Assembly (NCBI GenBank): GCA_017428485.1 | Contig: JAFRQT010000057.1 | Span: 22,745 to 86,744 of the forward strand | Origin: Bacilli bacterium | Lineage (GTDB): Bacteria; Bacillota_I; Bacilli_A; RF39; UBA660 | Length of the DNA stretch: 64,000 nucleotides | Direction of reading: 5' to 3' | Shown: positions 1-64,000 of the stretch, piece by piece | Numbering within the stretch: position 1 is the first letter of the stretch | How the letters are laid out: each line of letters starts with the position of its first letter | The notes under the pieces: generated by a model | The model's input: only the letters and a program-made list of their open reading frames with translations | Databases searched by the model: none | Told to the model about the DNA's origin: nothing | Position numbers and translations under genes: made by a program

Positions 1-354
1 TCTGTTTGAAACACCAAAACTTTTAATAGATGTTCCTAATGTATTAAGATTATTTAAAAATATTGCTAAATTAATCTCTGGAATATTCTCTTTCACAGTA
101 TTGGCAAAATTCATTATTAATTCACCAAATTGTTTTTTCAATATTTCTTCTTCATTAATATCATCAAATTTTCTTATAACTTCAACTGGAAGAGATGCAG
201 TCTTAACACCACCAATTTTAAAATCTTTTCTTAATTTGTAATTAGATTCTATAGGTTTTTTAGCAATAAAATATATTATGCTTGGAGATATTAACATTAA
301 TATATTTGCAAAATCTATTTGTTGTAGTTGAACAAAAAAATCAGATATTTTCAT
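1..354 (-). CDS. hypothetical protein (N-terminal 118 codons; continues past window start)
   Basis: Manual minus-strand translation from the ATG at 354-352 (MKISDFFVQLQQIDFANILMLISPSIIYFIAKKP...) stays open to position 1. It is absent from the ORF track because no stop lies in the window. It starts 4 nt after the stop of 359..628. Confidence 0.5.
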   Translation of the reverse strand, partial: MKISDFFVQLQQIDFANILMLISPSIIYFIAKKPIESNYKLRKDFKIGGVKTASLPVEVIRKFDDINEEEILKKQFGELIMNFANTVKENIPEINLAIFLNNLNTLGTSIKSFGVSNR

Positions 355-358
355 TTTA

Positions 359-628
359 TTATTCATTTTTATCACCACTTACATTGTTTAAAAAATTTTC
401 CACTTCAGTCCAATCATCTTCATCTTCGATGTTTTCTAGTTCTTTTTCTGGAGATTGTGGATAATAAATTGAAGAATAAATATTTAAAGAATTATTTTCA
501 TCATGCGTATTATCAGTATATATTATATAATCTTTATTAGTTTTAAAAGATTTGAATGTATATAAAATTTCAAATTCTTGTTCTATACCATTAATAACAC
601 ATTTAAAAGTTTTTTTGTTATCAATCAT
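359..628 (-). CDS. small acidic DUF1292-like protein
   Basis: 89 aa. The pattern EQEFEILYTF...DYIIY...ENIEDEDDWTEVENFL resembles the DUF1292/YrzB family. An SD (aaaggtga) lies upstream. Confidence 0.5.
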   Translation of the reverse strand: MIDNKKTFKCVINGIEQEFEILYTFKSFKTNKDYIIYTDNTHDENNSLNIYSSIYYPQSPEKELENIEDEDDWTEVENFLNNVSGDKNE

Positions 629-655
629 TTTTTCACCTTTTTAAATTTCACCTTA

Positions 656-664
656 ATTATAACA
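656..664 (-). promoter_or_regulatory. extended -10 promoter element (TGTTATAAT) for the 359..628 operon
   Basis: The reverse complement of attataaca reads TGtTATAAT, about 30 nt upstream of the ATG at 628. Confidence 0.4.
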
Positions 665-844
665 TATTTTACAAAATAATTGTAGCAGTTAGCTCGAATT
701 TATGCTATATTATATATAGAACTGATATTTATTAGTTGTTCTTTTAGATATAAGTGTTCAAAATAGGCTCTTGTATCGCACCAATAAAAAAAGAAAAGAG
801 GACTTGAAAAAGTTCTCTTTTATTTTATAGTTAGAACTATTTAA

Positions 845-1297
845 GATGATATATTTAAATCAAATGCAAAACACATTGCTTTTGCAATCAATACTGAAGG
901 ATTTAATGATTGTGGATTCGCAGGACAAGTTTCATATAAATACTGGGAATCACTTGCAAACTGTGGTGAACATGAAATTGGAACAATACTTTCAAAAGAA
1001 GTTGGAGATAAAACATTTCATGCATTAGTTTGTCACTCATTAAAAAATGGCTGGGAAGATAATCAAAGAGAAGTCATAAAAGAATGCTTTAATAATATTC
1101 CAGCAAACGGAGAAGAAATTGCAACTATTGCAATTGGAACTGGTTTAATTGGAGTCTTAAGTGGCGCAAATTTTAGACAAATAGTTTGTGGTATGCATGA
1201 TTCTAATCAAAAGATATTACTACATAGTGAATATACATTAGAAGACGTATTAAAATACTACGAAGAAGAAATAGGTCGCAGTAGAAAATTAAAATAA
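845..1297 (+). CDS. macro-domain-like protein (tentative); start codon unresolved
   Basis: Manual translation shows a 150-codon open frame from the stop at 842-844 to TAA at 1295-1297 (..KHIAFAINTEGFNDCGFAGQV...IAIGTGLIGVLSGANFRQIV..EEEIGRSRKLK). There is no in-frame ATG/GTG/TTG before codon ~117. The ATG at 846 is in a different frame and gives the spurious 846..1028 track ORF. Confidence 0.4.
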   Translation, partial: DDIFKSNAKHIAFAINTEGFNDCGFAGQVSYKYWESLANCGEHEIGTILSKEVGDKTFHALVCHSLKNGWEDNQREVIKECFNNIPANGEEIATIAIGTGLIGVLSGANFRQIVCGMHDSNQKILLHSEYTLEDVLKYYEEEIGRSRKLK

Positions 1298-1320
1298 AAA
1301 GACTTTAAAGTCTTTTTTTT
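1296..1320. terminator. bidirectional Rho-independent terminator
   Basis: Hairpin aaagact-ttaa-agtcttt flanked by an A-run and a T-run, between convergent genes. Confidence 0.7.
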
Positions 1321-2119
1321 ATCTGATCTTACCATGTGATTGAGTATGCATAAACTTAAGTTTATCTAAGTTGCCTAGCATATCAATAAAATCATATCTA
1401 TTCTTAACTACACCCCTTCGTACCCAATCGTTAGAATATGAATTAGTTATATCTGAAGGCATATAACAGTCATGTTCACTAAAGAAACGAATAACTGCTC
1501 TAAATATGCCATTCATTTCACAATCTACTCTAGCTATATTTTTATATTTATTTGCTAATGCAGTGTTTTTCCTACTTTCTCTTTTAACACCTTTACTAAT
1601 ATAACTTAGTTCACTTTTAACTGTACGTTTTTTACCTTTTCTGTCTTCAACAACTGTTTTTGCTTCTGCTGGATCATAAGGATAACTAATCTTTCCTTCT
1701 GCTACCATTTTAACTAATAATATTGCTTGCCTTACTTTTTCTTTACTATATTTGCTATTTGTAAATCCATCTCCAAACATATCTAATTTATCAGCAAGTT
1801 CAACATATCTAATATCTTGTGTTGCTCTTAGAGCTTCAATTACTATTTGTCTTTCTGTTAAATTTCTTCCATATCTATGCGCAAATATTGTTTCAACCAC
1901 TTCAGATGCATCTATATTCTCACGATGTGCCCTTTCAATAAAATTATCTAATGTCTGACAATGTAATATGAGAGTTCGCATCCTACTTGATATTTTTCTT
2001 CCATTTAAATAATCACTTTCTGCATCACGATTACCAAATAGTGCATTTCTTAATGCTACATATTCTCCTTCTAATTCATTGTAAAGTGTTTGTAATTCAT
2101 TTTTAATATCTCTACTCAT
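1319..2119 (-). CDS. hypothetical protein (266 aa)
   Basis: Long ORF overlapping the stop of 2112..2393 by 8 nt. No family recognised. It looks slightly richer in G+C than its neighbours by eye. Confidence 0.6.
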   Translation of the reverse strand: MSRDIKNELQTLYNELEGEYVALRNALFGNRDAESDYLNGRKISSRMRTLILHCQTLDNFIERAHRENIDASEVVETIFAHRYGRNLTERQIVIEALRATQDIRYVELADKLDMFGDGFTNSKYSKEKVRQAILLVKMVAEGKISYPYDPAEAKTVVEDRKGKKRTVKSELSYISKGVKRESRKNTALANKYKNIARVDCEMNGIFRAVIRFFSEHDCYMPSDITNSYSNDWVRRGVVKNRYDFIDMLGNLDKLKFMHTQSHGKIR

Positions 2120-2393
2120 AACTATCCTCCATTTTTTTAATTAATTCCTCATAATGATTAACAACTTTGTCATATTCACTTTCATCTACTCTTTTTATTA
2201 TTTCATCACCATTTTCATCAAGTTCAATTTTACCAAAGTATATTAATTCATCATCGTTACTAAAACCACCCAAGACACAATAATCATTATCTTCAAATGT
2301 AAATTCCATTAAAACATTTTCATCATTTATGTCAATATATTCTTCTGATATTTCTTCTTTGGGTTTTACACTCGAAAATTTATTAAATTCCAT
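2112..2393 (-). CDS. small acidic DUF1292-like protein
   Basis: 93 aa. The pattern YIDINDENVLMEFTFEDNDYCVL...DELIYFGKIELDENGDEIIKRVDESEYDKV matches the DUF1292 pattern. An SD (aaggagg) lies upstream. Confidence 0.55.
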   Translation of the reverse strand: MEFNKFSSVKPKEEISEEYIDINDENVLMEFTFEDNDYCVLGGFSNDDELIYFGKIELDENGDEIIKRVDESEYDKVVNHYEELIKKMEDSYE

Positions 2394-2541
2394 TAATGCC
2401 TCCTTATATAATTATAAATATTCAAAGTAGCATTAAAGTCAACTACTATTGTCATATATATCGTATCACATTTAAATGCTTAAAATCAATAGATATAAAA
2501 TTTTTTTGTAAACATAATGTAATTGTTCAAATAAAAAAAAT

Positions 2542-2955
2542 TCATTCATATGAATTTTCTTCTTTAATTAATCTTCTTTGATTCATCTCTTCTATATAAT
2601 ATGGTATTTCCACCTTCATAAATTCATCTTCTATTTGTAATTCTTTTGCATATTTTTTAAATTCTTCAAAAGTTCCTAAGAATAGTTCATCTTCACTTAT
2701 TTGAAATCCTATTAATACATTATCTCCATCACTAAAGTTAATTTTTGAATCTGAATAAGTTAATTTAAATTTATTAAGTGGAATTATGCTTTTAATCAAA
2801 TTGTCATTCATTAATAGTTCAAATGAAAGAATTTGCTTAACACTGGTTCTATCTTGTATGAAAAAGTTACCTTCATATTCAAATACAGGATATACGAATT
2901 CAGGTATTACATCAAACATATTTAAAATACCTACTAATCTATAACTTGAAACCAT
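2542..2955 (-). CDS. hypothetical acidic protein (137 aa)
   Basis: ORF with an upstream SD (gaggtgg). The C-terminal half is loosely DUF1292-like (DGDNVLIGFQISEDELFLGTFEEF). Confidence 0.5.
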   Translation of the reverse strand: MVSSYRLVGILNMFDVIPEFVYPVFEYEGNFFIQDRTSVKQILSFELLMNDNLIKSIIPLNKFKLTYSDSKINFSDGDNVLIGFQISEDELFLGTFEEFKKYAKELQIEDEFMKVEIPYYIEEMNQRRLIKEENSYE

Positions 2956-3017
2956 AAGAAATCCACCTCATTAAAAATTATTATATCAATTATTTTTTTT
3001 AATTCAAGAAAAAAAAT

Positions 3018-3590
3018 CTAATTATTTTCTTTATAATTAGATTCATATAAATCAGTATCATCATTTTGCTCTTTGCCTTGAAAAATTATCTCAGGTAAAT
3101 CATTTTTAGAAGAAAGACCAAAATAATCTAAAAAATCATCTGTTGTTTTATATAAGTTAGGTTTTCCTATAGTATCTTCACGACCGCATATTTTAATAAA
3201 ACCACGTGCAAGTAATCTTCTAACTATTTGAGAAGAATTTACTCCTCTTATCTCATCTATTTTAAGTCTTGTTATCGGTTCATTATATGCTATTACTGCT
3301 AAAACTTCTAAAGCAGCATTTGATAATGATGTACTTTTACTATCAGTTACTAATTTTTCATAATATTCTTTATGTTCTTCTTTAGTCGTTAATTTAAATG
3401 AGTTACCTAAATAAGATATTCTAAGACCTCTTTCAGCACTATCATAATCTTTTTTAAGTTCCATTAATAATGCTTTTATTTCTTCATCATTAACATCTAA
3501 TATATTTTTAATTTCATCTATAGTTATTCCTTCATCTCCAACTATAAATAGTATTCCTTCTAGTATTGCTTTTTTATTCACATCAATCAA
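3018..3590 (-). CDS. scpB: segregation and condensation protein B
   Basis: 190 aa. The motif GILFIVGDEGITIDEI...AALEVLAVIAYNEPITRLKIDEIRGVNS is typical of ScpB. It overlaps the scpA stop. Confidence 0.9.
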   Translation of the reverse strand: MIDVNKKAILEGILFIVGDEGITIDEIKNILDVNDEEIKALLMELKKDYDSAERGLRISYLGNSFKLTTKEEHKEYYEKLVTDSKSTSLSNAALEVLAVIAYNEPITRLKIDEIRGVNSSQIVRRLLARGFIKICGREDTIGKPNLYKTTDDFLDYFGLSSKNDLPEIIFQGKEQNDDTDLYESNYKENN

Positions 3591-4299
3591 CTCTTTCTAA
3601 GTATATATCTGAAAAATTATTATCTTGTTTTATATTAATTTCTCTATTTTTAACCATTTCAAGTACTGATAAAAAAGTAACAACTACATATGGTTTAGAA
3701 AAATCATCAAACAATTCTACAAAGTTTACCCTTTTCTTTTCTATTAAAATGTTTCTTATTTTTTCTATTCTTTCTTTAACAGATAATTCTTTTCTCGTAA
3801 TTTTAGTATTTATTGGTTTATTATATTCTTGACGCTCTAAAAGTCTTCTAAAAGCATCTAGTAAATCAGTAACACCAATAGATCCATCATTTTCTAATTT
3901 TTCATTTGAGTATTTTTGAAGTAATTCAGGTGCTTTAGTAAAATAATTAGCTCTTTTTTCTTCTAAAGTTTTAAATACTTCAGTACTCTCTTTATATTTT
4001 TGATATTCTAATAATCTTTTCTTTAATTCTTCTTCTGGATTAATTTCTTCTTCCACTTGTTCTTCTTCATCATTAATTGGAAGTAATTTTCTACTTTTAA
4101 TTTCAATTAATTCTGCTGCCATAACTAAATATTCAGATGCTATATCTAAATTCATATCACTCATTTCTTTTATGTAATTTAGATATTGATTAGTTATTTC
4201 AGAAATATTTATATCAAATATTTCCATTTTTGATTTTTTAATTAAATGAAGTAATAAATCAAGTGGTCCTTCAAAATCCCCTATTAATAACTTATCCAT
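3583..4299 (-). CDS. scpA: segregation and condensation protein A
   Basis: 238 aa. The motif FEGPLDLLLHLIKKSKMEIFDINISEITNQYL is typical of ScpA. The gene lies adjacent to scpB. Confidence 0.9.
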   Translation of the reverse strand: MDKLLIGDFEGPLDLLLHLIKKSKMEIFDINISEITNQYLNYIKEMSDMNLDIASEYLVMAAELIEIKSRKLLPINDEEEQVEEEINPEEELKKRLLEYQKYKESTEVFKTLEEKRANYFTKAPELLQKYSNEKLENDGSIGVTDLLDAFRRLLERQEYNKPINTKITRKELSVKERIEKIRNILIEKKRVNFVELFDDFSKPYVVVTFLSVLEMVKNREINIKQDNNFSDIYLERVD

Positions 4300-5189
4300 T
4301 ATTCTGTCCCTTCATTTTCAGGTAATTTTACTATTATTGGTGTTTTTGTAGAAGAATTATCAGTTACTGCTTTATCTTCAGTAGTTTCCCCAGTTTTGGT
4401 TGATTCCTCGGTTTTGGTTGATTCTTCTACTTGAGGCTTTTCTAATACTTTTGCATAAAAGACTTCTTTATATTCATCATCTTTTAATGTAATTTTATAT
4501 TGTCTTGTTACTCCAGATTCTATAGTACCAAACACATTAAATGTCTCATTATATATTTTATTTTTATTTTCATCATACAATTCAATTTCAAGATTTAAAT
4601 TATTTGAATTTGAATAATTTCTATCAGAAGTATAACTAATACTAACTACATTTTCACTAGTCTTTTTAATATTATAAAATTTAACACTTTTTAGTTTTAT
4701 ATAACTATTTTCTTCATTAATTTTAATCATTCCATCAATTAGATTGGCACTTGCATTTTCTTTTATGGTTGTGTCTACTGTTGGAGTGTGATTTTGATTG
4801 AAGTAAGCTAAGGCATCATCAATATAATATATGAATAAACCAATTAAAATTATAATTAAGAATAAGAAAAAATTACTACCTTTTTTCTTAGTTGTATTAA
4901 CTACAGTTTGTTCAGTTGATGCCACTGTACTCTGTGGATTTTGAACAGTTTGCACATTTTGTACAACAGGCTGTACTGGTTGTTGTACTGGCACTTGAAC
5001 TTGTGGTTGAGCACTAGTTACAGGAGCATTAGGCATACTTGGAGCTTGTGCAAAATTTAATCCATTTACGGGTGTTGGCGCAACACTTGCATTAGGCATT
5101 GCTGGCACTTTAGTTGGTGTAACATTTGTATTTGGTGTCGCTGGCATTGGAGTTGGAGTTACATTATTTTGATTATTCCCTTGATTCAT
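4299..5189 (-). CDS. single-pass membrane protein with a P/Q/V/N-rich low-complexity N-terminus
   Basis: 296 aa. About 100 aa of a PTP/VQ-rich segment, then a TM helix (FFLFLIIILIGLFIYYI), an extracytoplasmic domain, and a C-terminal ESTKT repeat. Its stop overlaps the scpA ATG. Confidence 0.6.
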   Translation of the reverse strand: MNQGNNQNNVTPTPMPATPNTNVTPTKVPAMPNASVAPTPVNGLNFAQAPSMPNAPVTSAQPQVQVPVQQPVQPVVQNVQTVQNPQSTVASTEQTVVNTTKKKGSNFFLFLIIILIGLFIYYIDDALAYFNQNHTPTVDTTIKENASANLIDGMIKINEENSYIKLKSVKFYNIKKTSENVVSISYTSDRNYSNSNNLNLEIELYDENKNKIYNETFNVFGTIESGVTRQYKITLKDDEYKEVFYAKVLEKPQVEESTKTEESTKTGETTEDKAVTDNSSTKTPIIVKLPENEGTE

Positions 5190-5219
5190 TTTATCACCCT
5201 ATTCTTATTTCTATTCAAA

Positions 5220-5248
5220 ATTATACCAAATATTTAAATAAAAGTACA
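5220..5248 (-). promoter_or_regulatory. putative promoter of the 5189..3018 operon (TGGTATAAT extended -10)
   Basis: The minus strand reads tgtact-17nt-TGgTATAAT about 30 nt upstream of the ATG at 5189. Confidence 0.4.
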
Positions 5249-5276
5249 TAAAAAAACCTAATTTTTTTACTTAGGT

Positions 5277-5627
5277 TTAATCTCTTACTTTAAAAAATAA
5301 TGAAATTATAAATGCACAAAGAACTGCTACACTTATTCCGGCACTAGAGTTTACTAAAATGCCTTTAAATAGTCCAATTACGCCACTATTTATATACCCT
5401 TCATATGCACCTGTCACTAGTAAATGCCCGAAATTCATTATCGGAATACTTGCTCCACTATGAAATGTTAATAATAATTTATCATAAATTCCAAATCCAG
5501 AAAGAACACACCCAACTACTACAAGTAATGTATTCATATGTCCTGGAGTAAACTTTGTTTTTTCAAGTACAAATTGTGATATTGCACAAACAAAACCGCA
5601 AAATAAAAATGAAAATAAATATATCAA
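5277..5627 (-). CDS. spoVAE: stage V sporulation protein AE (SpoVAEb-type)
   Basis: 116-aa polytopic membrane protein. The motif TPGHMNTLLVVVGCVLSGFGIYDKL...GASIPIMNFGH matches, and it is the last gene of a C-D-E operon. Confidence 0.8.
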   Translation of the reverse strand: MIYLFSFLFCGFVCAISQFVLEKTKFTPGHMNTLLVVVGCVLSGFGIYDKLLLTFHSGASIPIMNFGHLLVTGAYEGYINSGVIGLFKGILVNSSAGISVAVLCAFIISLFFKVRD

Positions 5628-6595
5628 TATATTACCTCCAAACTAACAGCATGACTAACACTAGGTATTGGTACTTTTAAATTTGAACTTAAAGTTGAAT
5701 GAAGAGACCCAGTTCCAACAACCAATATTTTTTTATATTTCTTTAATTTTAAAATATAATCAAACAAATATAATGGAAGACATACAGGCCCACTAGCTCC
5801 AGCATATATATTTTTATCTTTATAAAAGCATGTACCAGAATCTACCATATTGTTAAGTACAATATTATACTTTCTTTTTAAATATTCAAATACAATTTTA
5901 CCTCCAAATTCTCCTAAATCACCAGTAAGTATTAAATCATAATAATTAGCATTTCTTTTAGTATCTTTTAAATGTTTATATATTACTTCAGCGCAAGATG
6001 GTGCCATAGCAGATCCCATATCATTAGTATCTTTATGATTTGTTTGAACCACTTTTCCAATTGTAGAACTTTCTACTTTAATACTTGATTTTTTATTAGA
6101 TAAAAGTATACTTATACTACCTGATGCAGTACAAGTATTAGTTCTTTTTCTAATCGAACCATACTCCACTGGAAATCTAAATTGTTTTTCACTTACTAAG
6201 TTATGAGAAGATGAAGATACAATAACTTTATTTTTAGAATTATTTACATACATAGATCCAATACATATTCCTTCGATAAAAGATGCACAAGCAGAATATA
6301 TTCCAAGAGTTGGAATAGATGCTTTAGATGCTGCTAAAGTAGATGCCAATATCTGATTTTGTAAGTCCCCACTTATTAATAAATCGATATCAAGATTAGT
6401 TAGTCCTTCTTTTTTTATTACACCTTCAATAGTTAACTCTTGATATTTACTTTCCGCTAGTTCAATTGTTTTTTCATTTAAGTAATAATTATCTATATTT
6501 AAATCAACATTATCTTTAATAACTGGATTCATTTTTGTAGATGCTAAAAGTGAATATTTATTATTAATATACACATTATTATAATAGTTTGTCAT
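5624..6595 (-). CDS. spoVAD: stage V sporulation protein AD
   Basis: 323-aa thiolase-fold-like protein (GIYSACASFIEG..., GTGSLHS) lying between spoVAC and spoVAE with overlapping stops and starts. Confidence 0.85.
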   Translation of the reverse strand: MTNYYNNVYINNKYSLLASTKMNPVIKDNVDLNIDNYYLNEKTIELAESKYQELTIEGVIKKEGLTNLDIDLLISGDLQNQILASTLAASKASIPTLGIYSACASFIEGICIGSMYVNNSKNKVIVSSSSHNLVSEKQFRFPVEYGSIRKRTNTCTASGSISILLSNKKSSIKVESSTIGKVVQTNHKDTNDMGSAMAPSCAEVIYKHLKDTKRNANYYDLILTGDLGEFGGKIVFEYLKRKYNIVLNNMVDSGTCFYKDKNIYAGASGPVCLPLYLFDYILKLKKYKKILVVGTGSLHSTLSSNLKVPIPSVSHAVSLEVIY

Positions 6596-7026
6596 AAGAT
6601 TAAACTCCTTATAAATCCAAATATTATTCCAAATACAATTCCATATAAAAGAATGCTACCAGTAAGTTTAAAAATAGATGCTCCTATTCCTTTAATGAAT
6701 CCTTCACTTCTTGTATCCATTGCACTACTTGTCATAGTATTTGCAAATCCAGTTGCAGGTACAATAAGCCCACATTTACAAATGCTAAGTAATTTATCAA
6801 AAAATCCAAGACCGGTAAGTATAGATCCAATAACAATAAATGTTACAAATGTAAATAAATATGCATCTGATATGCTCATAACTACAACATTTAAATAAAA
6901 CTCAGTTAATAGTTCTGCAATTACTCCTACTACTCCACCACTAAAGAAAGCAATTAAAATATTCTTTAATGGATTTTCATTCTTAACTATACTTTTAATT
7001 AATTCATCATACTCACTATTATTCAT
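6592..7026 (-). CDS. spoVAC: stage V sporulation protein AC
   Basis: 144-aa membrane protein (FFSGGVVGVIAELL...IVPATGFANTM). First gene of the operon. Confidence 0.8.
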   Translation of the reverse strand: MNNSEYDELIKSIVKNENPLKNILIAFFSGGVVGVIAELLTEFYLNVVVMSISDAYLFTFVTFIVIGSILTGLGFFDKLLSICKCGLIVPATGFANTMTSSAMDTRSEGFIKGIGASIFKLTGSILLYGIVFGIIFGFIRSLIL

Positions 7027-7067
7027 TTTTCACCTAAATTTATTTTGTACTAAAACATATAAAAATA

Positions 7068-7096
7068 TTCCAAAAAATAAAAAGATATGATATACT
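7068..7096 (+). promoter_or_regulatory. putative tRNA-Glu promoter
   Basis: TTCCAA-17nt-TATACT with a TG extended -10 (tatgaTATACT). The predicted start is about 2 nt before the mature tRNA 5' end. Confidence 0.45.
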
Positions 7097-7104
7097 TTAT
7101 GTAC

Positions 7105-7180
7105 GGCCCATTGGTGAAATGGTTAACACATCGCCCTCTCAAGGCGACATTCATGGGTTCAAATCCCATATGGGTCACCA
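7105..7180 (+). tRNA. tRNA-Glu (anticodon CUC), CCA encoded
   Basis: Hand-folded cloverleaf. Acceptor GGCCCAT/ATGGGTC, anticodon stem TCGCC/GGCGA with loop CT-CTC-AA, and T arm ATGGG-TTCAAAT-CCCAT. The overall sequence resembles Bacillus tRNA-Glu. Confidence 0.85.
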
Positions 7181-7191
7181 TATTAAATATA

Positions 7192-7216
7192 AACACCTAC
7201 TAATAGGTGTTTTTAT
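7192..7216 (+). terminator. Rho-independent terminator after the tRNA
   Basis: Hairpin acaccta-ctaa-taggtgt followed by TTTTT. Confidence 0.7.
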
Positions 7217-7269
7217 GTTAAACTTTATTTAAAAATTATTTTGGTATATAATATATTTAGGTGATTTAT

Positions 7270-8607
7270 ATGTGGAAATTAATTACTATTCTAGCTTGTA
7301 AAATTACAAATAGATTAAGTAAACTTACAGGTCATGGTGGTTCTTCTATTGGAGGAAAAGTTGCTTTAAAATTAAATAAAAATATTTTAAAGAAAATTAA
7401 ACTGCCTAAGTATGTAATTGGAATTACTGGTTCTAGTGGTAAAAGTTCATCCACTGAACTTATGTACAATATCTTAACACGTAATAACATGAAAGTTATT
7501 TATAATAAAGAAGGAAGTAACACTATTGCCGGCATTACATCACTTATATTAAATAAATGTTCTTTAAGTGGTAAATTAAAAGTAGATGTACTTCTTATGG
7601 AACTTGATGAACAATTTTTAAAATATATTTTTCCACATGTTAAACCAACACACTTAATGATTACTAATATTACAAGAGATCAGCCTCCTAGAAACTCACA
7701 TCCATATAAAATATTTAATGCAATTAAAAATGCGATTCCAGATAAAACACACATTGTTATCAATGTAGATGATCCTTTTGTTAACAGAATGAGAATTAAT
7801 CATAAAGGTGGAGTTACAACTTATGGAATTGATAAAAATGATTATTCGTATAGAATTAATTTAAATAATTTAGATGCAGCATATTGCCCTATTTGTAATG
7901 AAAAATTAGAATATGATTTTTACCATTATGGACATATTGGATCTTATCATTGCCCTAAATATCATTTTAATAGAGGTAATCCAGAATTTGAAGCAAAAGA
8001 CGTTGATATAGATAACCAAAGTATAACAATTAATGAGCATAAAATACATCTTCCATCTAACTTTTTATATACTGCTTACTTTGTTACTGGTTGTTATGCT
8101 CTATCAAAAATAATTGGTCTTAATGACGAAGATATATTAAAAGTATTAAATGATGAATCTATTACAACAAAGCGTTTAGAAATATATGATTTCCATAATA
8201 GGAAATGGCAATTACTTGTTAGTAAAAATGAAAATAATTTAAGTTATAAACAATCACTTGATTATATTCGTCATCAAAGTGGTGATAAAACTATAGTACT
8301 TGGATTTGATAATTCTAGTAGACGTTATAAAGAAAATGATCTTTCTTGGATATGGGATATAGATTTTGAAATACTAAATGACTCATCAATTAAAAATATA
8401 GTTTTAATCGGTAAATATTGTTATGATATGCTAGTTAGAATGGAATATGCAAAAATTGATAAAAAGAAACTATTATTAGTTGAAAATATGTCTGATTTAG
8501 CTGAAACAATTAAAACTAAAACAGAAGGAAAAATTTATTCAATGAATTGCTTTGATAAAGAAATAGAAATTAAAAGAATAATTAAGGAGGAATCAAAAAA
8601 TGATTAA
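7270..8607 (+). CDS. murT: lipid II isoglutaminyl synthase subunit MurT (Mur-ligase family)
   Basis: Contains the Mur ligase P-loop GITGSSGKSS, the Cys-rich ribbon CPICNEKLEYDF..GSYHCPKYHF, and a C-terminal DUF1727-like region. It overlaps gatD. The track start at 7261 is a GTG inside the SD (aGGTGAtttatATG), so ATG 7270 is preferred. Confidence 0.85.
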   Translation: MWKLITILACKITNRLSKLTGHGGSSIGGKVALKLNKNILKKIKLPKYVIGITGSSGKSSSTELMYNILTRNNMKVIYNKEGSNTIAGITSLILNKCSLSGKLKVDVLLMELDEQFLKYIFPHVKPTHLMITNITRDQPPRNSHPYKIFNAIKNAIPDKTHIVINVDDPFVNRMRINHKGGVTTYGIDKNDYSYRINLNNLDAAYCPICNEKLEYDFYHYGHIGSYHCPKYHFNRGNPEFEAKDVDIDNQSITINEHKIHLPSNFLYTAYFVTGCYALSKIIGLNDEDILKVLNDESITTKRLEIYDFHNRKWQLLVSKNENNLSYKQSLDYIRHQSGDKTIVLGFDNSSRRYKENDLSWIWDIDFEILNDSSIKNIVLIGKYCYDMLVRMEYAKIDKKKLLLVENMSDLAETIKTKTEGKIYSMNCFDKEIEIKRIIKEESKND

Positions 8608-9322
8608 TATATTACATTTATATTATGATCTTCTTAATTTATATGGTGAAAATGGAAATACAAGATGCTTAGTATATAATTTAGAGAGAAATAAAATTAA
8701 AGTTAAAGTTGATTTAAAAAGCCTTGGAGACAAAATAGATTTTACTAAATATGATTTAATATATATATCTTCTGGTGATGAAGAATCTATAGAGCTTGCA
8801 TTAATTGATATATTAAAATACAAAAAAGAATTAACTAAATTTATTGAAGATAATAAATACTTAATTTTAACAGGAAATGCAATCGATTTATTTGGAAGTC
8901 ATATTAAGACAAATAAACAAGATTTAGATGCTTTAGGCATATTTGATTATTATACAGAATATATTGAAAGCAGTAAGTTTAAAAATGCCTCTACTGATAG
9001 AATTGTTGGTGAGGTTGAAGCAACAACAAAACTAATTGATAAAAAGATTATTGGTTTTCAAAATAGATGTGACTTAGTATTTAATGTGAAGACTCCACTT
9101 TTTAAAACTAAAACAAAATATTCAAATGATTGCAATCAAGAAGATGAAGGATTTACATATAAAAATGTTTATGCAACTCATATAATTGGTCCCTTATTTA
9201 TAAGGAATCCATATTTCACAGATTATATTTTAAATAAGCTATGTGAAGAAAAAAAATTAAAATATAAAGCAATTGATGATTCTGCTAAAATTGCATATAA
9301 AAAATACTTAAATTTAAATTAA
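8600..9322 (+). CDS. gatD: lipid II isoglutaminyl synthase glutaminase subunit GatD (CobQ-type amidotransferase)
   Basis: 240 aa. The N-terminus LNLYGENGNTRCL is typical of GatD, and the gene is translationally coupled to murT. Confidence 0.8.
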   Translation: MINILHLYYDLLNLYGENGNTRCLVYNLERNKIKVKVDLKSLGDKIDFTKYDLIYISSGDEESIELALIDILKYKKELTKFIEDNKYLILTGNAIDLFGSHIKTNKQDLDALGIFDYYTEYIESSKFKNASTDRIVGEVEATTKLIDKKIIGFQNRCDLVFNVKTPLFKTKTKYSNDCNQEDEGFTYKNVYATHIIGPLFIRNPYFTDYILNKLCEEKKLKYKAIDDSAKIAYKKYLNLN

Positions 9323-9392
9323 GTATTTTTTTTATTAACTAATTATTATATTTTTATATTTTTTTGTGTTCAAAAATTAAATAATTAGTGAT

Positions 9393-9420
9393 TTGACAAT
9401 AATTTTGAAAGAATTAAAAT
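9393..9420 (+). promoter_or_regulatory. promoter of small-peptide gene copy 1
   Basis: TTGACA (9393-9398), 16-nt spacer, TAAAAT (9415-9420). The predicted TSS is ~9427-9428, at the start of the conserved GAACAACTGAT element. Confidence 0.65.
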
Positions 9421-9477
9421 GTATTTTGAACAACTGATTGTTAGATGTTATCACACTCATAAAGGAGGTGATACAAG

Positions 9478-9561
9478 ATGATTAAAAAAGATTTTTTGAT
9501 TATGTCATTAGTCTTTATAATTCTATTACTTATTATCCTACTATATGTAGTTTTAATATAA
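9478..9561 (+). CDS. 27-aa hydrophobic peptide, candidate type I toxin (copy 1)
   Basis: ATG preceded by AAGGAGGTGA at 7-nt spacing. Peptide MIKKDFLIMSLVFIILLLIILLYVVLI has a charged N-terminus and one TM-length helix. It falls below the ORF-track cutoff. Confidence 0.6.
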   Translation: MIKKDFLIMSLVFIILLLIILLYVVLI

Positions 9562-9562
9562 A

Positions 9563-9632
9563 TAAAAAACCTAACTAAGAATAGTTAGGATTCCAAACAA
9601 GAACACCTAACATTCGAATATCAGTTGTTCCT
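9563..9632 (-). ncRNA. predicted ~70-nt antisense RNA (candidate antitoxin, copy 1)
   Basis: Runs from the minus-strand promoter at 9639-9667 to the hairpin cctaacta-agaa-tagttagg (9570-9589). That hairpin is followed by TTTTTT only on the minus strand. The RNA is complementary to the 3' region downstream of the peptide stop codon. Confidence 0.45.
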
Positions 9633-9638
9633 ATAAAA

Positions 9639-9667
9639 ATATTATCATATTTTATTATTTTTGTAAA
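9639..9667 (-). promoter_or_regulatory. convergent promoter for the antisense RNA (copy 1)
   Basis: The minus strand reads TTTACA-17nt-TAATAT with a TG extended -10 (tatGaTAATAT). Confidence 0.55.
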
Positions 9668-9789
9668 TATAACTAATTTTTAAAGAATTTGTTATTTTAT
9701 ATACTTATTCTTTAATTATTGATTAATGCTTTTTAACCATTATTTATTATTTGTAAAATTACATATTCAAAAATTAAATAATTAGTGAT

Positions 9790-9817
9790 TTGACAATAAT
9801 TTTGAAAGAATTAAAAT
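9790..9817 (+). promoter_or_regulatory. promoter of small-peptide gene copy 2
   Basis: TTGACA (9790-9795), 16 nt, TAAAAT (9812-9817). Identical to copy 1. Confidence 0.65.
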
Positions 9818-9874
9818 GTATTTTGAACAACTGATTGTTAGGTGTTATCACACTCATAAAGGAGGTGATACAAG

Positions 9875-9958
9875 ATGATTAAAAAAGATTTTTTGATTAT
9901 GTCACTAATCTTTATAATCCTATTACTTATTATCCTACTATATGTAGTTTTAATATAA
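9875..9958 (+). CDS. 27-aa hydrophobic peptide, candidate type I toxin (copy 2)
   Basis: Peptide MIKKDFLIMSLIFIILLLIILLYVVLI with the same SD and spacing. It differs from copy 1 by 2 synonymous changes and V12I. Confidence 0.6.
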   Translation: MIKKDFLIMSLIFIILLLIILLYVVLI

Positions 9959-9959
9959 A

Positions 9960-10032
9960 TAAAAAGCCTAACTAAGAATAGTTAGGTTTTACCAACAAGG
10001 TAACACCTGACATTTGAATATCAGTTGTTCCT
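9960..10032 (-). ncRNA. predicted antisense RNA (candidate antitoxin, copy 2)
   Basis: Runs from the promoter at 10039-10067 to the hairpin at 9967-9986, followed by CTTTTT on the minus strand. It lies immediately downstream of the psd stop on the same strand. Confidence 0.45.
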
Positions 10033-10038
10033 ATAAAA

Positions 10039-10067
10039 ATATTATCATATTCTGTTATTTTTGTAAA
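10039..10067 (-). promoter_or_regulatory. convergent promoter for the antisense RNA (copy 2)
   Basis: TTTACA (reverse complement of 10062-10067), 17 nt, TAATAT (reverse complement of 10039-10044) with TG. The -35 lies in the last codons of psd. Confidence 0.55.
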
Positions 10068-10930
10068 TTATTTTTAATACCAATTCTTTCACCATATTTA
10101 ACTATAGTCTCGATATTCTCTTTTGAATTATTAACAATATCATCATCTAAAATAATTGTATCTTTTTTAAATAATAAAACTATTGTAGATCCACCAAATT
10201 CAAAATATCCTTTTTCTTCTCCTTTAAAGAAACTATATTCTTTATGATGATTTTTAATTCTTCCTACTCCTAGTGCACCAATATCTATATCTATAACTTT
10301 ACCAAAATTATTTGTATTTAATATAGTATATTCACGAGAATTAGTTTTAAAGAAATTATAATGTTTTAATGATATTGGCTGTACCGTATGAAATGTTCCT
10401 TTTATGTAATAATTATCACTTTTAGTGCCACTATCAATATAGCAATATCTATGATAATTATCAGTTGATAATCTAAAAACTAAAGCATATCCATCAGTAT
10501 ATTCTTTCATTATTTTTTTATCTACTAAAGTATCTATACTATAATATGATTCTTTTATTTTTAAAGTTAAATCTTTAGTTATTTTATATGCTAATAACTT
10601 TGAATCACAAGGAGATATTAATATACCTTTTCTTGCATTAATTGGTCTTTTAACTTCTTTTATTTTTCTTGTAAAGAAATCATTATATGAAGTGTATTCT
10701 TTATTTTCATAATCATACATATTTATATTATTTTCTTTAATAAATTTATCTATTTTTTTAATAGAAGATTTACTATTCATATATTTACCTATCAAATTAG
10801 TTATAGGTTTACTAATAGCTATTTTAATAAATAATCTTCCAATAAAATTACCATAAAAAAAATTAAGAGCTTTATTAGACTCTATAATTATATTTTCTTT
10901 ACTATTTCTATTTCTTACTATGGTCTCCAT
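10055..10930 (-). CDS. psd: phosphatidylserine decarboxylase proenzyme
   Basis: 291 aa. The C-terminal FEFGGSTIVLLF contains the G-S-T self-cleavage motif. It overlaps pssA by 13 nt. Confidence 0.85.
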   Translation of the reverse strand: METIVRNRNSKENIIIESNKALNFFYGNFIGRLFIKIAISKPITNLIGKYMNSKSSIKKIDKFIKENNINMYDYENKEYTSYNDFFTRKIKEVKRPINARKGILISPCDSKLLAYKITKDLTLKIKESYYSIDTLVDKKIMKEYTDGYALVFRLSTDNYHRYCYIDSGTKSDNYYIKGTFHTVQPISLKHYNFFKTNSREYTILNTNNFGKVIDIDIGALGVGRIKNHHKEYSFFKGEEKGYFEFGGSTIVLLFKKDTIILDDDIVNNSKENIETIVKYGERIGIKNNLQK

Positions 10931-11547
10931 ACTAATCTACCTACAGTTATTATTAGTAAAACTTCAATAACACCAATAATAATAAATAGAATCATCGTTT
11001 TAATACCGGGTTTTTTAATTTTAATTTTAGTTATAAATAATATTCCAACTAACAATAATAATCCGGCATATACATAAGGAAAATAACAACCTATAAATTT
11101 CTTAAAAATATATAAGAATGGAAATATCAATGCTGCTGAAGTAACTGGAAGTCCAGTATATTGTTTTACAGGTGTAGAACTATTTCTAATAACCTCTAAC
11201 ATATTAAAATATGCAAGTCTAATTAATGCTGCTAAGGGATAAAAAATAAGAAGTGGAACTAAATATGTTTCTTTTATACCAAGTGAATATCCTATCATCG
11301 CAGGAAGAACACCAAAACAAACTAAATCAGATAAACTATCTAATTGTACTCCAAAATTTCTTTCTTCTAAAGTTCTTTTCTTTTTAGTTCTAGCAACTTT
11401 TCCATCAAACATATCACAAAGTCCAGAAAACATTAAACATATAATTGCTGCAAAAGGTCTACCAGTTATAGATAAATATATACCTAACATACCAGATGCA
11501 AAACCCAAATATGTAAGTATTACTGTATAATCATAAAATCCTATCAT
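10918..11547 (-). CDS. pssA: CDP-diacylglycerol--serine O-phosphatidyltransferase
   Basis: Contains the CDP-alcohol phosphatidyltransferase motif DMFDGKVAR...GVQLDSLSDLVCFG. ATG 11547, preceded by GAGGTG, is preferred over the track start at 11583. Confidence 0.85.
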   Translation of the reverse strand: MIGFYDYTVILTYLGFASGMLGIYLSITGRPFAAIICLMFSGLCDMFDGKVARTKKKRTLEERNFGVQLDSLSDLVCFGVLPAMIGYSLGIKETYLVPLLIFYPLAALIRLAYFNMLEVIRNSSTPVKQYTGLPVTSAALIFPFLYIFKKFIGCYFPYVYAGLLLLVGILFITKIKIKKPGIKTMILFIIIGVIEVLLIITVGRLVWRP

Positions 11548-11610
11548 AACCCACACCTCAACATAATTATACAAATTTTTCATATAAAAATCAATTTTTT
11601 TATATAAAAT

Positions 11611-11634
11611 AAAAAAGACTTAAAGTCTTTTTTA
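11611..11634 (-). terminator. Rho-independent terminator of the vWA-TelA-AAA operon
   Basis: Hairpin aaaagact-taa-agtctttt with flanking A and T runs. It overlaps the stop of 11632..13206. Confidence 0.65.
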
Positions 11635-13206
11635 ATTAATTAAATTTTCCATACTAATATCTTTATCAGTAATTGTTTTTAATACTTTCTTAGATTTATT
11701 ATTTTTTGTATTACTTGCATGTTTAATAATTGACTTCTCATATATGTTTCTTACAAATCTAGCATTACCAAAGTTTTCACTATTTCTATTTTCATCAATT
11801 ATACGTCTTAATTCTTTATGAGCTTCTTCTGTAACCTCAAATCCTGCTTTTCTTACCATACCATCAAATATTGAAATTAATTCATCTGTTGTATAATCAT
11901 CAAATTCTAAAGTATAACCTATTCTTGACGCAATACCAGAGTTTGCATTTAAGAATGCTTGCATTTCTTTAGTATAACCAGCAAATATGCATACAAGATT
12001 ATCTCTATTATTTTCCATTTCAGCAATTAATGTTCCAATTGCATCATCATTATATGAATTATTTTTGTCTCCAAGCATATAAGCTTCATCAACAAATAAT
12101 ATTCCACCTTTTGCTTTATTAATTACTTCATTTGTTTTAATAGCGGTTTGTCCAACATATTCAGCTATTAAATCCTTACTTGTTACTTCAACTAATTTAT
12201 TCTCTTTAATGTAATGTAAATTATAAAGAATTCCACAAAGTAACCTAGCAATTGTTGTTTTACCAGTTCCAGGATTACCTAAGAATATCATATGTAAGTT
12301 AACACTGCCTATTTTTAGTGTTCCCTCCGTTTTCTCTTTTAGTTTCATTAAATCAACTAAATCATATAAAGTCTTTTTAACTTTATCAAGACCAACTAAT
12401 TCATTTAAATCAGCAAAGATTTCATCAATTGTTTTTTCTTCCTTTAATAAAGGAACACTATTATTTAATATTAAATAATTTATTAAATTATTTTTGTATG
12501 TTTCAGAATCAAGCTCACTCTTATCATACGTAGCAGTTATATAATCAAGTAATTTAACTTCTGTTTCTTCATCTAAATTAGTATTTTCTAATATTTCATT
12601 ATAGATTACAGATTTCTCTTCTCTCTCTTCTACTAAATTAAATACAAAATATTTATCTTTTAGATCTCTATTATAAGTAAATATATTATTAAGTTCACTT
12701 TGATTATTACTAATAATTAGACTTATATTTTTATTACTTTCTATTTCATCTTCAAGTAAATGCATATATTTTTGTTTATCATTAACGCTTTCAAGTTCTA
12801 AACCTTGTAGTTCTTTTAAAACAATTATTCCATTTTCACTATATTCTTTATGAAAAGGATTATCTTCTAATTTATATAATGATATTTCACACACTTTATT
12901 ATTTGTTACATATTTGCTCTTATTCACTGCAGATGAAATAATTTTGATGATAGATTCAACTGTTTTATCAGTTAATTTAACAACACTTATATTAAAAGGA
13001 ATATATCTTTTTTCATTATTATAATTATATATATAATCAATTATTTTTTTAAATAAGTCTTTAGATTCATCATTAATATGTAATTTATCAATCTCTTCTT
13101 CTAAATTAATATTATTATCAGTTTCTAAATTGAGTTGTTTTTTTCTATCCTCATACTCTCCAAAGAAATCTCTATATACATCACTTAAAATATTTTCTGA
13201 GTTCAT
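11632..13206 (-). CDS. AAA+ ATPase, SpoVK/CbbX-type, with a long unknown N-terminal region
   Basis: 524 aa. Walker A GNPGTGKTTIARLL, Walker B ILFVDEAY, and the AAA lid are all in the C-terminal ~270 aa. Confidence 0.75.
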   Translation of the reverse strand: MNSENILSDVYRDFFGEYEDRKKQLNLETDNNINLEEEIDKLHINDESKDLFKKIIDYIYNYNNEKRYIPFNISVVKLTDKTVESIIKIISSAVNKSKYVTNNKVCEISLYKLEDNPFHKEYSENGIIVLKELQGLELESVNDKQKYMHLLEDEIESNKNISLIISNNQSELNNIFTYNRDLKDKYFVFNLVEEREEKSVIYNEILENTNLDEETEVKLLDYITATYDKSELDSETYKNNLINYLILNNSVPLLKEEKTIDEIFADLNELVGLDKVKKTLYDLVDLMKLKEKTEGTLKIGSVNLHMIFLGNPGTGKTTIARLLCGILYNLHYIKENKLVEVTSKDLIAEYVGQTAIKTNEVINKAKGGILFVDEAYMLGDKNNSYNDDAIGTLIAEMENNRDNLVCIFAGYTKEMQAFLNANSGIASRIGYTLEFDDYTTDELISIFDGMVRKAGFEVTEEAHKELRRIIDENRNSENFGNARFVRNIYEKSIIKHASNTKNNKSKKVLKTITDKDISMENLIN

Positions 13207-13218
13207 AATTGACTCCTA

Positions 13219-14364
13219 CTACTTAATATTTATTTCTAACATTTTATCTTTTAATTCTTTTTCTAATGCTTCTAATTCTTTCTCAGATTCTTGACGTTTA
13301 ATACGTCCATTCTTATGAATTTCAACAACTTTATTTAAAGTTTCGATAATATCTTGATTTGTTTTTCTTAATGTCTCAATATCAACAATTGCTCTTTCAG
13401 ATTCTTCAGCAATCTTAATTGAACCTTGTTTTAAAGTCTCACTATTCTTCTTAAGCATATCATTAGTTAAATCAGTAACAGCTTTTTGATTTTCAAGAGC
13501 AACTTTAGCTCTATTAATTCCAAGAGCAAGTACCATTTGATTCTTCCATAATGGAATAGTATTAGTAATTGAACTTTGAATTTTTTCAACCAATTCTGCT
13601 TCATTACTTTGAAGTAATCTAATTTGTGGTGCCATTTGAATTGAAATTAATCTAGTAGTTTTTAAATCATAAATTTTCTTTTCAAATCTATTAATAATAT
13701 TTTCCATATCATTAACCTTTTGAATATCTAACTGTTCACCTGATGCTTGTGCTTTTGCTTGAAGTTCAGGAAGAACTACATTCTTTAATTCTTCAATTTT
13801 CTTTTCACCAGCAATAATATATAAAGATATTTCTTTAAAATATTGTAAATTCTTTTCATACATTCCATCAAATAATGTAATGTCTTTTAGCATTTGTAAT
13901 CTTTGTTTTTCTAAAGCAGCTTCAATAGTATCAACATTCTTTTCTACTTTAGAATATTTAGCTATTAATTTATCAATTTCTTTCTTAACACTTGAAAATA
14001 TTTTTTCAAATAAATTCATATTGTCAACATCAACAACTGCTTTATCAAATGATTTTAATTCAGCTACTAATTTAGCAAGTTCATCACCCACTTCACCAGT
14101 CTCTTTAGTTCTTACATTTTCTAATACTTCATCAGAAAACTTAGATATTTTATTTTGAGCAGCAGCTCCATACTGTAATATTTGAGTGTTATCATAAACA
14201 TCAATTTTTTCATTAAATTCTTTAATTGCTTCTTTTTCTTCATCAGTAAGTAATTCATAATTTAATGAATCTTCAATTTTTTCTTCTGTTACTTTCTTTT
14301 CTTCAACTAATTCTTCAACTTTCTTATTCTTTTTTTCATCAAAATTGATTTTTAATTCATTCAT
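13219..14364 (-). CDS. TelA/YaaN-family toxic anion resistance protein
   Basis: 381-aa coiled-coil-rich protein. The segment LQYGAAAQNKISKFSDEVLENVRTKETGEVGDEL is typical of the TelA family. Confidence 0.8.
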   Translation of the reverse strand: MNELKINFDEKKNKKVEELVEEKKVTEEKIEDSLNYELLTDEEKEAIKEFNEKIDVYDNTQILQYGAAAQNKISKFSDEVLENVRTKETGEVGDELAKLVAELKSFDKAVVDVDNMNLFEKIFSSVKKEIDKLIAKYSKVEKNVDTIEAALEKQRLQMLKDITLFDGMYEKNLQYFKEISLYIIAGEKKIEELKNVVLPELQAKAQASGEQLDIQKVNDMENIINRFEKKIYDLKTTRLISIQMAPQIRLLQSNEAELVEKIQSSITNTIPLWKNQMVLALGINRAKVALENQKAVTDLTNDMLKKNSETLKQGSIKIAEESERAIVDIETLRKTNQDIIETLNKVVEIHKNGRIKRQESEKELEALEKELKDKMLEINIK

Positions 14365-14379
14365 TTTAAATAACCTCCA

Positions 14380-15549
14380 TTACTTTAAATAATCAATTAA
14401 TTTATTATAAGTATCCATTTTTAGGCTAGTTACTGTACTAGTTATTGACTTTGGAACAGCAATTCCAAGTCCAGATACATCATAAACGCCACCAGTTATA
14501 CCCATTCTAAATCCATATTTTGTCCAAGCTATTTGTTGAATTTCTTCATCTTCAAATGCCTTATATAATAGTTTACCATTTTCACTAAATATTGCAAGAC
14601 AGTGACTATTCCAAATAGTTGGTGCTGGATATAAAATTCTTATATCATTTTTTACTTCATTAAATCCATTTGGATTTGCATTAGCAAAATCAATAATACT
14701 CTTTTCATAATCAACTATCATAGGTTCTCCACCCATACCAGTTTTTAAATATCTTTCAAATAGATCTGCAGGTGTATTATTCATGTAACCTGATTTATTA
14801 TAAAATTCTTTTAATTTTGGAAGATTTTTAGATAAATTACTTTCATTAATGCTTGCTTCACTTAATATTGAAAGTAATAGTCCATAGTATGTAGCTCCAG
14901 GAGAAGATGTAACTGGGTCAGTTGAAGCAATATTTACTGTACCATATAATTCAGGAATTCCTATATCACTCCACTTCTTACCTTGTAAAATATAATTCAT
15001 TAATTTATTCATATCAGTAATATAATAAACACCTTCAGTTTGAGTAACAATTCCTTCTTTCATTAAAGCATCTACTATTTTACCCCAACTATAAATAACT
15101 ATTGGAGTATTTAATGTAAGACCACCTTCAAGTACTGTATATCTATCAGCTTCATTATTTGCTTTATTTGGTTGTAATTTATAATAATCATAAAATCTTT
15201 GATCAGATGTAAATAAAACATCATATTTTGAAGCTTCTTCACTTCGAACTGTTAAACCTTCATAGCCAGTATTTCCAAGTCCAACACTCTCACGAATTAA
15301 TGGAAGAGATACTGTTTTACCATTACTCCATGTATCATAAACTACATCTAGTTTATATTTTTTCTTAAGAATTTCATTAATTCTTTCATCTGCTAAAAAG
15401 TCTTCTTTACCTCCTCCAGTCGCAACATAAATAGTTGTAAGATTACCTCCAACTGAAATAGTATTATCACTAGTCAGTTTATAAACTATTACTCCTACTA
15501 TAATTGCAACAAATATAAGTATTCCAATTATCTGTTTCTTATTCATCAT
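14380..15549 (-). CDS. membrane-anchored solute-binding-protein-like domain protein
   Basis: 389 aa with an N-terminal TM anchor. The remainder resembles a periplasmic-binding-protein fold and the N-terminal half of 16165..17760. The family assignment is tentative. Confidence 0.4.
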   Translation of the reverse strand: MMNKKQIIGILIFVAIIVGVIVYKLTSDNTISVGGNLTTIYVATGGGKEDFLADERINEILKKKYKLDVVYDTWSNGKTVSLPLIRESVGLGNTGYEGLTVRSEEASKYDVLFTSDQRFYDYYKLQPNKANNEADRYTVLEGGLTLNTPIVIYSWGKIVDALMKEGIVTQTEGVYYITDMNKLMNYILQGKKWSDIGIPELYGTVNIASTDPVTSSPGATYYGLLLSILSEASINESNLSKNLPKLKEFYNKSGYMNNTPADLFERYLKTGMGGEPMIVDYEKSIIDFANANPNGFNEVKNDIRILYPAPTIWNSHCLAIFSENGKLLYKAFEDEEIQQIAWTKYGFRMGITGGVYDVSGLGIAVPKSITSTVTSLKMDTYNKLIDYLK

Positions 15550-16162
15550 TTTCCTCCTTATTTATTTTAATATCACTATATCCATCACTTTTAAGTATAT
15601 TATTTAATACTTTCATATCTGCTGTTGCATTTTCAATATCACTCTCATACATATTATTTAATATTTTTTTAAATGACGAATTAATTTCACGTAATGTTTC
15701 TTTAGAACTTTCAAAATACTTTTTAGCGTCTTTACTCGATAATCTTTGATTTTCTATATCATCATATTTTTCAACAATTCCAACTGTAATTGGTAAATAG
15801 TATGTAAAGAATTTTTCAGATTGTTTAATCTTTTTTCTATTCTTTTGAACAGTACTAATTATTTTACCAGTTGTAGTATTAATTCCTCTTAAGTATTCTT
15901 GAACTTCTTCATCATCAACTTTTAAAACCATATCCAATATAAATTTATTTTTCATCCGAGCATCATTTAAAACTTGTTCTACATTCTTTTCATCAACTTT
16001 ATCAAAAACAAATATATTTGTTTTACTCATCAATAGTTCACTTCCAACAAATGCCGCAGCACCCACTGCTAAAGCAGGGATTATAGGTATACCAACGGCT
16101 AAATATGTTGCTGCAAAAAATGTACCACCAAGTATTCCGGATAATACTTCTTTATTTTTCAT
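15539..16162 (-). CDS. xpaC: XpaC-like (5-bromo-4-chloroindolyl phosphate hydrolysis) membrane protein
   Basis: 207 aa with two N-terminal TM helices and a helical C-terminus. Size and adjacency to a TelA/YaaN gene mirror B. subtilis xpaC-yaaN. Confidence 0.55.
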   Translation of the reverse strand: MKNKEVLSGILGGTFFAATYLAVGIPIIPALAVGAAAFVGSELLMSKTNIFVFDKVDEKNVEQVLNDARMKNKFILDMVLKVDDEEVQEYLRGINTTTGKIISTVQKNRKKIKQSEKFFTYYLPITVGIVEKYDDIENQRLSSKDAKKYFESSKETLREINSSFKKILNNMYESDIENATADMKVLNNILKSDGYSDIKINKEENDE

Positions 16163-16164
16163 TA

Positions 16165-17760
16165 TTAATTATATCCCCTAACTTTTTTAAATGCTAAAGT
16201 TAAATTGTCTTTTCCATCGAATACTTTTCCATTAGTCAAATCAGATATCTCTAATAATTCTCTTTCATCAGCATTACCAAATGTAATACTATATATTGGA
16301 ATTTCCTTATTTATAGATTTATATACTGATTTTAATTCACTAAATGTTCCAACATTTGCTCTACCATCAGTCATTAATATTATTGAAGATACATATTCAT
16401 CACTTTCATTTGATAATATTCTAAGGCCTTTAATTGCTGCAGGATATAAAGCAGTTGATCCACTTAAATCCTGCTCCTCAATCCTATAAATCAAATCCTT
16501 CTTAGTAAGTCCATCAGTTGTTGACCAAGTACCAAGTACATCATTTCCAAAAGGAATAACATCTATTTTATCTTTATTACTAAAACTAATAGTTAAATCA
16601 TTACTACTAAGAATAGTATTCATAGCCTTAGTTAATTCCTCTATTCCATTTCCATACATACTACCAGAATAATCTAAACAAAATACTACATGAATAGGTT
16701 TTCTAAATTCAGTTAAATATAATTCCAAGGCTTCTTTCATTACAGCCATACTTGGATATTTTATTGGTGTTATATATGTTGTAGTATTAATTCCCCAAGA
16801 TGGATTAAATACATCCTTAGGAGCATTGTTGTTAACACCACCATACCAAGTTCTACGCCCATTATTAAGTAAAATCTTTTGTCCTTCTTCACTCAATAAA
16901 TAACCTTGAATATCATCAAATATTTCTTTTTTAGTTTCATTTTTGTTATCTATATAAACAAATGGACTATCAGATATTGCAACGCCATCAACAGGATATA
17001 CTGCATATAATGTTTCTTTACCCTCACTTGCTAATTTTTTATTTATATTAATGATAGAAGATTCATAAGTAAACGCAGCATCATAATCTCCATTTATAAA
17101 TGATGACTCTAAGAAATCTTCATCACCAGATGTTCTTTTTATTCCTTTAAAGAATTGTTTTAATTCTCTTTTTAATTCTGGGTCTTTTAAATGACTTGAT
17201 TTTAATACTTCTGGATTACCTGCTAAATTAGAAAGGATTTCGAAATATGCAGAAGCACCACTATTAGTAGTTAGTGGATTTGCCATACTAAATGTTAATT
17301 CCCCACTTTTAATTTTATTTAAAATATCTTTAGTGTATATTTTTTTATTCTTAAATCCTAAACTTTCTGCCTTAGAATCCTTAATACCAAATATTACAGG
17401 TGTAATACTAGTTGATCTTAAAGAACTTGTTTTAACAGAAGAATCTAAACTACTTAACCAAACAGAATTTGACATAAATATAGCATCATATTTACTACCC
17501 CCATTTAAAGTATCAATAACTTCAAGAGTATCAGCATAATTAATAACAACACTATATCCTTTTTTACGTGCATACTCTTTAATAGATGAATCTAATATTT
17601 TATTTTCACTACTAGATATAATTTTAAATATTTTATCACTATAAGTGTACTCTTCAATATCAGCATCTTCATCAATAATATCATTAATAATGCCAAATAA
17701 TATTACACCAATAATAATGAATAAAAATAATTTACCTTTTTTGCTTTTTCTTTGTTCCAT
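16165..17760 (-). CDS. membrane-anchored SBP-like plus von Willebrand factor A domain protein
   Basis: 531 aa. TM anchor, a PBP-like N-terminal half (ANPLTTNSGASAYF), and a C-terminal vWA domain with MIDAS motif LDYSGSM ... MTDG. Confidence 0.7.
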   Translation of the reverse strand: MEQRKSKKGKLFLFIIIGVILFGIINDIIDEDADIEEYTYSDKIFKIISSSENKILDSSIKEYARKKGYSVVINYADTLEVIDTLNGGSKYDAIFMSNSVWLSSLDSSVKTSSLRSTSITPVIFGIKDSKAESLGFKNKKIYTKDILNKIKSGELTFSMANPLTTNSGASAYFEILSNLAGNPEVLKSSHLKDPELKRELKQFFKGIKRTSGDEDFLESSFINGDYDAAFTYESSIININKKLASEGKETLYAVYPVDGVAISDSPFVYIDNKNETKKEIFDDIQGYLLSEEGQKILLNNGRRTWYGGVNNNAPKDVFNPSWGINTTTYITPIKYPSMAVMKEALELYLTEFRKPIHVVFCLDYSGSMYGNGIEELTKAMNTILSSNDLTISFSNKDKIDVIPFGNDVLGTWSTTDGLTKKDLIYRIEEQDLSGSTALYPAAIKGLRILSNESDEYVSSIILMTDGRANVGTFSELKSVYKSINKEIPIYSITFGNADERELLEISDLTNGKVFDGKDNLTLAFKKVRGYN

Positions 17761-17784
17761 ATATCCTCCTAATTATCCATTAAA

Positions 17785-17813
17785 ATTATACCAAATATAT
17801 ATGTTATATGCAA
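17785..17813 (-). promoter_or_regulatory. putative promoter of the vWA-XpaC-SBP-TelA-AAA operon
   Basis: The minus strand reads TTGCAT-17nt-TGgTATAAT. The SD AGGAGGA lies 4 nt before the ATG at 17760. Confidence 0.45.
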
Positions 17814-17867
17814 TTATTAAAATATATAAAAAGAAGCATTTTTTAATGCCTCTTATTAATTATTTTA

Positions 17868-20468
17868 TTATAGTTGTGCTCTTTTCTTTCTTACTACAAG
17901 GAATGTTACTGTACTTATGATTGCAACTACTAATAATGCAATTACAGGAGTTACAATTCCAGTATTAGCATTAGTACTAGCAGCTTTTGACCATTGAGCA
18001 TATACAGTCATATTTCCTGTGGCTATAACTGATTCTGTGATTTTTCTACCACCAGTTTTAGAAGTAAACCATCCAGCAAAATCATAACCCTTTCTTGAAG
18101 GTTTACACAATTCTCCCCAAGGAGTATTTGCTGGTACTTCTAATGTTGCAGGAGAACAAGCAGTTCCACCATTAGCATCATAAGTTAGGGTATATTTTTC
18201 ACCATTATTCTCAATCCAATGAGCATATAATTTTTCTACACCGATTGCACCGAATGTTACAGAGTCATCATATCTAACTCCACCTTCATCTTCAGTATAC
18301 CATCCATCGAATGTATAACCTTCTCTAGCAACAGTTATGTTAGATAATGCTTCAGCAATAGTTCCAGTTCCAGTTAGTGTAATTTGAAGACTTGAAGAAG
18401 GTTCACCATTATTTGTTAATGATCCACCATTAGCATCAAAAATAACCGTTACATTTGATCCAGCTGCATTTGCTGTTACAGTTGTTTGTGCTTTCAAAGT
18501 ATCTGAAAGTGCTGCAGTTACAGTTGTAGTGCCTGTAGCCTTACAAGCTATATTAACATAATATGATCTATAAAAACTAATACATCTTTCATAAGTAAGT
18601 TCAGTAACACCTGCTGCCCTACATCTTTCAATTGCTTCAGTATCTAATCTTACACAAGCTTCAGTCGAACCAGTACCAGTACATTCTCTTGGTGTCATTA
18701 AGCTTACTGTAGCCACTGAAGTATTACTACTCGTTACAGTAGGACTTGAAGGTGGATTCGATACATTAGCATATCTTACAACTGCTGTTATAGTCTTTCC
18801 AACTTCACATGTATATTTATCATATTCAAATTGAACAATGCCTTCTGGATCAGGAGAAGGTGTACTTCCTGCTTCTACTACTATGGTAGCATTAGCACTA
18901 CCTGTTGATGTTGTAGCGGTAATTACTGTAGTACCAGCACTAACGCCAGTAACAACACCACTACTATTAACTGTAGCTACACTAGGACGACTACTTGCCC
19001 ATGTAACTGTACCACCAGCAGGATTTGTTAACTCGAATGTGAATGTATCTCCTACATTTATAGTTCCACTAGTTGGATTTAATGTCATAGCATTTCCAAT
19101 AACAAAACTCGCTGTTGTTTTAGTAAATTTATAGTTACTACATTTAGCTTGTCCACCTGTAATAGCTTTACAAGTTACTGTTACAGTATAACTTCCTTCA
19201 TCACTAGGAGCTGTTGTTCCTAATGAAGTTCCATCAGACTTTTTATATTCTCTAGTCCATCCAGTAGATGCATTAATTGTTTCACCTTCAACTAATGTTG
19301 CACTTGGAGTCTGTGAATGTTGCTGTCCATCATGTGGAAAAACATTATTGCTCCATTTTACTTCTACACTTTTTGGATCTATTTTACATTTGAATTCTTT
19401 TGTACCACTTCCAGTACCACCCCATCTATATCCGGATTTTAAACTTGCTGTTATAGTATATTCTCCAGCATCTTTTTGATTATATCCGCTTAATGTCCAT
19501 CCAGTTCCACTAGTTGAAGATACTATTTGCTGTTCAGCACCAGTGTACACAAGATTAGGTTTACATAATTTATCAGCTGTAACATCATTTTCATCGGCAC
19601 TTGAATAAGATTGAGCAGCAGTAACAGTTAATGTTCCTTTTGCCTTGCCAATACTATAGTTAGTACGTTTACCACTTGTAAATTTAACTTCTTTTATTGT
19701 TTTATCACTACTTCCTACATTTGTTTGGCTACCTTCACAAACGCATGATATTTCATCGCTGCCTTTTAAGCCAGACGCAGTACAATTATTATCGGCTGTT
19801 AAAGGAGTACCATCATAAGTTTTACTTTGATCAGTAGCTGTCACTGTAAGAGTAGTAGGCAATATTGTACATGTCAAATCTATAGTATTTGAACCACCTT
19901 CAAATGTATAATTAGAGTCAGCCTCTGCAGTAACTGTATAAGTATCTGCGTCAGTTTGACTATTGTTTTTGTATGATACATGACTACCACCACTTACTAA
20001 AGTTTGAGGCTCACCAGTGTAAGATACTGTATTACAACTACCAACAACAGCACGATTGCTCACTGGATTCCAACCTTGTGGACAACCACCAGAAAATGAA
20101 CCATAACATATGCCATCGTCTACTGTACCGGAATCACCACATGAATATGATGAAATAATTAATGTTCCTGTCCCCTGCGTCCATCCAGTAGCAGAGTGAG
20201 CTGTACAAGCCTCAAGACAAGTTTTATATGTAGTTGCAGTATCAGAAAAATTTAATGTTTCTGCTTCTACGCATGTTTCCGTTGCTGTATTGCAAGAACA
20301 AACACAAGAACCCTTATATAAAGGAGTTGCAGGTTTCGTACACGAAACAGTTGCTGCCTTTACCCTTTCCATTGAATTTTTATTACCATAAGTAAAATAC
20401 AAAGTTGAACATATTAATATTGCAAACAAAAAGATTGGCAATATTAATTTTTTAAAAATTGTTTTCAT
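17868..20468 (-). CDS. large cell-surface protein (Cys-rich N-terminus, MBG/YDG repeats, Big_2 Ig-like domain, Listeria-Bacteroides repeats, NxxTG anchor)
   Basis: 866 aa with a signal peptide. Contains KTYDGTPLTA MBG-type repeats, VTWASSRPSVATVNSSGVVTGVSAGTTVITAT (Big_2), and two GY(T/D)F(D/A)GW(Y/F)T repeats. The C-terminus is NANTG, then a TM helix, then RKKRAQL. Confidence 0.8.
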   Translation of the reverse strand: MKTIFKKLILPIFLFAILICSTLYFTYGNKNSMERVKAATVSCTKPATPLYKGSCVCSCNTATETCVEAETLNFSDTATTYKTCLEACTAHSATGWTQGTGTLIISSYSCGDSGTVDDGICYGSFSGGCPQGWNPVSNRAVVGSCNTVSYTGEPQTLVSGGSHVSYKNNSQTDADTYTVTAEADSNYTFEGGSNTIDLTCTILPTTLTVTATDQSKTYDGTPLTADNNCTASGLKGSDEISCVCEGSQTNVGSSDKTIKEVKFTSGKRTNYSIGKAKGTLTVTAAQSYSSADENDVTADKLCKPNLVYTGAEQQIVSSTSGTGWTLSGYNQKDAGEYTITASLKSGYRWGGTGSGTKEFKCKIDPKSVEVKWSNNVFPHDGQQHSQTPSATLVEGETINASTGWTREYKKSDGTSLGTTAPSDEGSYTVTVTCKAITGGQAKCSNYKFTKTTASFVIGNAMTLNPTSGTINVGDTFTFELTNPAGGTVTWASSRPSVATVNSSGVVTGVSAGTTVITATTSTGSANATIVVEAGSTPSPDPEGIVQFEYDKYTCEVGKTITAVVRYANVSNPPSSPTVTSSNTSVATVSLMTPRECTGTGSTEACVRLDTEAIERCRAAGVTELTYERCISFYRSYYVNIACKATGTTTVTAALSDTLKAQTTVTANAAGSNVTVIFDANGGSLTNNGEPSSSLQITLTGTGTIAEALSNITVAREGYTFDGWYTEDEGGVRYDDSVTFGAIGVEKLYAHWIENNGEKYTLTYDANGGTACSPATLEVPANTPWGELCKPSRKGYDFAGWFTSKTGGRKITESVIATGNMTVYAQWSKAASTNANTGIVTPVIALLVVAIISTVTFLVVRKKRAQL

Positions 20469-20573
20469 AGATATCTCTCCTTATTATCTATATATAATTT
20501 TAGATTAAAAAATTATAAGTGTCAATCCTTTATGTAAATTTTTGTAAAATAAAAAAGACTTTTTACAAAGCCT

Positions 20574-22517
20574 TTATTCTAAATTAATATTTTTATTTTT
20601 AATGAACATATATACTGCAAAGCTTGCTATAGTGATTAACATTAATCCTATTACAGGAGTTGCTATTCCTGTTAATGGATTAATTATTGCTTTTTGTTTC
20701 CATTGAGCATATACGATTAAATTATCTTCTGCTCTAGAATTTTCTGTTATTTTTTTACCACCAGTTTTAGAAGTGAACCATCCAACAAAATCATATCCTT
20801 CTCTTGTAGGTGTACACAATTCTCCCCAAGTTGATATTACTATTTGTTTGGTAATAGAATTGGGTGAGCATGCAGTTCCTCCATTACTATCAAAAGTTAA
20901 TGTTACAGGTGCTGGACCTTCAATAGGATTATCATATATAGAAGACCCTACAGCTTCTACTTCTATGGTTGTACTGACAGCATCATCTCCAGTACCATAT
21001 GATACTGCTATAATTGCTGTTCCACCTAATGGTGATGCTTTTTTAACTAATCCTTTATCTACTGTAAATATGCTTTCATCACTACTTGTCCATGTTGCTG
21101 TATCTGTTACATCTTGTGGTGGAAGTGTTCCATAAACGGCTGACGCTCTTAACTGAGTTTGACCTTCAACAGTTATTCTTTCTGGTAATGTACTATTATC
21201 ATCTGCTGAAAGTTCGATACGCCATGCAGTTTTTCTTATTGTTATAGTCATTCTATCAGTATAAGTATTTCCGTCATAAACTAATCTAGCATTAATACTT
21301 GTACTACCTATAGCTAAGTAGTTTATGTTGATTTTTGCCATTCCACCTGAAGTGTCATTTATTTCTACATTTGATATTTTAGCAATATTTTCGTTTTCAA
21401 TATTGAATTCTACATTTTCTAATTCAGAGTTAGGAATATTTCTAAGTCTCAATCTTACAACTCCACTGCCATTTCCTAATATATGATAAACTTCGGGTAC
21501 CATATGCTTTTCAACGAATTCTATTGATTTTTCTGTATTTGTTGAACTAACTTCTACAGTTGCTGATCTTTCAATTCCATTGGCACTTACAGATACTGTT
21601 GTTCTACCAGAAGATAAACAATTAACTCGAACATACCTACACCCCACACAGGTTGGTTGTAATTCCGGATTAAGTTCAATAGTTGCTATTGAAGAATTTC
21701 CACTTGCATATATAAAGTCAGATGATTGCAATAATGAATATTTTACCATTAAAATTTTTTGCTCTCCAACGTTACATGTTACATCATCTGTCATTGAAAT
21801 ATATGGCTTTACAGTTATTGTTGATGTTGCATTATGTGTACCATCTGATGCTGTTGCCGTGATAACTGCTGTTCCAGCTGCTAATCCTCTAACCAATCCA
21901 TTAGAATCAACAGATGCAATTAATGGATTATTTGATGTCCATGTTACACTCTTATCTTCCACTTCTGCAGGAGTAACAGTAGCTGTTAATTGGACAGTTT
22001 CATCAACTTCAATTTCTTCACTAGAGGGGTTTAGGGTTACACCTGTAATTGCACTAGGAGCATAATCGATAGTTAACCTAGCACTTCCCCTAGCCACAAC
22101 TTCACATGGATCCCATGGATAATAACATGTTGTTTCACCAGTATATGTATATGCATTAACATTTAAATCGAAACTACTACCTGGATTATTACATGTAATT
22201 CTTAATTCAATGCATTTAGAATCATCTAAAGTATGCACATTACGACAAGCATTTCCCCCATCATTTATTGCAGTTGTAACATCATTATTAAAACTAGTAT
22301 ATTTTAAATCAGTAAATTGATATGTATCTGGAGAACCTTCATAATCAGAAGCATGAATAACGAAATAAGTTTCAATAGTTTCTCCTTCAACACATGTATA
22401 ACTGTCTTTCTCTAAAGTAATTGTAAAATTATCCGCTTTTACATTTTCAGCAAATAAACTTATAAATAAAAATGCACTAATTATTGTTAAAACTACTATT
22501 TTAAATTGTTTTTTCAT
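20574..22517 (-). CDS. cell-surface protein (Big_2 Ig-like domains, Listeria-Bacteroides repeat, NPLTG anchor)
   Basis: 647 aa with a signal peptide. Contains VTWTSNNPLIASVDSNGLVRGLAAGTAVITATA (Big_2) and GYDFVGWFTSKTGG. The C-terminus is NPLTG, then a TM helix, then KNKN. Confidence 0.8.
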   Translation of the reverse strand: MKKQFKIVVLTIISAFLFISLFAENVKADNFTITLEKDSYTCVEGETIETYFVIHASDYEGSPDTYQFTDLKYTSFNNDVTTAINDGGNACRNVHTLDDSKCIELRITCNNPGSSFDLNVNAYTYTGETTCYYPWDPCEVVARGSARLTIDYAPSAITGVTLNPSSEEIEVDETVQLTATVTPAEVEDKSVTWTSNNPLIASVDSNGLVRGLAAGTAVITATASDGTHNATSTITVKPYISMTDDVTCNVGEQKILMVKYSLLQSSDFIYASGNSSIATIELNPELQPTCVGCRYVRVNCLSSGRTTVSVSANGIERSATVEVSSTNTEKSIEFVEKHMVPEVYHILGNGSGVVRLRLRNIPNSELENVEFNIENENIAKISNVEINDTSGGMAKININYLAIGSTSINARLVYDGNTYTDRMTITIRKTAWRIELSADDNSTLPERITVEGQTQLRASAVYGTLPPQDVTDTATWTSSDESIFTVDKGLVKKASPLGGTAIIAVSYGTGDDAVSTTIEVEAVGSSIYDNPIEGPAPVTLTFDSNGGTACSPNSITKQIVISTWGELCTPTREGYDFVGWFTSKTGGKKITENSRAEDNLIVYAQWKQKAIINPLTGIATPVIGLMLITIASFAVYMFIKNKNINLE

Positions 22518-22616
22518 TAACCTTCATTCCTCTCTACACTACACATTTATTATAATAGATTTCTCTTATTAAATCAATACATATCTTTTTTTTAAAAAGA
22601 CTTTATATAAAGCCTT

Positions 22617-22856
22617 TTATTCTAAATTCATATTTTTATTTTTAATGAACATATATACTGCAAAGCTTGCTATAGTGATTAACATTAATCCTATTACAGG
22701 AGTTGCTATTCCTGTTAATGGATTAATTATTGCTTTTTGTTTCCATTGAGCATATATGATTAAATTATCTTCCGCTCTAGAATTTTCTGTTATTTTTTTA
22801 CCACCAGTTTTAGAAGTGAACCATCCAGCAAAATCATATCCCTCTCTTGTAGGCAT
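22617..22856 (-). pseudogene. 5'-truncated paralog of the surface-protein C-terminus
   Basis: About 245 bp, roughly 97% identical by eye to 20574..20815, including the stop codon and the downstream terminator-like hairpin. Similarity ends abruptly at ~22856. There is no signal peptide, SD or upstream coding sequence. Confidence 0.75.
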
Positions 22857-22980
22857 ACATATTAATAAAAAAATGCTATTATCTTAAATTTTTCATGTAT
22901 TTTACCTACTTTCTCTATTATAGAGATACAACCATCTAAATATCATGTCAAAATATATGTTGGTTTTTTACGTCAAAATA

Positions 22981-23010
22981 AAAAGACTTTTTACAAAGTC
23001 TTTTATATTT
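22981..23010 (-). terminator. Rho-independent terminator after tuf
   Basis: Hairpin aaaagacttt-ttac-aaagtctttt with T and A runs on both sides. Confidence 0.7.
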
Positions 23011-23015
23011 TTTTA

Positions 23016-24185
23016 TTATCCTAAGATTTCAGTAACTTTTCCAGCTCCAACAGTTCTACCACCTTCACGAATTGAGAAACTTGTTCCGTTTTCAATTGCG
23101 ATTGGAGTGATTAATTCAACTGTCATATCAACATTGTCACCAGGCATAACCATTTCAGTACCTTCTGGTAATGTAATTACACCAGTAACATCAGTTGTTC
23201 TGAAATAGAATTGAGGTCTATAGTTACTAAAGAATGGAGTATGACGTCCACCTTCTTCTTTAGATAGAACATAAACGCTAGCTTTGAATTTCTTATGTGG
23301 TGTGATAGTTCCTGGTTTGCAAAGAACTTGTCCTCTTTCAACATCTTCTCTGTTAATACCACGAAGTAAAACTCCAGCATTATCTCCAGCTTCAGCATAA
23401 TCTAAAGATTTTCTGAACATTTCAATTCCTGTAACTACTGTCTTTCTTGTATCTCTAATTCCTACGATTTCAACTTCGTCATTAAGATTTAATTTACCTC
23501 TTTCAACACGACCTGTAACAACAGTTCCACGTCCTGTGATAGTAAATACATCTTCAATACTCATTAAGAATGGTTTTTCAGTATCACGAACTGGAGTATC
23601 AATCCATGAATCAACTGCAGCCATAAGATCCTTAATTGGTTGAACATAAGCTTCATCACCTTCAAGAGCCTTAAGAGCAGAACCACGAATAACTGGAGTA
23701 TTGTCTCCATCAAATCCGTATTCAGTTAATAATTCACGAACTTCCATTTCTACTAAATCTAAAAGTTCAGCATCATCAACCATATCACATTTGTTGATAA
23801 ATACTACCATTTTTGGAACACCAACTTGACGAGCAAGTAAGATATGTTCACGAGTTTGAGGCATTGGTCCATCTGTTGCACTAACAACTAAGATAGCACC
23901 ATCCATTTGAGCAGCACCTGTGATCATGTTTTTAACGTAATCAGCATGTCCTGGGCAGTCTACGTGAGCATAGTGACGTTTGTCAGTACTATATTCAACG
24001 TGAGCAGTATTAATTGTAATACCTCTTGCTTTCTCTTCTGGAGCTTTATCAATTTGGTCATAAGCCATGAATTCTCCGAAGTATTTAGTAATTGCAGCTG
24101 TTAATGTTGTTTTACCATGGTCAACGTGTCCAATAGTACCAATATTAACATGTTCTTTAGAACGATCGAATTTTTGTTTTGCCAT
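23016..24185 (-). CDS. tuf: elongation factor Tu
   Basis: 389 aa with [18 protein letters not shown] and NKCD motifs. Unmistakable EF-Tu. Confidence 0.98.
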
Positions 24186-24277
24186 TTTTATTTCCTCCTT
24201 TTTTCAACATAAATATATTTTATCTAATACTTGAAAATATTTCAAGTATAAATAACATTTTTGGCAAAAGTATACTT

Positions 24278-26350
24278 TTATTGTACACCATTTCTCTTAA
24301 TAATTGTTTCAGCAATATTCTTTGGTACTTCTTCATAATGATCAAAAATCATTTGATAAGTTCCACGTCCTTGAGTATTGCTTCTTAAAACTGTCATGTA
24401 ACCAAACATTTCTGAAAGTGGTACCATTGCTCTTATATTGATATCTTTACCAATAGCTTCATTTCCAAGTGGTTTACCACGTCTACCTGTTAAGTCACCC
24501 ATAACAGTACCCATGAATTCTTCTGGAACTCTAACATCAACTAACATGATAGGTTCTAGTAAACATGGATTACATTTATTTTTAGCTTCTTTTAAAGCCA
24601 TAGATGCAGCAATTTTAAATGCCATTTCATTTGAGTCTACATCATGATAAGATCCATCAAATAATGTACACTTAACATCTATCATAGGATATCCTGCTAG
24701 TACACCACCAGCAAGTGCTTCTTGAAGTCCTTTGTCTACAACTGGAATATATTCTCTTGGAACTACTCCACCAACAACTTCATCAACAAACTCATATCCC
24801 TTATCAGGATTTGGTTCAAATTTAACCCAAACATGTCCGTATTGTCCACGTCCACCTGATTGTTTAATATATTTACCTTCACATTCAGCTGATTGTTTTA
24901 ATGTTTCACGATAAGCAACTTGTGGTTTACCAACATTTGCTTCAACATTAAATTCTCTTCTCATTCTATCAACTAGAACGTCTAAGTGAAGTTCACCCAT
25001 ACCAGCAATAATAGTTTGGCCAGTTTCATGATCAGTTTTTGCTCTAAATGATGGGTCTTCTTTAGCTAATTTTTGAAGTGCTAAGCTCATCTTTTCTTGA
25101 TCAGCTTTTGATTTTGGTTCAATAGCAAGTTCAATAACTGGTTCTGGGAATACCATCTTTTCTAAGATTACTTGATTCTTTTCATCGCAAAGTGTATCTC
25201 CAGTAGTAGTATCTTTTAATCCTACTGCAGCCGCTATTTCACCAGCATATACTTCAGAAATTTCTTTTCTTTGATTAGCATGCATTTGAAGAATACGTCC
25301 GATTCTTTCTTTTTCACCATTAGTTGAGTTCATTACATAACTTCCACTCTTTAGTACACCAGAGTATACACGGAAGAAAGTTAAGTTTCCAACAAATGGG
25401 TCATTCATAACTTTAAATGCTAAAGCTGAGAATGGTTCATTATCACTAGCTTTTCTTTCAACAGGCTTATCATTCATGTCAACTCCCTTAACAGCTTCGA
25501 TATCTGTAGGTGCTGGTAAGTAATCAATAACAGCATCAAGCATAGCTCTTGTACCTTTATCATCTAATGCATCAGCACATAAGATTGGGAAGAATTTAAC
25601 ATCAATTGTAGCTTTTCTAATTGCAGACTTTAATAATTCAGCAGTAACTTCATTACCTTCTAAGTAAGTTTCCATTAACTCATCACTATAGTCAGCAACA
25701 GCATTAATTAATTTATCTCTATATTCTTCTGCCTTATCTTTCATATCAGCAGGAATTTCTATTTCAGATAATTCTTGTTCTTTAGTACCATCATACTTGT
25801 ATGCCTTCATTGTAACTAAATCTACATATCCAGTAAAATGATCTTCTGCTCCGATTGGTAACATAATAGGTTCTGCATTATTAGCAAGTCTATTATGAAT
25901 TGAATCTAATGAATAATAGAAATCAGCTCCTATTTTAGTCATTTTATTAGCACAAATCATTCTTGGTACCATGTAATCATTTGCTTGTCTCCAAACTTGT
26001 TCAGTTTGAGTTTCTACACCAGCTTGAGCATCTATTAAAGCAATAGCTCCATCAAGTACTCTTAAACTACGAGCAACTTCAATTGTAAAGTCTACGTGTC
26101 CTGGTGTATCGATTATATTAAGTCTATAACCTTTCCAGTGTACAGTAGTTGCAGCACTAGTAATAGTTATACCTCTTTCTTTTTCTTGATCCATCCAGTC
26201 CATTTGGCTTTCACCATCATGTGTTTCACCAATTTTATGGATGTTTCCACCTAGGTATAGGATTCTCTCAGTTGTTGTTGTTTTACCAGCATCAATGTGA
26301 GCCATAATTCCTATATTACGTGTTTTATCTATTGATACATCACGTGCCAT
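24278..26350 (-). CDS. fusA: elongation factor G
   Basis: 690 aa with [12 protein letters not shown] and DTPGHVDF. Sits in str operon order. Confidence 0.98.
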
Positions 26351-26366
26351 ATACTAGTCTCCCTTC

Positions 26367-26834
26367 TTACCATCTATAATGAGCATATGCCTTATTAGCT
26401 TCTGCCATCTTATGAGTATCTTCACGCTTTTTAACTGCTCCACCTACTCCGTTTGAAGCATCTATAATTTCAGCAGCTAGATTTTCTGCCATCCCTTTTC
26501 CTTTTCTAGTTTTTGCATATTGAATTAACCAACGAAGAGTAAGTGCATTAGCTCTATCTTCTCTAACTTCAGTTGGAACTGAATAGTTGCTTCCACCAAT
26601 ACGTCTACTTCTAATTTCTAAAGCTGGTTTAATGTTTTCAAATGCTTTATTTAAAACTTCTATAGGATCTTGTTTTGTTTTTTCTTTAACTATATCAAGA
26701 GCACTATATAATATTTTTTGAGCAGTACCTTTTTTACCACCAATCATGATTCCATTGATAAGTTTAGTAATCATTTTAGAATTGTATATAGGATCTGCTA
26801 AAACATCTCTTTTAATTGCTTGTCTCTTACGCAT
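26367..26834 (-). CDS. rpsG: 30S ribosomal protein S7
   Basis: 155 aa ending [14 protein letters not shown]. Confidence 0.97.
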
Positions 26835-26867
26835 GTTTATTTATCTCCTTTCTTAAAGTATTATTTT

Positions 26868-27281
26868 TTATTTCTTAGGTTTTTTAGTTCCGTATTTACT
26901 TCTTCCTTGACGTCTCTTATCAATACCAGCAGTATCTAAAGTACCACGAACAATATGATAACGAACACCGATAAGGTCTTTAACACGTCCACCTCTAATT
27001 AGAACAACACTATGTTCTTGAAGATTATGTCCTTCTCCACCAATATAACAAGTAACTTCATATCCATTACTTAGTTTTACTCTGGCTATTTTTCTTAAAG
27101 CTGAGTTTGGTTTTTTAGGTGTCTTAGTTGAAACACGAGTACATACTCCACGTTTTTGTGGTGAAGTATTATTTGTTTTTAATTTGTCTTTTGAGTTATA
27201 TCCAATATTTAATACTGGGCTTTTACTCTTTTTAGTTTTTTGTCCTCTTCTTTTTCTAACTAATTGATTAATTGTAGGCAT
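26868..27281 (-). CDS. rpsL: 30S ribosomal protein S12
   Basis: 137 aa with [21 protein letters not shown]. The conserved loop reads [11 protein letters not shown] instead of RVKDLPGVRYH. Confidence 0.97.
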
Positions 27282-27373
27282 GAATTTTTTCTCCTTTCTT
27301 AATACACATTTCCAGGCGTATCAAAATCATTATTTTTATTAGTTTTCCCTAGGGAAAACCACAAATCTACATA

Positions 27374-27402
27374 ATGATATCATTAAAAAAACTTAATGTC
27401 AA
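27374..27402 (-). promoter_or_regulatory. putative str operon promoter
   Basis: The minus strand reads TTGACA-17nt-TATCAT. The -35 lies in the loop of the upstream terminator hairpin (aacttaatgt...acattaagtt). Confidence 0.5.
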
Positions 27403-27449
27403 TATCTTTCTTCACATTAAGTTTATTTTTTGTAAAAATTATTATTCTT

Positions 27450-28697
27450 TTATTTTTTTAATTGTCTTACCTTACCTATTGTATATTTATCAAATTCTAA
27501 CATATTTATTATTTCCATAAATCTTTCATAAGTTAATTTTTTATATATTTCTAAATCAGAATAGTTATCCGTATATGCTAACCTTTTACCAAAATCAGCC
27601 GGGTTACCGTACTTATCATCAAGGTTTCTTACCTCATCTGCTATAAATGATCTTCTAATTCCTTCAAAATCTGCAAAACTCATATCCATTCTATATAATT
27701 TATCTCTAGCTACTTTTAAATATTCTTTTGGATTATTAGAAACATAACTATGTATTAATTGAGCATAATCATCATGCCATTTAATATAACGATAATAAAT
27801 TAAATCAAGTAAATTTTTACTTTTTAAATGATGATAAAAATCATTTTCACTGCTTAATAGGTAATTATATAGAAAATTCAAACAAATATTAAGCTCTTCT
27901 TTAGTTACACCTTCTGGTTTTTTTATTTTAATACCCAAACTATTAATATCAATATCTACTTTTCTTATTATTTCTTCTTCTTTTTTACGAATAGGATCCA
28001 AATCAAATTCAGGAAGAATTACTTTTCTTTTATGACTTTCAATATTTGCATAAATATTATTTAAATAATCAACTAATTCTTCTTCATTAACATTTCCTGC
28101 TATAACAAGAATTTTATTATCATCTGAATAAAATGCATTATAACAGTCATATAGTTTTTTCATAGTCATTTCATTTGTAGTTTTTCTACTACCTATAGGT
28201 GATAATGTATAATCGTATTCACTATATGCACTAAATAAATTTTTTTCAACTAAATGAACCGCATGAACGTCGAAGTTATCTTGCCAAGTAGATGATTCTT
28301 CACAAATTGCATGTCTACTTTGATTAACATCTTTTTTATCAAAGACTGGACAGTCTATTGCTTCAATTAATTCTTTAATAGATTCTTTAATTTTATCTAC
28401 TCCAACAAAATGATAACAAGTATGGTCATCTGCAGTATATGCATTAGAATTATAATATCTAGCATCAAAATTAGTATAGATATTACCATGCTTTGAATGT
28501 TCGCCAAGTAAGTGTTCTAGGTAATGAGCATATCCAGAACCAACACTATAAAGTCTACCATCCATTTTAAAATCAAACCATCTACCACTAGAACCATATT
28601 TAACAATATAACTTACAAAAGTTTGTTTTAATGATTTGTCATTATATAAGTATAAAGGAATACCATTATTTAAAATTATTTTTTTATAATTATGCAT
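27450..28697 (-). CDS. M16 (pitrilysin) family zinc peptidase, catalytic subunit
   Basis: 415 aa. Has the inverted zinc motif HYLEH (GYAHYLEHLL) and overlaps its partner gene by 8 nt. Confidence 0.8.
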   Translation of the reverse strand: MHNYKKIILNNGIPLYLYNDKSLKQTFVSYIVKYGSSGRWFDFKMDGRLYSVGSGYAHYLEHLLGEHSKHGNIYTNFDARYYNSNAYTADDHTCYHFVGVDKIKESIKELIEAIDCPVFDKKDVNQSRHAICEESSTWQDNFDVHAVHLVEKNLFSAYSEYDYTLSPIGSRKTTNEMTMKKLYDCYNAFYSDDNKILVIAGNVNEEELVDYLNNIYANIESHKRKVILPEFDLDPIRKKEEEIIRKVDIDINSLGIKIKKPEGVTKEELNICLNFLYNYLLSSENDFYHHLKSKNLLDLIYYRYIKWHDDYAQLIHSYVSNNPKEYLKVARDKLYRMDMSFADFEGIRRSFIADEVRNLDDKYGNPADFGKRLAYTDNYSDLEIYKKLTYERFMEIINMLEFDKYTIGKVRQLKK

Positions 28698-29925
28698 TTT
28701 TATCCCCCTTATACATAAATATATTTTTTAATCTTAAAGATTTCATATGACTAGCTATATCTTCTTCAGTATAACTATCTAAATTTTTAATAAACTCAGA
28801 ATAATTAAAATCCCCTGCAATACCACGAATATAATCATCTAAATAATCAACCATATCTATTTTATTTTCACTTAATAAATAATCTTCAGTTTTAATATAT
28901 TCTTTTGCATACTTAAGTAAATCTATTAATTTTGTTTTATCTTGAGCAATAGAAATTATTTCATTTATAGCATCTAATGTTTTTTGTTTATTATTTTTAT
29001 CAATCTTTGCTTTAAAAACAAATGCTTTTCTATAATAGAAAATCGAAACATATGATGAATATACAAGTCCATACTTTTCTCTTAATATTTGATGACATAA
29101 TCCATTTCTTCCATTAAATATAGAACCAAGTATTTTTGTTAATCCCTCATCTATATCATCTATTTCATATGTTACATATAAAATAGATTCATTAATATCA
29201 GAATCAGACACTTCACTATCACCTTCTACTATATTAGGTTGTGGCGAGTGGTCTATTACGCCTTTATTATTTTTATATGGAATAATCTTTCTGAGTAATT
29301 TAAATTCATCAGTAGAAATATTTCCAAATACTATTCCTCTATAAAAACTATTTTCGTTAATCGTATTATAATATGCTTCTTTTATATCATCCATAGTTAT
29401 AGAATTAATGGTATTTTTTATATATTCTTTATCTACTGAACATCCATATTTGTTATTTTCATCTTCAAATACACTATCTAAAAAAAGTCTACTTGCTCTA
29501 TTACCTGAATTTGATATTCTATGGAGTAAATCAGATATATATGATCTTTTAATAATTTCTAATTGTTCATTATCAGTAAAATCAGGATGTAATAATATAT
29601 CACTTACAAATTTAAAAGCATCTTCTAAGTAATCATCTTCTACTACAGAAGGAGAAACTAAATCAACACATAAAAGTATATTACTGATTTTCCCTATTTT
29701 TTGTGGAGAAAACCATACTTCCGCCGAATAAAGTTCTTTCATTCTTTTAGCTGTTGATTCATGCACTTCATTTGAATGCATTAAATATTTGCATAATACA
29801 TAGTTAATAGCATCTTCTCTATTTCCATTTTTACTATTAAAACATAATTGCATAATTATAGTATTAAAGCTATCATCTTGATATAGATATACTCCATTAT
29901 CATTAATAAGTTTAGATAAATCCAT
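28690..29925 (-). CDS. M16 family peptidase-like protein lacking HxxEH (non-catalytic partner)
   Basis: M16-like length and layout, but no HxxEH at the expected N-terminal position. The track start at 29937 is a GTG inside the SD GGGGG, so ATG 29925 is preferred. Confidence 0.65.
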   Translation of the reverse strand: MDLSKLINDNGVYLYQDDSFNTIIMQLCFNSKNGNREDAINYVLCKYLMHSNEVHESTAKRMKELYSAEVWFSPQKIGKISNILLCVDLVSPSVVEDDYLEDAFKFVSDILLHPDFTDNEQLEIIKRSYISDLLHRISNSGNRASRLFLDSVFEDENNKYGCSVDKEYIKNTINSITMDDIKEAYYNTINENSFYRGIVFGNISTDEFKLLRKIIPYKNNKGVIDHSPQPNIVEGDSEVSDSDINESILYVTYEIDDIDEGLTKILGSIFNGRNGLCHQILREKYGLVYSSYVSIFYYRKAFVFKAKIDKNNKQKTLDAINEIISIAQDKTKLIDLLKYAKEYIKTEDYLLSENKIDMVDYLDDYIRGIAGDFNYSEFIKNLDSYTEEDIASHMKSLRLKNIFMYKGDKNA

Positions 29926-29997
29926 AGTTACCCCCACTTTTCTAATGAAATTTATAATAACACAAGTATTAAAAAAAATAAACTTATTTTATTAAGT

Positions 29998-30576
29998 TTA
30001 TTCTTCTGTTTCATGTTCACTAGGATCATAATCATTTACAAGTTGATTTTTATTCAATAAATCAAAATAATTAAATGCTTCTAAAAATTCTTTTTCATTT
30101 TTAGAATCAGTTTTTATTAAAGTTAATCCATTTGGGTTTAATTCTTTCAAATCTTTATCTATGTTATTATTTTTAATATTACCATTATCATTAATTATTA
30201 ATTCATATTTAGTATCTTCATTTATATTAATTCCTTCACCTGTACCCATACTAAACGTCATATTTAATAATATTTTATTTCCGGTTATTATATAGTTTCC
30301 AAATCCTATTGTACTTATCATTTCATAAGTAGAATATACAAATGTTCCATTTTCATATAAATATAGTTTATATTCTGCTTTATATTTATTTTCTATTTCT
30401 TTATCATTTTCATCAAATAAATACTCTATTGCATCAAGTTCTCCCGTATATAACCCCTTAATAGTAGTATATGTTATACAATCATTATCTTTCGATTTAG
30501 AAAAAATAATATAAATAATTAGTCCTAATATTATAATTCCAAATATTATTAATAAAATTTTATTCTTTTTTTCCAT
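29998..30576 (-). CDS. membrane-anchored hypothetical protein
   Basis: 192 aa with an N-terminal TM helix (ILLIIFGIIILGLIIYIIF). No family recognised. Confidence 0.5.
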   Translation of the reverse strand: MEKKNKILLIIFGIIILGLIIYIIFSKSKDNDCITYTTIKGLYTGELDAIEYLFDENDKEIENKYKAEYKLYLYENGTFVYSTYEMISTIGFGNYIITGNKILLNMTFSMGTGEGININEDTKYELIINDNGNIKNNNIDKDLKELNPNGLTLIKTDSKNEKEFLEAFNYFDLLNKNQLVNDYDPSEHETEE

Positions 30577-30580
30577 AAAT

Positions 30581-31363
30581 TTACTCCTTTATTTTAAACG
30601 CTTCATTAATTATATTATGATAATTAATATTATTACCTTTTTTATTTTTAACAAAATATGCAAGGTATTCAATATTACCATTACCTCCTCTTATTGGAGA
30701 ATATGTAATATTATTTAAATAAAAATCTATTTTTTTAAATTCATTTACTACATTATTTATTACTTCAAAGTGTACTTCTTTATTTAAAGGAATCCCCCTA
30801 TACTTATTTGATATATCCATTCCACATTCAAATTGTGGTTTTATTAAACAAATTATTTCGTTTAGATTTAATTCATTTATTTTTTTTAATAATTTAGTTA
30901 CTGATATAAATGAAACATCTATTGTACAAATATTAGCATCTATAACAATGTTATTATCTATATTTCTAAAATCAGTGTTTTCATATAGAAAAATTTTTTT
31001 ATTATTTTTTAATTTATCACTAAATTGATTACTACCTACATCTATAGCATATATTTTAGATATATTATTTTGTAGTGCACAATCGGAAAAACCTCCTGTA
31101 GAAGATCCAATATCAATCATTATTTTATTATTTAAATCAATATTAAATTCTTTTATAGCATGTTCTAGTTTTAATCCACCACGTGATACATATTTTAAAG
31201 TTTCTCCAATGATTTCAATTTTATCAGAATCATTTACATTAAAAGATGGCTTATCAATGCATTTATTATTTACAAAAACCACTTTGTTTTTAATTTCATT
31301 TTGACTTTTACTTCTTGTTTCAAATAGTCCTCTATTAACAAGTTCTATATCTAACCTTGTCAT
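30581..31363 (-). CDS. tlyA: TlyA-family rRNA (cytidine-2'-O)-methyltransferase
   Basis: 260 aa. An S4-like N-terminus (RLDIELVNRGLFETRSKSQ) followed by an FtsJ-like methyltransferase domain (DIGSSTGGFSD). Confidence 0.85.
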   Translation of the reverse strand: MTRLDIELVNRGLFETRSKSQNEIKNKVVFVNNKCIDKPSFNVNDSDKIEIIGETLKYVSRGGLKLEHAIKEFNIDLNNKIMIDIGSSTGGFSDCALQNNISKIYAIDVGSNQFSDKLKNNKKIFLYENTDFRNIDNNIVIDANICTIDVSFISVTKLLKKINELNLNEIICLIKPQFECGMDISNKYRGIPLNKEVHFEVINNVVNEFKKIDFYLNNITYSPIRGGNGNIEYLAYFVKNKKGNNINYHNIINEAFKIKE

Positions 31364-32676
31364 TATAATTCTCTTTCACCTTTATTTTTAAATTGAATTA
31401 ATATTGGTGTGCCACTAAAGTCAATATTCTCACGTATTTTATTTTCAAGATATCTATAATAACTAAAATGAACAAGTTCTTTAGAGTTTACTTCAATATC
31501 AAACCTAGGAGGTTTAACACCAGATTGATGAGTGAAGTACACTTTTAATTTTTTACCTTTAAAAGCAGGAGGTGGTGTTTCAATAAATGCATCTCTTATA
31601 ACATCATTTATTATATTAGTTTTAACTTCTTTAATTGAATTATTATATGAAATTAACACTTCAGGCATAAGAGTATGAATTCTTTTTTTAGTTTCAGCAC
31701 TTAAGAAAACTATTTTAGCAAAGTCCATAAATTGGAAATTATTCTTAATATCTTTTTTCCATTCTTTCATTTCTTCATCTTTGTCTTCTATAGTATCCCA
31801 TTTATTAACCACTATTACTACTGGTTTACCTGCTTCAAGAGCATAACCTGCGATATGTTTATCATGTTCTACTATTCCTGTAGTGGCATCAAGTACTAAA
31901 AGACATACATCACTTCTATCAATAGCTTTCATACTTCTAAGTAAACTATATTTTTCTACTGCTTCAAATATTTTACCTTTTTTACGAAGACCAGCTGTAT
32001 CTATTAAAGTATACTCTTCTTTATTATGAGTAAATTTTGTATCTATTGCATCTCTTGTAGTACCAGCAACATTACTTACTATCACTCTGTCTTCATTTAG
32101 AAGTGCATTTACTAAACTACTTTTACCTACATTAGGTCTTCCTATAACTGCTATTTTAATATTATTGTCTTCTTCTTCATATCCTTCTGTGTACTCATCA
32201 GTAGCTAACTTTAATAAATCATTAACACCTGTTCCATGTTCTGCAGATATTCCAATATAATCATCAAATCCTAATGAATAGAATTCATATATAGTATCTT
32301 TAGATATACTATTATCTATTTTATTAATGGCCACTATTACTTTTTTATTTTGACGTTTTAACATATCACGAATTAACAAATCGCTTGTAGTAAGTCCATC
32401 TTTAGCATCTACAACAAAAATAATAGTATCAGCTTCATTAATACCAATTTCTACTTGCATACGAATTTCATCATTAAACTGTCCATTACTTAAATCAATA
32501 CCACCTGTATCAATTAAATAGAATGGTTTATCTTTAAATGTTGCTTGACTATATATTCTATCTCTAGTAACCCCAGGTGCATCTTCTATAATTGCAACTT
32601 TTTTACCAACTATTCTATTAAATAAGGTGCTTTTACCTGTATTAGGTCTTCCAACTAAACATATTGTTTGACGCAT
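31363..32676 (-). CDS. der: ribosome biogenesis GTPase Der (EngA)
   Basis: 437 aa with tandem GTPase domains (GRPNTGKST; GRPNVGKSS) and a KH-like C-terminus. Confidence 0.95.
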   Translation of the reverse strand: MRQTICLVGRPNTGKSTLFNRIVGKKVAIIEDAPGVTRDRIYSQATFKDKPFYLIDTGGIDLSNGQFNDEIRMQVEIGINEADTIIFVVDAKDGLTTSDLLIRDMLKRQNKKVIVAINKIDNSISKDTIYEFYSLGFDDYIGISAEHGTGVNDLLKLATDEYTEGYEEEDNNIKIAVIGRPNVGKSSLVNALLNEDRVIVSNVAGTTRDAIDTKFTHNKEEYTLIDTAGLRKKGKIFEAVEKYSLLRSMKAIDRSDVCLLVLDATTGIVEHDKHIAGYALEAGKPVVIVVNKWDTIEDKDEEMKEWKKDIKNNFQFMDFAKIVFLSAETKKRIHTLMPEVLISYNNSIKEVKTNIINDVIRDAFIETPPPAFKGKKLKVYFTHQSGVKPPRFDIEVNSKELVHFSYYRYLENKIRENIDFSGTPILIQFKNKGEREL

Positions 32677-32833
32677 AATAATGACCTCCTTTTTAATGCA
32701 ATAGATTATAACTCTTTTTTTTAAAAATATCTAGTATTTATTCTACAATATAATTATATATTATAATGAACATATCAACAATGGCACTTTGATTTTATTT
32801 ACACATTATTGTATAATTAAGTGGTGATGTATT

Positions 32834-33469
32834 ATGAAAAAAATTGAATTTAAACCTTTAATTACTACTATTATATTAATAGTATTTCAAACAATATGTT
32901 TTTTCTTTTCTAAACTATTACAAGGTACTCCACATTTAATTGGAAATGCAATAGATGCAAAAATACCATTTAATATTTGGTTTATCATTCCATATTTTAT
33001 TTGGTATTTATTAATATTTATTGTTCCCTACTTTTTATATAAGAAAAATAAAGATTCATTTATGAGATATATTTTTACTTATGTAATTGTTACTATAATA
33101 GCAAATATAATTTTTATTATTTATCCATCTACAGTAGATAGACCAGAGGTTGTAGTAAAAGGATTATTAACATTAACTGCTAAAATAATATTTGCAATAG
33201 ATACTCCGGTGCTTAATTGTTTTCCATCACTTCATTGCGCTATGAGTATGATGTTTATATTATTTATGTTTGAAAATAAGAATATAAATTATCCAATTAA
33301 AATAGTTATTTCATTAATATCTGTGCTTATTATGGCAGCTACTCTATTTGTAAAACAACATGTGTTTATTGACCTTGTTAGTGGAGATATTCTTGCACTA
33401 GTTGCATATGTTTTGGTTAAAATATTTTATAAAGAAAATAATAAATTAAAAAAAGTACTAAAAATTTAG
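32834..33469 (+). CDS. PAP2-superfamily membrane protein (PAP2_C-like)
   Basis: 211-aa polytopic protein with FPSLHCA and KQHVFIDLVSG, which resemble PAP2 C2/C3 motifs. Confidence 0.5.
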   Translation: MKKIEFKPLITTIILIVFQTICFFFSKLLQGTPHLIGNAIDAKIPFNIWFIIPYFIWYLLIFIVPYFLYKKNKDSFMRYIFTYVIVTIIANIIFIIYPSTVDRPEVVVKGLLTLTAKIIFAIDTPVLNCFPSLHCAMSMMFILFMFENKNINYPIKIVISLISVLIMAATLFVKQHVFIDLVSGDILALVAYVLVKIFYKENNKLKKVLKI

Positions 33470-33552
33470 TACTTTTTATGTAAATTAGTAATAATTCCTT
33501 AGTATTTTTATTATTAAATATAGTATAATTATATTAAGAAAAAGGTGATTAA

Positions 33553-34527
33553 ATGAAAAAAGGATTTTTGGGAATAACTCTTATTATTGTTGCTGCATTA
33601 ATTTTATTCGGAACATATGTTTATCTATACAAAATAAAAGGAAATGATCAAGAAATAATTCCAGATGGAAAAGATATTACAAAAGAAGAATATATTTACA
33701 AAGAAGATCTTCTTGTTCTAGGGTATAATGTTAATGAAATAAATACAATTGAGTCTAAAATAAGTGATTCTGATGTTAAAAAATACCTTTTATCTGAAAA
33801 ATATAATAATTTAATTGAATTATTAAAATCACCATATTTTAAAATAGAACATATTGATAGATATGAAAGCTATTATTCAAAAAACAAAGACTATTCATTT
33901 GAAGATATAGTTATATATGTTGAGATTGGACTTGATATAGAATTTTATACAAATATAACAGAAATAACAAACTATGATGATTATGACGCAGTAGTAAATA
34001 AATATTATAAATTACCTGATAACTTTGAAGCTAAAGATTTAGTAAGTATTGATAGTAAGTATAAAAAGTCTAGTTATAATTACAGATTAAGAAAAGTTGC
34101 TGCTGAAGCATTATATAAAATGATAGATGCTGCTTTAGAAGATAATATTAAATTATGGGTAGTATCTGCATATAGAACTGAAAGTACTCAAAAGTCTTTA
34201 TTTAATAACTCCAAAAATAGTGATGGGCTTGAACATGCATTATTATATTCAGCAAAGCCAGGACATTCTGAACACCAATTAGGTCTAGCAGTTGATTTAA
34301 ATATGGCTTCTTCTAAAGCACATTTTGAAAACACTAAAGAATATGCATGGTTAAAAGCAAATTCATATAAATATGGATTTATAGAAAGATATCCAAAAGG
34401 AAAAGAATTTATAACAGGATATGGATTTGAACCATGGCATTATAGATATTTAGGAATAGATCTTGCTACTGATGTATATACAGATGGCGGAACATATGAA
34501 GAGTATTTAGTTAAGCATTCAAAATAA
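33553..34527 (+). CDS. VanY/M15B-family D-alanyl-D-alanine carboxypeptidase, membrane anchored
   Basis: 324 aa with SAYRTESTQ, GHSEHQLGLAVD and EPWHYRY motifs. Confidence 0.85.
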   Translation: MKKGFLGITLIIVAALILFGTYVYLYKIKGNDQEIIPDGKDITKEEYIYKEDLLVLGYNVNEINTIESKISDSDVKKYLLSEKYNNLIELLKSPYFKIEHIDRYESYYSKNKDYSFEDIVIYVEIGLDIEFYTNITEITNYDDYDAVVNKYYKLPDNFEAKDLVSIDSKYKKSSYNYRLRKVAAEALYKMIDAALEDNIKLWVVSAYRTESTQKSLFNNSKNSDGLEHALLYSAKPGHSEHQLGLAVDLNMASSKAHFENTKEYAWLKANSYKYGFIERYPKGKEFITGYGFEPWHYRYLGIDLATDVYTDGGTYEEYLVKHSK

Positions 34528-35208
34528 TTTCTTAATAAATAATAGATAATAAGCAAAAAATACAACTACGCAAGAAATAGTTATAATTAATAATTTAACT
34601 ATTTCTTTTTTTATTGGACTCATTTCATCATTAGCTTTATTAATATTTTCCATTCTTTTAAACACAGAACTTGTTTTTAAAACATTTATTTTATATGTAT
34701 TAATATTATCAACATTTATCTCTATAACATTTTTATCTTTATTAAAATTACCATTACCTACTATATCAACATAAGATGAATCATTTAATAGTTCATAATC
34801 TATTTCCAAATTATCTTCATTGTTTATAACTATTTCATATTCAAATACATCTTTTGAAAAATTTATATCATAGTTTTTAATTGTTAAATTATTAAGTACT
34901 CCCAAGGTTTCTTTATCTTCTTTATAATTCTTATATACATTAATTTCATAATCACCATATATATTCGAATTAACTATATATTTATTAATTCCATCTTCTA
35001 CAAAGAATAAGCCATCTCCAGTAATGATTTCATCATTTTCATTTTTAACTTTAATTATTATTTCATTATTATCAGTAAAATAATTATATTTTTTAATATT
35101 TTTATCGTAACTAGGAATTATGTTTTCTTCATTTACTTTAATAAATTCTATAGCATATACTTTAAAAGATAAAAACATAATAAAAAAAGCAAATAATATT
35201 TTTTTCAT
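34519..35208 (-). CDS. secreted cadherin-like beta-sandwich domain protein with a C-terminal TM anchor
   Basis: 229 aa with a signal peptide. The segment LNNLTIKNYDINFSKDVFEYEIVINN resembles the cadherin-like domain, and there is a C-terminal hydrophobic helix. Confidence 0.45.
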   Translation of the reverse strand: MKKILFAFFIMFLSFKVYAIEFIKVNEENIIPSYDKNIKKYNYFTDNNEIIIKVKNENDEIITGDGLFFVEDGINKYIVNSNIYGDYEINVYKNYKEDKETLGVLNNLTIKNYDINFSKDVFEYEIVINNEDNLEIDYELLNDSSYVDIVGNGNFNKDKNVIEINVDNINTYKINVLKTSSVFKRMENINKANDEMSPIKKEIVKLLIITISCVVVFFAYYLLFIKKLF

Positions 35209-35241
35209 ATTAATATTATTTACTTAATTATTTTTTATATT

Positions 35242-36519
35242 CTATTTAATTGTTTTAATTATTATTTTTTTAACTTTCTTTTTCTTCTTTTCTATTTTGA
35301 ATGCATCTACAAATCTTTCTTCGAAGTTTTTAACTCTCTTGTTATAGTAGATAGTTCCCAAAACATCTCCTGCACGTACTTTTTGCCCTAAAGTTTTATT
35401 TAATGAAACACCTACTGCATAATCTATTCTATCTGTTTTTTTATGACGACCAGCTCCTAAATCATAGACAAGTGTTGCTAATTTCAATGAATCAACTTTA
35501 TTAACATATCCAGTTTCATGAGATATTATCACATATTTTTTACATTTATCTTTTAATTTCTTTAAATCTCCGCCCTGGTATTTAATCCATTCTTTAAATT
35601 TATTTTTAGCATGTCCACTTTCTAATAAGTTAACAACTATCTCTTTAGCACGCTTTTGTGTTATTCCTTTTGCGGCACTTATCATTAAACTAGATATATA
35701 AACAGATAATTCATATAATCTTTTATCATATTTTCCATTGAAGAAATCAATAACTTCTTTTACTTCAAGAGAATTTCCAATATTAAGTCCTAAAGGGCTG
35801 TCCATATCACTTAATGTACATATAACTTTTTTATTATAATATTTTCCAATGTTAACCATTGTTTTAGCAAGCTTAGTTGCATCTTTAATATTTTTCATAA
35901 ATGCACCAGCGCCTACTTTTAAGTCAATAATTATTACATCGCTTCCACTTGCTATTTTCTTAGACATTATTGAACTAGCTATTAATGGAATTGAATCTAC
36001 AGCTCCTATTTCATCACGTAATGCATATATTTTTTTATCAGCAACAGCGATTTTATCACTTTGACTAATAACTGCGCATCCAACTGTTTTTAATTCATCT
36101 ATAAATGCTTCTTTTGATATTTTTAATTTGTATCCTGTAATACTTTCTAGTTTATCAACTGTACCACCAGTAAGTCCTAAACTTCTTCCACTCATTTTTG
36201 GGACACATACTCCAGTACAGGCAACTATTGGAGAAACAATGAGTGTTATTTTATCTCCTACTCCTCCAGTAGAATGTTTATCAACTACTTTCTTTTTTAA
36301 TTTAGATAAATCTATTATTTCACCACTTTTAATCATTACATCAGTTAAATAGTAAGTTTCATCCATTGAAAGTCCATTATAATAAATAGCCCATAAAAAC
36401 TCACTCATAGTTTGATCAGATATTTTATTCTTAACATAACTATTTACCATATATCTTATTTCTTCATAAGATAATTTTTCTTTATTATTCTTTTTATAAG
36501 TTATTTCAATTGCTTTCAT
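35242..36519 (-). CDS. pdp: pyrimidine-nucleoside phosphorylase
   Basis: Contains DKHSTGGVGDK and SGRSLGLTGGTVDKLES. ATG 36519, 9 nt after AGGAG, is preferred over the TTG at 36528. Confidence 0.9.
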   Translation of the reverse strand: MKAIEITYKKNNKEKLSYEEIRYMVNSYVKNKISDQTMSEFLWAIYYNGLSMDETYYLTDVMIKSGEIIDLSKLKKKVVDKHSTGGVGDKITLIVSPIVACTGVCVPKMSGRSLGLTGGTVDKLESITGYKLKISKEAFIDELKTVGCAVISQSDKIAVADKKIYALRDEIGAVDSIPLIASSIMSKKIASGSDVIIIDLKVGAGAFMKNIKDATKLAKTMVNIGKYYNKKVICTLSDMDSPLGLNIGNSLEVKEVIDFFNGKYDKRLYELSVYISSLMISAAKGITQKRAKEIVVNLLESGHAKNKFKEWIKYQGGDLKKLKDKCKKYVIISHETGYVNKVDSLKLATLVYDLGAGRHKKTDRIDYAVGVSLNKTLGQKVRAGDVLGTIYYNKRVKNFEERFVDAFKIEKKKKKVKKIIIKTIK

Positions 36520-36569
36520 TTTACCCAACTCCTAAAACTCTATTCTATATTTATATTATACATTAATTA

Positions 36570-37454
36570 CTATTTATTTTCCACATCTTTATATGTATAT
36601 AAACTAATAACTGATTTATCTGGTATATCATGATCATCTATACTTTTTAACATCTTTTTTCTATCATATGGAACATATACTTCTTCAATATCATATCCAT
36701 TATTTTTTTCTTTGATTATTATATAATATGCTAAATCATAAGGATTATCTTCATATGCAAGCGCTAAAGCTCTTATTGATCTTACTTTTACATTTTTATC
36801 TTCTGTATAATATTTAAAATGAGCATGGCCTTGTATTATTTCATCATAATAATCAACTTTTTTACCACCTAATACAGGATCATTATAAGCAGATACATAT
36901 CCTCTATCTTCTTTTAATTTGCTTTTTGATTTTGATTTCAAAAGTTCTAATTGTTCGGGAGTATTTGCATTATAAAATTGTTTTTGGGGATTAGGATCAT
37001 TTTCTTTAATTGCCTTTTGATAATTCCATACACTATTAGTATTATAATCGAATCTAACATCATTAATAAAATGACATAATCCTATTTTCTTACCCCCTAC
37101 TAATAAATCATAGCTATGTTTATTTTTCTTAAGTGATTCAACTTGCTTTTTAGTTAATGTTGACATAGTCCACTCTTGATTTTTAGTTTTCTTTTCTCCA
37201 AAATAAACCTTAAATGGTTCTATTCCAAGAATACAATATTCTTCACTATTACCATTAATACAATTTACATTATATTTTTTTAAAAGATCTAACACTTCAC
37301 CTGAATTAGGACCTACTCCTATGTTATCACCCAATGAATATATTTCAGTAATTCCTCTTTTTTTAATATCTTCAAGTGTTGAAACTAATGGTTCTAAAAG
37401 ACCATGTGCATCAGAGAAAACTGCTATTTGTCTACCTGTATATTTACTTCTCAT
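36570..37454 (-). CDS. metallophosphoesterase family protein
   Basis: Contains FSDAHG, GDNIGVGP and GNSE motifs. The track start is a TTG at 37466; ATG 37454 after GGTGA is more likely. Confidence 0.7.
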   Translation of the reverse strand: MRSKYTGRQIAVFSDAHGLLEPLVSTLEDIKKRGITEIYSLGDNIGVGPNSGEVLDLLKKYNVNCINGNSEEYCILGIEPFKVYFGEKKTKNQEWTMSTLTKKQVESLKKNKHSYDLLVGGKKIGLCHFINDVRFDYNTNSVWNYQKAIKENDPNPQKQFYNANTPEQLELLKSKSKSKLKEDRGYVSAYNDPVLGGKKVDYYDEIIQGHAHFKYYTEDKNVKVRSIRALALAYEDNPYDLAYYIIIKEKNNGYDIEEVYVPYDRKKMLKSIDDHDIPDKSVISLYTYKDVENK

Positions 37455-37530
37455 ATTTTTCACCAAGATTAATTATAACATATAATTTACAAATTGTTTC
37501 ATTTTATATATAACAATTCAAAGAAACAGA

Positions 37531-37866
37531 TTACTCTGTTTCTTCTTGCCTTTTGCTGCTTAAAAAAGATATCTTTTCAGCAATAACATCCATAGAATAT
37601 TTTTTCTTACCATCTTTTTCATAGTTTGATGTTTGTATTCTTCCTTTTACGCCTATTACATCACCTTTTTTACAATATTCGCATGTGTTTTCTGCTATAC
37701 CATCCCATAAAACACATGGTATAAAATCCGTTTCATAATTACCATCAATATTTTTATATGCTCTTGGAACAGCTACTGTAATAAGTGTTCTTTTTTTATT
37801 GTTTTCGGTTGTAATTATCTCTGGATTTGCAACAAGTCTTCCAGCTATTACCACTTGATTTAACAT
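37531..37866 (-). CDS. ssb: single-stranded DNA-binding protein, short form without an acidic C-terminal tip
   Basis: 111-aa OB fold (MLNQVVIAGRLVANPE...GDVIGVKGRIQTSNYE). It ends ..SSKRQEETE with no D-D-(I/L)-P-F tail. Confidence 0.75.
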   Translation of the reverse strand: MLNQVVIAGRLVANPEIITTENNKKRTLITVAVPRAYKNIDGNYETDFIPCVLWDGIAENTCEYCKKGDVIGVKGRIQTSNYEKDGKKKYSMDVIAEKISFLSSKRQEETE

Positions 37867-38028
37867 ATTTTTTACCTCCTTTCAAAGGCAATATAACATA
37901 TTAAAAAAGTGTTAACAAATTGGAATAATTAAAAAATTATAATACTTTTTTTACCTATTTTTTAATTTTTCTTTTAAGACAAATTTTAAAAATCATTATA
38001 GTTTTTTTACTAATAATTTAATTTTATA

Positions 38029-39213
38029 CTATTTTGAAAATTTTTCTATTTCTTCTTTATTTTTTAAAACATTTACTAAATAATCTATTTCTTCATATGT
38101 ATTATAAAAATATAAACTTATTCTAACTGTATCTTCTTTGTTATCACCCATTTTAGCACAATGCTTTCCACTTCTTACACATATTTTTTTACTGTTTAAA
38201 TAAAGGCCTAAGTCTCCTGACAATATACCATCTATATTAATTATAATTGTACTTCCTTCACAATTTTTATTATATATTTTTATATATGGGATTTCTTCTA
38301 ATTTAGATATTAGATACTTTTTTAATTCTTTTTCTTTCTTTTCAATATTTTGAAATCCAATTTCATTTAAAAAATCTATTGATTCACCAAATCCAATAAT
38401 AGACGCTATATCAAGAGTGCCTGCTTCAAATCTATATGGAATATCTAATAGTTTTAATGAGTTTTCATCATAGTTTAAATTCATTCCCCCACCATACTCA
38501 AAAGGAATCATTTCATTTAATAATTCATATTTACCATAAAGAATACCTACTCCAGTTGGGCCGCACATTTTATGAGCAGAAAATGCAAGAAAATCAATAT
38601 CTAATTTTTGTACATCTACTTTTATATGTGGAACACTTTGAGCACCATCAACTACTACTAATATATTCTTGGAATGCGCAAGTTCACATATTTTTTTAAT
38701 ATCTCTTTTATCACCACTTACATTAGTAATATGTGCTAAAGATATTACTTTTGTTTTATCTGTTATTTTATTTACTAGATCATTAATATTTAATTTTTCA
38801 TGAATTGAATCAACAAATACTATTTTTATATTTTTTTTAGTTGATAAAACTAACCAAGGAAGAATATTAGATGCATGTTCACTGCTAGATAATATTACTT
38901 CATCACCACTTTTCAAATATTTTAAAAAAAATCCAAATACAATCATATTTAATGAATCAGTTGTATTCTTAGTAAATATAATTTCTTCTTTTCGTTTAGC
39001 ATTAATAAATTTTTTTACATTATCTCTAGTATAATCTATCATATCATCTACTTTAAAACTAATATCATAATCTCCTCTATGAGAATTGGCAGAATAATTT
39101 TCATAGTAATCTAATATTTTTTTAATAACTCTATTAGGTTTAAATGTAGTCGCAGCATTATCAAAATATATAATATTCTTTTCTTTCATTGGAAAGGTAT
39201 TATCATTATTCAT
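38029..39213 (-). CDS. class V aminotransferase / cysteine desulfurase (SufS-like)
   Basis: Contains the PLP-lysine motif SAHKMCGPTG and the C-terminal loop RSGKHCA (compare SufS RTGHHCA). ATG 39213 is preferred over the GTG at 39222, which lies inside the SD. Confidence 0.8.
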   Translation of the reverse strand: MNNDNTFPMKEKNIIYFDNAATTFKPNRVIKKILDYYENYSANSHRGDYDISFKVDDMIDYTRDNVKKFINAKRKEEIIFTKNTTDSLNMIVFGFFLKYLKSGDEVILSSSEHASNILPWLVLSTKKNIKIVFVDSIHEKLNINDLVNKITDKTKVISLAHITNVSGDKRDIKKICELAHSKNILVVVDGAQSVPHIKVDVQKLDIDFLAFSAHKMCGPTGVGILYGKYELLNEMIPFEYGGGMNLNYDENSLKLLDIPYRFEAGTLDIASIIGFGESIDFLNEIGFQNIEKKEKELKKYLISKLEEIPYIKIYNKNCEGSTIIINIDGILSGDLGLYLNSKKICVRSGKHCAKMGDNKEDTVRISLYFYNTYEEIDYLVNVLKNKEEIEKFSK

Positions 39214-39318
39214 ATATATCACCCAATATAATATACTCGTTTATTTTACTATTAAATATAATAAACATAATAATTGAAGTAAATATTTATTTGGTATATA
39301 ATAAGTTTGGTGATTTAT

Positions 39319-39681
39319 ATGGATTGTATATTTTGTAAAATTATTAAAGGAGAATTACCTTCCTATACTTTGTATGAAAATGATTACGTAAAATGTTTTT
39401 TAAATATTAATCCTCTTTCAAATGGTCATACCTTAATAATACCTAAGAAACATTTTAAAGATGCTTTTGATATTGATGAAAAGTATATGTTAGAAGTTAA
39501 CAAAGCAGAAAAGATAATATTAAATTTATTACAAGAAAAGTTAAATCCAACTGGATTTAAACTACATCAACATAATGGTACTGTACAAGAAATTAAACAT
39601 TACCATTTACATGTAATTCCAACTTATACTAAAAAATCAAAAAGAAGCGTAAAAAAAATATATGAAGAGTTAATAAAATAA
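39319..39681 (+). CDS. HIT-family nucleotide hydrolase
   Basis: N-terminus MDCIFCKIIKGE and histidine triad HYHLHVIP. ATG 39319 is preferred over the TTG at 39307. Confidence 0.9.
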   Translation: MDCIFCKIIKGELPSYTLYENDYVKCFLNINPLSNGHTLIIPKKHFKDAFDIDEKYMLEVNKAEKIILNLLQEKLNPTGFKLHQHNGTVQEIKHYHLHVIPTYTKKSKRSVKKIYEELIK

Positions 39682-39735
39682 TTGAGAAATAAATATTTAT
39701 ATTGTATAATAAATTATAGAGGGATGTGATAAATA

Positions 39736-40866
39736 ATGTCAGAATCAACAAGTTTAAAAACACTAATAATTGTTGGTGGAGGTATATTAGGATTTGTATT
39801 ATTAATCTTATTAATTGTTTGGATTACTTCAATTGCTAAAGGTCATTATGTAACATATGAAACTTTAGAAGCAAAAATGGTTGAGGCATCTAAAAAATAT
39901 TATTCTAAAAATCCTACGTTATTACCTGCTGAAGATGAAGAAACAACATTATATTATGATACTTTAGTTACTGAAGAATATATTAAACCATTAAATAAAA
40001 TGCTTAAAGATGGTGATAAATGTAGTGCATATGTTGTTATTAGTAATGTGGCATCAAATTATGATTATGCACCATATATTAACTGTCCTGGTAGTTATGA
40101 AACTCAAGAATTATATAAAGTTATTTTAAAGAATAATCCAGTTGTTACTTCTGGAAGTGGACTTTATAGTGATGGAGATAGTGGTTATTATTTTAGAGGC
40201 GAAATAACAAATAACTATGTTAAATTAGGAACTATTGATAACTATGGAGAAGAAGTTGATAATCTTTGGAGAATATTAAGCATTGAAAAAGATAACACAG
40301 TTAAAATTAGAGCAACAAAATATACAGAAGATAGTTATACTTGGGATGATAGATATAATGAAACTCAAGAAAATAATTATGGATACAATAAATTTGAAAT
40401 AAGTAGAATTAAAGATACTTTAGCAAATCTTATTAAAGAACCAGTAATAATGGATGAAGAATATAAAAGTAAATTAGTTGCTAAAAAATTATGTGTTGGT
40501 AGAAGAGAACTTGAAGATACAACAAAAAATGGAAGTGCTGAATGTTCAGTAATGAGTAATGATAAATATTATTTTGATTTACTTTCTCCATATGAATATA
40601 TGAGAATAAGTTTAGATGACAATTGTAAAGATACATCAAGTATTTCTTGCTCAAACTACAATTTCTTAAGATCAGATCAAAATGATGAATGGACTTTATC
40701 AGCAACAATTACTAATGATTATGAAGTACTAAGTTTCAATGGTACTCGTTATAATTTAGAAAGTGCTTATATGGAAAAAAATATAATGCCAAGTGCATAT
40801 TTAAATACTAGAACATTCTTTGTATCAGGTACTGGTACTATGAGCGATCCATATATAATTAAATAA
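39736..40866 (+). CDS. membrane-anchored extracytoplasmic hypothetical protein
   Basis: 376 aa with an N-terminal TM helix (LIIVGGGILGFVLLILLIVWI) and a Cys-containing extracellular region. No family confidently recognised. Confidence 0.55.
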   Translation: MSESTSLKTLIIVGGGILGFVLLILLIVWITSIAKGHYVTYETLEAKMVEASKKYYSKNPTLLPAEDEETTLYYDTLVTEEYIKPLNKMLKDGDKCSAYVVISNVASNYDYAPYINCPGSYETQELYKVILKNNPVVTSGSGLYSDGDSGYYFRGEITNNYVKLGTIDNYGEEVDNLWRILSIEKDNTVKIRATKYTEDSYTWDDRYNETQENNYGYNKFEISRIKDTLANLIKEPVIMDEEYKSKLVAKKLCVGRRELEDTTKNGSAECSVMSNDKYYFDLLSPYEYMRISLDDNCKDTSSISCSNYNFLRSDQNDEWTLSATITNDYEVLSFNGTRYNLESAYMEKNIMPSAYLNTRTFFVSGTGTMSDPYIIK

Positions 40867-40875
40867 TAAAACAAA

Positions 40876-40907
40876 TAAAAATTATTGAATTAATCAATAA
40901 TTTTTTT
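40876..40907. terminator. bidirectional Rho-independent terminator
   Basis: Hairpin attattga-attaa-tcaataat flanked by an A-run and a T-run, between convergent genes. Confidence 0.7.
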
Positions 40908-42669
40908 ATGCGTTATTTTTAAACCATTCATCTTTAATGTGAGCATTATTTGAATCTGGTGTTGGATTTGGTTTATCAACTTTTACAAATAAAGGAATAT
41001 TTAATGCATTTCCAAAGCACAATGCAACTCCAGGTCTTAACACTTTTAACTTTTCAATATCTGAATGTGATACACTATGTGTTATTCCTTTAATAATATC
41101 TAAATCATCTGGATGGAACATACGAAGTACTATATAGTTAGAACATTGACTCAATGCTGTTTTAGAAAGTTCACTTGGTCTTTGAGTTATAAGTCCTAAA
41201 ATGATACCATATTTTCTTCCTTCTTTAGTTATCCTATCAAAAATATTATAACCAATAACATTTATATCATTATCATTTTGAACATATCTATGTGCTTCTT
41301 CTAACATTATTTGAACAGGGAAGCCTCCTCTACTTTCAAGTTCTATCCCATAATTCAAAAATAACTTAGAATACATTTTAGTTAAAGTCTTTGCAAATCT
41401 TTCATCTACATAATTAAGATTAAAGTTAACAATCTGAGCTTTCTCCCCAGAAATAGTCGTAAATATTTTTCTAACATAATCTTCTTTTGAAATTAGTTCA
41501 TCTGTATCAAAATATACTCCATAACCGCTATTTATAATTGCATCTAATCTTACTTTCAATATATTATTTATATCATAGATTTTATCACTCTTAAGTACAC
41601 CTTCGCTTATTAATGCAAATTCAAATGCATCATATAAATCTTTTAATTTATATTTTCTAGGTTTCATTTTTGAATTTAGTTGTAGCTTATCATCAATAAA
41701 TCTTTCTAAATATTCTATTACAAGTTGTATAGCATTTATTTTACCTGTTTGATCAACATTTAAACATTGTCTTATTGTTCTAATATATCCGGGTTGAATT
41801 ATTCTACTTTCTAGATTAATATTTTTGGTATAGAAGTTAGTAAGTACAGCTACAATTTGATCTCTAATTTGAGTTGGTGCCCTACCACTTGTTAATATAT
41901 CCATTAATGCTTTTGCAATAATATTGTTTTTATATTCAATTACTTTATCTTCATCTTCAGTAAACAAATAAACATATCTTAATGCCTTTTCAATAATTGG
42001 AATTTGTGATTGACTATCAGCATTTAATAAAAGTGCTATATCATCTGTATCCAAATAATATAAAGGTAATTTAATTATTTCACTAGAACTTGCTTTTATA
42101 TTAGTTGTATATTGTTTACATCTACACTTTGATGTTTGATTAATTGTATCAAGTGCTGGTTTATATTCACCATAAACATCAAATAAAACTATATTGGCAT
42201 TATATGGCGGATTAACTGTTCTATAGAATAAATTTTGTAATAATCTTGCTACTGTACAGCTTTTTCCACTACCAGTATTTCCTAATATAGCGAAGTGATT
42301 TGAAAAAAATCTATCTATATTCGCAGATACATTAAATCCTTCATAAGTAATAGATTTACCAAGATATATATTATCTCTATCATCTACACTTTGACTTCCT
42401 AGTAATATAATTGCTTCTTCTTTATTAATAAGTCTAACAATAGAGTCATAATTTGGCTTGTGCACTACTCCACTCAAAAAACTATTGTCTTTGAATTCAC
42501 CAATCATAATACAATTGATCTCATCTCTTGTAATAGATAAGATTTCACATACTATTCTATGCTCTTTTTCAAAGACAATATGCATCCCAATAAGGTTTGA
42601 TTCTATTCTTTTAGTAGTATTTTCTACTTTGATATATTCATCTATAATTGAAATAATATTACCAAACAT
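40906..42669 (-). CDS. HerA/DUF87-like FtsK-superfamily ATPase
   Basis: N-terminal beta-barrel-like region, Walker A GNTGSGKS, Walker B IMLEEAH, and LITQRPSEL. ATG 42669 after AGGAG is preferred over the TTG at 42675. Confidence 0.7.
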   Translation of the reverse strand: MFGNIISIIDEYIKVENTTKRIESNLIGMHIVFEKEHRIVCEILSITRDEINCIMIGEFKDNSFLSGVVHKPNYDSIVRLINKEEAIILLGSQSVDDRDNIYLGKSITYEGFNVSANIDRFFSNHFAILGNTGSGKSCTVARLLQNLFYRTVNPPYNANIVLFDVYGEYKPALDTINQTSKCRCKQYTTNIKASSSEIIKLPLYYLDTDDIALLLNADSQSQIPIIEKALRYVYLFTEDEDKVIEYKNNIIAKALMDILTSGRAPTQIRDQIVAVLTNFYTKNINLESRIIQPGYIRTIRQCLNVDQTGKINAIQLVIEYLERFIDDKLQLNSKMKPRKYKLKDLYDAFEFALISEGVLKSDKIYDINNILKVRLDAIINSGYGVYFDTDELISKEDYVRKIFTTISGEKAQIVNFNLNYVDERFAKTLTKMYSKLFLNYGIELESRGGFPVQIMLEEAHRYVQNDNDINVIGYNIFDRITKEGRKYGIILGLITQRPSELSKTALSQCSNYIVLRMFHPDDLDIIKGITHSVSHSDIEKLKVLRPGVALCFGNALNIPLFVKVDKPNPTPDSNNAHIKDEWFKNNA

Positions 42670-42734
42670 ATACAACTCCTTATTATTCTATTAAAATTAT
42701 AACACATGTAAATTAAAATAGAAACATTAAGTTT

Positions 42735-44000
42735 CTATTTTATAGTTTTTATTATGCACTCATTATCAAACCTAATTAATGAAAGTATTCTTAATGCTTC
42801 CTCATACTTAGTATTCATACAATAAGTATAAACGTTAAAGTCAATTTTATTATCTAAAAGTAATTCCATAGTAATACCATATTCAATATCTTCTATGTTA
42901 TCAAAATCTAATATATAGTTCCTAATATATCTTTTTTTGTTTCTTTCAAATTCTTTCTTAGTAATATTTATTTTCTTAATATCTTTTCTTATGTTTTTAA
43001 TAAATAAATCTGGATCCTTACAAACAGCACTTATATTAATTACTAAATAATCATCTATAATACTAGAACTATAATTCAATCCATATACTATTCCTTTTAA
43101 TTTATATTTTTCAAATAACTTAGATGAAGATGAAAAGTTACTATTCAATATAAAGTTTAAATAATCTTTTAAAATACTATCTTCTTTTATACCAAATATT
43201 CGCTTGTCCATTTTAATTGAATATTTAACTCTAGGTTCTTCTATATCTTTTTGTATTTCTTCATAAGGTATTTTAACTATCTCTTTTTCTTTTTCTTTTA
43301 CTCTTTTTGGAAGAGTTTTAGGTTTTAAATTCAAATTAGAAATGTATTCATTTATTACTTCCATTACTTCATCAGGATCAAAATTACCACATACAACTAT
43401 GAATGTATTATTAGGTACATAATAATCATTATATATTCTATTTAAGTCTTTAGCAGTAATTTTTTCTATATCGCTTCTTTCACCTACCACAGTGTTTTTA
43501 ATATATGAGTCAAAGAATAGATTTTTGTATAAATGATTTGACATAAGACTATCAATTCTATCTTTATACATGTCTATTTCTTCCCCAATTATTCCCTTTT
43601 CTTCTTCTACACATTTTTCATTTATATTTATGTTATAAAAGATGTCTAGTAATAATTTTAAATTTTCAATTAAATTTATACTTCCAAAAATATTGTAATT
43701 TGTTCCATAATAACTAGTCCATGCATTAGCAAGACTACCTAATTCATTTATTCTTTTAGATATTTCTGGATTTTCTGATAGTGCCATTACTTTATGTTCT
43801 AAAAAATGTGCACTTCCTGGTACTACATCGTATATTTTATTATTTAATTTATATTTAGTAACATTAGCTCCAAATTTAACACTTATTGTTATATAAAAAT
43901 TTTTAGTCTTATCTGTTTTGTATAAATAAACTTCAAGTCCATTGTCTAATTTTTCACAATACAACTCTTCATTTACTTTTTCAAATGTTTTCTTTATCAT
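42735..44000 (-). CDS. M16 family zinc peptidase, catalytic subunit
   Basis: 421 aa with the HFLEH zinc motif (GSAHFLEHKV). Its start overlaps the partner's stop (ATGA-type). Confidence 0.8.
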   Translation of the reverse strand: MIKKTFEKVNEELYCEKLDNGLEVYLYKTDKTKNFYITISVKFGANVTKYKLNNKIYDVVPGSAHFLEHKVMALSENPEISKRINELGSLANAWTSYYGTNYNIFGSINLIENLKLLLDIFYNININEKCVEEEKGIIGEEIDMYKDRIDSLMSNHLYKNLFFDSYIKNTVVGERSDIEKITAKDLNRIYNDYYVPNNTFIVVCGNFDPDEVMEVINEYISNLNLKPKTLPKRVKEKEKEIVKIPYEEIQKDIEEPRVKYSIKMDKRIFGIKEDSILKDYLNFILNSNFSSSSKLFEKYKLKGIVYGLNYSSSIIDDYLVINISAVCKDPDLFIKNIRKDIKKINITKKEFERNKKRYIRNYILDFDNIEDIEYGITMELLLDNKIDFNVYTYCMNTKYEEALRILSLIRFDNECIIKTIK

Positions 44001-45256
44001 TAGTTATCCCCCTTAAGCAAATAAATAGTGGATAATGAAATTTTATTGTTTAAATTAATCACTTCATCTATTGTAACATTATTAACATTTTCTCTTAAAG
44101 TTTCAATATCTTCTATTGTTTCAAATTCTCTATTGTAATAAGTATCTATTTGAGCAGATAAATCATCATAATAGTTATTTATGAATGTGTTAATTGTCTT
44201 TTTAGCTGAATCAAACAATCTTTCTACTGCTTTTTTATCTGACATGGATTCAACACATTTTTTAATAAGTTCCACTGTTTTTTCATAATTCTTTTTATTA
44301 ATACCAGCATATATAGTTAAAGAAGGATTATATCTAGAATAATATGAACCTATTGAATAACAAAGTGAATTTTTCTCTCTTACTATATTAAATAATATTG
44401 AGTCATTCATTGTACCAAGAATAGTGTTATATACTCTAAGTACATGGTTTAATTCATGAAAATTCATGTTTAATAGCCTATATCCAATATATAATCTAGA
44501 TTGATTAAATGGTAATGAATCTACTTTTTCAATCAATTTATTACTATATTTATGTTCTATTGTAAATCTTAATTTTTTATTATTTCCTTTTATTTGTTTT
44601 AATATTGGCTTTAGTTCATCAATTATTGATGTATCAACATCACCTAATATTGCAATATCTACTTTATAACTTCCGTCAAATAAAGTCTTATAATATTCAT
44701 ATAACTTATATGAGTCTATATTTTCTAAGTCTTCTACTTCAGGAAAAAGACTATATTCTCCTGGAGTACCTTTATACATAAGCTTAGCATATTTAATGCC
44801 ACCATATGTCATTGGATTATCTTTTACTGCTTTAACACTTGATATAGCATCTTCTTTTAACATTTCAAAGTAATCATCATTAAAATGATTATCTGCTATA
44901 TTAGGATTAAATAATACTTCTTCAAAATATTTTATACATTTCTTTAAATATTTTTTATCAATATATTTTGGATTTAGTAAATCAAGAGACATTGCATATG
45001 AGTTACATTGCCCTGTCATTCCATAAAATATTGATACTTTTGTTCCATATAAATCTTCTACTACTCCAGCCATTTTATCTTTAGTATTATATTTTTTAGA
45101 TGTATAAAGTAAATTTTGAATTAATAGTTTTCCGTAAGGAATATCATCTTTATTAAATTCTTTTGTTAAAAATATAACAATACTTACTGTTTTAAATCTA
45201 TTTGTATTAATAAAATGTATAGTATAATTATCATTAATTATTTTCTTGTATTCCAT
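44000..45256 (-). CDS. M16 family peptidase-like protein lacking HxxEH (non-catalytic partner)
   Basis: 418 aa with M16-like organisation and no HxxEH motif. Confidence 0.65.
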   Translation of the reverse strand: MEYKKIINDNYTIHFINTNRFKTVSIVIFLTKEFNKDDIPYGKLLIQNLLYTSKKYNTKDKMAGVVEDLYGTKVSIFYGMTGQCNSYAMSLDLLNPKYIDKKYLKKCIKYFEEVLFNPNIADNHFNDDYFEMLKEDAISSVKAVKDNPMTYGGIKYAKLMYKGTPGEYSLFPEVEDLENIDSYKLYEYYKTLFDGSYKVDIAILGDVDTSIIDELKPILKQIKGNNKKLRFTIEHKYSNKLIEKVDSLPFNQSRLYIGYRLLNMNFHELNHVLRVYNTILGTMNDSILFNIVREKNSLCYSIGSYYSRYNPSLTIYAGINKKNYEKTVELIKKCVESMSDKKAVERLFDSAKKTINTFINNYYDDLSAQIDTYYNREFETIEDIETLRENVNNVTIDEVINLNNKISLSTIYLLKGDN

Positions 45257-45300
45257 ATTATTCCTCTTCTCGTGTTATATTATAACATAATATATTTTAA

Positions 45301-45326
45301 AAAGAAGATATCTAATATCTTCTTTT
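45301..45326 (-). terminator. Rho-independent terminator after deoD
   Basis: Hairpin agaagata-tctaa-tatcttct with a T-run on the minus strand. Confidence 0.65.
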
Positions 45327-45342
45327 TTATTATTTACATTTT

Positions 45343-46056
45343 TTAACATTTTATTATTGATTCAAGAGCAAGAACAATCATTTGATCTAATTTTTGTTCT
45401 CGTTCCATTGGATCAATTACATCACGAGTTACTAAGTTATCACTTATTGTAAGAATAGAAGTTGCTTTTTTATAGAATTTTTTAGCATTATATAAAAGAG
45501 CATATGTTTCCATTTCAACTGCCTTACATCCTAAATCTACATATTTAGAAATGTTACTCTCTCCAGTATAAAATGCAAGTGATGTATGTACTCTTCCTTG
45601 AGTTATAGGAATACCTCTAATTCTTGCTGTATTAGTAATAACTCCATTTAATTCTTGAGAAGAATTAATAACTTCTTCATTGTCTCCTTCTCTTCCAGCT
45701 TCTTCATCAAAATATGTTTTTGAGAAGGCAGAATCCGCTAATAACAAATCATATAGTTTTAAATCTTCTAAATAACTTCCAGCAGTACCTATTCTAATAA
45801 TAGTATCAACATCATAATAATCAAATAATTCATGACTATATATTCCCATACTTGGAATTCCCATTCCACTTGAAAATATTGTTACTCTAACACCTTTGTA
45901 ATATCCAGTATATGCAAGTTCACCACGTAATCTATTAACAAGTTTTGCATCAGTTAAATACTTTTCAGCAATATATTTAACTCTATTTGGATCTCCTGGC
46001 ATTAAAACTTTCTTTGCAATATCTTCTTTCTCTGCTTCAATATGTACTGTTCCCAT
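45343..46056 (-). CDS. deoD: purine nucleoside phosphorylase DeoD-type
   Basis: 237 aa with HIEAEKEDIAKKVLMPGDPNR and VEMETYAL. Confidence 0.9.
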   Translation of the reverse strand: MGTVHIEAEKEDIAKKVLMPGDPNRVKYIAEKYLTDAKLVNRLRGELAYTGYYKGVRVTIFSSGMGIPSMGIYSHELFDYYDVDTIIRIGTAGSYLEDLKLYDLLLADSAFSKTYFDEEAGREGDNEEVINSSQELNGVITNTARIRGIPITQGRVHTSLAFYTGESNISKYVDLGCKAVEMETYALLYNAKKFYKKATSILTISDNLVTRDVIDPMEREQKLDQMIVLALESIIKC

Positions 46057-46071
46057 TGTTTACTTCCTTTC

Positions 46072-48300
46072 CTACTCGTTAGGCTCCTCTAACTTTACTA
46101 ATACGTCTCTAGGTTTACTTCCCTTTGCAGGACCTACTATACCTTTTTCTTCAAACATATCCATTATACGAGCTGCTCTATTATAACCAATACTATATTT
46201 TCTTTGAATTAATGATGCACTTATTTGTCCCATACGGATAGCATAATTTAATACTTCATCATAAAGTACATCTTTTTGCTCAGATGGAGCACCTCCACTA
46301 CCGGACATACCAGATGCTCCTTCGCCATTACTATCTAAATTAGTAAATTTATCACTATATCTAGGTCCATGACTTCTTTCTTTTACAAAATCAACTACTT
46401 TAGCAATTTCATTATCTGATACAAAACTTCCTTGAATTCTAGTAGGAGTATTATTATCCATTGGTTTATATAACATGTCTCCTTTTCCAAGTAATTTTTC
46501 AGCACCAGTCATATCTAAAATAGTACGTGAATCTATTGAAGAAGAAACAGCAAATGATATACGAGTTGGTATATTAGATTTAACAACACCGGTAATAATA
46601 TCAGTTGATGGTCTTTGAGTTGCTACAATCAAATGGATACCAGCTGCTCTAGCAAGTTGAGTTATTCTCATAATAGATTCTTCAACTTCTTTAGCAGCAA
46701 CTAACATTAAATCAGCAAGTTCATCTATTATTACTAGAATAAATGGCATCTTTTTAAGACCACAATCTGGTTTTTTCTTTAATTCTTTTTCTATATATTC
46801 ATTATAAGTTTGAATGTTCTTTGTTCCACTATTTTTAAACGTTTCATAACGTTCATCCATTTCAACTACTATTCTTTGAAGAGCAGCACTAGCCTTCTTA
46901 GGATCAGTAACAACAGGCATTAACAAATGAGGAATTCCTTCATAGACATTAAATTCAACTTTTTTAGGGTCTACTAATACCATTTTAACTTCATCAGGAG
47001 TTGATCTCATTAATATTGAAATAATTATATTATTAATGCAAACACTCTTACCAGCACCAGTAGCACCTGCTACTAACATATGAGGAGTTTTATTTATTTC
47101 AACATATTTTACATTACCCATTATGTCTCTACCTAAAGGAGCTGCTAATATAGAGCCTTCTAATTTCTTTTCATGTCTCATTGCTTCCATTATCTCTCTC
47201 ATTGATACTGGGATAACAGTTTGATTAGGTATTTCAACTCCGACTGTATTCTTTCCAGGAATTGGGGCTTCGATTCTAACTTCTTTAGCTGCTAAAGCAA
47301 GAGCTATCTCACGTGAAATACTTAATACTTTATTTACTTTTGTTCCACGTTCTAAATCCATCTCATATTGAGTAACTGCAGGTCCTACATGTACTTCAAT
47401 TACTTTAGCTCTCATACCAAAGTCCATAAATACTCTTTCAAGTGTTTTAGTATTAGCGGCAATAGTTTCAGTTGAATTAACTTTACCTTTATTTTTATTT
47501 AAATCAAGTAATTCTACTGGAGGTTTAACATATACCTCATTACTTACATCTTCTGTCTTTAATTCAATAGGTTTATCCATATTTCCAATTGTATCAGGTT
47601 TCTTTTGTTCAAGTTCTTCAACACTTGTAATTACTACCCTTTTATCGACTTGTGGTTCTTCCTCTTCTTCTATTTCATGAACATTAAGTTTTTTATGTTC
47701 AACTTCTTCTCTTTCTTCTCGACTAAATATCTTTTTAAATGCTGAACCAATTGACCTAAATATATCGGCAATTGTAATATCAAATATCATTATAAGTCCA
47801 AATCCAGCAATTACTATCATAACAACACTAGTGCCTTCAACATCGAATAATGAAACGAAAGCCCAAGCGGCACAAGCACCAATCATTCCTCCACCAGTAT
47901 TTCCTATTTCACTTTCAGCATCAAAAGAATTGTTAATATTTTCATACGTATTAACAACTATTGCCTTTCCTCTTACATCACTGTTTTCACGAATATAATT
48001 TATATGTGAAAATAACAATAATGCCAAAATAATCGCATATATTCCTATTAGTCTACCAGAAAAATAATCTGGTTTACTTCTTTTTGCTATAAAGAATATT
48101 CCTAATAATAATGTAATTATAAGTACTAAAATATACCAAGTTCCAAATAAGAAAATGGAAAACTTCTTAACTACACTTCCAACTATCCCAAAATCTCCAA
48201 GACCAACTAATGAAAATAATATTAGTATTAATCCTTGAATTTCTTTTGAATATTGAAATCCTTTTTTAGATTCTCCTGATTGTTTTTTTCTTTTAGCCAT
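46072..48300 (-). CDS. ftsK: DNA translocase FtsK/SpoIIIE
   Basis: 742 aa. N-terminal TM helices, then a motor domain with GATGAGKSV, VIIDELADLM and ATQRPS, and a C-terminal gamma winged helix. Confidence 0.95.
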   Translation of the reverse strand: MAKRKKQSGESKKGFQYSKEIQGLILILFSLVGLGDFGIVGSVVKKFSIFLFGTWYILVLIITLLLGIFFIAKRSKPDYFSGRLIGIYAIILALLLFSHINYIRENSDVRGKAIVVNTYENINNSFDAESEIGNTGGGMIGACAAWAFVSLFDVEGTSVVMIVIAGFGLIMIFDITIADIFRSIGSAFKKIFSREEREEVEHKKLNVHEIEEEEEPQVDKRVVITSVEELEQKKPDTIGNMDKPIELKTEDVSNEVYVKPPVELLDLNKNKGKVNSTETIAANTKTLERVFMDFGMRAKVIEVHVGPAVTQYEMDLERGTKVNKVLSISREIALALAAKEVRIEAPIPGKNTVGVEIPNQTVIPVSMREIMEAMRHEKKLEGSILAAPLGRDIMGNVKYVEINKTPHMLVAGATGAGKSVCINNIIISILMRSTPDEVKMVLVDPKKVEFNVYEGIPHLLMPVVTDPKKASAALQRIVVEMDERYETFKNSGTKNIQTYNEYIEKELKKKPDCGLKKMPFILVIIDELADLMLVAAKEVEESIMRITQLARAAGIHLIVATQRPSTDIITGVVKSNIPTRISFAVSSSIDSRTILDMTGAEKLLGKGDMLYKPMDNNTPTRIQGSFVSDNEIAKVVDFVKERSHGPRYSDKFTNLDSNGEGASGMSGSGGAPSEQKDVLYDEVLNYAIRMGQISASLIQRKYSIGYNRAARIMDMFEEKGIVGPAKGSKPRDVLVKLEEPNE

Positions 48301-48308
48301 TTCTACAC

Positions 48309-50021
48309 CTAACTTTCCATTTTACTAAGTAGTTTTTTATGAATACCAGGTTCAACAATATTAAGTGCATTTAGTATTATCTCTAGGGATTCTTTATAAT
48401 TTCCTTTATTAAATGCTTTAGTAGAAGCAATTAATCCTAATTCTACTTCTCTATTTGTTGATCTATATCTATTACCATATACTATAGCCATTTCAGCCAT
48501 TGCCGCTGTTTTAGTAGCACTAGATGCTGTCTGATAAAGTTTTAATGCTAAATCTTGAGCAGTATCTACTCTTAAATTAAGTGTTCTTATTGATATTGGT
48601 TTCTTTTCAATTTCCTTATTTATTTCACCAATAGCGTCAACTGCCTCCTTAAGCTCAACATAAAATTTTTCAGGTATTATAGGTAAATTATAATCTTTAA
48701 TTTTATATTTAGAATTATTAATTATATTTTTAATTTCAAATAATTGTTCACGAGCACGTGCTTCATCTTCTTTTAGACTACCTAAATTTTTAAGAGTTGT
48801 TTCTAATTTATCTTCTACTTTAGATAAATTTACAGCAACCAACTCACATTCATTATTTAATTTTGAATAAGGCATTACTCTTGCTAATGTTCTATCATTA
48901 ATTAATTTAAAACTTTCTTTAACTTCTAATAAATCTTTATTAATTTCATCTACAACTTTTATTTCTTCATTTGATAAATCATATGTATCTTTAATATTGT
49001 CTATTTCAGAATATAAATTTCTAACTATTGATGACATTTTATTTAATCTTTCACCAACATTAATTATTCCTCTTTCATATTCTCTTTTGCCACGCTTTTC
49101 ATTATCAAAATCAGTATATATTTTTTCATAATAATCAACTAATGTTTTTAAATCAAATATTGAATCTTGTAAGTTTAATACTTTTAATCTATCTAGTATT
49201 TCACTTATCTTTTTATTTGTTTCAGCTATATTGTATTCTATATTTAAATACTCTATATTATATCCATCTCTTTTTAACTTCTGTGCAATATTTTCAATAT
49301 CTTTCATCTTTTTAGGAAGAATCATATTAGATATCAAAAGAATTGTAGGAGCTTCTTCTACAACAATATTAATATTGTTAATCATATCATCTAATGCTTT
49401 TACTATACGTCCAAATTCATCATAATTTTTCTTTTGTATAGCAACTTCAAAAGCACTAAATAACTTATCAATATTTTCAAATTGTAATTCTATAGGAGTG
49501 TTAACTCCAGTATAATCATTTTTATGTTTATTATATTTAAATACTACTTCTCTATATAAACTCTTTAATTTAGTTACTGTTTCTCTATTTCTTTCTTCAC
49601 TTTCAGTTAAATCTTTAATTTCACTTAATAATTTAATTGATTTAGCTTTAACATGGAATATATCTTTTTCCGCATTTAAAAGTAATGTGTTAGCTTGATC
49701 ATAATCAGCATTAACACAAGCAGTTTCTGCTTCAACAAGTTCATCAGTCAAAAATGGTAAATCTACTTTTTCAAGTTCATCAAATCTTTTTTTCCAATCA
49801 TTAACATCAGCTTGTAATTTTTTATTATTAGCAAGTTTCTCTGCCTTATCTAAATCTGTTATTAATGTAGAAGATATTATAAGATTTTTTTCAGTATTTA
49901 ATTTATCTAAATTATTTATAATATTCTTCTTCTTTTTATTCTTAAAAGCAACTATTAAAACAGTCAAAAATATTACTAATAATAAAAGTACTATTCCAAT
50001 TATTAATGTTGTCTTATTCAT
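48309..50021 (-). CDS. ezrA: septation ring formation regulator EzrA
   Basis: About 570 aa with one N-terminal TM helix and long coiled coils in EzrA-like spacing. ATG 50021 after GGAGGA is preferred over the track start at 50033. Confidence 0.8.
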   Translation of the reverse strand: MNKTTLIIGIVLLLLVIFLTVLIVAFKNKKKKNIINNLDKLNTEKNLIISSTLITDLDKAEKLANNKKLQADVNDWKKRFDELEKVDLPFLTDELVEAETACVNADYDQANTLLLNAEKDIFHVKAKSIKLLSEIKDLTESEERNRETVTKLKSLYREVVFKYNKHKNDYTGVNTPIELQFENIDKLFSAFEVAIQKKNYDEFGRIVKALDDMINNINIVVEEAPTILLISNMILPKKMKDIENIAQKLKRDGYNIEYLNIEYNIAETNKKISEILDRLKVLNLQDSIFDLKTLVDYYEKIYTDFDNEKRGKREYERGIINVGERLNKMSSIVRNLYSEIDNIKDTYDLSNEEIKVVDEINKDLLEVKESFKLINDRTLARVMPYSKLNNECELVAVNLSKVEDKLETTLKNLGSLKEDEARAREQLFEIKNIINNSKYKIKDYNLPIIPEKFYVELKEAVDAIGEINKEIEKKPISIRTLNLRVDTAQDLALKLYQTASSATKTAAMAEMAIVYGNRYRSTNREVELGLIASTKAFNKGNYKESLEIILNALNIVEPGIHKKLLSKMES

Positions 50022-50231
50022 AATATCCTCCATATATCATTTTAGCACATAAATAAATATTTTTGTAGTCTTTTCCAAAATAAAATAAGGAATAATCCTT
50101 AATTTTACATTTTATTAAAGCAACTAATTATTTGATTTTATACTTTGTTTTGATATTTAAAGTAATAAAATCTCTTAGAGATTATCAAATTTTGAGTATG
50201 AATATTATATTAATAATTGAATTTTACCAAT

Positions 50232-50259
50232 TTGATTTATTTTTTCTAATATATAAAAT
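50232..50259 (+). promoter_or_regulatory. promoter of small-peptide gene copy 3
   Basis: TTGATT, 16 nt, TAAAAT (50254-50259). The predicted TSS again falls at the G of GAACAACTGAT (50267). Confidence 0.55.
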
Positions 50260-50315
50260 TGTTACTGAACAACTGATTGTTAGGTGTTATCACACTCATA
50301 AAGGAGGTGATGCAA

Positions 50316-50399
50316 GTGACTAAAAAGGATTTTCTGATTTCATCATTAATCTTTCTTATTCTCTTACTTATTATTCTACTTTTTGTAGTTTTAATATAA
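50316..50399 (+). CDS. 27-aa hydrophobic peptide, candidate type I toxin (copy 3, GTG start)
   Basis: Peptide (M)TKKDFLISSLIFLILLLIILLFVVLI with the same AAGGAGGTGA SD and spacing. It differs from copy 2 by 7 synonymous codon changes and 4 replacements. Confidence 0.55.
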   Translation: MTKKDFLISSLIFLILLLIILLFVVLI

Positions 50400-50467
50400 A
50401 AAAGCACCTAACTAGAATTAGTTAGGTCTACAAAGTAACACCTGACCTTCGAAAATCAGTTGTTCAC
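50398..50467 (-). ncRNA. predicted antisense RNA (candidate antitoxin, copy 3)
   Basis: Runs from the promoter at 50474-50502 to the 9-bp hairpin acctaacta-gaat-tagttaggt (50406-50427), followed by GCTTTTTT on the minus strand. Confidence 0.45.
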
Positions 50468-50473
50468 ACTAAA

Positions 50474-50502
50474 ATAGTATCATAAAATAAACAAATTGTA
50501 AA
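50474..50502 (-). promoter_or_regulatory. convergent promoter for the antisense RNA (copy 3)
   Basis: The minus strand reads TTTACA-17nt-TACTAT with a TG extended -10 (tatGaTACTAT). Its position is conserved relative to copies 1 and 2. Confidence 0.5.
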
Positions 50503-50529
50503 TGAATATCAAAAAAATACACAAATGTG

Positions 50530-50558
50530 TTGACAAAGCATTTTATATTTGGTAATAT
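50530..50558 (+). promoter_or_regulatory. putative helD promoter
   Basis: TTGACA-17nt-TAATAT, about 60 nt upstream of the SD (AGGAGGG) and ATG 50617. Confidence 0.55.
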
Positions 50559-50616
50559 CTTTTGCATACGGTAAATTTAATCTAGAGTGTAAGCACTTAT
50601 TTTTATAGGAGGGTTA

Positions 50617-52656
50617 ATGAATTTAAGTGAAGAAGAATTTTCAAAAGAAAAGAAACATCTAGACTTAACTTTAAAACTTTTAAGAGAGCAAATATCAACT
50701 CTTGCTCAAGACTTATATGACAATGAAGAAAAACAACTAGAATTTAAAAAGTTCGTGTGGGATACACGAGCTGAACTTGATCCGACTGAAATGAAAACTA
50801 TTCTTTCGAATAATGAACAAGAAATAGACAACTTAGAAATGAAAGCAAAATACTATAGAAAACTCTATAAAATACAAAACTCACCATATTTTGCAAAAAT
50901 AGTTTTTGAGACTAAGGATGATGGAAAAAAAGATATTTATATTGGACTTACCTATTTAACAAAAGATCAAGATAACATAATCTATGACTGGAGAGCACCA
51001 ATATCAAGTATCTTCTATGATTATGAAAGCGGTAAAGCATCATATGAAGCTCCAGGCGGTGTAATAGAAGGCTATCTTCATAATAAAAGGCAATTTACAA
51101 TTGAAGATGCAAAAATAAAAAGAGTATTTGACTCAAAACTAAATGTTCAAGATGAATTATTGCAAGAAGTACTTGCTAATAAAACAGACGAATATATGAA
51201 AAATATAGTTAATACTATTCAAACAGAACAAAATGCAATCATAAGAAATGTAAAAGATAAAAACCTAATTGTACAAGGAATTGCTGGTTCAGGTAAAACG
51301 TCAGTAGCACTTCATAGAATAGCATTCTTACTATATAAAATTAAAAATTTAACAAGTGATAAAGTATTAATATTCGCACCAAACAAAGTATTTAGTGAAT
51401 ATATCTCAAATGTACTTCCAGAACTAGGAGAAGAAAATACAAAAGAAACAACATTTAGTGATTTTTTAGAGACCTATATAACAGAATACAAATCAATAGA
51501 GTCATTCACATCATTTATAGAAAGATATTACAAATATGAAGAACAATTTATTGATCTTATAAAATTTAAACAATCAAATGAAATAATACCAATTATAGAG
51601 AAATATATAAAGAATTATGTAAATAAAGCAGAGTTTACTGAAGAAATATTTAATCATGAACTTTATATGGAAAAAGAAAAACTAAACTACTACTTAAAAG
51701 AAAGGTACTCCTCTATTCCACTATTTGAAAGAATAGATGAAATATCAAATAAAATAGCTGAAATGGAATTTAGAGGTAATAAATCTAAAGCAAGACAAGT
51801 TAGAAAATGGCTAAGGGAAAGAATTAATATCTCGCTAGACATGAAAGAGATATATAAATCACTTTTTAAAAGTAAAGAATTCATAAGTGCCTATGGAAAA
51901 GAATTACCAGAAAGTTATATAAATAGACTTGATGAAAAAAATATATCCTTTGAAGATGCTTGCTTATTTGTATATATGAAGAGTTTGCTAATGTTCTTAG
52001 GAAATGATTATTCAATAGAACAAACAATAATAGATGAAGCACAAGATTATAATATACTTCAATATATATTACTCAAGAAAATATTAAAGAAAAGTAAATT
52101 CACAATACTAGGAGATATTAATCAAACAATTAACCCTTATTATCAATACAAATCATTAGAAGACTTAAAAACAGTATTCAATGATGGTGGCAATTATATA
52201 GAATTAACTAAAACATATAGATCTAGTCCTGAAATAATTGAACATGCAAATAAGATACTGGGACTTAACTTGGTATCAGCAATTAGAAGAGATACAAAAA
52301 TACCGGTTGAATTTAGAGAAGAAGATAATTTAAAAGAACAACTAATAAAAGATATAAATTCACTTGTTGAAGATAATAAAAGTATTGCAATAATAACTAA
52401 AAATGATGTTGAAGCAAATAAAATATATAATTTATTACATAAAGATTTAGAAGACTTAACACTAATAAGCAACAATTCAAAAACATTCTCAAGAAAATTA
52501 GTAGTTCTTCCTTCTTATATGGCAAAAGGATTAGAATTCGATGCAACAATTATATACACAAATAAAGATAATAAATACACATATGAAGAAAGATATTTAT
52601 ACTATGTATCATGTACGCGTAGTCAACATCATTTGATAATTTATAATAACAATTAA
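50617..52656 (+). CDS. helD: HelD-like (helicase IV / UvrD-like) RNA polymerase-associated ATPase
   Basis: 679 aa. N-terminal coiled-coil arm, Walker A VQGIAGSGKTSVALHRIAFLLY, Walker B IIDEAQDY, and a C-terminal UvrD-like domain (AKGLEFD). Confidence 0.85.
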   Translation: MNLSEEEFSKEKKHLDLTLKLLREQISTLAQDLYDNEEKQLEFKKFVWDTRAELDPTEMKTILSNNEQEIDNLEMKAKYYRKLYKIQNSPYFAKIVFETKDDGKKDIYIGLTYLTKDQDNIIYDWRAPISSIFYDYESGKASYEAPGGVIEGYLHNKRQFTIEDAKIKRVFDSKLNVQDELLQEVLANKTDEYMKNIVNTIQTEQNAIIRNVKDKNLIVQGIAGSGKTSVALHRIAFLLYKIKNLTSDKVLIFAPNKVFSEYISNVLPELGEENTKETTFSDFLETYITEYKSIESFTSFIERYYKYEEQFIDLIKFKQSNEIIPIIEKYIKNYVNKAEFTEEIFNHELYMEKEKLNYYLKERYSSIPLFERIDEISNKIAEMEFRGNKSKARQVRKWLRERINISLDMKEIYKSLFKSKEFISAYGKELPESYINRLDEKNISFEDACLFVYMKSLLMFLGNDYSIEQTIIDEAQDYNILQYILLKKILKKSKFTILGDINQTINPYYQYKSLEDLKTVFNDGGNYIELTKTYRSSPEIIEHANKILGLNLVSAIRRDTKIPVEFREEDNLKEQLIKDINSLVEDNKSIAIITKNDVEANKIYNLLHKDLEDLTLISNNSKTFSRKLVVLPSYMAKGLEFDATIIYTNKDNKYTYEERYLYYVSCTRSQHHLIIYNNN

Positions 52657-52660
52657 AAAA

Positions 52661-52678
52661 TAAACTCAATTGAGTTTA
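52661..52678. terminator. bidirectional terminator (18-nt perfect palindrome)
   Basis: Palindrome taaactcaattgagttta flanked by an A-run and a T-run, between convergent helD and 52683..52889. Confidence 0.7.
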
Positions 52679-52682
52679 TTTT

Positions 52683-52889
52683 TTAATTCTCTTCATCATA
52701 TGCATTTTCATCATATTCTTCTACTAGACCATCACCATAAATATCATCATCCTCACTATATGTATATGTAGATTGATCTATTTCATTAGTGAGATTATTT
52801 GTTTCTTTGTTATCATCTTTTTCTCCGCATCCCACTAAAAGTAAACACATTAGTATTGCTAAAACACATATAATAATATTTTTTTTCAT
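52683..52889 (-). CDS. small acidic lipoprotein
   Basis: 68 aa with a signal peptide and lipobox LLVGC. The mature part is rich in D/E/Y. Confidence 0.6.
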   Translation of the reverse strand: MKKNIIICVLAILMCLLLVGCGEKDDNKETNNLTNEIDQSTYTYSEDDDIYGDGLVEEYDENAYDEEN

Positions 52890-52898
52890 ACTTCCCCC

Positions 52899-53870
52899 TT
52901 ATTTATATTTATAAAATCCTTCTTTTGTAGCCTTTCCCATTTTACCTTCTTCAATATATTTATTTAATATTTCTAACATACCATCATAATTATAAGGTAA
53001 CATCATTTTCTTTAAAATTGGATCAAATAAGTTTGGAACTTTTTGATATTGCAATACTATATTTTTAGCTGTCTCTAAACCAACAACATCAAGTATTTGG
53101 AAAGGTCCATGAGGTGCTCCTGTACCAAGAGTCCATGCTTTATCAATAGTTTCTGGATCAGATACTCCATTAGCAACTAAATCCATCGCACAAAGTAAGA
53201 ATGGAACAAGCATAGAGTTTAATAAATATCCAGACTTTTCTTCTCTTGCTGCTAAAGGAACCATATGAATAGCTTCTGCAAATTCAATAATTTCATTAAA
53301 GTATTTATCATCAGTTTCACTATGTTTCATTATTTCAGCAATATTATTTTTCCAAATAGAGTTTGCAAAATGCATTGCTAAATATTTATCTGGTCTCTTT
53401 GTATATTTTGCCATTTTAGATGGTAATAATGTTGATGAGTTGGTTACAATAACTGTTTTTTCAGGAAGTAATGATGATATTTGCTCATAGAAAGCAGTTT
53501 TAACATCAAGTATTTCAGTAATTGATTCAATTACTAAATCAGCATCTTTTAATGCTTCAACTTGATCATTAACAATTTTAATATTATTAATTGCTTTATT
53601 TGCTCTATCTACACATTCATCTTTTTTAAACTTGTCTATATCTGATATACCTCTTGCCCAATTATCTTTGGATTTGCCTTTTTCAGTAGCCATAAGTTTA
53701 ATTGTATCAAGATATGTACGATGTATTTTCTTTAGTCTATCATATACATCATCTTTTGAATCCTCTACACGTATTAATACTGTTACATCAAATCCAGAAT
53801 AAGCACTTTGATATGCTATTTGACTTCCTAAAACTCCCCCACCTGCTACTACTATTTTTTTGTATTTCAT
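52899..53870 (-). CDS. 3-hydroxyacyl-CoA dehydrogenase family protein
   Basis: 323 aa. Rossmann motif KIVVAGGGVLGSQIA, followed by a C-terminal 3HCDH domain. Confidence 0.75.
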   Translation of the reverse strand: MKYKKIVVAGGGVLGSQIAYQSAYSGFDVTVLIRVEDSKDDVYDRLKKIHRTYLDTIKLMATEKGKSKDNWARGISDIDKFKKDECVDRANKAINNIKIVNDQVEALKDADLVIESITEILDVKTAFYEQISSLLPEKTVIVTNSSTLLPSKMAKYTKRPDKYLAMHFANSIWKNNIAEIMKHSETDDKYFNEIIEFAEAIHMVPLAAREEKSGYLLNSMLVPFLLCAMDLVANGVSDPETIDKAWTLGTGAPHGPFQILDVVGLETAKNIVLQYQKVPNLFDPILKKMMLPYNYDGMLEILNKYIEEGKMGKATKEGFYKYK

Positions 53871-53944
53871 AACCTATCCTCCTATATAATTATAACTTAA
53901 TATTCTTTCTATTAAAAATTATTTTTAAATTAAAAATGTAAACT

Positions 53945-54616
53945 TTACTCTGCGCAATCCATAGATTCCATATAAGATCTTCCACCATCAAATGAATGAT
54001 TATATATAGAGAATAATTCTAATGTATCTTTCTTAGAATATTCAGATTCATCTCTTTTTAAATACTCTTTATATTTAGAAACATTTTCTCCTGGATATGA
54101 TAAATACATATATATTATTTCTTTATTCTCTCTATCTATTAATGCATATTCATATGTATGAGAAAAACCATCGATAGTTATATAAGCGGGATAATTATAT
54201 GATGAATTATCATATTTAATATTATTGGTATAATAGTTTGAATCAGATGAACAACTTTCGTATATAGTTATATTTATATCACTAAGTCTTTCAATTTCAT
54301 TTTCAAACATCTCATCATTATATTTTGCTTTTAAAATTATATATCCATCAGTGTCCAAAAGACTAGTTTTTAAAGATGAAGTAAAAAATGCATCTTGCAT
54401 ATTAGAACTATCTTCAGGAAATATTGATAATTCAGAATCCAAATCACCACCATATTCATTAAGATAAATGTATTTACTATAGTTATCTATTCCTTCTACT
54501 GTATCATATTTTCCTAAAAAAGATAACAATACAAGTCCTATAACAAATAGTACTCTCATAATAATGGAAGCTATTAAACATAAAATAACAACTAAAATTA
54601 TTTTACTTGTTTTCAT
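53945..54616 (-). CDS. membrane-anchored hypothetical protein
   Basis: 223 aa with an N-terminal TM region. No family recognised. Confidence 0.5.
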   Translation of the reverse strand: MKTSKIILVVILCLIASIIMRVLFVIGLVLLSFLGKYDTVEGIDNYSKYIYLNEYGGDLDSELSIFPEDSSNMQDAFFTSSLKTSLLDTDGYIILKAKYNDEMFENEIERLSDINITIYESCSSDSNYYTNNIKYDNSSYNYPAYITIDGFSHTYEYALIDRENKEIIYMYLSYPGENVSKYKEYLKRDESEYSKKDTLELFSIYNHSFDGGRSYMESMDCAE

Positions 54617-54818
54617 TTTTACCCTTATTTCTAATTATTAATGCTATTATTAATAATATTATACTTGGTAATACAAATTCTAAAGCCCTTACTAATACAT
54701 AAGCACTAAATGGAGCTGAATAAGTAACATCATATTTTGAATAATCAATTAATGTAAAAACTACAAAAACAACTATTAATAAAACAGATACAACATATAA
54801 TATTTTTTCTTTTTGCAT
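54603..54818 (-). CDS. small two-TM membrane protein
   Basis: 71 aa with two hydrophobic helices. It overlaps the downstream gene by 14 nt. Confidence 0.45.
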   Translation of the reverse strand: MQKEKILYVVSVLLIVVFVVFTLIDYSKYDVTYSAPFSAYVLVRALEFVLPSIILLIIALIIRNKGKNENK

Positions 54819-54883
54819 AATTACCTACTTTCCTAAATAATTATAACATACATTTATATAAAATAAAAAAACTCATTACTGAG

Positions 54884-55330
54884 TTATTTATTATATTTAA
54901 TATACTTATTAATCCAAGATTCAAATTCTTTAATATCTTGATATTTATCTAAATCTTCATCTTTTTCTGCATCTAAATATGCAACTATTTTATTATCACT
55001 AACTACTATTACTGTTGGAACATATTTAACTTTATCATATAAAGATGTTTTTTTATATTCATCAATGTTTATTGATAGAAAACTTATATTATATTTTTCC
55101 ATATATTCTTTAAATATATTTTGACATGGTACCCTTAAGGAGCAAAAAGTATTATGAACAAATACTACATAATTTTTAGGATTTGTATCTTTAAAATAAT
55201 CACTTGTTATTTCAATGTATTCATTGTTTCCATAATATATATCATCAAGTTCAACATCTCCAATAGTTTTAGGAGAACAAGCTGTTAATAAGAAAATACA
55301 AACTATTAATACTAAAACTCTCTTATACAT
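54884..55330 (-). CDS. thioredoxin-fold lipoprotein (atypical Cys pair)
   Basis: 148 aa with lipobox LLTAC. The segment VVFVHNTFCSLRVPCQNIF...KYVPTVIVV resembles a Trx fold, with CxxxxxC instead of CxxC. Confidence 0.45.
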   Translation of the reverse strand: MYKRVLVLIVCIFLLTACSPKTIGDVELDDIYYGNNEYIEITSDYFKDTNPKNYVVFVHNTFCSLRVPCQNIFKEYMEKYNISFLSINIDEYKKTSLYDKVKYVPTVIVVSDNKIVAYLDAEKDEDLDKYQDIKEFESWINKYIKYNK

Positions 55331-56010
55331 TATTTAACCTCTGTAAGTCTACTAAAATCTATATTATGATATGGTACTTTAGAGAAATCACATTTATTTG
55401 TTCCTTCAATTACAGTACTAATAGCATGTTTACCATCATAACTCCAAAATCCACCAACGTTATATATTTTTGATGTATCCCATCCGAGTGCCCCTAACAT
55501 CTGCTTTGTAAAGTTAGCATACCCACCTGCTCCACACATTAAGAATATAGTTTTATCCTTTGGAAATATATATTCAAGTATTTCCATTGATTCTTTATAA
55601 TTTGCAACATATTTACCATTTTCTAATCTAAATAATGTTTTTCCACTATATAAACCACTCACATTTTCTTGTTTCTTTTGTTCTACATATTCTTCTGGAA
55701 ATTCAGTTAAGTATGCATAAGGTATTACTTCAAATCCACGAACAAATCCAGTTAAATTTCTTTCTCCACCTTTATTTTCCCATGTTGCAGTATCTTCAAG
55801 CATTCTAACATCACGATATACAACATCACTTCTACCAAGATAATTATCAATTGTTTTTTCATTGATGTTTTTATCTATATCATAAACTCCTCTTAAGCCT
55901 TCAGATTTTTCTTGTGCTGGTAGAGACTTCAAACTATTACATCCAAAAATGCAATAAGATATTAATCCTCCAACAACAATACCACATATAATATAAATTA
56001 ATTTTTTCAT
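55330..56010 (-). CDS. rhodanese-like domain lipoprotein
   Basis: 226 aa with lipobox IFGC. The segment IFLMCGAGGYANFTKQMLGALGW resembles a rhodanese active-site loop. Confidence 0.45.
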   Translation of the reverse strand: MKKLIYIICGIVVGGLISYCIFGCNSLKSLPAQEKSEGLRGVYDIDKNINEKTIDNYLGRSDVVYRDVRMLEDTATWENKGGERNLTGFVRGFEVIPYAYLTEFPEEYVEQKKQENVSGLYSGKTLFRLENGKYVANYKESMEILEYIFPKDKTIFLMCGAGGYANFTKQMLGALGWDTSKIYNVGGFWSYDGKHAISTVIEGTNKCDFSKVPYHNIDFSRLTEVK

Positions 56011-56050
56011 AACTTCACCTCATAATTGTCTACCAATTTATTATATCATA

Positions 56051-56914
56051 TTATTTTAATAAATGTGCTGTTATTATAGTATAACTATGTGAATTTATTG
56101 TGAAAATAATATTATCTATTTCACAATACCAATTCTTACCATTTTTATATATCATACAATTGCTTTTTAATAATTTATTTTTGCAATAAATAATTACATC
56201 TTCATCTATATTAAGATTTCTTTTAATTCTTTTTTCTCCTAATTTAGTAGTATGTATTTTAGATAAATTTAATAGTAAACTATTTATTTTTAAATTTTTA
56301 CAAACCTCATTAAATATTTCATTGCTTCTTTTACGTAAATAATTCGAATCACTTACTAATTTATAAATCTCATCAGATGAATAATTATTAATTATATAAT
56401 TTACTATTGTATAAGCATATTTGTAATTACCATTAAAATTATTCTTCAATGATTCAAAATCACAATTAGATAAATCTGCTATATCATAATTTTGATTAGA
56501 TAAATTAGTTGCAATTCCTTCATTAAACCATATTGTTTGATTATAATCACTATTTATTTCATCATTACATGCATGAACAAATTCATGTAATATTAATTTT
56601 AAAAATGAACTAAGTTTTATATCTTTATGTTTAGTATATTTAATTTGATCTTTTAAAGTTAATATCATAATAGTATTAGTCTTTTTATCTGTATCCGCTC
56701 TTACATAATCATGATATTCACCATATTTAGAAATAATATATTCTTTAAATTCATTAAATCCTACTATTCTAATATTAATCTTATTAGATAGTTTTTTTAA
56801 TCTAAAAAAATTAAGTATTCTATTATCATTATCATTTATATAAGAAACAACATCATTAAAATAAGAAATATTATTTTCACTTTCTAAAATAACATTATTG
56901 AGTACTTTCTTCAT
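56051..56914 (-). CDS. HExxH metallopeptidase-like domain fused to a DUF3781-like C-terminus
   Basis: 287 aa. Contains LILHEFVHACN (HExxH). The C-terminal segment HTTKLGEKRIKRNL...YKNGKNWYCEIDNIIFTINSHSYTIITAH is DUF3781-like. Confidence 0.5.
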   Translation of the reverse strand: MKKVLNNVILESENNISYFNDVVSYINDNDNRILNFFRLKKLSNKINIRIVGFNEFKEYIISKYGEYHDYVRADTDKKTNTIMILTLKDQIKYTKHKDIKLSSFLKLILHEFVHACNDEINSDYNQTIWFNEGIATNLSNQNYDIADLSNCDFESLKNNFNGNYKYAYTIVNYIINNYSSDEIYKLVSDSNYLRKRSNEIFNEVCKNLKINSLLLNLSKIHTTKLGEKRIKRNLNIDEDVIIYCKNKLLKSNCMIYKNGKNWYCEIDNIIFTINSHSYTIITAHLLK

Positions 56915-56968
56915 AAACTCACCAAATAAATTATATCATAAAAAAACAACAGTCATAAGACTATTGTT

Positions 56969-57823
56969 CTATTCTAAAGTATATGTATTTTTACCTATTG
57001 TTAATTTATATTCTTGTTTTTCACCAGAAGGACTTTCAATAACTAATTTAGTTTCTCCAGTCTTATAGAATTTAGCACCTATACAATAATCATCTAAATT
57101 CTTTTCATATCTAACAAATACTTCTCCCAAATCACTGTTGGTTAAGTATGTTTTATATGTATCATTAAATGGTGTCTTTTCACTATTACATCTTAATGTT
57201 GTTTCGTATGTAGGTTTATTTAGTATTACTGGCAAACTAAATATTACTAGTAATACTATGCTGATACCTAATCCAATGTATTTTAAATACTTATTATTGA
57301 ATATAACTAGTGGATACATAATTAAAGTAAATATTACAAATATTAGATTAATTAAATGATGAGGAAAAGAATATATTAAACCTGATAAAGAAGTTCCAAT
57401 ACTAGTAGATAATAACGCTAACATAGGAAGTAATATTAATAAGCTATACCACTTTTCTTTCTTCATATAGTATCCAATATATCCCATTGGTAAAGTAAAT
57501 ATTGTCCATATAAACCAATATTTATAATATACAAATATTTGCCATCCTAATCTATTAAATGGAACTTCTGCTAAATAAATTAAAGGCTGACTTATTAAAA
57601 AGAATACAAAACATTTAATAGCAGCTTCTTTATTAGATTTAGAGTTCATGATTATAAATATTCCACATAATATCCAAAAATCAAAATAAGTAGCAACATC
57701 AGTTATAGTTGTATCAAATAAACAGGGAACACTGTTTAATAGGCCTACACCAATTCCGATTACTACTGCTGCTATAATTACCTTTTTCCATGTTAAATTT
57801 ACTTCTCCAAATAGTTTTTTCAT
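56969..57823 (-). CDS. polytopic membrane protein with a C-terminal soluble domain
   Basis: 284 aa with about 6 TM helices. No family recognised. Confidence 0.5.
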   Translation of the reverse strand: MKKLFGEVNLTWKKVIIAAVVIGIGVGLLNSVPCLFDTTITDVATYFDFWILCGIFIIMNSKSNKEAAIKCFVFFLISQPLIYLAEVPFNRLGWQIFVYYKYWFIWTIFTLPMGYIGYYMKKEKWYSLLILLPMLALLSTSIGTSLSGLIYSFPHHLINLIFVIFTLIMYPLVIFNNKYLKYIGLGISIVLLVIFSLPVILNKPTYETTLRCNSEKTPFNDTYKTYLTNSDLGEVFVRYEKNLDDYCIGAKFYKTGETKLVIESPSGEKQEYKLTIGKNTYTLE

Positions 57824-57824
57824 A

Positions 57825-58367
57825 TCACTTGCCCTCTATTTCTTTCATTGCTCTTTCAGTTACTTCTTTTATGTATTTGTCTTTTCCTAAAGTATATTGA
57901 TTCCTATCATCTTTATATTTTTCATATAATTCTATTTTTAATTTTTCATAATGTTTTTTTTCATCTTCATGTTTATTTAAATAGTCTCTAAAAGCAATTT
58001 GTTTTATTGCATTAATATCTCCTGTTTTATAAACATGAATAAATGCTTTTACTTTTCCATCTTCTTCTTTACGAATTAGATAATCTCCACCCATTGTTGG
58101 TTCTTTTTTAACTGTATATATCTCCCCTTCAACTTTTGATTCAGTAAAATTCTTAAAGTCTTCTAAATCATCAGTTTGAATGTTTATATCTATAATTGGT
58201 TTAGACTTAATATTTTTTATACTAGTACTTCCAACATGATCTATTTGAGATATTTTATTGCCATAAATTTTTAATAATTCTTCTTTTTCAGATTCATATA
58301 TTTTGTTATAATCATCTCTATAGTCCATTATTTCAAGATATCCACGTTTTAAACCAATATTTTTCAT
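57825..58367 (-). CDS. GrpB-family protein
   Basis: 180 aa with IDHVGSTSI...SKPIIDI typical of GrpB (nucleotidyltransferase-fold). Confidence 0.65.
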   Translation of the reverse strand: MKNIGLKRGYLEIMDYRDDYNKIYESEKEELLKIYGNKISQIDHVGSTSIKNIKSKPIIDINIQTDDLEDFKNFTESKVEGEIYTVKKEPTMGGDYLIRKEEDGKVKAFIHVYKTGDINAIKQIAFRDYLNKHEDEKKHYEKLKIELYEKYKDDRNQYTLGKDKYIKEVTERAMKEIEGK

Positions 58368-58376
58368 ATAATCTCC

Positions 58377-59108
58377 TTATTTATTATCACTAACCATTTT
58401 CTTTTTAAACACTATAATTGATATTATTAATACAACTATTGTATACATAGAAAACACAATAATGTTTCTTAAAGATATAATACTTAAATTGTTATTAAGT
58501 ATTCCTTTAATTATATTAAGTGAACTTTCAAATGGTAATATTTCACATATTTTTGCAAATCCTTTTCCTACTAAATCTTTTGAAAAATACATACCACTTG
58601 TAAAACATACTAACTGAACTATTACACTACCTACACCACCAGATGCTTTTTCACTAACTATACTTCCAATTAATATACCAAGTGAAATAAATAATATAGA
58701 TACTACTAATGATATTAAAATAGTAAATAGAATATTTATACTAAATTTAAGCCCTAATAATATTGCAACTATAAAGAATAAAACATCTTGAACAAGTATA
58801 ATTGGAACCAATGATAAAATATATCCAAGAATATAATCACTAGATTTCATTGGAGATGTTCCAAGCCTTATCAATAGTGAAGTACCCCTATCTTTTGCTA
58901 CTAAAGTTGAAGTAAATAATGTTATAAATGAGAAACCAAATAATATAATTCCTGGAGTAAAGTTTTCTAATTTATATGCTTCTTCTGGTATATTAAATTG
59001 TTGAAATATGAATAATAGAAATATTGGTAATGCTATTTCAAATATTAAACTAAGTGGATCCCTAACAAGCTCTTTAAAATTTCTTTTGGCAAAATTTAAC
59101 ATTCTCAT
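58377..59108 (-). CDS. ABC-2 type transporter permease
   Basis: 243 aa with 6 TM helices. It lies immediately downstream of, and overlaps, the ATPase gene. Confidence 0.75.
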   Translation of the reverse strand: MRMLNFAKRNFKELVRDPLSLIFEIALPIFLLFIFQQFNIPEEAYKLENFTPGIILFGFSFITLFTSTLVAKDRGTSLLIRLGTSPMKSSDYILGYILSLVPIILVQDVLFFIVAILLGLKFSINILFTILISLVVSILFISLGILIGSIVSEKASGGVGSVIVQLVCFTSGMYFSKDLVGKGFAKICEILPFESSLNIIKGILNNNLSIISLRNIIVFSMYTIVVLIISIIVFKKKMVSDNK

Positions 59109-59830
59109 TATAATTCACCCCCAGTAGCAATACTAACGAATGCATCTTCAAAATTCTTTGCTTTAGTTTTCTTTATTAATTCTTTAGATGTTCCAATATC
59201 TACTAATTTTCCATTCACCATAATGCCTATTCTATCTGATAAGTTTTCAGCTTCTTCCATATAATGAGTTGTTAAAATAATAGTAATTTTACCTTTTAAA
59301 GAAGTAATTATTTTCCATAAATCTTTTCTAGCAATAACATCTAGTCCAAGAGTTGGTTCATCTAAAAATAATATTTTAGGATCATTTATTAAACTAATTG
59401 CAATAGATACTTTTCTTTGCCATCCTCCAGATAATGTTTTTGCTTTTTTATTTAGTACATCTTCTAATTTAAATAATTTAATTAATTCATTTATTTTTTT
59501 ATCTTTATCTTTTATTTGATAAACGCCAGCCATAAATTCTAAGTTTTCTTTGACACTTAGGTTTGGCGCTATAGCAGTTTCTTGAGGAGACACATTTAAT
59601 ATTTCTTTTATCTTAAATACATCTTTATTCATATCCATATTTTCTATTTTAATATCACCATCTGTTGGTAATATTAGTCCAGATAACATTTTTATTGTAG
59701 TAGTTTTACCTGCTCCATTAACACCTAATAAAGCAAATAATTCTCCTTCTTTAATTTCTAAATTAATACTATTAACTGCTAATTTATCTTTATATTTTTT
59801 AGTTAAGTTTTTTACTTCAATTGCATTCAT
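59108..59830 (-). CDS. ABC transporter ATP-binding protein
   Basis: Walker A GVNGAGKTT, signature LSGGWQRK, and Walker B LFLDEPT. Confidence 0.92.
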   Translation of the reverse strand: MNAIEVKNLTKKYKDKLAVNSINLEIKEGELFALLGVNGAGKTTTIKMLSGLILPTDGDIKIENMDMNKDVFKIKEILNVSPQETAIAPNLSVKENLEFMAGVYQIKDKDKKINELIKLFKLEDVLNKKAKTLSGGWQRKVSIAISLINDPKILFLDEPTLGLDVIARKDLWKIITSLKGKITIILTTHYMEEAENLSDRIGIMVNGKLVDIGTSKELIKKTKAKNFEDAFVSIATGGEL

Positions 59831-59841
59831 ATAATTTCCTC

Positions 59842-61302
59842 CTAAGTGTTATTGGCAACATAAGTTATACCTATCATAATTATAATAGTTATAACTATTA
59901 AAATAAATACTAAAATATGCTTTTTCTTTTCAGAATATAATGTACCAATAAATTCTCTAATAAAAGCATTAATCCAGAAATATGCTTTAGTTTTAGATCC
60001 AATACCGTCTAATATTAGTCCTTGTTCAGTTGCAATTAATCCAGCTCTTAAAACATGATAATTGGTTGTTGAAAATACTATGTTTGCATTTTTCTTTTTA
60101 ATAAGTTCATATGAATATTTAATGTTTTCATAAGTATTTTTAGATCTAGAATCAATTAAAATATTATTTTCATCTATTCCTTGTTCTAATAAATACTTTT
60201 TCATAGCTTCTGCTTCTGAAATAATTTCATCATTTCCTTTTCCACCGGATGGTATAAATACTAAATCTTTACCAGTTTCTTTTAATTGTTTATTTCTAAA
60301 TTCAATTGCTTTATCAACTCTACCTTTAAGAAGTGGTGTTAATGTTCCATCTTTCTTAATTTGACATCCTAAAATAATAATATAGTCTTTATTATATTCA
60401 ATTTTCTTTCTTACAGATTTAATTGCAACAACAATTGTTCCAATAAGTATACATTCTAAATAAGCAATATTTAAATAAATTAGTGTTTCAACAAAACTGT
60501 ATATATATGGTCCTGGTCCATTTAAATTGTAAATATCAATTTTTTGTGATTTCATTAAAATACCATATACCCAATCAGGTAATAATGTAGAAATACAAAT
60601 AAATATTCCTAAAAATAATCCTAAAATATTTCTTAATGATAAACCTTCTTTTCTAATTAAATTTATATTACTTATGGTTACAAGAATAAATGTGATTACT
60701 GCCACAGGAAATAAAATAATAGATACAAAAGACAAAGACCCAATAGTATTTCCTATAGTATCAAATAATCCATGGTAATTAAATATTGAAATAATATTAT
60801 TTAAAGTGAAGAATGAAATAAATATGATAATACCCAAATATGCAATGTTTCTATATTGATAAATGTTTTCTCTTTTACTTTTTCTATATTCTTTTATTAA
60901 AATATATAATATATATAATAATACTAATGATAATGAAATGGGTATTATTTCAGAACATGTTGATGCACCAAAATAATTATTATCAGTAATAATCATACTT
61001 TTATGAACATAAAGCATTTTTTCTTCTCTATAATCTCCATGATTAAGACTGACTGATACTTTTCCTGGCTTTTTTGATTTTAATTTTACTATATATTCAT
61101 TACCAACTATTTTTTTACTTAATATAATTACTTCACCAGGACCACTATCTATTGTAAATTCTTGTATGTTTTTATTTCCAACAACAAATTTTACATTATA
61201 TGTTCTTCCAAATAATAAAATAATAATAGTTGATATAATGATTAATAATAAAGACAATATGCAAACTCTAGTAATGTTTTTTTTCACACTTATCATCCTC
61301 AC
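59842..61302 (-). CDS. polytopic membrane protein with a C-terminal DUF218 (YdcF/ElyC-like) domain
   Basis: 486 aa. The C-terminal segment IIILGCQIKKDGTL...IPSGGKG..ISEAEAMKKYL...SKNTYENI is typical of DUF218. Confidence 0.7.
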   Translation of the reverse strand: MRMISVKKNITRVCILSLLLIIISTIIILLFGRTYNVKFVVGNKNIQEFTIDSGPGEVIILSKKIVGNEYIVKLKSKKPGKVSVSLNHGDYREEKMLYVHKSMIITDNNYFGASTCSEIIPISLSLVLLYILYILIKEYRKSKRENIYQYRNIAYLGIIIFISFFTLNNIISIFNYHGLFDTIGNTIGSLSFVSIILFPVAVITFILVTISNINLIRKEGLSLRNILGLFLGIFICISTLLPDWVYGILMKSQKIDIYNLNGPGPYIYSFVETLIYLNIAYLECILIGTIVVAIKSVRKKIEYNKDYIIILGCQIKKDGTLTPLLKGRVDKAIEFRNKQLKETGKDLVFIPSGGKGNDEIISEAEAMKKYLLEQGIDENNILIDSRSKNTYENIKYSYELIKKKNANIVFSTTNYHVLRAGLIATEQGLILDGIGSKTKAYFWINAFIREFIGTLYSEKKKHILVFILIVITIIIMIGITYVANNT

Positions 61303-61353
61303 TAAATAGTATTATATCATAAAAAAAGGCAAATTAATTATTTGCCTTTTCTT

Positions 61354-61971
61354 TTATCTTATAAAATTAGTTCTTTCTATTTTATCAGTTTTGGGTAACC
61401 CATATTTATCTTTACCTAGATTAATTGATTTTATTAAGAATGCCATATTTTTACCTAAGTTTCTCATTGTTTGAAGTCCTTCTATATCTTTTTCAGTATC
61501 TTCTTTCACTCTACCATGTATTTCATTCCAATAACTACTTGTTGCAATAGGCATATTAGATATTCCAAAATATTTATATATTTCATCTAATGCATTAGTA
61601 GAACCAGCTCTTCTTGAAGATATTACTGCCGCTCCTACTTTCATACTTTTTTTGATATAACTGCTATTAAATAATCTATCTAAAAATGATTTTAAAGATC
61701 CATTCATACCAGAATAATATACTGGGGTACCAATTAATATTCCATCACTTTCTTCAAATAGTTTTGATGCTTCATTAACAATATCATTAAATACACATTT
61801 ATGATTTTCTTTACAATAATTGCATGCAATACATCCTCTAACCTCTTTAGAACCCACATTTAAGGTAATAGTTTCTATTTTCTCATTATTAAGTTCTTTT
61901 TCTACCTCTTTTAATGCTGTAGAAGTGCAACCATCAATATGTGGACTTCCATTAATTATTAAAACTTTCAT
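61354..61971 (-). CDS. flavodoxin-like NAD(P)H-dependent FMN reductase family protein
   Basis: N-terminus MKVLIINGSPH, a Cys cluster CIACNYCKENHKC, and GTPVYYSGMNG. Confidence 0.65.
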   Translation of the reverse strand: MKVLIINGSPHIDGCTSTALKEVEKELNNEKIETITLNVGSKEVRGCIACNYCKENHKCVFNDIVNEASKLFEESDGILIGTPVYYSGMNGSLKSFLDRLFNSSYIKKSMKVGAAVISSRRAGSTNALDEIYKYFGISNMPIATSSYWNEIHGRVKEDTEKDIEGLQTMRNLGKNMAFLIKSINLGKDKYGLPKTDKIERTNFIR

Positions 61972-61973
61972 AA

Positions 61974-63551
61974 TTACTCCTTATTTAAAAAATCATCTTT
62001 AATATTCATTTTTTCATCTTTGAATATTCTTTCATCCATTAATTTCAAATTCTTAGAAATAATTGGTTTAAATTCCATATGAGCTAATATGTCTTTTTCT
62101 AAATCTATTCCTGGTGCAATTTCAATTAATTCTACTCCATCTTTAATTAATTTAAATACACATCTTTCTGTAACATATAATATTTCTTGATTATTTTTAA
62201 TAGCTTGCTCTGCTGAGAATGTTATTTGTTGGACTTTATCTACAAACTTCATTTTTTCTCCATCATGTTTTATTACTAACTTACCATCTTTAATTTCTTC
62301 TTCTAAATTACTTGCTGTAAACGTTCCCATAAATATCATTTTATGAGTACTTTGAGTAATATTAATAAATCCACCTGGTCCAGTAACTCTTGTGCCGAAC
62401 TTAGAAACATTTACATTACCATGTTTATCAACTTCAGCAAGACCAACAATTCCCATATTTAAAGAACCACCATTATATGCATCAAATTGTTCAGCTGTTG
62501 ATATTATAGAATCTGGATTTACTGAAGCTCCAAATACAACTCCTCCAATTGGAACTCCACCAGTTGGACCGGATTCAACAGAAAGATATATATGATCAGA
62601 TATTCCCTCTTCTGCTGCTACATTTGCAACACTATCAGGCATTCCAACTCCTAAGTTAATTACAAAGCCTTTATGTAATTCCATAGCACTTCTTCTTCCA
62701 CATATTTTTCTTTCATCTAATGGTCTAATTTTAATATCTTCTAATTTGATTCTTTTATCACCAGTTATTTCTGGTCTATAGAATGGAATATTATATTCAC
62801 CTAAAGATTCATCAGGTTTATTAACAACAACATAGTCAACATAAGAAGAATGTATTAATACATTTCTTGCTTTAAATGAATTTTTAGGTTTTATGTCCTT
62901 TACTTCAACTATAACAATCCCACCACTATTATGAGTCGCTATTGCCATGTTATATTGTTCACCAATAACACCTTCTTCTTCTAATGAAATATTTCCATTT
63001 TCATCGGAATAAGATGCTTTTATTAATGCCACATTAATTGGGAAAGAATGATAGAATAAATTTTCCTTTCCACCAATGTTAACAACTTCAACTATTGGAT
63101 CTAATTCTTTTGCTTTTTCATTAGCGCAGCATCCCTCTACCCTAGGATCAGCAAAAGTACCTAAACCAATATGAGTTATTAATCCTACTTCATGGCCAGC
63201 AATTGCTCTATACAAGTGATTAATTACTCCTAAAGGTACAGCAAATGCAGGAAATTGATTACTTCCAATTGCGTTACCAAAGACTCTACCCATTCCTAAA
63301 TGGGCACAAATTGCTCTTCCTACAAGGCCTTCTTTAGCAAGCATATTCATACCAACATCATCATTTGTTAAATTACCTGGAGAAATTCCACATGTAACAC
63401 CAATATTGCAGGGATGCCTAGTTTCTAAGAAAGAATCCATAACACTTCTAATTAAAGCTTCAGGACTACCTGAACCACCAGATCCAGATATTGCCACCAT
63501 ATCTCCATCTTTAATTAAAGAAGCAACTTCCTTTTTATCAATAATTTTCAT
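61974..63551 (-). CDS. family I acyl-CoA:acetate/3-ketoacid CoA-transferase (fused alpha-beta)
   Basis: 525 aa with an SDENG motif in the N-terminal half and VESGPTGG (EXG) in the C-terminal half. Confidence 0.75.
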   Translation of the reverse strand: MKIIDKKEVASLIKDGDMVAISGSGGSGSPEALIRSVMDSFLETRHPCNIGVTCGISPGNLTNDDVGMNMLAKEGLVGRAICAHLGMGRVFGNAIGSNQFPAFAVPLGVINHLYRAIAGHEVGLITHIGLGTFADPRVEGCCANEKAKELDPIVEVVNIGGKENLFYHSFPINVALIKASYSDENGNISLEEEGVIGEQYNMAIATHNSGGIVIVEVKDIKPKNSFKARNVLIHSSYVDYVVVNKPDESLGEYNIPFYRPEITGDKRIKLEDIKIRPLDERKICGRRSAMELHKGFVINLGVGMPDSVANVAAEEGISDHIYLSVESGPTGGVPIGGVVFGASVNPDSIISTAEQFDAYNGGSLNMGIVGLAEVDKHGNVNVSKFGTRVTGPGGFINITQSTHKMIFMGTFTASNLEEEIKDGKLVIKHDGEKMKFVDKVQQITFSAEQAIKNNQEILYVTERCVFKLIKDGVELIEIAPGIDLEKDILAHMEFKPIISKNLKLMDERIFKDEKMNIKDDFLNKE

Positions 63552-63614
63552 TCTATCACCTATAATTAATATACCATAAAAAAAGAAATGTTTGAAACAT
63601 TTCTTTATTTTAAA

Positions 63615-64000
63615 TTATTTTTTCTTTAAAAGAGTTTTTTCCATTATCATTTTAACAATAACTGATACTAATATTGTTATTATGATACATGGAATATAAA
63701 TTTGCCAGAAAGTATATGGTGTTGATTCAGTATTTTTTCCTAATATAGTTAATACTAGAATTGCAAGTGGATAATGTAGCATATAAATATATAGTGATAG
63801 ACCACCTAAGTATCCTAATGCTTTGTTAGTAAGATCATTATTTAATAGTCTAGTTAATCCATCTTTATTTAGTAAAGATAATCCTACTACCATAATACAT
63901 AAGAATGCAACTGGCCATCTTTCTAATGCAAACCAAGTTGGTTGATAAATTATATACCATCCTAGTAAAACTGTAACTAATACATTTAGAACAGTTAAAC
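63615..64000 (-). CDS. acyltransferase-3 family membrane protein (C-terminal part; N-terminus beyond window end)
   Basis: Manual check shows the minus frame of the 63615..63893 ORF stays open up to position 64000 (..LLGWYIIYQPTWFALERWPVAFLCIMVVGL..). The segment GGLSLYIYMLHYPL is typical of the family. Confidence 0.55.
   Translation of the reverse strand, partial: LTVLNVLVTVLLGWYIIYQPTWFALERWPVAFLCIMVVGLSLLNKDGLTRLLNNDLTNKALGYLGGLSLYIYMLHYPLAILVLTILGKNTESTPYTFWQIYIPCIIITILVSVIVKMIMEKTLLKKK

Follow-up and report, generated by a model that had tools for sequence, protein, structure and literature searches.

The stretch of DNA analysed here (the window, 64 kb in length) comes from an uncultured gut bacterium known from metagenomes only, and it raises the question of what purpose is served by the repeated DNA separating its gatD and psd genes. 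A previous inspection of the letters without database searches (hereafter the sequence-only reading) had described two ∼300-bp direct repeats between these genes and proposed that they are type I toxin-antitoxin modules. We confirmed both repeats, at 9371-9681 and 9768-10080, with a start-to-start spacing of 397 nt and an identity of 92-94.5 %; the leader (27 nt) and the hairpin (20 nt) within them each recur where 0 matches are expected, which is far beyond chance. The tandem pair is flanked by genes for MurT/GatD (GATase_3) and Psd (PS_Dcarbxylase), and a third copy was found elsewhere in the window:

9371-9681, plus strand: unit 1, from toxin promoter to sRNA promoter (direct repeat; nhmmer boundaries)
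9768-10080, plus strand: unit 2, whole module (direct repeat; nhmmer boundaries)
50210-50515, plus strand: unit 3, whole module, the copy beyond the tandem pair (nhmmer boundaries)
48309-50033, minus strand: ezrA, neighbour of unit 3
50617-52656, plus strand: UvrD/HelD-type helicase gene, neighbour of unit 3

The repeats had been said to fill the gatD-psd gap, and both do lie there, but unit 2 also provides the end of psd, the last codons (LQK) and stop codon of which (10055-10066) come from the -35 region and spacer of its minus-strand promoter. The hairpin of unit 2 is now also located where a psd-pssA transcript would terminate. Within the 64-kb window we recognize three ∼300-base units, each with a gene for a putative 27-residue membrane peptide opposite a predicted gene for a ∼70-base antisense RNA. 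Such a unit is probably a type I toxin-antitoxin module and a candidate for a new family with a par/Fst-like layout; it is from sequence that we infer its transcripts, its toxicity and its antisense control.

A search of related genomes, as the sequence-only reading had proposed, yielded 12 further units, at five different housekeeping loci, from a rumen MAG and gut-metagenome contigs, bringing the total to 15 units. Column conservation values given below refer to 14 of these, coding statistics to 12 and counts of T residues at terminators to all 15. Scans of genome collections used exact patterns, and the scan combining the 5′ box of the leader with the SD returned 18 matches, of which 17 were chance occurrences in unrelated bacteria and one (L008) was real. 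A viral match (L019) and three metagenome matches (L024, L028 and L030) were also dismissed as chance.

The promoters, leader, SD, 27-codon ORFs and hairpin that had been assigned to the repeats were all present at the positions given for them. Each unit is bounded by putative convergent promoters:

9393-9420, plus strand: unit 1 toxin promoter, TTGACA-16-TAAAAT (11/12 matches; predicted start near G9428)
9790-9817, plus strand: unit 2 toxin promoter, TTGACA-16-TAAAAT (11/12 matches)
50232-50259, plus strand: unit 3 toxin promoter, TTGATT-16-TAAAAT (read from the sequence, aligned with the other units)
9639-9667, minus strand: unit 1 sRNA promoter, TTTACA-17-TAATAT with TG
10039-10067, minus strand: unit 2 sRNA promoter, TTTACA-17-TAATAT with TG, overlapping the end of psd
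50474-50502, minus strand: unit 3 sRNA promoter, TTTACA-17-TACTAT with TG (read from the sequence, aligned)

A promoter scan of the whole region found 11 promoter-like sites against 11.6 expected in shuffled sequence, which is not above expectation, and the case for these promoters is made by conservation of the hexamers in 15 units rather than by the scan. Among the units the hexamers of both promoters are kept whilst their spacers drift, with conservation of 0.95/0.94 for the -35/-10 boxes of the toxin promoter versus 0.69 for its spacer, and of 0.93/0.87 versus 0.62 for the sRNA promoter (14 units).

Between the promoters lies the peptide gene:

9478-9561, plus strand: unit 1 ORF, 27 codons, MIKKDFLIMSLVFIILLLIILLYVVLI (ORF scan, coding signature)
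9875-9958, plus strand: unit 2 ORF, MIKKDFLIMSLIFIILLLIILLYVVLI (ORF scan)
50316-50399, plus strand: unit 3 ORF with a GTG start, VTKKDFLISSLIFLILLLIILLFVVLI, i.e. (M)TKKDFLISSLIFLILLLIILLFVVLI

In 12 of 12 units analysed for coding, the ORF starts with ATG or GTG and ends with TAA after 27 codons, and it is likewise intact in the three units outside this analysis (15/15 open in all). In-frame pS and pN were 0.31 and 0.13, compared with 0.16/0.15 and 0.20/0.16 for the other two frames (12 units); judging by this frame-specific excess of synonymous change, together with the constant 27 codons, the ORF is under purifying selection. Its column conservation is 0.89 (14 units). The 27-aa peptides consist of an M-x-K-K-D/E head and then 21-22 hydrophobic residues, roughly what one membrane helix spans, that continue to the C-terminus, with 76-81 % hydrophobic residues overall and one predicted transmembrane segment, and they retain the residue pattern KKD/E, LI-x-S-L and LL-[FYL]-[VI]-[VA]-LI. 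As is usual for type I loci, each unit thus provides a promoter and SD of its own for an ORF that encodes a small (< 60-70 aa) hydrophobic peptide. The translations bore out the description of the C-terminus as purely hydrophobic and without a charged tail. A polar or charged C-terminal tail is present in most Gram-positive type I toxins (PMC6563280, PMC2887945), so that its absence counts against the peptide being such a toxin. Other short ORFs were rejected, namely two of 20 codons (9419-9481 and 9816-9878), because their start lies within the -10 box, before transcription is predicted to begin, and two minus-strand ORFs of 27 codons (9377-9460 and 9774-9857), because they have no SD; all of these are outside the conserved pattern of the units.

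Just past the stop codon, a hairpin marks the putative end of a short RNA read from the opposite strand:

9570-9589, minus strand: unit 1 hairpin, perfect 8 bp, putative minus-strand-only intrinsic terminator (U-tract 9569-9560)
9566-9575: element P1 of unit 1, comprising the 5′ flank and 5′ arm of the hairpin
9967-9986, minus strand: unit 2 hairpin, perfect 8 bp, putative minus-strand terminator
50407-50426, minus strand: unit 3 hairpin, putative minus-strand terminator
9560-9632, minus strand: unit 1 predicted antisense sRNA, ∼71 nt with two stem-loops, running from ∼9632 to 9560
9957-10032, minus strand: unit 2 predicted antisense sRNA
50398-50467, minus strand: unit 3 predicted antisense sRNA

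The hairpins of the tandem pair scored as terminators on the minus strand only (2 found versus 0.0 expected). That the U-tract is confined to this strand, as first noticed in the tandem pair, holds in 15/15 units, the 8 nt after the stem containing 6-7 T on the minus strand versus 0-3 on the plus strand; by the same counts, none of the 15 units has a convincing plus-strand terminator. Promoter and terminator bracket a predicted RNA of ∼71 nt that is conserved among the units, in line with the ∼70-nt antisense RNA over the mRNA 3′ region that had been postulated. Its fold has a z-score of -4.3, its consensus fold comprises stem-loop 1 and the terminator, and it overlaps at most the last ∼4 codons of the ORF. 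At the level of sequence, the units carry a predicted separate antisense RNA gene complementary to the toxin mRNA, as type I systems do.

A feature absent from the sequence-only reading is that, by way of an inverted repeat, the predicted toxin mRNA and antisense RNA have the same first ∼22 nt. The elements involved lie in the ∼50-nt leader, the SD of which is AAGGAGGTGA in the tandem units, and beyond the hairpin:

9428-9449, plus strand: unit 1 leader 5′ box, GAACAACTGATTGTTAGATGTT (found among inverted repeats; sequence identical to the 5′ end of the antisense RNA)
9825-9846, plus strand: unit 2 leader 5′ box
50267-50288, plus strand: unit 3 leader 5′ box
9446-9475, plus strand: unit 1 leader hairpin, (U)AUCAC-A-CUC with GAG-GUGAU(A), predicted to bury the SD GGAGG (9464-9468)
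9602-9630, plus strand: unit 1 3′ box (AACACCTAACA-loop-ATCAGTTGTTC), reverse complement of the leader
10002-10030, plus strand: unit 2 3′ box
50437-50465, plus strand: unit 3 3′ box

Column identity in the 5′ box is 0.99, with 19/22 columns invariant, and conservation is 0.95 in the SD and 0.96-0.98 in the 3′ box compared with 0.59-0.78 in loops and linkers (14 units). Read on the minus strand, the 3′ box of unit 1 is stem-loop 1 of the sRNA. In every unit a consensus SD is found 8-9 nt before the start codon, and the leader hairpin is predicted to pair 4/5 of the SD bases in 15/15 units, with a mean unpaired probability of ∼0.2 for the SD; this hairpin survives sequence change, namely UA to CG exchange and several wobble changes. 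Translation is thus predicted to be intrinsically limited by sequestration of the SD, as is typical of type I toxin mRNAs. The GAAC...GTTC motif in the boxes was also considered as a LexA/Cheo box, for which the consensus is GAAC-N4-GTTC, but by eye the two halves in the boxes are spaced differently.

Over its first ∼22 nt the leader is complementary to two elements in the 3′ part of the mRNA: P1, which overlaps the 5′ arm of the hairpin just past the stop codon, and P2, which is the 3′ box ∼30 nt further on. The leader-P2 helix spans 21 bp with 98 % of cells paired and one compensatory pair; its pairing probability is 0.99 in 14/15 units and the fold has a z-score of -5.0. In the leader-P1 helix 97.9 % of cells are paired, with two independent compensatory pairs, and the observed score was reached by 11/500 shuffles. 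Covariation is thin (3/35 pairs and 2/10 pairs), the sequences being closely related and most base pairs invariant, and a few uncompensated mismatches occur in W1, W3, L029 and L041. These few compensatory changes support pairing of the leader with the mRNA 3′ region, although complementarity of the boxes cannot be told apart here from a need for the same 5′ motif on both RNAs. An apparent anti-SD stretch in the sRNA, GUGUUACCUU, had prompted the idea that it acts in trans on the SD or leader, in the manner of SprA1AS or par; this was rejected, as co-fold energies were no better than those of shuffled sRNAs in any unit.

With respect to genomic context, relatives whose Psd is 78-85 % identical have a gatD-psd gap of 16-108 nt containing no unit, and on this comparison the tandem pair is an insertion. 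Filled and empty sites were seen both at gatD-psd and at ezrA-helD, tandem pairs occur at two unrelated loci, and one relative has a single hybrid unit. With three copies in 64 kb, repeated tandem arrangement and lineage-specific gain, the units conform to the expectation that such loci are often multi-copy. At a DHH/SDR locus an orthologous unit has been retained in taxa with 73-91 % identity between their SDR proteins. An 18-nt deletion in one relative has taken the -10 box of the peptide gene and left the sRNA gene intact, as would be expected if the peptide were harmful or dispensable. Comparison of filled and empty sites at gatD-psd for a target-site duplication produced short AT-rich similarities only, which were not convincing. 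A phage or plasmid origin was rejected: there were no plasmid matches, phage matches were weak and AT-rich, and four IMG/VR scans returned nothing.

The impression that the peptide belongs to no named toxin family withstood every database to which we turned. Neither Pfam nor NCBIfam gave a match at E ≤ 10, the Fst and Hok Pfam models included, PADLOC returned nothing meaningful, a concatenated query of two peptides against 5.8 billion proteins found nothing at E ≤ 10, and exact look-up located none of the peptides among 15 billion predicted proteins. No antitoxin family in Rfam matched even at E ≤ 10; sub-threshold hits to tsr26 (25.7 bits against a gathering score of 141) and to snoRNA models were set aside as noise. 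Nor did homology to a known element other than a toxin-antitoxin system, which would have spoken against the proposal, emerge from Rfam or from a transposase or phage association. By these searches, the units appear to match no described type I family.

Hallmarks of type I systems are small transmembrane toxins, convergent sRNAs, SD-sequestering stem-loops, helices that sequester 5′ ends, and tandem duplication (PMC7472228, PMC2887945, PMC8594479, PMC4147584). The units had been likened to txpA/RatA and bsrG/SR4; a convergent, 3′-overlapping sRNA is indeed common to them, but the closest layout is that of par (Fst/RNA II), since the sRNA is short, stops at the shared hairpin and reaches into no more than the last few codons. 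Like the units, par of Enterococcus faecalis pAD1 and its chromosomal relatives have convergent promoters and a hairpin common to both RNAs, a short antitoxin RNA that leaves the ORF uncovered, a stem-loop within the leader that masks the SD, a helix in which the very 5′ end of the toxin mRNA is tied up, and a tiny peptide with N-terminal charged residues (K, D) and one transmembrane helix (PMC7472228). In par, however, the direct repeats DRa and DRb give complementary 5′ regions whose pairing blocks translation and a bidirectional intrinsic terminator is shared, whereas the units have an inverted repeat giving identical 5′ regions, and their convergent promoters share a hairpin with a U-tract for the minus strand only; Fst, furthermore, has a PXXXG motif and a charged tail, whilst the unit peptide has no Pro/Gly motif, no charged tail and no match to the Fst Pfam model. 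In hok/sok and in Helicobacter aapA1/IsoA1, the toxin mRNA is reportedly kept as a stable, translationally inert pool by pairing of its 5′ end with its 3′ end (work of the Gerdes and Darfeuille laboratories). The units would resemble these systems in such pairing, which is strongly predicted here from closely related sequences. In these Gram-negative systems, though, the antisense RNA lies in the mRNA 5′ region or ORF and binds only the 3′-processed form, whereas in the units its gene is 3′ of the ORF and would target the 3′ partner of the closing helix.

The Bacillus subtilis systems txpA/RatA, bsrG/SR4, bsrE/SR5 and yonT/SR6 share with the units a convergent antisense RNA whose overlap is with the 3′ end of the toxin mRNA and which lacks complementarity to the start region, with RNase III-dependent decay to be expected (PMC4147584, PMC3834814). 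They differ in antitoxins of 100-220 nt that cover the 3′ part of the ORF (∼71 nt in the units), in toxins of 28-60 aa with charged C-termini (27 aa and a hydrophobic C-terminus in the units), and in being located mostly in prophages rather than in core-genome intergenic regions (PMC6563280). Neither Pfam/NCBIfam nor protein searches revealed homology to TxpA, BsrG, BsrE or YonT. SprA1/SprA1AS (PepA1) of Staphylococcus aureus likewise pairs a ∼30-aa toxin with a ∼60-nt antisense RNA over the mRNA 3′ end only (PMC8594479), but SprA1AS uses its 5′ domain to target the ribosome-binding site in trans (PMC8594479, PMC6563280), a mode that co-folding did not support for the units. The very short, fully hydrophobic Ibs/ShoB-type peptides of enterobacteria are similar in length (18-26 aa), in the missing charged C-terminal tail and in their multi-copy or tandem loci (PMC2887945). 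Sib, however, covers the entire ibs ORF and OhsC is divergent, both antisense layouts unlike that of the units. Nor is there sequence similarity to the Ibs and ShoB peptides, or any Pfam match. Clostridioides difficile CD2517.1/RCd8 and others are also Firmicute type I modules with convergent antisense RNAs (PMC5961336, PMC6563280), but their toxins measure 34-59 aa with charged C-termini and their loci lie beside CRISPR arrays or in prophages, whereas the units have no detected similarity to them and no phage or plasmid relatives.

Could the peptide be something other than a toxin? Many small membrane proteins are not, and a non-toxic one (e.g. one that regulates a membrane complex or forms part of it), with a cis-antisense RNA adjusting its expression outside any toxin-antitoxin relationship, would account for an ORF that is conserved and well equipped for translation, for units sitting among housekeeping genes instead of prophages, for one locus retained through speciation, and for the lack of the charged tail seen in type I toxins (PMC6563280). 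We nevertheless regard this as unlikely, given five unrelated genomic contexts with no conserved partner gene or operon, a module that duplicates in tandem and arrives at new sites as a complete promoter-to-promoter unit, an SD predicted to be tightly sequestered, and the 18-nt deletion that removed the peptide gene's -10 box and spared the sRNA gene.

Two further explanations dispense with the peptide altogether. The best-conserved parts of the units are non-coding (0.99 in the 5′ box and 0.96-0.98 in the 3′ box versus 0.89 in the ORF) and both RNAs are predicted to be strongly structured, as if they were sense and antisense small RNAs with an untranslated 27-codon frame; this is very improbable in light of the frame-specific synonymous change, the start codon kept across an ATG/GTG switch, the invariant ORF length and stop codon, the consensus SD in every unit and the conserved residue pattern. 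The prospect that the units are selfish miniature mobile repeats ending in the inverted repeat GAACAACTGAT...ATCAGTTGTTC, with promoters and ORF incidental, is scarcely credible: homology continues past the inverted repeat to both -35 boxes, placing it inside the promoters rather than at the termini, no target-site duplication is recognizable between filled and empty sites, no transposase or phage association was found, and conservation is patterned as two transcription units plus an ORF. In favour of this notion are the lineage-specific insertion into a 16-nt intergenic gap, the several dispersed copies and the internal inverted repeat; mobility and a toxin-antitoxin function are compatible. 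For the type I proposal, every sequence-level prediction held and the comparison across units has added support.

If the units are type I modules, the plus-strand promoter would produce an mRNA with a 50-nt leader encoding a 27-residue peptide that may damage the membrane when made in quantity. The leader hairpin burying the SD would hold translation down in cis, and since the leader is complementary to both P1 and P2, the mRNA is predicted to close on itself through one or the other, whatever its 3′ end, forming a presumably stable and poorly translated pool. The minus-strand promoter would give a ∼71-nt, two-hairpin sRNA stopping at the only real intrinsic terminator of the unit; starting with the ∼22 nt of the leader and perfectly antisense to P1, the hairpin and P2, it would compete against the leader in binding the 3′ end of the mRNA, giving a long perfect duplex. 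As the analogy with txpA/RatA and bsrG/SR4 suggests, this duplex would be cut by RNase III, with decay of the toxin mRNA. Whilst the anatomy, conservation, complementarities and few compensatory changes are observed, we infer from them both transcripts, the toxicity, the direction of regulation and the RNases involved. As the leader recurs in inverted form as the sRNA gene, so that mRNA 5′ end and sRNA would compete for the same 3′ elements, P1 and P2, it is tempting, if rather doubtful, to view the sRNA as an antitoxin by molecular mimicry of the leader. The closed mRNA would then be a silent, protected store; either the sRNA would displace the leader, exposing the ends and leading to duplex cleavage, or loss of the sRNA would allow the 3′-trimmed mRNA to refold and be translated. 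Were this true, it would constitute a new type I logic, a three-way strand-exchange switch made by repeating a single palindromic motif, together with a new tail-less toxin family.

If confirmed, the units would represent a new type I family in a ruminant-gut lineage of uncultured, very AT-rich Firmicutes, and a compact natural case in which the same sequence is found in toxin leader and antitoxin RNA, the two competing for the 3′ end of the mRNA. Genes of 84 nt escape gene callers, as illustrated by the absence of these peptides from 15 billion predicted proteins, and a 27-aa peptide of this kind may be of use as a minimal counter-selection or membrane-active tool. A module has apparently inserted between convergent housekeeping genes that were 16 nt apart, one of which now takes its stop codon and terminator from the module; this would moreover bear on how toxin-antitoxin modules spread and become fixed in core genomes.

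The sequence-only reading had described two ~300-bp direct repeats between gatD and psd, each with a plus-strand promoter, leader, SD and 27-codon ORF and with a convergent minus-strand promoter, and all of these elements were present in both repeats, which lie 397 nt apart and are 92-94.5% identical:

8600-9322, plus strand: gatD (Pfam GATase_3), with murT upstream
9323-10054: gatD-psd intergenic gap
9371-9681 and 9768-10080: direct repeats (units 1 and 2), each with a toxin promoter (plus strand, TTGACA-16-TAAAAT), a 50 nt leader, SD AAGGAGGTGA, a 27-codon ORF and an sRNA promoter (minus strand, TTTACA-17-TAATAT, TG upstream)
10055-10930, minus strand: psd (PS_Dcarbxylase)
50210-50515: unit 3, in which leader and hairpin recur, with a GTG start, flanked by ezrA-like and helicase genes

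The 8-bp hairpin of each repeat, for which a U-tract on the minus strand only had been reported, was called as a terminator for that strand alone (two sites in the scan vs 0.0 expected), and in 15/15 units the 8 nt after the hairpin include 6-7 T on the minus strand and 0-3 on the plus strand. As the T-run is restricted to the minus strand, the hairpin would terminate a predicted minus-strand RNA of ~71 nt, which folds into two stem-loops (fold z = -4.3; a consensus fold was also computed). The observation is real and non-random.

The window itself comes from a metagenome contig, to which the ENA contig L020 is identical. Relatives were sought by exact-pattern scans of genome and metagenome collections, and further contigs were then reached via homologues of two proteins encoded next to units, Psd and EzrA. 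True matches in the scans comprised one genome (L008, the rumen MAG 'uncultured Clostridiales bacterium RUG840', which also carries a tandem pair) and seven metagenome matches (L023, L025, L026, L027, L029, L031 and L032), the remainder being chance matches. With three extra units (L033a, L033b and L041) from the Psd and EzrA contigs, the window and its relatives hold 15 units in total. These occupy five contexts, all housekeeping: gatD-psd, ezrA-helD, between genes for a DHH phosphoesterase and a short-chain dehydrogenase (SDR), adjoining a family-2 glycosyltransferase, and upstream of rpsL. No similar units were found in PLSDB plasmids, GenBank phages or IMG/VR. Homologues of the flanking proteins were named 'Clostridium sp. 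CAG:1000' and 'Bacilli bacterium'; these names, taken with a G+C of 26%, put the host among uncultured low-GC Firmicutes. The unit of the related species L032 (5745-6246) lies directly upstream of the rpsL promoter in the same orientation, so that a transcript from its toxin promoter, if not terminated, would continue into the operon of ribosomal proteins; unit 3 stands in a comparable position, ahead of the helicase gene.

In 12/12 units analysed the ORF is exactly 27 codons long, starts with ATG or GTG and stops with TAA; in the three further units it is also intact. Pairwise pS and pN were 0.31 and 0.13 in frame, compared with 0.16/0.15 and 0.20/0.16 in the other two frames. The peptide consensus is M-x-K-K-[DE]-x-L-I-x-[SPL]-L-[IV]-[FL]-x-I-I-x-x-I-x-L-L-[FYL]-[VI]-[VA]-L-I. 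Mean identity, determined column by column over 14 units, told functional from filler sequence, and was highest in the 5' box (the first ~22 nt of the leader; 0.99) and the 3' box (its reverse complement downstream of the hairpin; 0.96-0.98).

Mean column identity of the remaining elements in 14 units
Toxin -35 / -10: 0.95 / 0.94
Toxin promoter spacer: 0.69
SD: 0.95
Hairpin stems: 0.90-0.96
Hairpin loop: 0.59
sRNA -35 / -10: 0.93 / 0.87
sRNA promoter spacer: 0.62

The predicted mRNA begins with GAACAACUGAU-UGUUAGGUGUU and the predicted sRNA with GAACAACUGAU-(7-nt loop)-UGUCAGGUGUU; the two RNAs have an identical 5' sequence, which the sequence-only reading had not seen, and which at the DNA level is an inverted repeat (in unit 1, 5' box 9428-9449 and 3' box 9602-9630). 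Should transcription of the mRNA continue past the hairpin, where the plus strand lacks a U-tract, leader and 3' box are predicted to form a 21-bp helix, with a probability of 0.99 in 14/15 units (fold z -5.0; 98% of cells paired); one change in it (UA to CG) is compensatory and several are wobble changes. A second leader partner, P1 (AACACCUAAC), starts where the A-tract ends and reaches into the hairpin's 5' arm. For the leader-P1 helix 97.9% of cells are paired, the observed score was reached by 11 of 500 shuffles, and there are two independent compensatory pairs (UA to CG in L008b and L026, GC to UA in L029); for an mRNA whose 3' end lies immediately beyond the hairpin, this helix is predicted to win over the hairpin in 9-10 of the 15 units, units 1 and 2 not among them. 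As the leader is predicted to pair with either P1 or the 3' box, closure onto the mRNA 3' end is predicted for either isoform, with modest support, most pairs being invariant among units that are close relatives. Both of these partners are matched perfectly by the sRNA in antisense. To say that the boxes are complementary is, in logic, the same as saying that the two RNAs need the same 5' motif. Every unit has three occurrences of the motif GUUAGGUGUU or its complement, one each in the leader, in the hairpin plus flank and in the 3' box (9428-9449, 9566-9589 and 9602-9630 in unit 1); the hairpin region resembles a second, degenerate 3' box, and L008b and L026 carry an identical U-to-C change in all three copies.

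Within the leader, the SD is predicted to be buried in a hairpin, (U)AUCAC-A-CUC / GAG-GUGAU(A), that pairs four of its five bases, leaving a mean unpaired probability of ~0.2 or less in almost every unit. This pairing persists despite sequence change, L008b having CUUCCU/AGGAGG instead.

The L033 contig (Psd 93% identical) carries the gatD-psd tandem pair as in the window, whilst the unit-less relatives have gaps of 16 nt (L035, Psd 85%), 50 nt (L037/L038, 79%) and 108 nt (L039/L040, 78%), with no unit within 10 kb. In both the window and L033, psd ends (final codons LQK, or LQKQ, and stop codon) inside the sRNA promoter of unit 2 (window 10055-10067, overlapping its minus-strand -35 box and spacer). 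As the unit-less relatives have other Psd ends (NLED*, GKKC*), insertion rewrote the psd 3' end; from the sequence, the psd-pssA transcript would now stop at the sRNA terminator, with sRNA sequence as its 3' UTR. Across the gatD stop codon (9295-9335) lies a 20-bp palindrome (ATATAAAAAATACTTAAATT / AAATTAAGTATTTTTTTTAT), found also in unit-less relatives within the 16-50 nt gap of convergent gatD and psd, and probably an ancestral shared terminator. In L035 (12985-13857) a KilA-N domain gene that the window lacks at this place stands between murT and spoVAC, which indicates that this neighbourhood accepts other small insertions. Rfam, applied to all 64 kb of the window, gave one match that exceeded its gathering threshold, a single tRNA gene (7105-7177, plus strand) between spoVAC and murT.

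At the ezrA site a unit occurs in no clade but that of the window (L031, L041); relatives at 81-86% EzrA identity have an empty site or other genes there. At the DHH/SDR locus an orthologous unit is kept in three taxa (SDR proteins 73-91% identical), with a rate of divergence about as low as that of the coding DNA around it. The glycosyltransferase / DUF1846 locus holds two units in L008 (3596-4303) and one in L026 (1090-1397), of which the promoter region matches L008a and the body L008b, suggesting copy-number change via unequal crossing-over within the conserved 5' box. When tandem copies were compared with positional counterparts (window 9371-10080, L033 10851-11561), copies within a genome were closer (units 1 and 2, 0.945; L033a and L033b, 0.932, encoding the identical peptide MIKKDFLIRLLIFIILLLIILLYVVLI) than orthologues across genomes (0.89-0.91), a sign of gene conversion among the copies or of duplications that arose independently. 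In the L041 orthologue of unit 3 (EzrA 97% identical; 9500-9830, minus strand, aligned with window 50190-50520) an 18-nt deletion takes out the toxin -10 box and the 5' box has a T-to-A change, with ORF, sRNA promoter and terminator intact; decay may be beginning with the toxin.

The closest layout among known systems is par/Fst, which likewise combines convergent promoters and a common hairpin with a short RNA lying outside the ORF, a stem-loop that sequesters the SD and a helix that does so for the 5' end (PMC7472228). However, the units fail that family's defining features, as their peptide has neither PXXXG motif nor charged tail, par-type direct repeats are absent and the terminator, with its U-tract on the minus strand alone, would act in one direction only; nor did Pfam or Rfam match them to it. 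They share the 3'-overlap principle with txpA/RatA-type loci and, by prediction, end-to-end mRNA closure with hok and aapA1, but are homologous to none of these four. Known Clostridial type I toxins have 34-59 aa and charged C-termini, and lie in prophages or adjoining CRISPR arrays (PMC6563280), whereas the present peptide is shorter, without a charged tail, and encoded in the core genome. The earlier failure to place the peptide in a named toxin family held.

We consider it reasonably likely that the unit is a type I toxin-antitoxin-like module. The 27-aa peptide would insert into the membrane by its single helix, KKD head inside, and would presumably be harmful in excess. The SD hairpin would keep the mRNA poorly translatable, whilst closure of the leader onto the 3' end would keep it stable; the convergent sRNA would bind the mRNA 3' region and displace the leader, leading to RNase III-dependent decay by analogy with txpA/RatA and bsrG/SR4 (PMC4147584, PMC3834814). 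Direct pairing of the sRNA to SD or leader, the mode of par and SprA1AS (PMC7472228, PMC8594479), was also tested and was unsupported. The type I reading, already proposed from sequence, remains the best supported and is strengthened by the comparison of 15 units. New type I families turn up regularly, and the units described here would be a new family of a well-known kind, in which the shared-leader (mimicry) design would be an unusual, testable twist.

What the first reader, a model, noticed from the sequence alone, without database searches (positions are those of the whole stretch)
9825..10030. The mRNA 5' end is complementary to its own 3' region, and the predicted antisense RNA starts with the same sequence as the mRNA
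Seen in sequence: the first 22 nt of the predicted mRNA are GAACAACTGAT-TGTTAGGTGTT (9825-9846; copy 1 at 9428-9449; copy 3 at 50267-50288). They are complementary to AACACCTGACA-[7-nt spacer]-ATCAGTTGTTC about 150 nt downstream (10002-10030; copy 1 at 9602-9630; copy 3 at 50437-50465). That gives an 11-bp perfect helix plus a second 11-bp helix with one G-U pair. The outer 11-mer is invariant in all three copies, while the 7-nt spacer varies (ttcgaat, tttgaat, ttcgaaa). Immediately 3' of the 5' element, TATCAC...GTGATA can enclose the SD in a hairpin loop. The antisense promoter fires just outside the 3' element, so the predicted sRNA begins (A)GGAACAACTGAT...TGTTAGGTGTT and its 5' end mimics the mRNA 5' end. 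Both RNAs would therefore compete for the same 3' site. Established knowledge: long-range 5'-3' pairing (fold-back inhibition) keeps hok-family mRNAs translationally inert, and 3'-overlapping antitoxins trigger RNase III decay in Bacillus. Inference: this is a circularising lock combined with an antitoxin that imitates the lock strand, a combination I have not seen described. Caveat: I see no clear plus-strand terminator downstream of the 3' element, so whether the 3' element is actually included in the toxin mRNA is unproven.
Basis: partly seen in the sequence, partly recalled or inferred. Interest (0 to 1): 0.75.

Follow-up and report, generated by a model that had tools for sequence, protein, structure and literature searches.

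The report
Toxin mRNA clamp with nested antisense RNA
Three copies of an unannotated type I toxin-antitoxin-like module encode a 27-residue membrane peptide whose mRNA ends pair with each other, and a small antisense RNA covers the 3' strand of that pairing; the pairing is real and conserved, but the same design is already known from bsrG/SR4 of Bacillus subtilis.

Summary
Each of three window copies has the same layout. A sigma-70 promoter is followed by the 5' end GAACAACTGAT|TGTTAGGTGTT, an SD hairpin and a 27-aa hydrophobic ORF. Next come a hairpin that is a terminator only on the minus strand, the element AACACCTGACA-7nt-ATCAGTTGTTC, and a convergent promoter.

Eight further copies were found in uncultured Clostridia, Firmicutes and Bacilli MAGs and in metagenomes. 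They keep the 5'-3' pairing through seven pairs with changes on both sides and many plus-strand G.U pairs (94% of cells paired; 0/500 shuffles reach this). RNAalifold predicts the clamp unaided. No copy has a plus-strand U-tract after the hairpin, so the mRNA must reach the 3' element.

Predicted SD sequestration is local and does not depend on the clamp, so the clamp looks like an end-protecting stability helix rather than a translational lock. The "antitoxin mimics the lock strand" point follows automatically from antisense coding. The combination is also not new: in bsrG/SR4, helix P1 (nt 1-35 with 232-262) is opened when SR4 binds the 3' strand.

Verdict: a new, unannotated member of a known kind, of moderate interest.

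The parts
9790..9817 (+). Copy 2 toxin-mRNA promoter (TTGACA-16-TAAAAT). The predicted start is about 7 nt downstream, at G9825.
   Evidence: 11 of 12 matches. The same layout occurs in all copies.
9825..9846 (+). Copy 2 5' clamp strand: X (9825-9835, GAACAACTGAT) plus Y (9836-9846, TGTTAGGTGTT).
   Evidence: Mean pairwise identity is 93% in the main family, against 41-65% in neighbouring linkers.
9846..9870 (+). Copy 2 SD hairpin: TATCAC / GTGATA around the 12-nt SD AAAGGAGGTGAT (9858-9869).
   Evidence: The stem is kept by U.G in L019 (GTGGTA).
9875..9958 (+). Copy 2 ORF, 27 aa: MIKKDFLIMSLIFIILLLIILLYVVLI.
   Evidence: The 27-codon frame is kept in 12 of 13 copies.
9967..9986 (-). Copy 2 hairpin. 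It is an intrinsic terminator of the antisense RNA (U-tract on the minus strand only). On the sense strand it is an internal stem-loop.
   Evidence: No copy has a plus-strand U-tract.
10002..10030 (+). Copy 2 3' clamp strand: Y' (10002-10012), 7-nt spacer (10013-10019), X' (10020-10030). On the minus strand the same DNA encodes the sRNA 5' hairpin, and the spacer forms its loop.
10039..10067 (-). Copy 2 antisense promoter (TTTACA-17-TAATAT with an extended TG).
9957..10032 (-). Copy 2 predicted antitoxin sRNA, about 75 nt: 5' hairpin, pyrimidine-rich linker and terminator hairpin.
   Evidence: The ends are predicted, not mapped.
9393..9667 (.). Copy 1, whole module: promoter 9393-9420; X/Y 9428-9449; ORF 9478-9561; hairpin 9570-9589; Y'-spacer-X' 9602-9630; antisense promoter 9667-9639.
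50232..50502 (.). Copy 3, whole module: promoter 50232-50259; X/Y 50267-50288; ORF (GTG start) 50316-50399; hairpin 50406-50427; Y'-spacer-X' 50437-50465; antisense promoter 50502-50474.

Best explanation
Each copy is a compact (about 280 bp) type I toxin-antitoxin-like module.

The sense transcript starts at the G of GAACA and encodes a 27-residue, almost purely hydrophobic peptide behind a 12-nt SD that is held in a local stem. It reads through the hairpin after the stop codon, because that hairpin has a U-tract only on the other strand. It then transcribes a 3' element whose two 11-nt halves pair with the first 22 nt of the same RNA. This 22-bp clamp, interrupted by a 7-8-nt bulge, buries both RNA ends. 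It most likely protects a translationally quiet toxin mRNA from exonucleases.

A convergent promoter 7 nt outside the clamp makes an sRNA of about 75 nt. The sRNA is fully complementary to the toxin 3' UTR. Its 5' hairpin is the folded complement of the clamp's 3' strand, and its loop is complementary to the clamp's bulge.

Binding probably starts at two contacts: loop to bulge, and terminator loop to sense-strand hairpin loop. It then spreads into a duplex of about 70 bp. The duplex expels the mRNA 5' end from the clamp and exposes the mRNA to RNase III and 5'/3' decay, as in bsrG/SR4.

Shown here:
- the conserved anatomy;
- covariation of the clamp and of the sRNA hairpin;
- the strand asymmetry of the terminator.

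Inferred:
- the transcript ends;
- toxicity of the peptide;
- the order of RNA contacts;
- the nucleases involved.
For: Anatomy in the three window copies.

Eight more full copies were found in L013-L019. They include a second tandem copy in L016 and two copies in L019.

Clamp:
- 94.1% of 253 cells are paired.
- 7 pairs changed on both sides; 0 of 500 shuffles reach this. Slid controls give 30-51%.
- RNAalifold finds the clamp without being told.
- Plus-strand G.U pairs outnumber A.C pairs.
- The L016b change U-A to C-G keeps Y-Y' but breaks the alternative X-Y pairing.

sRNA hairpin: 90.8% paired on the minus strand against 79.1% for the same columns on the plus strand.

Promoters of both RNAs sit at a fixed 7-8 nt from the helix ends in all copies.

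The hairpin tails on the plus strand lack a U-tract in all copies. L013 and L016b have A-runs there.

The clamp changes 5'-end exposure and not SD exposure.

X.Y, Y', X' and the SD are conserved islands at 91-98% identity. The linker is 41% and the spacer 64%.

The bsrG/SR4 precedent for clamp opening by a 3' antisense RNA is.
Against: - No transcript data exist. Neither RNA is shown to exist, and the mRNA 3' end is undefined. No conserved plus-strand terminator follows X'; only L017 has a U-run there.
- The covariation rests on about three or four independent lineages (the main group, L014/L017, L016b).
- The plus-strand G.U bias is only a trend: about 8 events against 3, binomial p about 0.11 (my count).
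- Toxicity of the peptide is untested, and it lacks the charged C-terminal tail common in type I toxins.
- Y can also pair with the 5' arm of the hairpin as well as it pairs with Y', so the fold may be dynamic.
Confidence: 0.7

Rival explanations
1. A par/Fst-like design. The toxin mRNA ends at or near the shared hairpin. X.Y is quasi-palindromic, so the sRNA 5' region (X-loop-Y) pairs in trans with the mRNA 5' end (sRNA X with mRNA Y, and sRNA Y with mRNA X). The repeats would then work like DRa/DRb, and the 5'-3' complementarity would be a by-product.
For: Convergent promoters, a shared hairpin and an SD stem-loop resemble par. The cross pairings are 88-89% paired. In truncated transcripts, Y pairs with the hairpin's 5' arm. 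This recalls the par upstream helix.
Against: - The hairpin has no sense-strand U-tract in any copy, and A-runs follow it in L013 and L016b.
- The cross pairings carry a conserved A.G mismatch and are only 64-72% Watson-Crick, against 88-93% for the clamp.
- The L016b compensatory change preserves the clamp but breaks the cross pairing.
- The X.Y target lies upstream of the SD, so pairing there would not block ribosome binding directly.
Confidence: 0.12
2. A DNA-level inverted repeat: terminal inverted repeats of a small mobile element, a palindromic operator bound by one regulator at both promoters, or arms kept alike by gene conversion. No RNA helix would be involved.
For: The module is multi-copy and tandemly duplicated. 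It is an insertion of about 730 nt that is absent from the gatD-psd junction of relatives. The repeat arms start exactly at both predicted transcription starts.
Against: - The arms differ mostly by changes that give G.U on the plus strand, and changes on both sides keep pairing. DNA recognition or gene conversion would instead keep the arms identical.
- Both promoters lie outside the repeat yet move with it.
- I saw no target-site duplication when reading the flanks.
- The spacer is free to vary, as expected of a loop or bulge.
Confidence: 0.05
3. The locus is not a toxin-antitoxin pair. It would be a benign small membrane protein whose mRNA is stabilised by end pairing and tuned by an antisense RNA.
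For: The peptide has no hit in Pfam or NCBIfam. It lacks a charged C-terminal tail. No toxicity data exist.
Against: The features together are the usual signature of type I systems:
- multi-copy, tandem, insertion-like distribution;
- a sequestered, over-long SD as in txpA and yonT;
- a dedicated convergent sRNA;
- a purely hydrophobic peptide of fewer than 30 aa.
One copy (L018) is frameshifted with a decaying clamp.
Confidence: 0.1

Closest known systems
bsrG/SR4 (and the structurally similar bsrE/SR5) type I TA systems of Bacillus subtilis
   Same: The toxin mRNA is closed by a long 5'-3' helix (P1, nt 1-35 with 232-262). The SD sits in a short local stem. The antisense RNA is convergent and overlaps the 3' end, and one of its loops contacts the 3' strand of P1. 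Complex formation leaves the mRNA 5' strand single-stranded, and RNase III decay follows.
   Different: - The peptide is unrelated and shorter (27 aa against 38 aa) and has no charged tail.
- The sRNA is about 75 nt and lies wholly inside the toxin 3' UTR. SR4 is about 180 nt with a non-complementary 5' stem-loop.
- There is no sense-strand terminator after the clamp, whereas bsrG has SL4.
- The clamp begins at nucleotide +1 of both RNAs.
- No SD-helix extension is predicted on antitoxin binding.
- The hosts are uncultured Clostridia and Bacilli MAGs.
par (fst RNA I / RNA II) of Enterococcus faecalis pAD1 and its Fst-family homologues
   Same: Convergent promoters, a hairpin shared by both RNAs, a 5' stem-loop that sequesters the SD, and an intramolecular helix that hides the extreme 5' end to stabilise the toxin RNA.
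   Different: - The repeats here are inverted, not direct, so the sRNA 5' end resembles the mRNA 5' end rather than complementing it.
- The hairpin terminates one strand only.
- The peptide lacks the Fst PXXXG motif and the charged tail.
- The sRNA is complementary along its whole length.
hok/sok fold-back inhibition (fbi-tac) and aapA1/IsoA1 long-distance 5'-3' interaction
   Same: The toxin mRNA 5' end pairs with its 3' end. Mutually exclusive helices built from a repeated short motif suggest sequential folding (established knowledge of hok and aapA1; PMC5416894 appears in the hit list but was not read).
   Different: In those systems the antisense RNA targets the 5' region, and 3' trimming activates translation. 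Here the antisense RNA targets the 3' strand of the helix itself, and the clamp is not predicted to control the SD.

Membership tests
Type I toxin-antitoxin systems (general kind) | Small hydrophobic, membrane-type peptide ORF of fewer than 60 aa | tested here: met
   A 27-aa ORF with an N-terminal KKD/E and then about 21 hydrophobic residues. The frame and length are kept in 12 of 13 copies.
Type I toxin-antitoxin systems (general kind) | A cis- or nearby-encoded antisense sRNA complementary to the toxin mRNA | tested here: inconclusive
   A convergent promoter and a minus-strand intrinsic terminator are conserved in all copies, and the sRNA hairpin covaries. Expression cannot be checked with these tools.
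Type I toxin-antitoxin systems (general kind) | The peptide is toxic when expressed and is neutralised by the sRNA | not testable with these tools
   This needs expression experiments.
BsrG/SR4-type (TxpA/BsrG toxins) | Toxin homologous to TxpA/BsrG | tested here: not met
   No Pfam or NCBIfam family matches at E <= 10. I did not check whether either library holds a TxpA/BsrG model, and the peptide is too short for the large protein searches.
BsrG/SR4-type (TxpA/BsrG toxins) | Long 5'-3' helix closing the toxin mRNA | tested here: met
   A 22-bp clamp, 94% paired, with 7 covarying pairs.
BsrG/SR4-type (TxpA/BsrG toxins) | Antisense RNA overlaps the 3' strand of that helix | tested here: met
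   The predicted sRNA start lies 1-2 nt outside X' in all copies. This rests on promoter prediction only.
BsrG/SR4-type (TxpA/BsrG toxins) | The toxin mRNA has its own terminator stem-loop after the helix | tested here: not met
   No plus-strand terminator-like site lies downstream of X'. Only L017 has a U-run there.
BsrG/SR4-type (TxpA/BsrG toxins) | Antitoxin binding extends the SD helix; RNase III cleaves the duplex | not testable with these tools
   Prediction shows no change in SD exposure. Nuclease dependence needs experiments.
par / Fst-RNA II | Fst/Ldr toxin (PXXXG motif, charged C-terminus) | tested here: not met
   No proline, no charged tail and no Pfam hit.
par / Fst-RNA II | Bidirectional intrinsic terminator shared by both RNAs | tested here: not met
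   The U-tract lies only on the sRNA strand in all copies. Plus-strand tails include AAAACC and ATTCC.
par / Fst-RNA II | Direct repeats that make the sRNA 5' end complementary to the toxin translation-initiation region | tested here: not met
   The repeats are inverted. The quasi-palindromic cross pairing is weaker (64-72% Watson-Crick), is broken in L016b, and lies upstream of the SD.
par / Fst-RNA II | 5' stem-loop sequestering the SD, and a helix hiding the extreme 5' end | tested here: met
   Predicted unpaired probability of the SD is 0.26 or less in every copy. The 5' end is 0.00-0.15 unpaired (0.00-0.01 in 9 of 11 copies) in the full-length RNA.
hok/sok | Hok/Gef toxin, overlapping mok reading frame, and Sok antisense at the 5' leader | tested here: not met
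   There is no Pfam hit. The antisense promoter is at the 3' end. No conserved leader ORF was seen: the only upstream ORF begins upstream of the predicted TSS.

The most novel reading that the evidence does not exclude
The module may be a four-strand exchange device.

The 5' element Y (GUUAGGUGUU) is a near copy of the 3' arm of the antitoxin's terminator hairpin. The hairpin's 5' arm (AACACCUAAC) is a near copy of Y'.

During transcription, Y would first capture the hairpin's 5' arm. This would act as an anti-hairpin, letting the sense polymerase pass the antitoxin's terminator. Y would then hand over to Y' once the clamp strand is made.

The antitoxin would work chiefly by 'un-clamping', that is by exposing the mRNA 5' end to 5'-3' decay, rather than by blocking translation.

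One 10-nt motif used four times would then set read-through, mRNA stability and antitoxin sensitivity.
Probability: 0.2. Interest if true: 0.6.

Novelty: new member of a known kind. Interest (0 to 1): 0.4.

Why it matters
It adds an unannotated type I toxin-antitoxin-like family from uncultured, very AT-rich, spore-forming gut or rumen Firmicutes, where few such systems are known.

The module is very small (about 200-nt mRNA and 75-nt sRNA). It shows clean natural covariation for both the mRNA clamp and the antitoxin hairpin. That makes it a convenient model for how a 3' antisense RNA opens a 5'-3' helix. It could also be raw material for compact RNA switches.

It does not change current understanding, because bsrG/SR4 already established the principle.

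Tried and rejected
- Rfam, at the gathering threshold on the whole window and permissively on 9300-10150, found only a tRNA and sub-threshold noise.
- Pfam and NCBIfam scans of the peptides found nothing.
- The large protein search refuses queries under 40 aa, so relatives had to be found by DNA pattern.
- Viral-contig scans found nothing: zero hits with the inverted-repeat pattern and the SD-to-C-terminus pattern. The 17-nt SD pattern gave only unrelated chance hits.
- blastn against plasmids gave no match. Against phages it gave only chance AT-rich hits in Campylobacter phages.
- RNAduplex between the sRNA and the mRNA 5' part gave only loose, non-conserved pairings. An apparent anti-SD stretch in the sRNA linker of copy 2 is not conserved in copies 1 and 3.
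- A text search for the peptide and motif strings found no relevant paper.
- Synteny look-ups through GatD homologues gave one more strain with the module (L019). Otherwise they gave empty sites.
- U-turn (YUNR) motifs occur in 8 of 10 sRNA 5' loops, but this is too low in information to count.
- The MITE or operator reading and the par-like direct-repeat reading were considered and rejected, as set out under the rival explanations.

Full report
**1. Checking the observation**

The sequence is as described. GAACAACTGAT lies at 9825-9835, and its exact complement ATCAGTTGTTC lies at 10020-10030. TGTTAGGTGTT (9836-9846) pairs with AACACCTGACA (10002-10012) with one U.G pair. A 7-nt spacer separates the two 3' halves.

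The same arrangement occurs at 9428-9449 / 9602-9630 and at 50267-50288 / 50437-50465. Three details need correcting:
- Copy 1 has A at 9445, which gives an A.C mismatch, and A at 9609.
- Copy 3 has a terminal U.C mismatch.
- The sRNA of copies 2 and 3 would read UGUCAGGUGUU.

The public contig of the same locus (L010) differs from the window at only 2 of 6,876 positions. One of these is 9445, where L010 has G, making copy 1's inner helix perfect.

The pattern is far beyond chance. The 11-mer with up to one mismatch occurs 10 times in the window against 1.6 expected, and 0 of 100 shuffles reach that. The 206-nt sense transcript folds to -65.5 kcal/mol with z = -8.25.

**2. What surrounds it**

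Each copy is a complete small module:
- a near-consensus promoter (TTGACA-16-TAAAAT) 7 nt upstream of the first G of the helix;
- the 22-nt 5' element;
- a stem, TATCAC/GTGATA, around AAAGGAGGTGAT. This SD has 12 nt of complementarity to the Firmicute 16S 3' end (my knowledge of that sequence), a feature also reported for txpA and yonT;
- a 27-codon ORF, MIKKDFLIMSLIFIILLLIILLYVVLI;
- a hairpin;
- a variable linker;
- the 3' element;
- a convergent promoter (TTTACA-17-TAATAT with an extended TG) 7 nt outside the 3' element.

The scan finds the hairpin to be terminator-like only on the minus strand, in all three copies.

The window is a metagenome-assembled contig with about 25% G+C from a spore-former. 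It carries spoVAC/AD, an AAA-ATPase gene I read as spoVK-like, and a murT/gatD pair. Nothing matches Rfam, Pfam or NCBIfam.

**3. Relatives**

The peptide is too short for the protein tools, so I used DNA patterns.

An SD-anchored 20-mer found a strain variant (L012, truncated) and a diverged copy (L013) in metagenomes. A pattern anchored only on the SD and the last five codons was run against one genome per species. It found five loci in MAGs labelled uncultured Clostridia, Clostridiales, Firmicutes and Bacilli (L014-L018).

A second tandem copy sits in L016. A 95%-GatD strain (L019) has two more copies. Relatives with 73-80% GatD identity have gatD and psd abutting. The tandem pair in the window is therefore an insertion of about 730 nt.

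All copies keep both promoters at 7-8 nt from the helix ends. All keep the 27-codon frame except L018, which has a 1-nt deletion and also the most damaged clamp.

**4. Is the 5'-3' pairing selected?**

Yes. On an 11-sequence alignment, the 23 proposed pairs are standard in 94.1% of 253 cells. Seven pairs changed on both sides, and 0 of 500 shuffles reach this. Sliding the partner by 1-3 columns drops pairing to 30-51% (10-sequence version). RNAalifold predicts both halves of the clamp without guidance.

The specific changes are:
- L014 and L017 have GGAGCATTTAAT and GGAACATTTAAT, facing ATTAAATGTTCC and ATTGAATGTTCC. That is three double changes in X.
- L017 adds A-U to G-C and U-A to A-U in Y.
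- L016b adds U-A to C-G in Y.

One-sided changes mostly give G.U on the plus strand: 16 cells against a handful of A.C. My event count is about 8 against 3, which is a trend with p about 0.11.

X.Y, Y', X' and the SD are islands of 91-98% identity. The linker is 41% identical and the spacer 64%.

**5. Does the mRNA reach the 3' element?**

No copy has a U-tract after the hairpin on the plus strand. The tails there are ATTCC, TTTTACC, TCTAC, AAAACC, TAACAC, TACTTACC, TTTACCC, AAAAACC, AACCC and TTTACC. Every copy has a U-tract on the minus strand.

The hairpin is therefore the antitoxin's terminator, and the sense polymerase should pass it.

What remains unknown is where the sense RNA ends. No conserved plus-strand terminator follows X', and only L017 has a U-run there. 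Trimming back to the clamp, or collision with the convergent promoter, are guesses.

**6. The antisense RNA**

The minus-strand transcript would be about 75 nt. It has a 5' hairpin (X, loop, Y), a pyrimidine-rich linker and the terminator.

Its hairpin is 90.8% paired with three covarying pairs. The same columns read on the plus strand are only 79.1% paired. So the G.U asymmetry favours a local hairpin in the sRNA and the long-range clamp in the mRNA.

The loop of the sRNA hairpin is the complement of the clamp's bulge. Being antisense to the clamp's 3' strand, the sRNA must resemble the mRNA 5' end. The 'mimicry' is a consequence of this, not an extra feature.

**7. A rival reading tested**

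X.Y is quasi-palindromic, so the inverted repeat can also be read as a par-like direct repeat, with sRNA X pairing to mRNA Y and the reverse.

These cross pairings are clearly poorer: 64-72% Watson-Crick against 88-93% for the clamp. They carry a conserved A.G mismatch. They are broken by the very change in L016b that preserves the clamp.

**8. What the clamp does**

Partition-function predictions for all 11 copies give the same low SD exposure (0.00-0.26) in three states: the full-length RNA, the RNA cut after the hairpin, and the RNA with its 3' UTR blocked as if sRNA-bound. The first 11 nt go from 0.00 unpaired to about 0.5.

The clamp therefore looks like an end-protecting stability helix, comparable to the par upstream helix. 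It does not look like a hok-type translational lock. Translation is held down locally by the SD stem.

**9. Comparison with known systems**

The closest match is bsrG/SR4. There the bsrG nt 1-35 pair with nt 232-262 in helix P1, and the SD lies in a 4-bp stem. SR4 overlaps the 3' part, and one of its loops contacts the 3' strand of P1. In the complex, nt 1-33 are single-stranded, and RNase III then cleaves.

The differences here are:
- an unrelated 27-aa peptide;
- an sRNA lying entirely within the 3' UTR;
- no sense terminator;
- a clamp that starts at +1 of both RNAs;
- no predicted SD-helix extension on antitoxin binding.

par/Fst shares the convergent layout, the SD stem-loop and 5'-end sequestration. 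It differs in having direct repeats, a truly bidirectional terminator and an Fst-type toxin. A text search for the peptide and motif strings found no relevant paper.

**10. An extra observation**

Y is a near copy of the hairpin's 3' arm, and the hairpin's 5' arm (with the end of the A-tract) is a near copy of Y'. Y pairs with that 5' arm as well as it pairs with Y': 100 Watson-Crick and 6 G.U of 110 cells. The match is a perfect 10/10 in L014, L015, L016 and L016b. It covaries in L016b and L017.

In transcripts cut just after the hairpin, the predicted ensemble prefers Y with the 5' arm over the hairpin in 6 of 11 copies. In full-length RNA the clamp plus hairpin win. This suggests sequential folding, and perhaps an anti-hairpin role for Y on the sense strand. 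I could not test this further.

**11. Verdict**

This is a new, unannotated family of a known kind of system, working most like bsrG/SR4. Interest is moderate.

Noticed in passing
window 9836-9845, 9964-9973, 9980-9989 and 10002-10011; the same elements in L013-L018: One 10-nt motif is used four times. Y resembles the 3' arm of the post-stop hairpin, and the hairpin's 5' arm resembles Y'. Y pairs with the hairpin 5' arm as well as it pairs with Y' (perfect in four copies; covaries in L016b and L017). This pairing is predicted to win in transcripts that end just after the hairpin. It may reflect sequential folding or an anti-hairpin role.
   Followed up: partly
window 9445 and 7866: The window differs from the public ENA contig of the same locus (L010) at only these two positions in 6,876 nt. 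Position 9445 (A here, G there) creates the single A.C mismatch in copy 1's clamp.
   Followed up: yes
window 9323-10054; L019 3224-3952; L020-L028: The tandem pair of modules (unit of about 397-400 nt) fills the gatD-psd intergenic region only in the window's lineage and in a 95%-identical strain. In relatives with 73-80% GatD identity the two genes abut or overlap. The pair is therefore a recent insertion of about 730 nt.
   Followed up: yes
L018 6427-6630: This copy has a 1-nt deletion that shortens the ORF to 24 aa. It also has the most damaged clamp (one mismatch and three G.U pairs in 22 pairs), as expected of a decaying copy.
   Followed up: partly
L012 2319-2329: In a 98.5%-identical strain, X reads GAACGACTGAT (A to G). 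This would give G.U with an unchanged partner, but the contig ends before the 3' element, so the partner is unknown.
   Followed up: partly
window 9858-9869, 9461-9472, 50300-50311: The SD AAAGGAGGTGAT has 12 nt of complementarity to the Firmicute 16S 3' end. It is the most conserved block of the module (97-98% identity). Over-long SDs are reported for the txpA and yonT toxins.
   Followed up: no
window 48309-52656: Copy 3 lies between a 574-aa ORF I read as ezrA-like (minus strand) and a 679-aa ORF I read as UvrD/HelD-like (plus strand). No sense terminator lies before the helicase gene, so toxin read-through could enter it.
   Followed up: no
window 16001-28000: G+C is higher here (0.31-0.33) than in the rest of the window (0.23-0.28). 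The region has no rRNA hit in Rfam.
   Followed up: no
L023-L025 259-1131: A KilA-N domain gene lies between spoVAC and murT in these relatives. In the window that interval holds a tRNA gene (7105-7177).
   Followed up: no

Follow-up and report, generated by a model that had tools for sequence, protein, structure and literature searches.

A candidate type I toxin-antitoxin-like module between ezrA and helD in an uncultured Bacilli genome

The module and its copies

The window is a 64,000-nucleotide stretch of contig JAFRQT010000057.1 from a Bacilli bacterium. Between its ezrA and helD genes lies a module of about 270 bp, at about 50232-50503, which is called copy 3 here. Its parts follow one another in the order promoter, 49-nt leader, Shine-Dalgarno sequence (SD), open reading frame (ORF) with a GTG start, 9-bp hairpin, 3' element and minus-strand promoter. 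(The neighbouring EzrA was called as a gene of 570 aa, against an ORF of 574 aa.) Copies 1 and 2, elsewhere in the window, are a tandem duplication of 397 nt, spacer included, and the antisense promoter of copy 2 overlaps the stop codon of psd. The features are as follows.

50232..50259, plus strand: mRNA promoter of copy 3, TTGATT-16-TAAAAT, from the promoter scan
50267..50290, plus strand: 5' arm of the predicted long-distance helix, GAACAACUGAUUGUUAGGUGUUAU, beginning at the predicted +1, from MFE and RNAalifold
50291..50315, plus strand: anti-SD CACACUC, loop, SD and spacer to the start codon, predicted to form a local SD-sequestering hairpin
50303-50307, plus strand: SD GGAGG, inside the local hairpin
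50316..50399, plus strand: 27-codon ORF with GTG start, peptide (M)TKKDFLISSLIFLILLLIILLFVVLI, under coding constraint
50396..50468, minus strand: predicted antisense sRNA of about 71 nt, the antitoxin candidate, with both ends predicted
50406..50427, minus strand: predicted intrinsic terminator of the antisense sRNA, 9-bp stem ACCUAACUA / UAGUUAGGU, then a U-run
50435..50465, plus strand: 3' arm of the predicted long-distance helix, GUAACACCUGAC, 7-nt bulge CUUCGAA, AAUCAGUUGUUC
50474..50502, minus strand: predicted antisense sRNA promoter, TTTACA-17-(TG)n-TACTAT
9393..9668, plus strand: copy 1 module, with promoter 9393-9420 and ORF 9478-9561
9570-9589 and 9639-9667, minus strand: copy 1 terminator and antisense promoter
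9790..10068, plus strand: copy 2 module, with promoter 9790-9817 and ORF 9875-9958
9967-9986 and 10039-10067, minus strand: copy 2 terminator and antisense promoter

A preliminary description of this DNA had reported a third module with the same parts in the same order, and every sequence feature that it listed is present. The scan placed the plus-strand promoter with its TAAAAT -10 at 50232-50259, and the minus-strand TTTACA-17-TACTAT promoter with TG lies at 50502-50474. The hairpin at 50406-50427 has 9 bp, compared with 8 bp in copies 1 and 2, and the loops differ as described (GAAT in copy 3, AGAA in copies 1 and 2). That description gave the hairpin no strand; it appears to be the terminator of the antisense RNA. 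Copy 3 has a weaker -35 (TTGATT) than copies 1 and 2 (TTGACA), and an in-frame ATG lies at 50310, just 2 nt past the SD and upstream of the GTG. With its weaker -35, its GTG start and the loss of the sRNA's middle stem-loop, copy 3 seems to be an attenuated variant.

The reading frame and its peptide

In the peptide of copy 3, one hydrophobic helix comes after a polar N-terminus. [quoted passage not shown] Comparison with the ORF of copy 2 reproduced the substitutions reported before: seven synonymous codon changes (codons 4, 7, 11, 15, 16, 20 and 22) and four replacements (I2T, M9S, I14L and Y23F), with the length and stop kept. The start codon changed from ATG to GTG. This pair of copies gives a dN/dS of 0.14, and synonymous and non-synonymous differences are unequally distributed (Fisher p = 5e-4). 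The wider family also bears out the proposal of a translated, constrained ORF. Every informative pair drawn from 13 distinct ORFs (76/76) has a pN/pS below 1, with a median of 0.43, and with the diverged homolog L030 added, 14/14 distinct ORFs have exactly 27 codons, no frameshift or stop, and a strong SD 8-9 nt upstream. In L017, the ortholog in a sister species, the ORF is identical to that of copy 3 at 84/84 nt, against a background of 92.4%.

A 63-aa ORF called over the leader (50132-50323) had been suspected to be spurious, and it is, since a stop interrupts it in L017; this is a point for annotation. The lack of gene calls at the module itself is expected because the ORFs are under 30 codons. 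Pfam and NCBIfam profile searches with four of the peptides returned noise alone (E >= 2), the peptide had no profile-HMM match among known toxin families (TxpA, Fst, Ldr, Hok, Ibs and others), and a 5.8-billion-protein database queried with the 40-aa extended ORF held no relative.

Leader, SD hairpin and long-distance helix

The 5' end of the mRNA and the 3' element are predicted to form a long-distance helix of 21-25 bp, both in the MFE structure and in the RNAalifold consensus, with z = -7.7 for copy 3 and -7.0 for L030. A U.G wobble at column 15/195 is found in 13 of the 14 copies, which indicates that the helix works only on plus-strand RNA. Compensatory changes keep the helix in L030 and in L001b. 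Over the alignment, 9 pairs show compensatory double changes, compared with 2.0 +/- 1.1 in shuffles (0/500) and 0-4 in slid controls. The long-distance helix holds six of these nine pairs, and this support comes from a few independent lineages (L030, L001b/L007 and L009).

The local hairpin that would hold the SD forms in 8/8 anti-SD sequence variants, at -7.7 to -10.1 kcal/mol, and is retained in all modelled conformers. The hairpin and the covarying helix together match the intrinsic mRNA silencing of type I toxins, and with the compensatory changes they support the RNA-level function that had been proposed for the module. Helices are also predicted within the ORF. The terminator scan detected no plus-strand terminator downstream of the 3' element in any of the three copies, so the mRNA may run on, toward helD in the case of copy 3. 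Both transcription start sites (TSSs) and the 3' ends of both RNAs, that of the mRNA most of all, are predictions from sequence.

The leader at 50267-50311 is identical to that of copy 2 (9825-9869) at 45/45 positions, as stated before, with 0 matches expected by chance; it matches copy 1 at 44/45. The sequence upstream had been called unrelated, and this is right in bulk, with identity at 53% upstream and 94% within the leader, but two conserved islands remain there, the -10 hexamer and the core of the -35. Reading the invariant leader as a sign of selection also stands in part. Across the whole family, nt 1-27 and the SD are the only parts of the leader that are conserved, and the 45/45 figure overstates the case, a share of that identity likely being due to recent gene conversion from copies 1 and 2. 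The anti-SD patch points to such conversion: the conspecific L010 and the sister species L017 carry CACATCTTTTT, and copy 3 has the version of copies 1 and 2, CACACTCAT. Leader invariance is also partly imposed by the search, since most homologs were found by a leader-based pattern.

The antisense RNA and the promoters

In all three copies of the window, the terminator scan found a U-tract at the hairpin on the minus strand only, which suggests that the hairpin terminates an antisense sRNA of about 71 nt. The closing pair of this terminator changes from A-U to G-C in 3-4 copies. The sRNA is predicted to fold into a 5' stem-loop that parallels the mRNA leader sequence, followed by the terminator hairpin; the DNA of the helix 3' arm (50435..50465) encodes this stem-loop on its opposite strand. 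A U.G pair in the stem (10/14 copies) forms only on minus-strand RNA. The sRNA would be fully complementary to the mRNA 3' UTR, with a perfect overlap of about 70 nt, and in the predicted cofold the sRNA:mRNA duplex is favoured over the closed mRNA by about 66 kcal/mol. In silico, then, the module has the separate antisense RNA with extended complementarity of a type I system.

Among the 14 copies, no stretch upstream of the leader is invariant apart from the core of the -35 and the -10 hexamer. The antisense promoter site is conserved family-wide; L010 and L017 keep both hexamers and the 17-nt spacing, and the spacer sequence varies. Judged by this pattern of conservation, both promoters are phylogenetic footprints. 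In DNA of 26% GC such as this, promoter-like hexamers are frequent (9 found vs 5.6 expected).

Distribution, gain and decay

There are 14 near-full copies in total, and the diverged L030. The copies belong to low-GC, uncultured Bacilli of rumen and gut metagenomes. Six or more chromosomal sites carry the module, there are tandem arrays, and relatives have clean empty sites: the gatD-psd site is empty in L021-L029, and the ezrA-helD site is empty in L019/L020. This agrees with the earlier view of an autonomous dispersed module. Plasmid, phage and viral-contig collections held no module, only short AT-rich chance matches, and a hit from the genome scan in a Tenericutes MAG (L003) was discarded as a chance match to a 21-mer. 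Metagenome assemblies seem to break at gatD on account of the tandem array, as many of the contigs with gatD homologs are just 1-2 kb long.

Some copies seem to be decaying. L017 has lost the -10 of the toxin mRNA to an 18-nt deletion and still has its antisense promoter; the toxin ORF of L032 is cut short by an IS21-like element next to it. Both losses are indirect hints of toxicity. The full identity of the L017 ORF to copy 3 would be odd if the gene were dead there, and the promoter deletion may be recent or the assembly imperfect.

Proposed mechanism and alternatives

Altogether this suggests that copy 3 is probably a functional member of a previously undescribed type I TA-like family, for which a mechanism can be proposed. 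A sigma-A-type promoter would drive an mRNA of about 200 nt for the 27-residue hydrophobic peptide, presumed to be a membrane toxin; its toxicity is suggested by the character of the peptide and the genomic behaviour of the module. The mRNA would protect and silence itself in two ways: the local anti-SD hairpin would hold the SD, and the first ~24 nt would pair with the 3'-UTR element to close a panhandle. A convergent promoter would produce the antisense sRNA of about 71 nt, ending at its own terminator just past the stop codon and perfectly complementary to the mRNA 3' UTR, the 3' arm of the panhandle included. Because it is complementary to that arm, the 5' domain of the sRNA has nearly the same sequence as the leader and would compete with it. 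Binding would probably nucleate at the conserved 7-nt bulge or the hairpin loops. The bound sRNA would then displace the leader and form a duplex of ~70 bp, which should be cleaved by RNase III; the mRNA would be open to decay, and its translation-initiation region may be locked further.

A more specific version of this reading is possible but offered tentatively. Here the family would be lineage-restricted, the antitoxin would effectively be a paralogue of the toxin mRNA leader, and repression would work by toehold strand displacement. The sRNA would nucleate at the conserved 7-nt bulge or a UCGA-type loop on the 5'-3' panhandle, and displacement would leave the two mRNA ends open to RNase J1 and RNase III. 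Such modules would be gained at housekeeping intergenic sites, undergo concerted evolution, and degenerate when the promoter is deleted or an IS inserts.

The module might instead be a gene for a non-toxic small membrane peptide under cis-antisense control, with a physiological role such as modulating a membrane protein. The peptide matches no toxin family, and the copies lie in chromosomal housekeeping neighbourhoods rather than on plasmids or phages, as such a gene might. But tandem multi-copy arrays, lineage-specific presence or absence at six or more unrelated sites, clean empty sites, a lost toxin promoter beside a kept antisense promoter, and disruption by an IS are all typical of selfish type I TA modules and unusual for a housekeeping small protein; and SD sequestration together with 5'-3' closure is the toxin mRNA hallmark (PMC5416894, PMC6562991). 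We consider a non-toxic role unlikely. It is far less probable that the ORF goes untranslated and the locus makes a pair of non-coding RNAs, even though the peptide is missing from the protein database under the extended-ORF query, public assemblies of the same genome have no gene call at the module, and helices are predicted inside the ORF. Such a pair would not be expected to keep 27 codons and a strong SD in every distinct variant, to hold pN/pS under 1 in every informative pair, or to show seven synonymous changes vs four conservative replacements between copies 3 and 2.

An inverted repeat does flank the ORF, and the module sits at several unrelated chromosomal sites that are empty in relatives, as would a MITE-like mobile element whose terminal inverted repeats were the leader and 3' element, with the ORF and RNA structures incidental. 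However, homology between copies runs about 35 nt past both arms of the inverted repeat and includes both promoters, and the helix has compensatory changes and G.U wobbles that pair on the plus strand only; the homology beyond the repeats and the RNA-specific wobbles led us to reject this reading. The tandem duplication of copies 1 and 2 with their spacer, the coding constraint on the ORF, the lack of an associated transposase and the lack of a match in viral or plasmid collections also speak against such an element, which we regard as very improbable. An antisense RNA of the Fst/RNAII (par) or SprA1/SprA1as type, which pairs mainly with the 5' region and SD of the mRNA outside the overlap, is scarcely credible. 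The two RNAs do converge on one hairpin with the antisense clear of the ORF, and T1TAdb names Fst/RNAII and SprA1/SprA1as as the families without such an overlap (PMC8594479). But the DNA carries the repeated blocks in inverted orientation, which gives the 5' domain of the sRNA the sense of the leader, so that the two are not complementary. Duplexes of the sRNA with the mRNA 5' 80 nt gave p = 0.13, 0.003 and 0.64 against shuffles for the three copies, and pairing in trans with the SD region was rejected because these energies are not consistently better than those of shuffles. The peptide also has no charged C-terminal tail and no Pfam match at E <= 10.

Significance

Type I toxin-antitoxin loci are rarely annotated, and homology searches find them with difficulty. 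This family escapes Rfam, Pfam, NCBIfam and gene callers, yet it is multi-copy in a rumen and gut Bacilli clade. It would be a compact natural example of bsrG/SR4-type logic, in which the toxin mRNA is a closed loop and the closing helix is the antitoxin target. The compensatory changes, empty sites and decayed copies are ready-made comparative data.

Comparison with known type I systems

At gathering thresholds, an Rfam scan of the whole window found one tRNA only. Permissive Rfam scans of both module regions gave chance-level matches only (tsr26 at 21-26 bits vs 141), and the BsrG model (RF01412) scored 9.9 bits vs its 55-bit gathering threshold, with E = 6, which places the module outside that family.

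In hok/Sok of E. coli R1 and aapA1/IsoA1 of H. pylori, as predicted for the module, a 5'-3' interaction closes the full-length mRNA, and this closure gives stability and poor translation (PMC5416894). These systems are Gram-negative, their peptides are unrelated, and their antisense RNA is directed at the 5' part of an activated, 3'-processed mRNA (PMC5416894), whereas that of the module would target the 3' arm of the helix. The antisense gene lies wholly in the 3' UTR, and membership of the hok/Sok or AapA/IsoA type was rejected.

Gram-positive type I families as a rule place the antisense RNA on the 3' side (PMC8594479). In fst/RNAII (par, pAD1) of Enterococcus faecalis, the RNAs converge around a hairpin just past the ORF, the antisense does not overlap the ORF, and a 5' structure sequesters the SD, all as predicted for the module (PMC7472228, PMC8594479). 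In par, however, direct repeats let RNAII pair with the RNA I 5' end, and the terminator is truly bidirectional (PMC7472228, PMC8594479), whereas the module's terminator works on one strand, its repeats are inverted and Fst features are absent.

The excerpts of PMC6562991 and PMC3531473 describe txpA/RatA, bsrE/SR5 and yonT/SR6 of B. subtilis as convergent transcripts that overlap 3'-3', like those of the module, with an antitoxin that promotes RNase III-dependent decay. They also describe a sequestered RBS or a weak GUG start (yonT), which parallels the GTG of copy 3; a 5'-3' closing helix goes unmentioned in these excerpts. No homology to these systems was detected, and their antitoxins overlap the ORF (PMC8594479).

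The closest mechanistic parallel seems to be bsrG/SR4 of B. subtilis. Nucleotides 1-35 of bsrG mRNA pair with nt 232-262, the 3' half of this helix is also the pairing partner of SR4, whose binding frees the leader, and the duplex is an RNase III substrate; both decay and further locking of the translation-initiation region have been shown on antitoxin binding (PMC3834814). The module likewise has a small hydrophobic peptide gene with a convergent antisense RNA on its 3' side, a 5'-3' helix whose 3' half would be the antitoxin target, and an SD in a short local helix. The differences are that the peptides are unrelated, the module's having 27 aa, an N-terminal KK and no charged C-terminal tail; that the antisense RNAs of the BsrE-G-H group also overlap the ORF (T1TAdb, PMC8594479), whereas the module's overlap of ~70 nt stops at the stop codon; that the module has no visible mRNA terminator beyond the helix; and that, as far as seen, it does not lie on a prophage-like element. 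By analogy, these likenesses support the view that the module may work like bsrG/SR4 from outside that family. Given this precedent the principle is not new, and what is new is a minimal and very clean implementation of it.

A third copy of the module between ezrA and a helicase gene

The third copy of the module lies between ezrA and a helicase gene, and since these two genes are divergent it sits between their promoters. The features of this region are:

48309-50021, minus strand, ezrA (PF06160)
50232-50503, module copy 3
50316-50399, plus strand, copy 3 ORF, GTG start, 8 nt after GGAGG
~50468 to ~50396, minus strand, predicted antisense sRNA of ~71 nt
50617-52656, plus strand, UvrD/HelD-type helicase gene

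A three-way alignment bore out the preliminary description, in which copy 3 has the same parts in the same order as copies 1 and 2 (9393-9668 and 9790-10068): plus-strand promoter, leader, ribosome-binding motif (SD), 27-codon ORF, hairpin, leader-complementary element and minus-strand promoter. Consensus scans recovered both promoters described for copy 3, TTGATT-16-TAAAAT on the plus strand and TTTACA-17-TACTAT with TG on the minus strand, and the corresponding sites turned up in copies 1 and 2 as well. The 45 nt of leader at 50267-50311 match 45/45 at 9825 in copy 2, as had been claimed, and 44/45 at 9428; these three occurrences in the window compare with a chance expectation of zero. With its TTGATT -35, its GTG start and the loss of the middle stem of the sRNA, copy 3 looks attenuated. 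It is kept at the same site in both conspecific and sister-species contigs.

The region upstream of ezrA also has, directly to the left of copy 3, a perfect 7-1-7 DNA palindrome, AATCTCT-T-AGAGATT (50169-50183). It is kept in the sister-species contig L017 and might serve as an operator or form a small hairpin. Elsewhere in the window there is a 267-nt repeat family (17841-18107, 20550-20816 and 22593-22859); identity to the reference copy at 20550 is 93% for the one at 22593 and 65% for the one at 17841. The repeat copy at 22617-22856 is a 79-aa ORF, apparently duplicated and detached from the C-terminal end of the 647-aa ORF (20574-22517); an 866-aa ORF (17868-20468) has that same end. The tRNA gene at 7105-7177 is the only Rfam gathering-level match in the 64-kb window.

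A constrained 27-codon ORF

The counts reported for copy 3 against copy 2, seven synonymous codon changes and four replacements, are exact, with a start-codon change in addition. They correspond to dN/dS = 0.14 (Fisher p = 5e-4), and pN/pS is below 1 in 76/76 informative ORF pairs, with a median of 0.43. All 13 distinct ORFs, and that of the diverged module L030, are exactly 27 codons long, with neither stop nor frameshift. The ORF is coding, as had been proposed. The replacements swap one hydrophobic residue for another, and the alignment of 13 module peptides shows no change at K3, K4, L7, I8 or the C-terminal LI.

A broken ORF with an intact RNA, the pattern that the preliminary description associated with a pure sRNA, was found in none of the intact modules. 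The sole broken ORF, in contig L032 (~1000-1160, minus strand), is cut off beside an IS21-like element: the L030-type module ends after codon 21 with unrelated sequence beyond, so that its 3' half is lost too, and the directly adjoining IS21-like genes are IstB and an rve-type transposase.

Long-distance helix and SD hairpin in the mRNA

The first ~24 nt of the mRNA are predicted to pair with 50435-50465, provided that the plus-strand RNA reaches 50465. The helix is laid out as 12 bp, a 7-nt bulge and 12 bp, with an MFE of -61 kcal/mol and z = -7.7 for copy 3. RNAalifold on 14 copies keeps the long-distance helix, the SD hairpin and the terminator, and a U.G wobble in 13 of the 14 copies indicates that the helix is specific to plus-strand RNA.

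Covariation was thin in the first homolog set (three double-change pairs, otherwise invariance), in part because those homologs had been collected with the leader pattern. One diverged member was found through synteny and nhmmer, with the leader not used:

L030 824-1045, minus strand, diverged module, TTG start, 27-aa peptide MNKKDFLIIVLLIFILLLILLLYIVLI

L030 retains the same fold (z = -7.0) with compensatory changes in the long-distance helix: A-U to U-G, C-G to U-A, G-C to A-U and A-U to G-C. Once L030 is added, there are 9 double-change pairs, six of them in this helix, vs 2.0 +/- 1.1 in shuffles (0/500 reach 9) and 0-4 in slid controls. The covariation support is good but not overwhelming, because few independent lineages contribute the events.

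The leader varies most in the stretch from the 5' arm of this helix to the SD. All 8 sequence variants of this stretch fold so that GGAGGUG is paired to a pyrimidine-rich anti-SD (-7.7 to -10.1 kcal/mol), and the SD hairpin stays in models of the mRNA closed, cut at the terminator hairpin, or bound by the sRNA at its 3' UTR. Once freed, the copy 2 leader can pair weakly with the start-codon region in folding.

The preliminary description read the invariant leader as a sign of RNA-level function. The identity itself stands, and its cause seems to be only partly purifying selection. The conspecific contig L010 and the sister species L017 have a common anti-SD patch, CACATCTTTTT, and the window's copy 3 has CACACTCAT, the exact copy-1/2 sequence. 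The two patches differ by several substitutions and a 2-nt indel, clustered between otherwise identical flanks, and the simplest reading from the sequences is that gene conversion recently carried the sequence of copies 1/2 into copy 3, which would make the 45/45 match partly homogenisation. Family-wide, conservation of the leader covers the 5' arm (nt 1-27) and the SD.

A predicted antisense sRNA

Terminator scoring finds the hairpin to be an intrinsic terminator on the minus strand only, in 3/3 window copies. Its U-run is the complement of the A-run after the ORF stop codon, and the plus strand 3' of the stem is neither U-rich nor conserved. Together with the conserved minus-strand promoter, this predicts an antisense sRNA made of a 5' stem-loop and the terminator, with a small middle stem-loop in most copies that copy 3 has lost. 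In 10 of 14 copies the 5' stem includes a U.G pair, which would be a C.A mismatch on the opposite strand and so points to selection on the minus-strand RNA.

At copy 2 the antisense promoter (10039-10067, minus strand) overlaps the last codons and stop of a neighboring gene:

10055-10930, minus strand, psd (phosphatidylserine decarboxylase)

No terminator was found between the psd stop and the copy 2 sRNA terminator (9967-9986), so psd read-through RNA would carry the whole antitoxin sequence as its 3' UTR. In relatives with an empty site, the psd end directly abuts the gatD terminator hairpin.

Distribution and turnover

The window genome is also present in public assemblies as L012, L015 and L016 (99.97-100% identity), which have no gene calls over either module region. 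Copy 3 is kept between ezrA and helD in L010 (98.4% identity) and in L017 (92.4% identity), where the ORF is 84/84 identical. An 18-nt deletion in L017 (~3279-3300, minus strand; window 50248-50265 is the orthologous stretch) takes out the -10 box of the predicted toxin, and the leader 5' arm has a T8A mismatch; the hexamers of the antisense promoter are intact. In relatives further away (EzrA 81% identical) this site has a 130-aa gene and no module. At the other site, gatD and psd abut in relatives with GatD 73-79% identical, so the array formed by copies 1 and 2 in tandem is a lineage-specific insertion. Other contigs hold the module at these sites, with the gene names of the first two sites assigned by eye from translation:

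L001, L007, L009: beside a putative glycosyltransferase gene
L004, L005, L008: between putative DHH-family and short-chain-dehydrogenase genes
L011: a further site
L030: between spoVAC and murT

In L024-L026 (259-1131) the spoVAC-murT slot, which in L030 holds the diverged module, has a KilA-N domain gene. Copy 3 is nearer to L005 and L011 than to copies 1 and 2 and is therefore no recent local duplicate, in agreement with the dispersal first proposed. The module was not found in plasmid, phage and viral-contig collections. Public records label the lineage 'Bacilli bacterium' or 'uncultured Clostridia', and spoVA genes occur in the neighborhood. Many public contigs with gatD homologs are only 1-2 kb, and L013 and L014 stop just where the module array begins, a sign that metagenome assemblies may break at the tandem repeat.

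Proposed mechanism and comparison with known systems

From the stop codon through the end of the 3' arm, the mRNA has perfect complementarity to the predicted sRNA, and the duplex is predicted to be ~66 kcal/mol more favorable than the two free RNAs. Pairing with the 3' arm means that the 5' domain of the sRNA nearly repeats the mRNA leader in sequence, the difference being ~8 additional nt which form the sRNA loop. The same nucleotides make up the 7-nt bulge of the closed mRNA, and in the folding model this bulge would be an obvious single-stranded landing site. The sRNA may enter the mRNA there or at the hairpin loops and displace the leader, giving a ~70-bp RNase III substrate; upon invasion the mRNA 5' end would lose its protection.

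Rfam, Pfam and NCBIfam gave no match to the module. Membership in the bsrG, fst, txpA or hok families was rejected for lack of a sequence match, and the par design is excluded because the module's repeats are inverted, not direct. From sequence and analogy, the best description of the module is a new family of a known kind, the type I toxin-antitoxin systems, with toxicity, transcript ends and the role of RNase as predictions. Its 3'-side antisense follows the general Gram-positive type I layout (PMC8594479), and its 5'-3' closure resembles that of hok and aapA1 (PMC5416894). The likely way of working is like that of bsrG/SR4 in B. subtilis, where nt 1-35 of bsrG pair with nt 232-262 and SR4 targets the 3' half of that helix; once SR4 is bound, nt 1-33 are released and the SD is sequestered by 8 bp instead of 4 (PMC3834814), and SR4 promotes RNase III-dependent bsrG decay (PMC3834814; PMC6562991). 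The logic experimentally established for bsrG/SR4 is the one proposed here.
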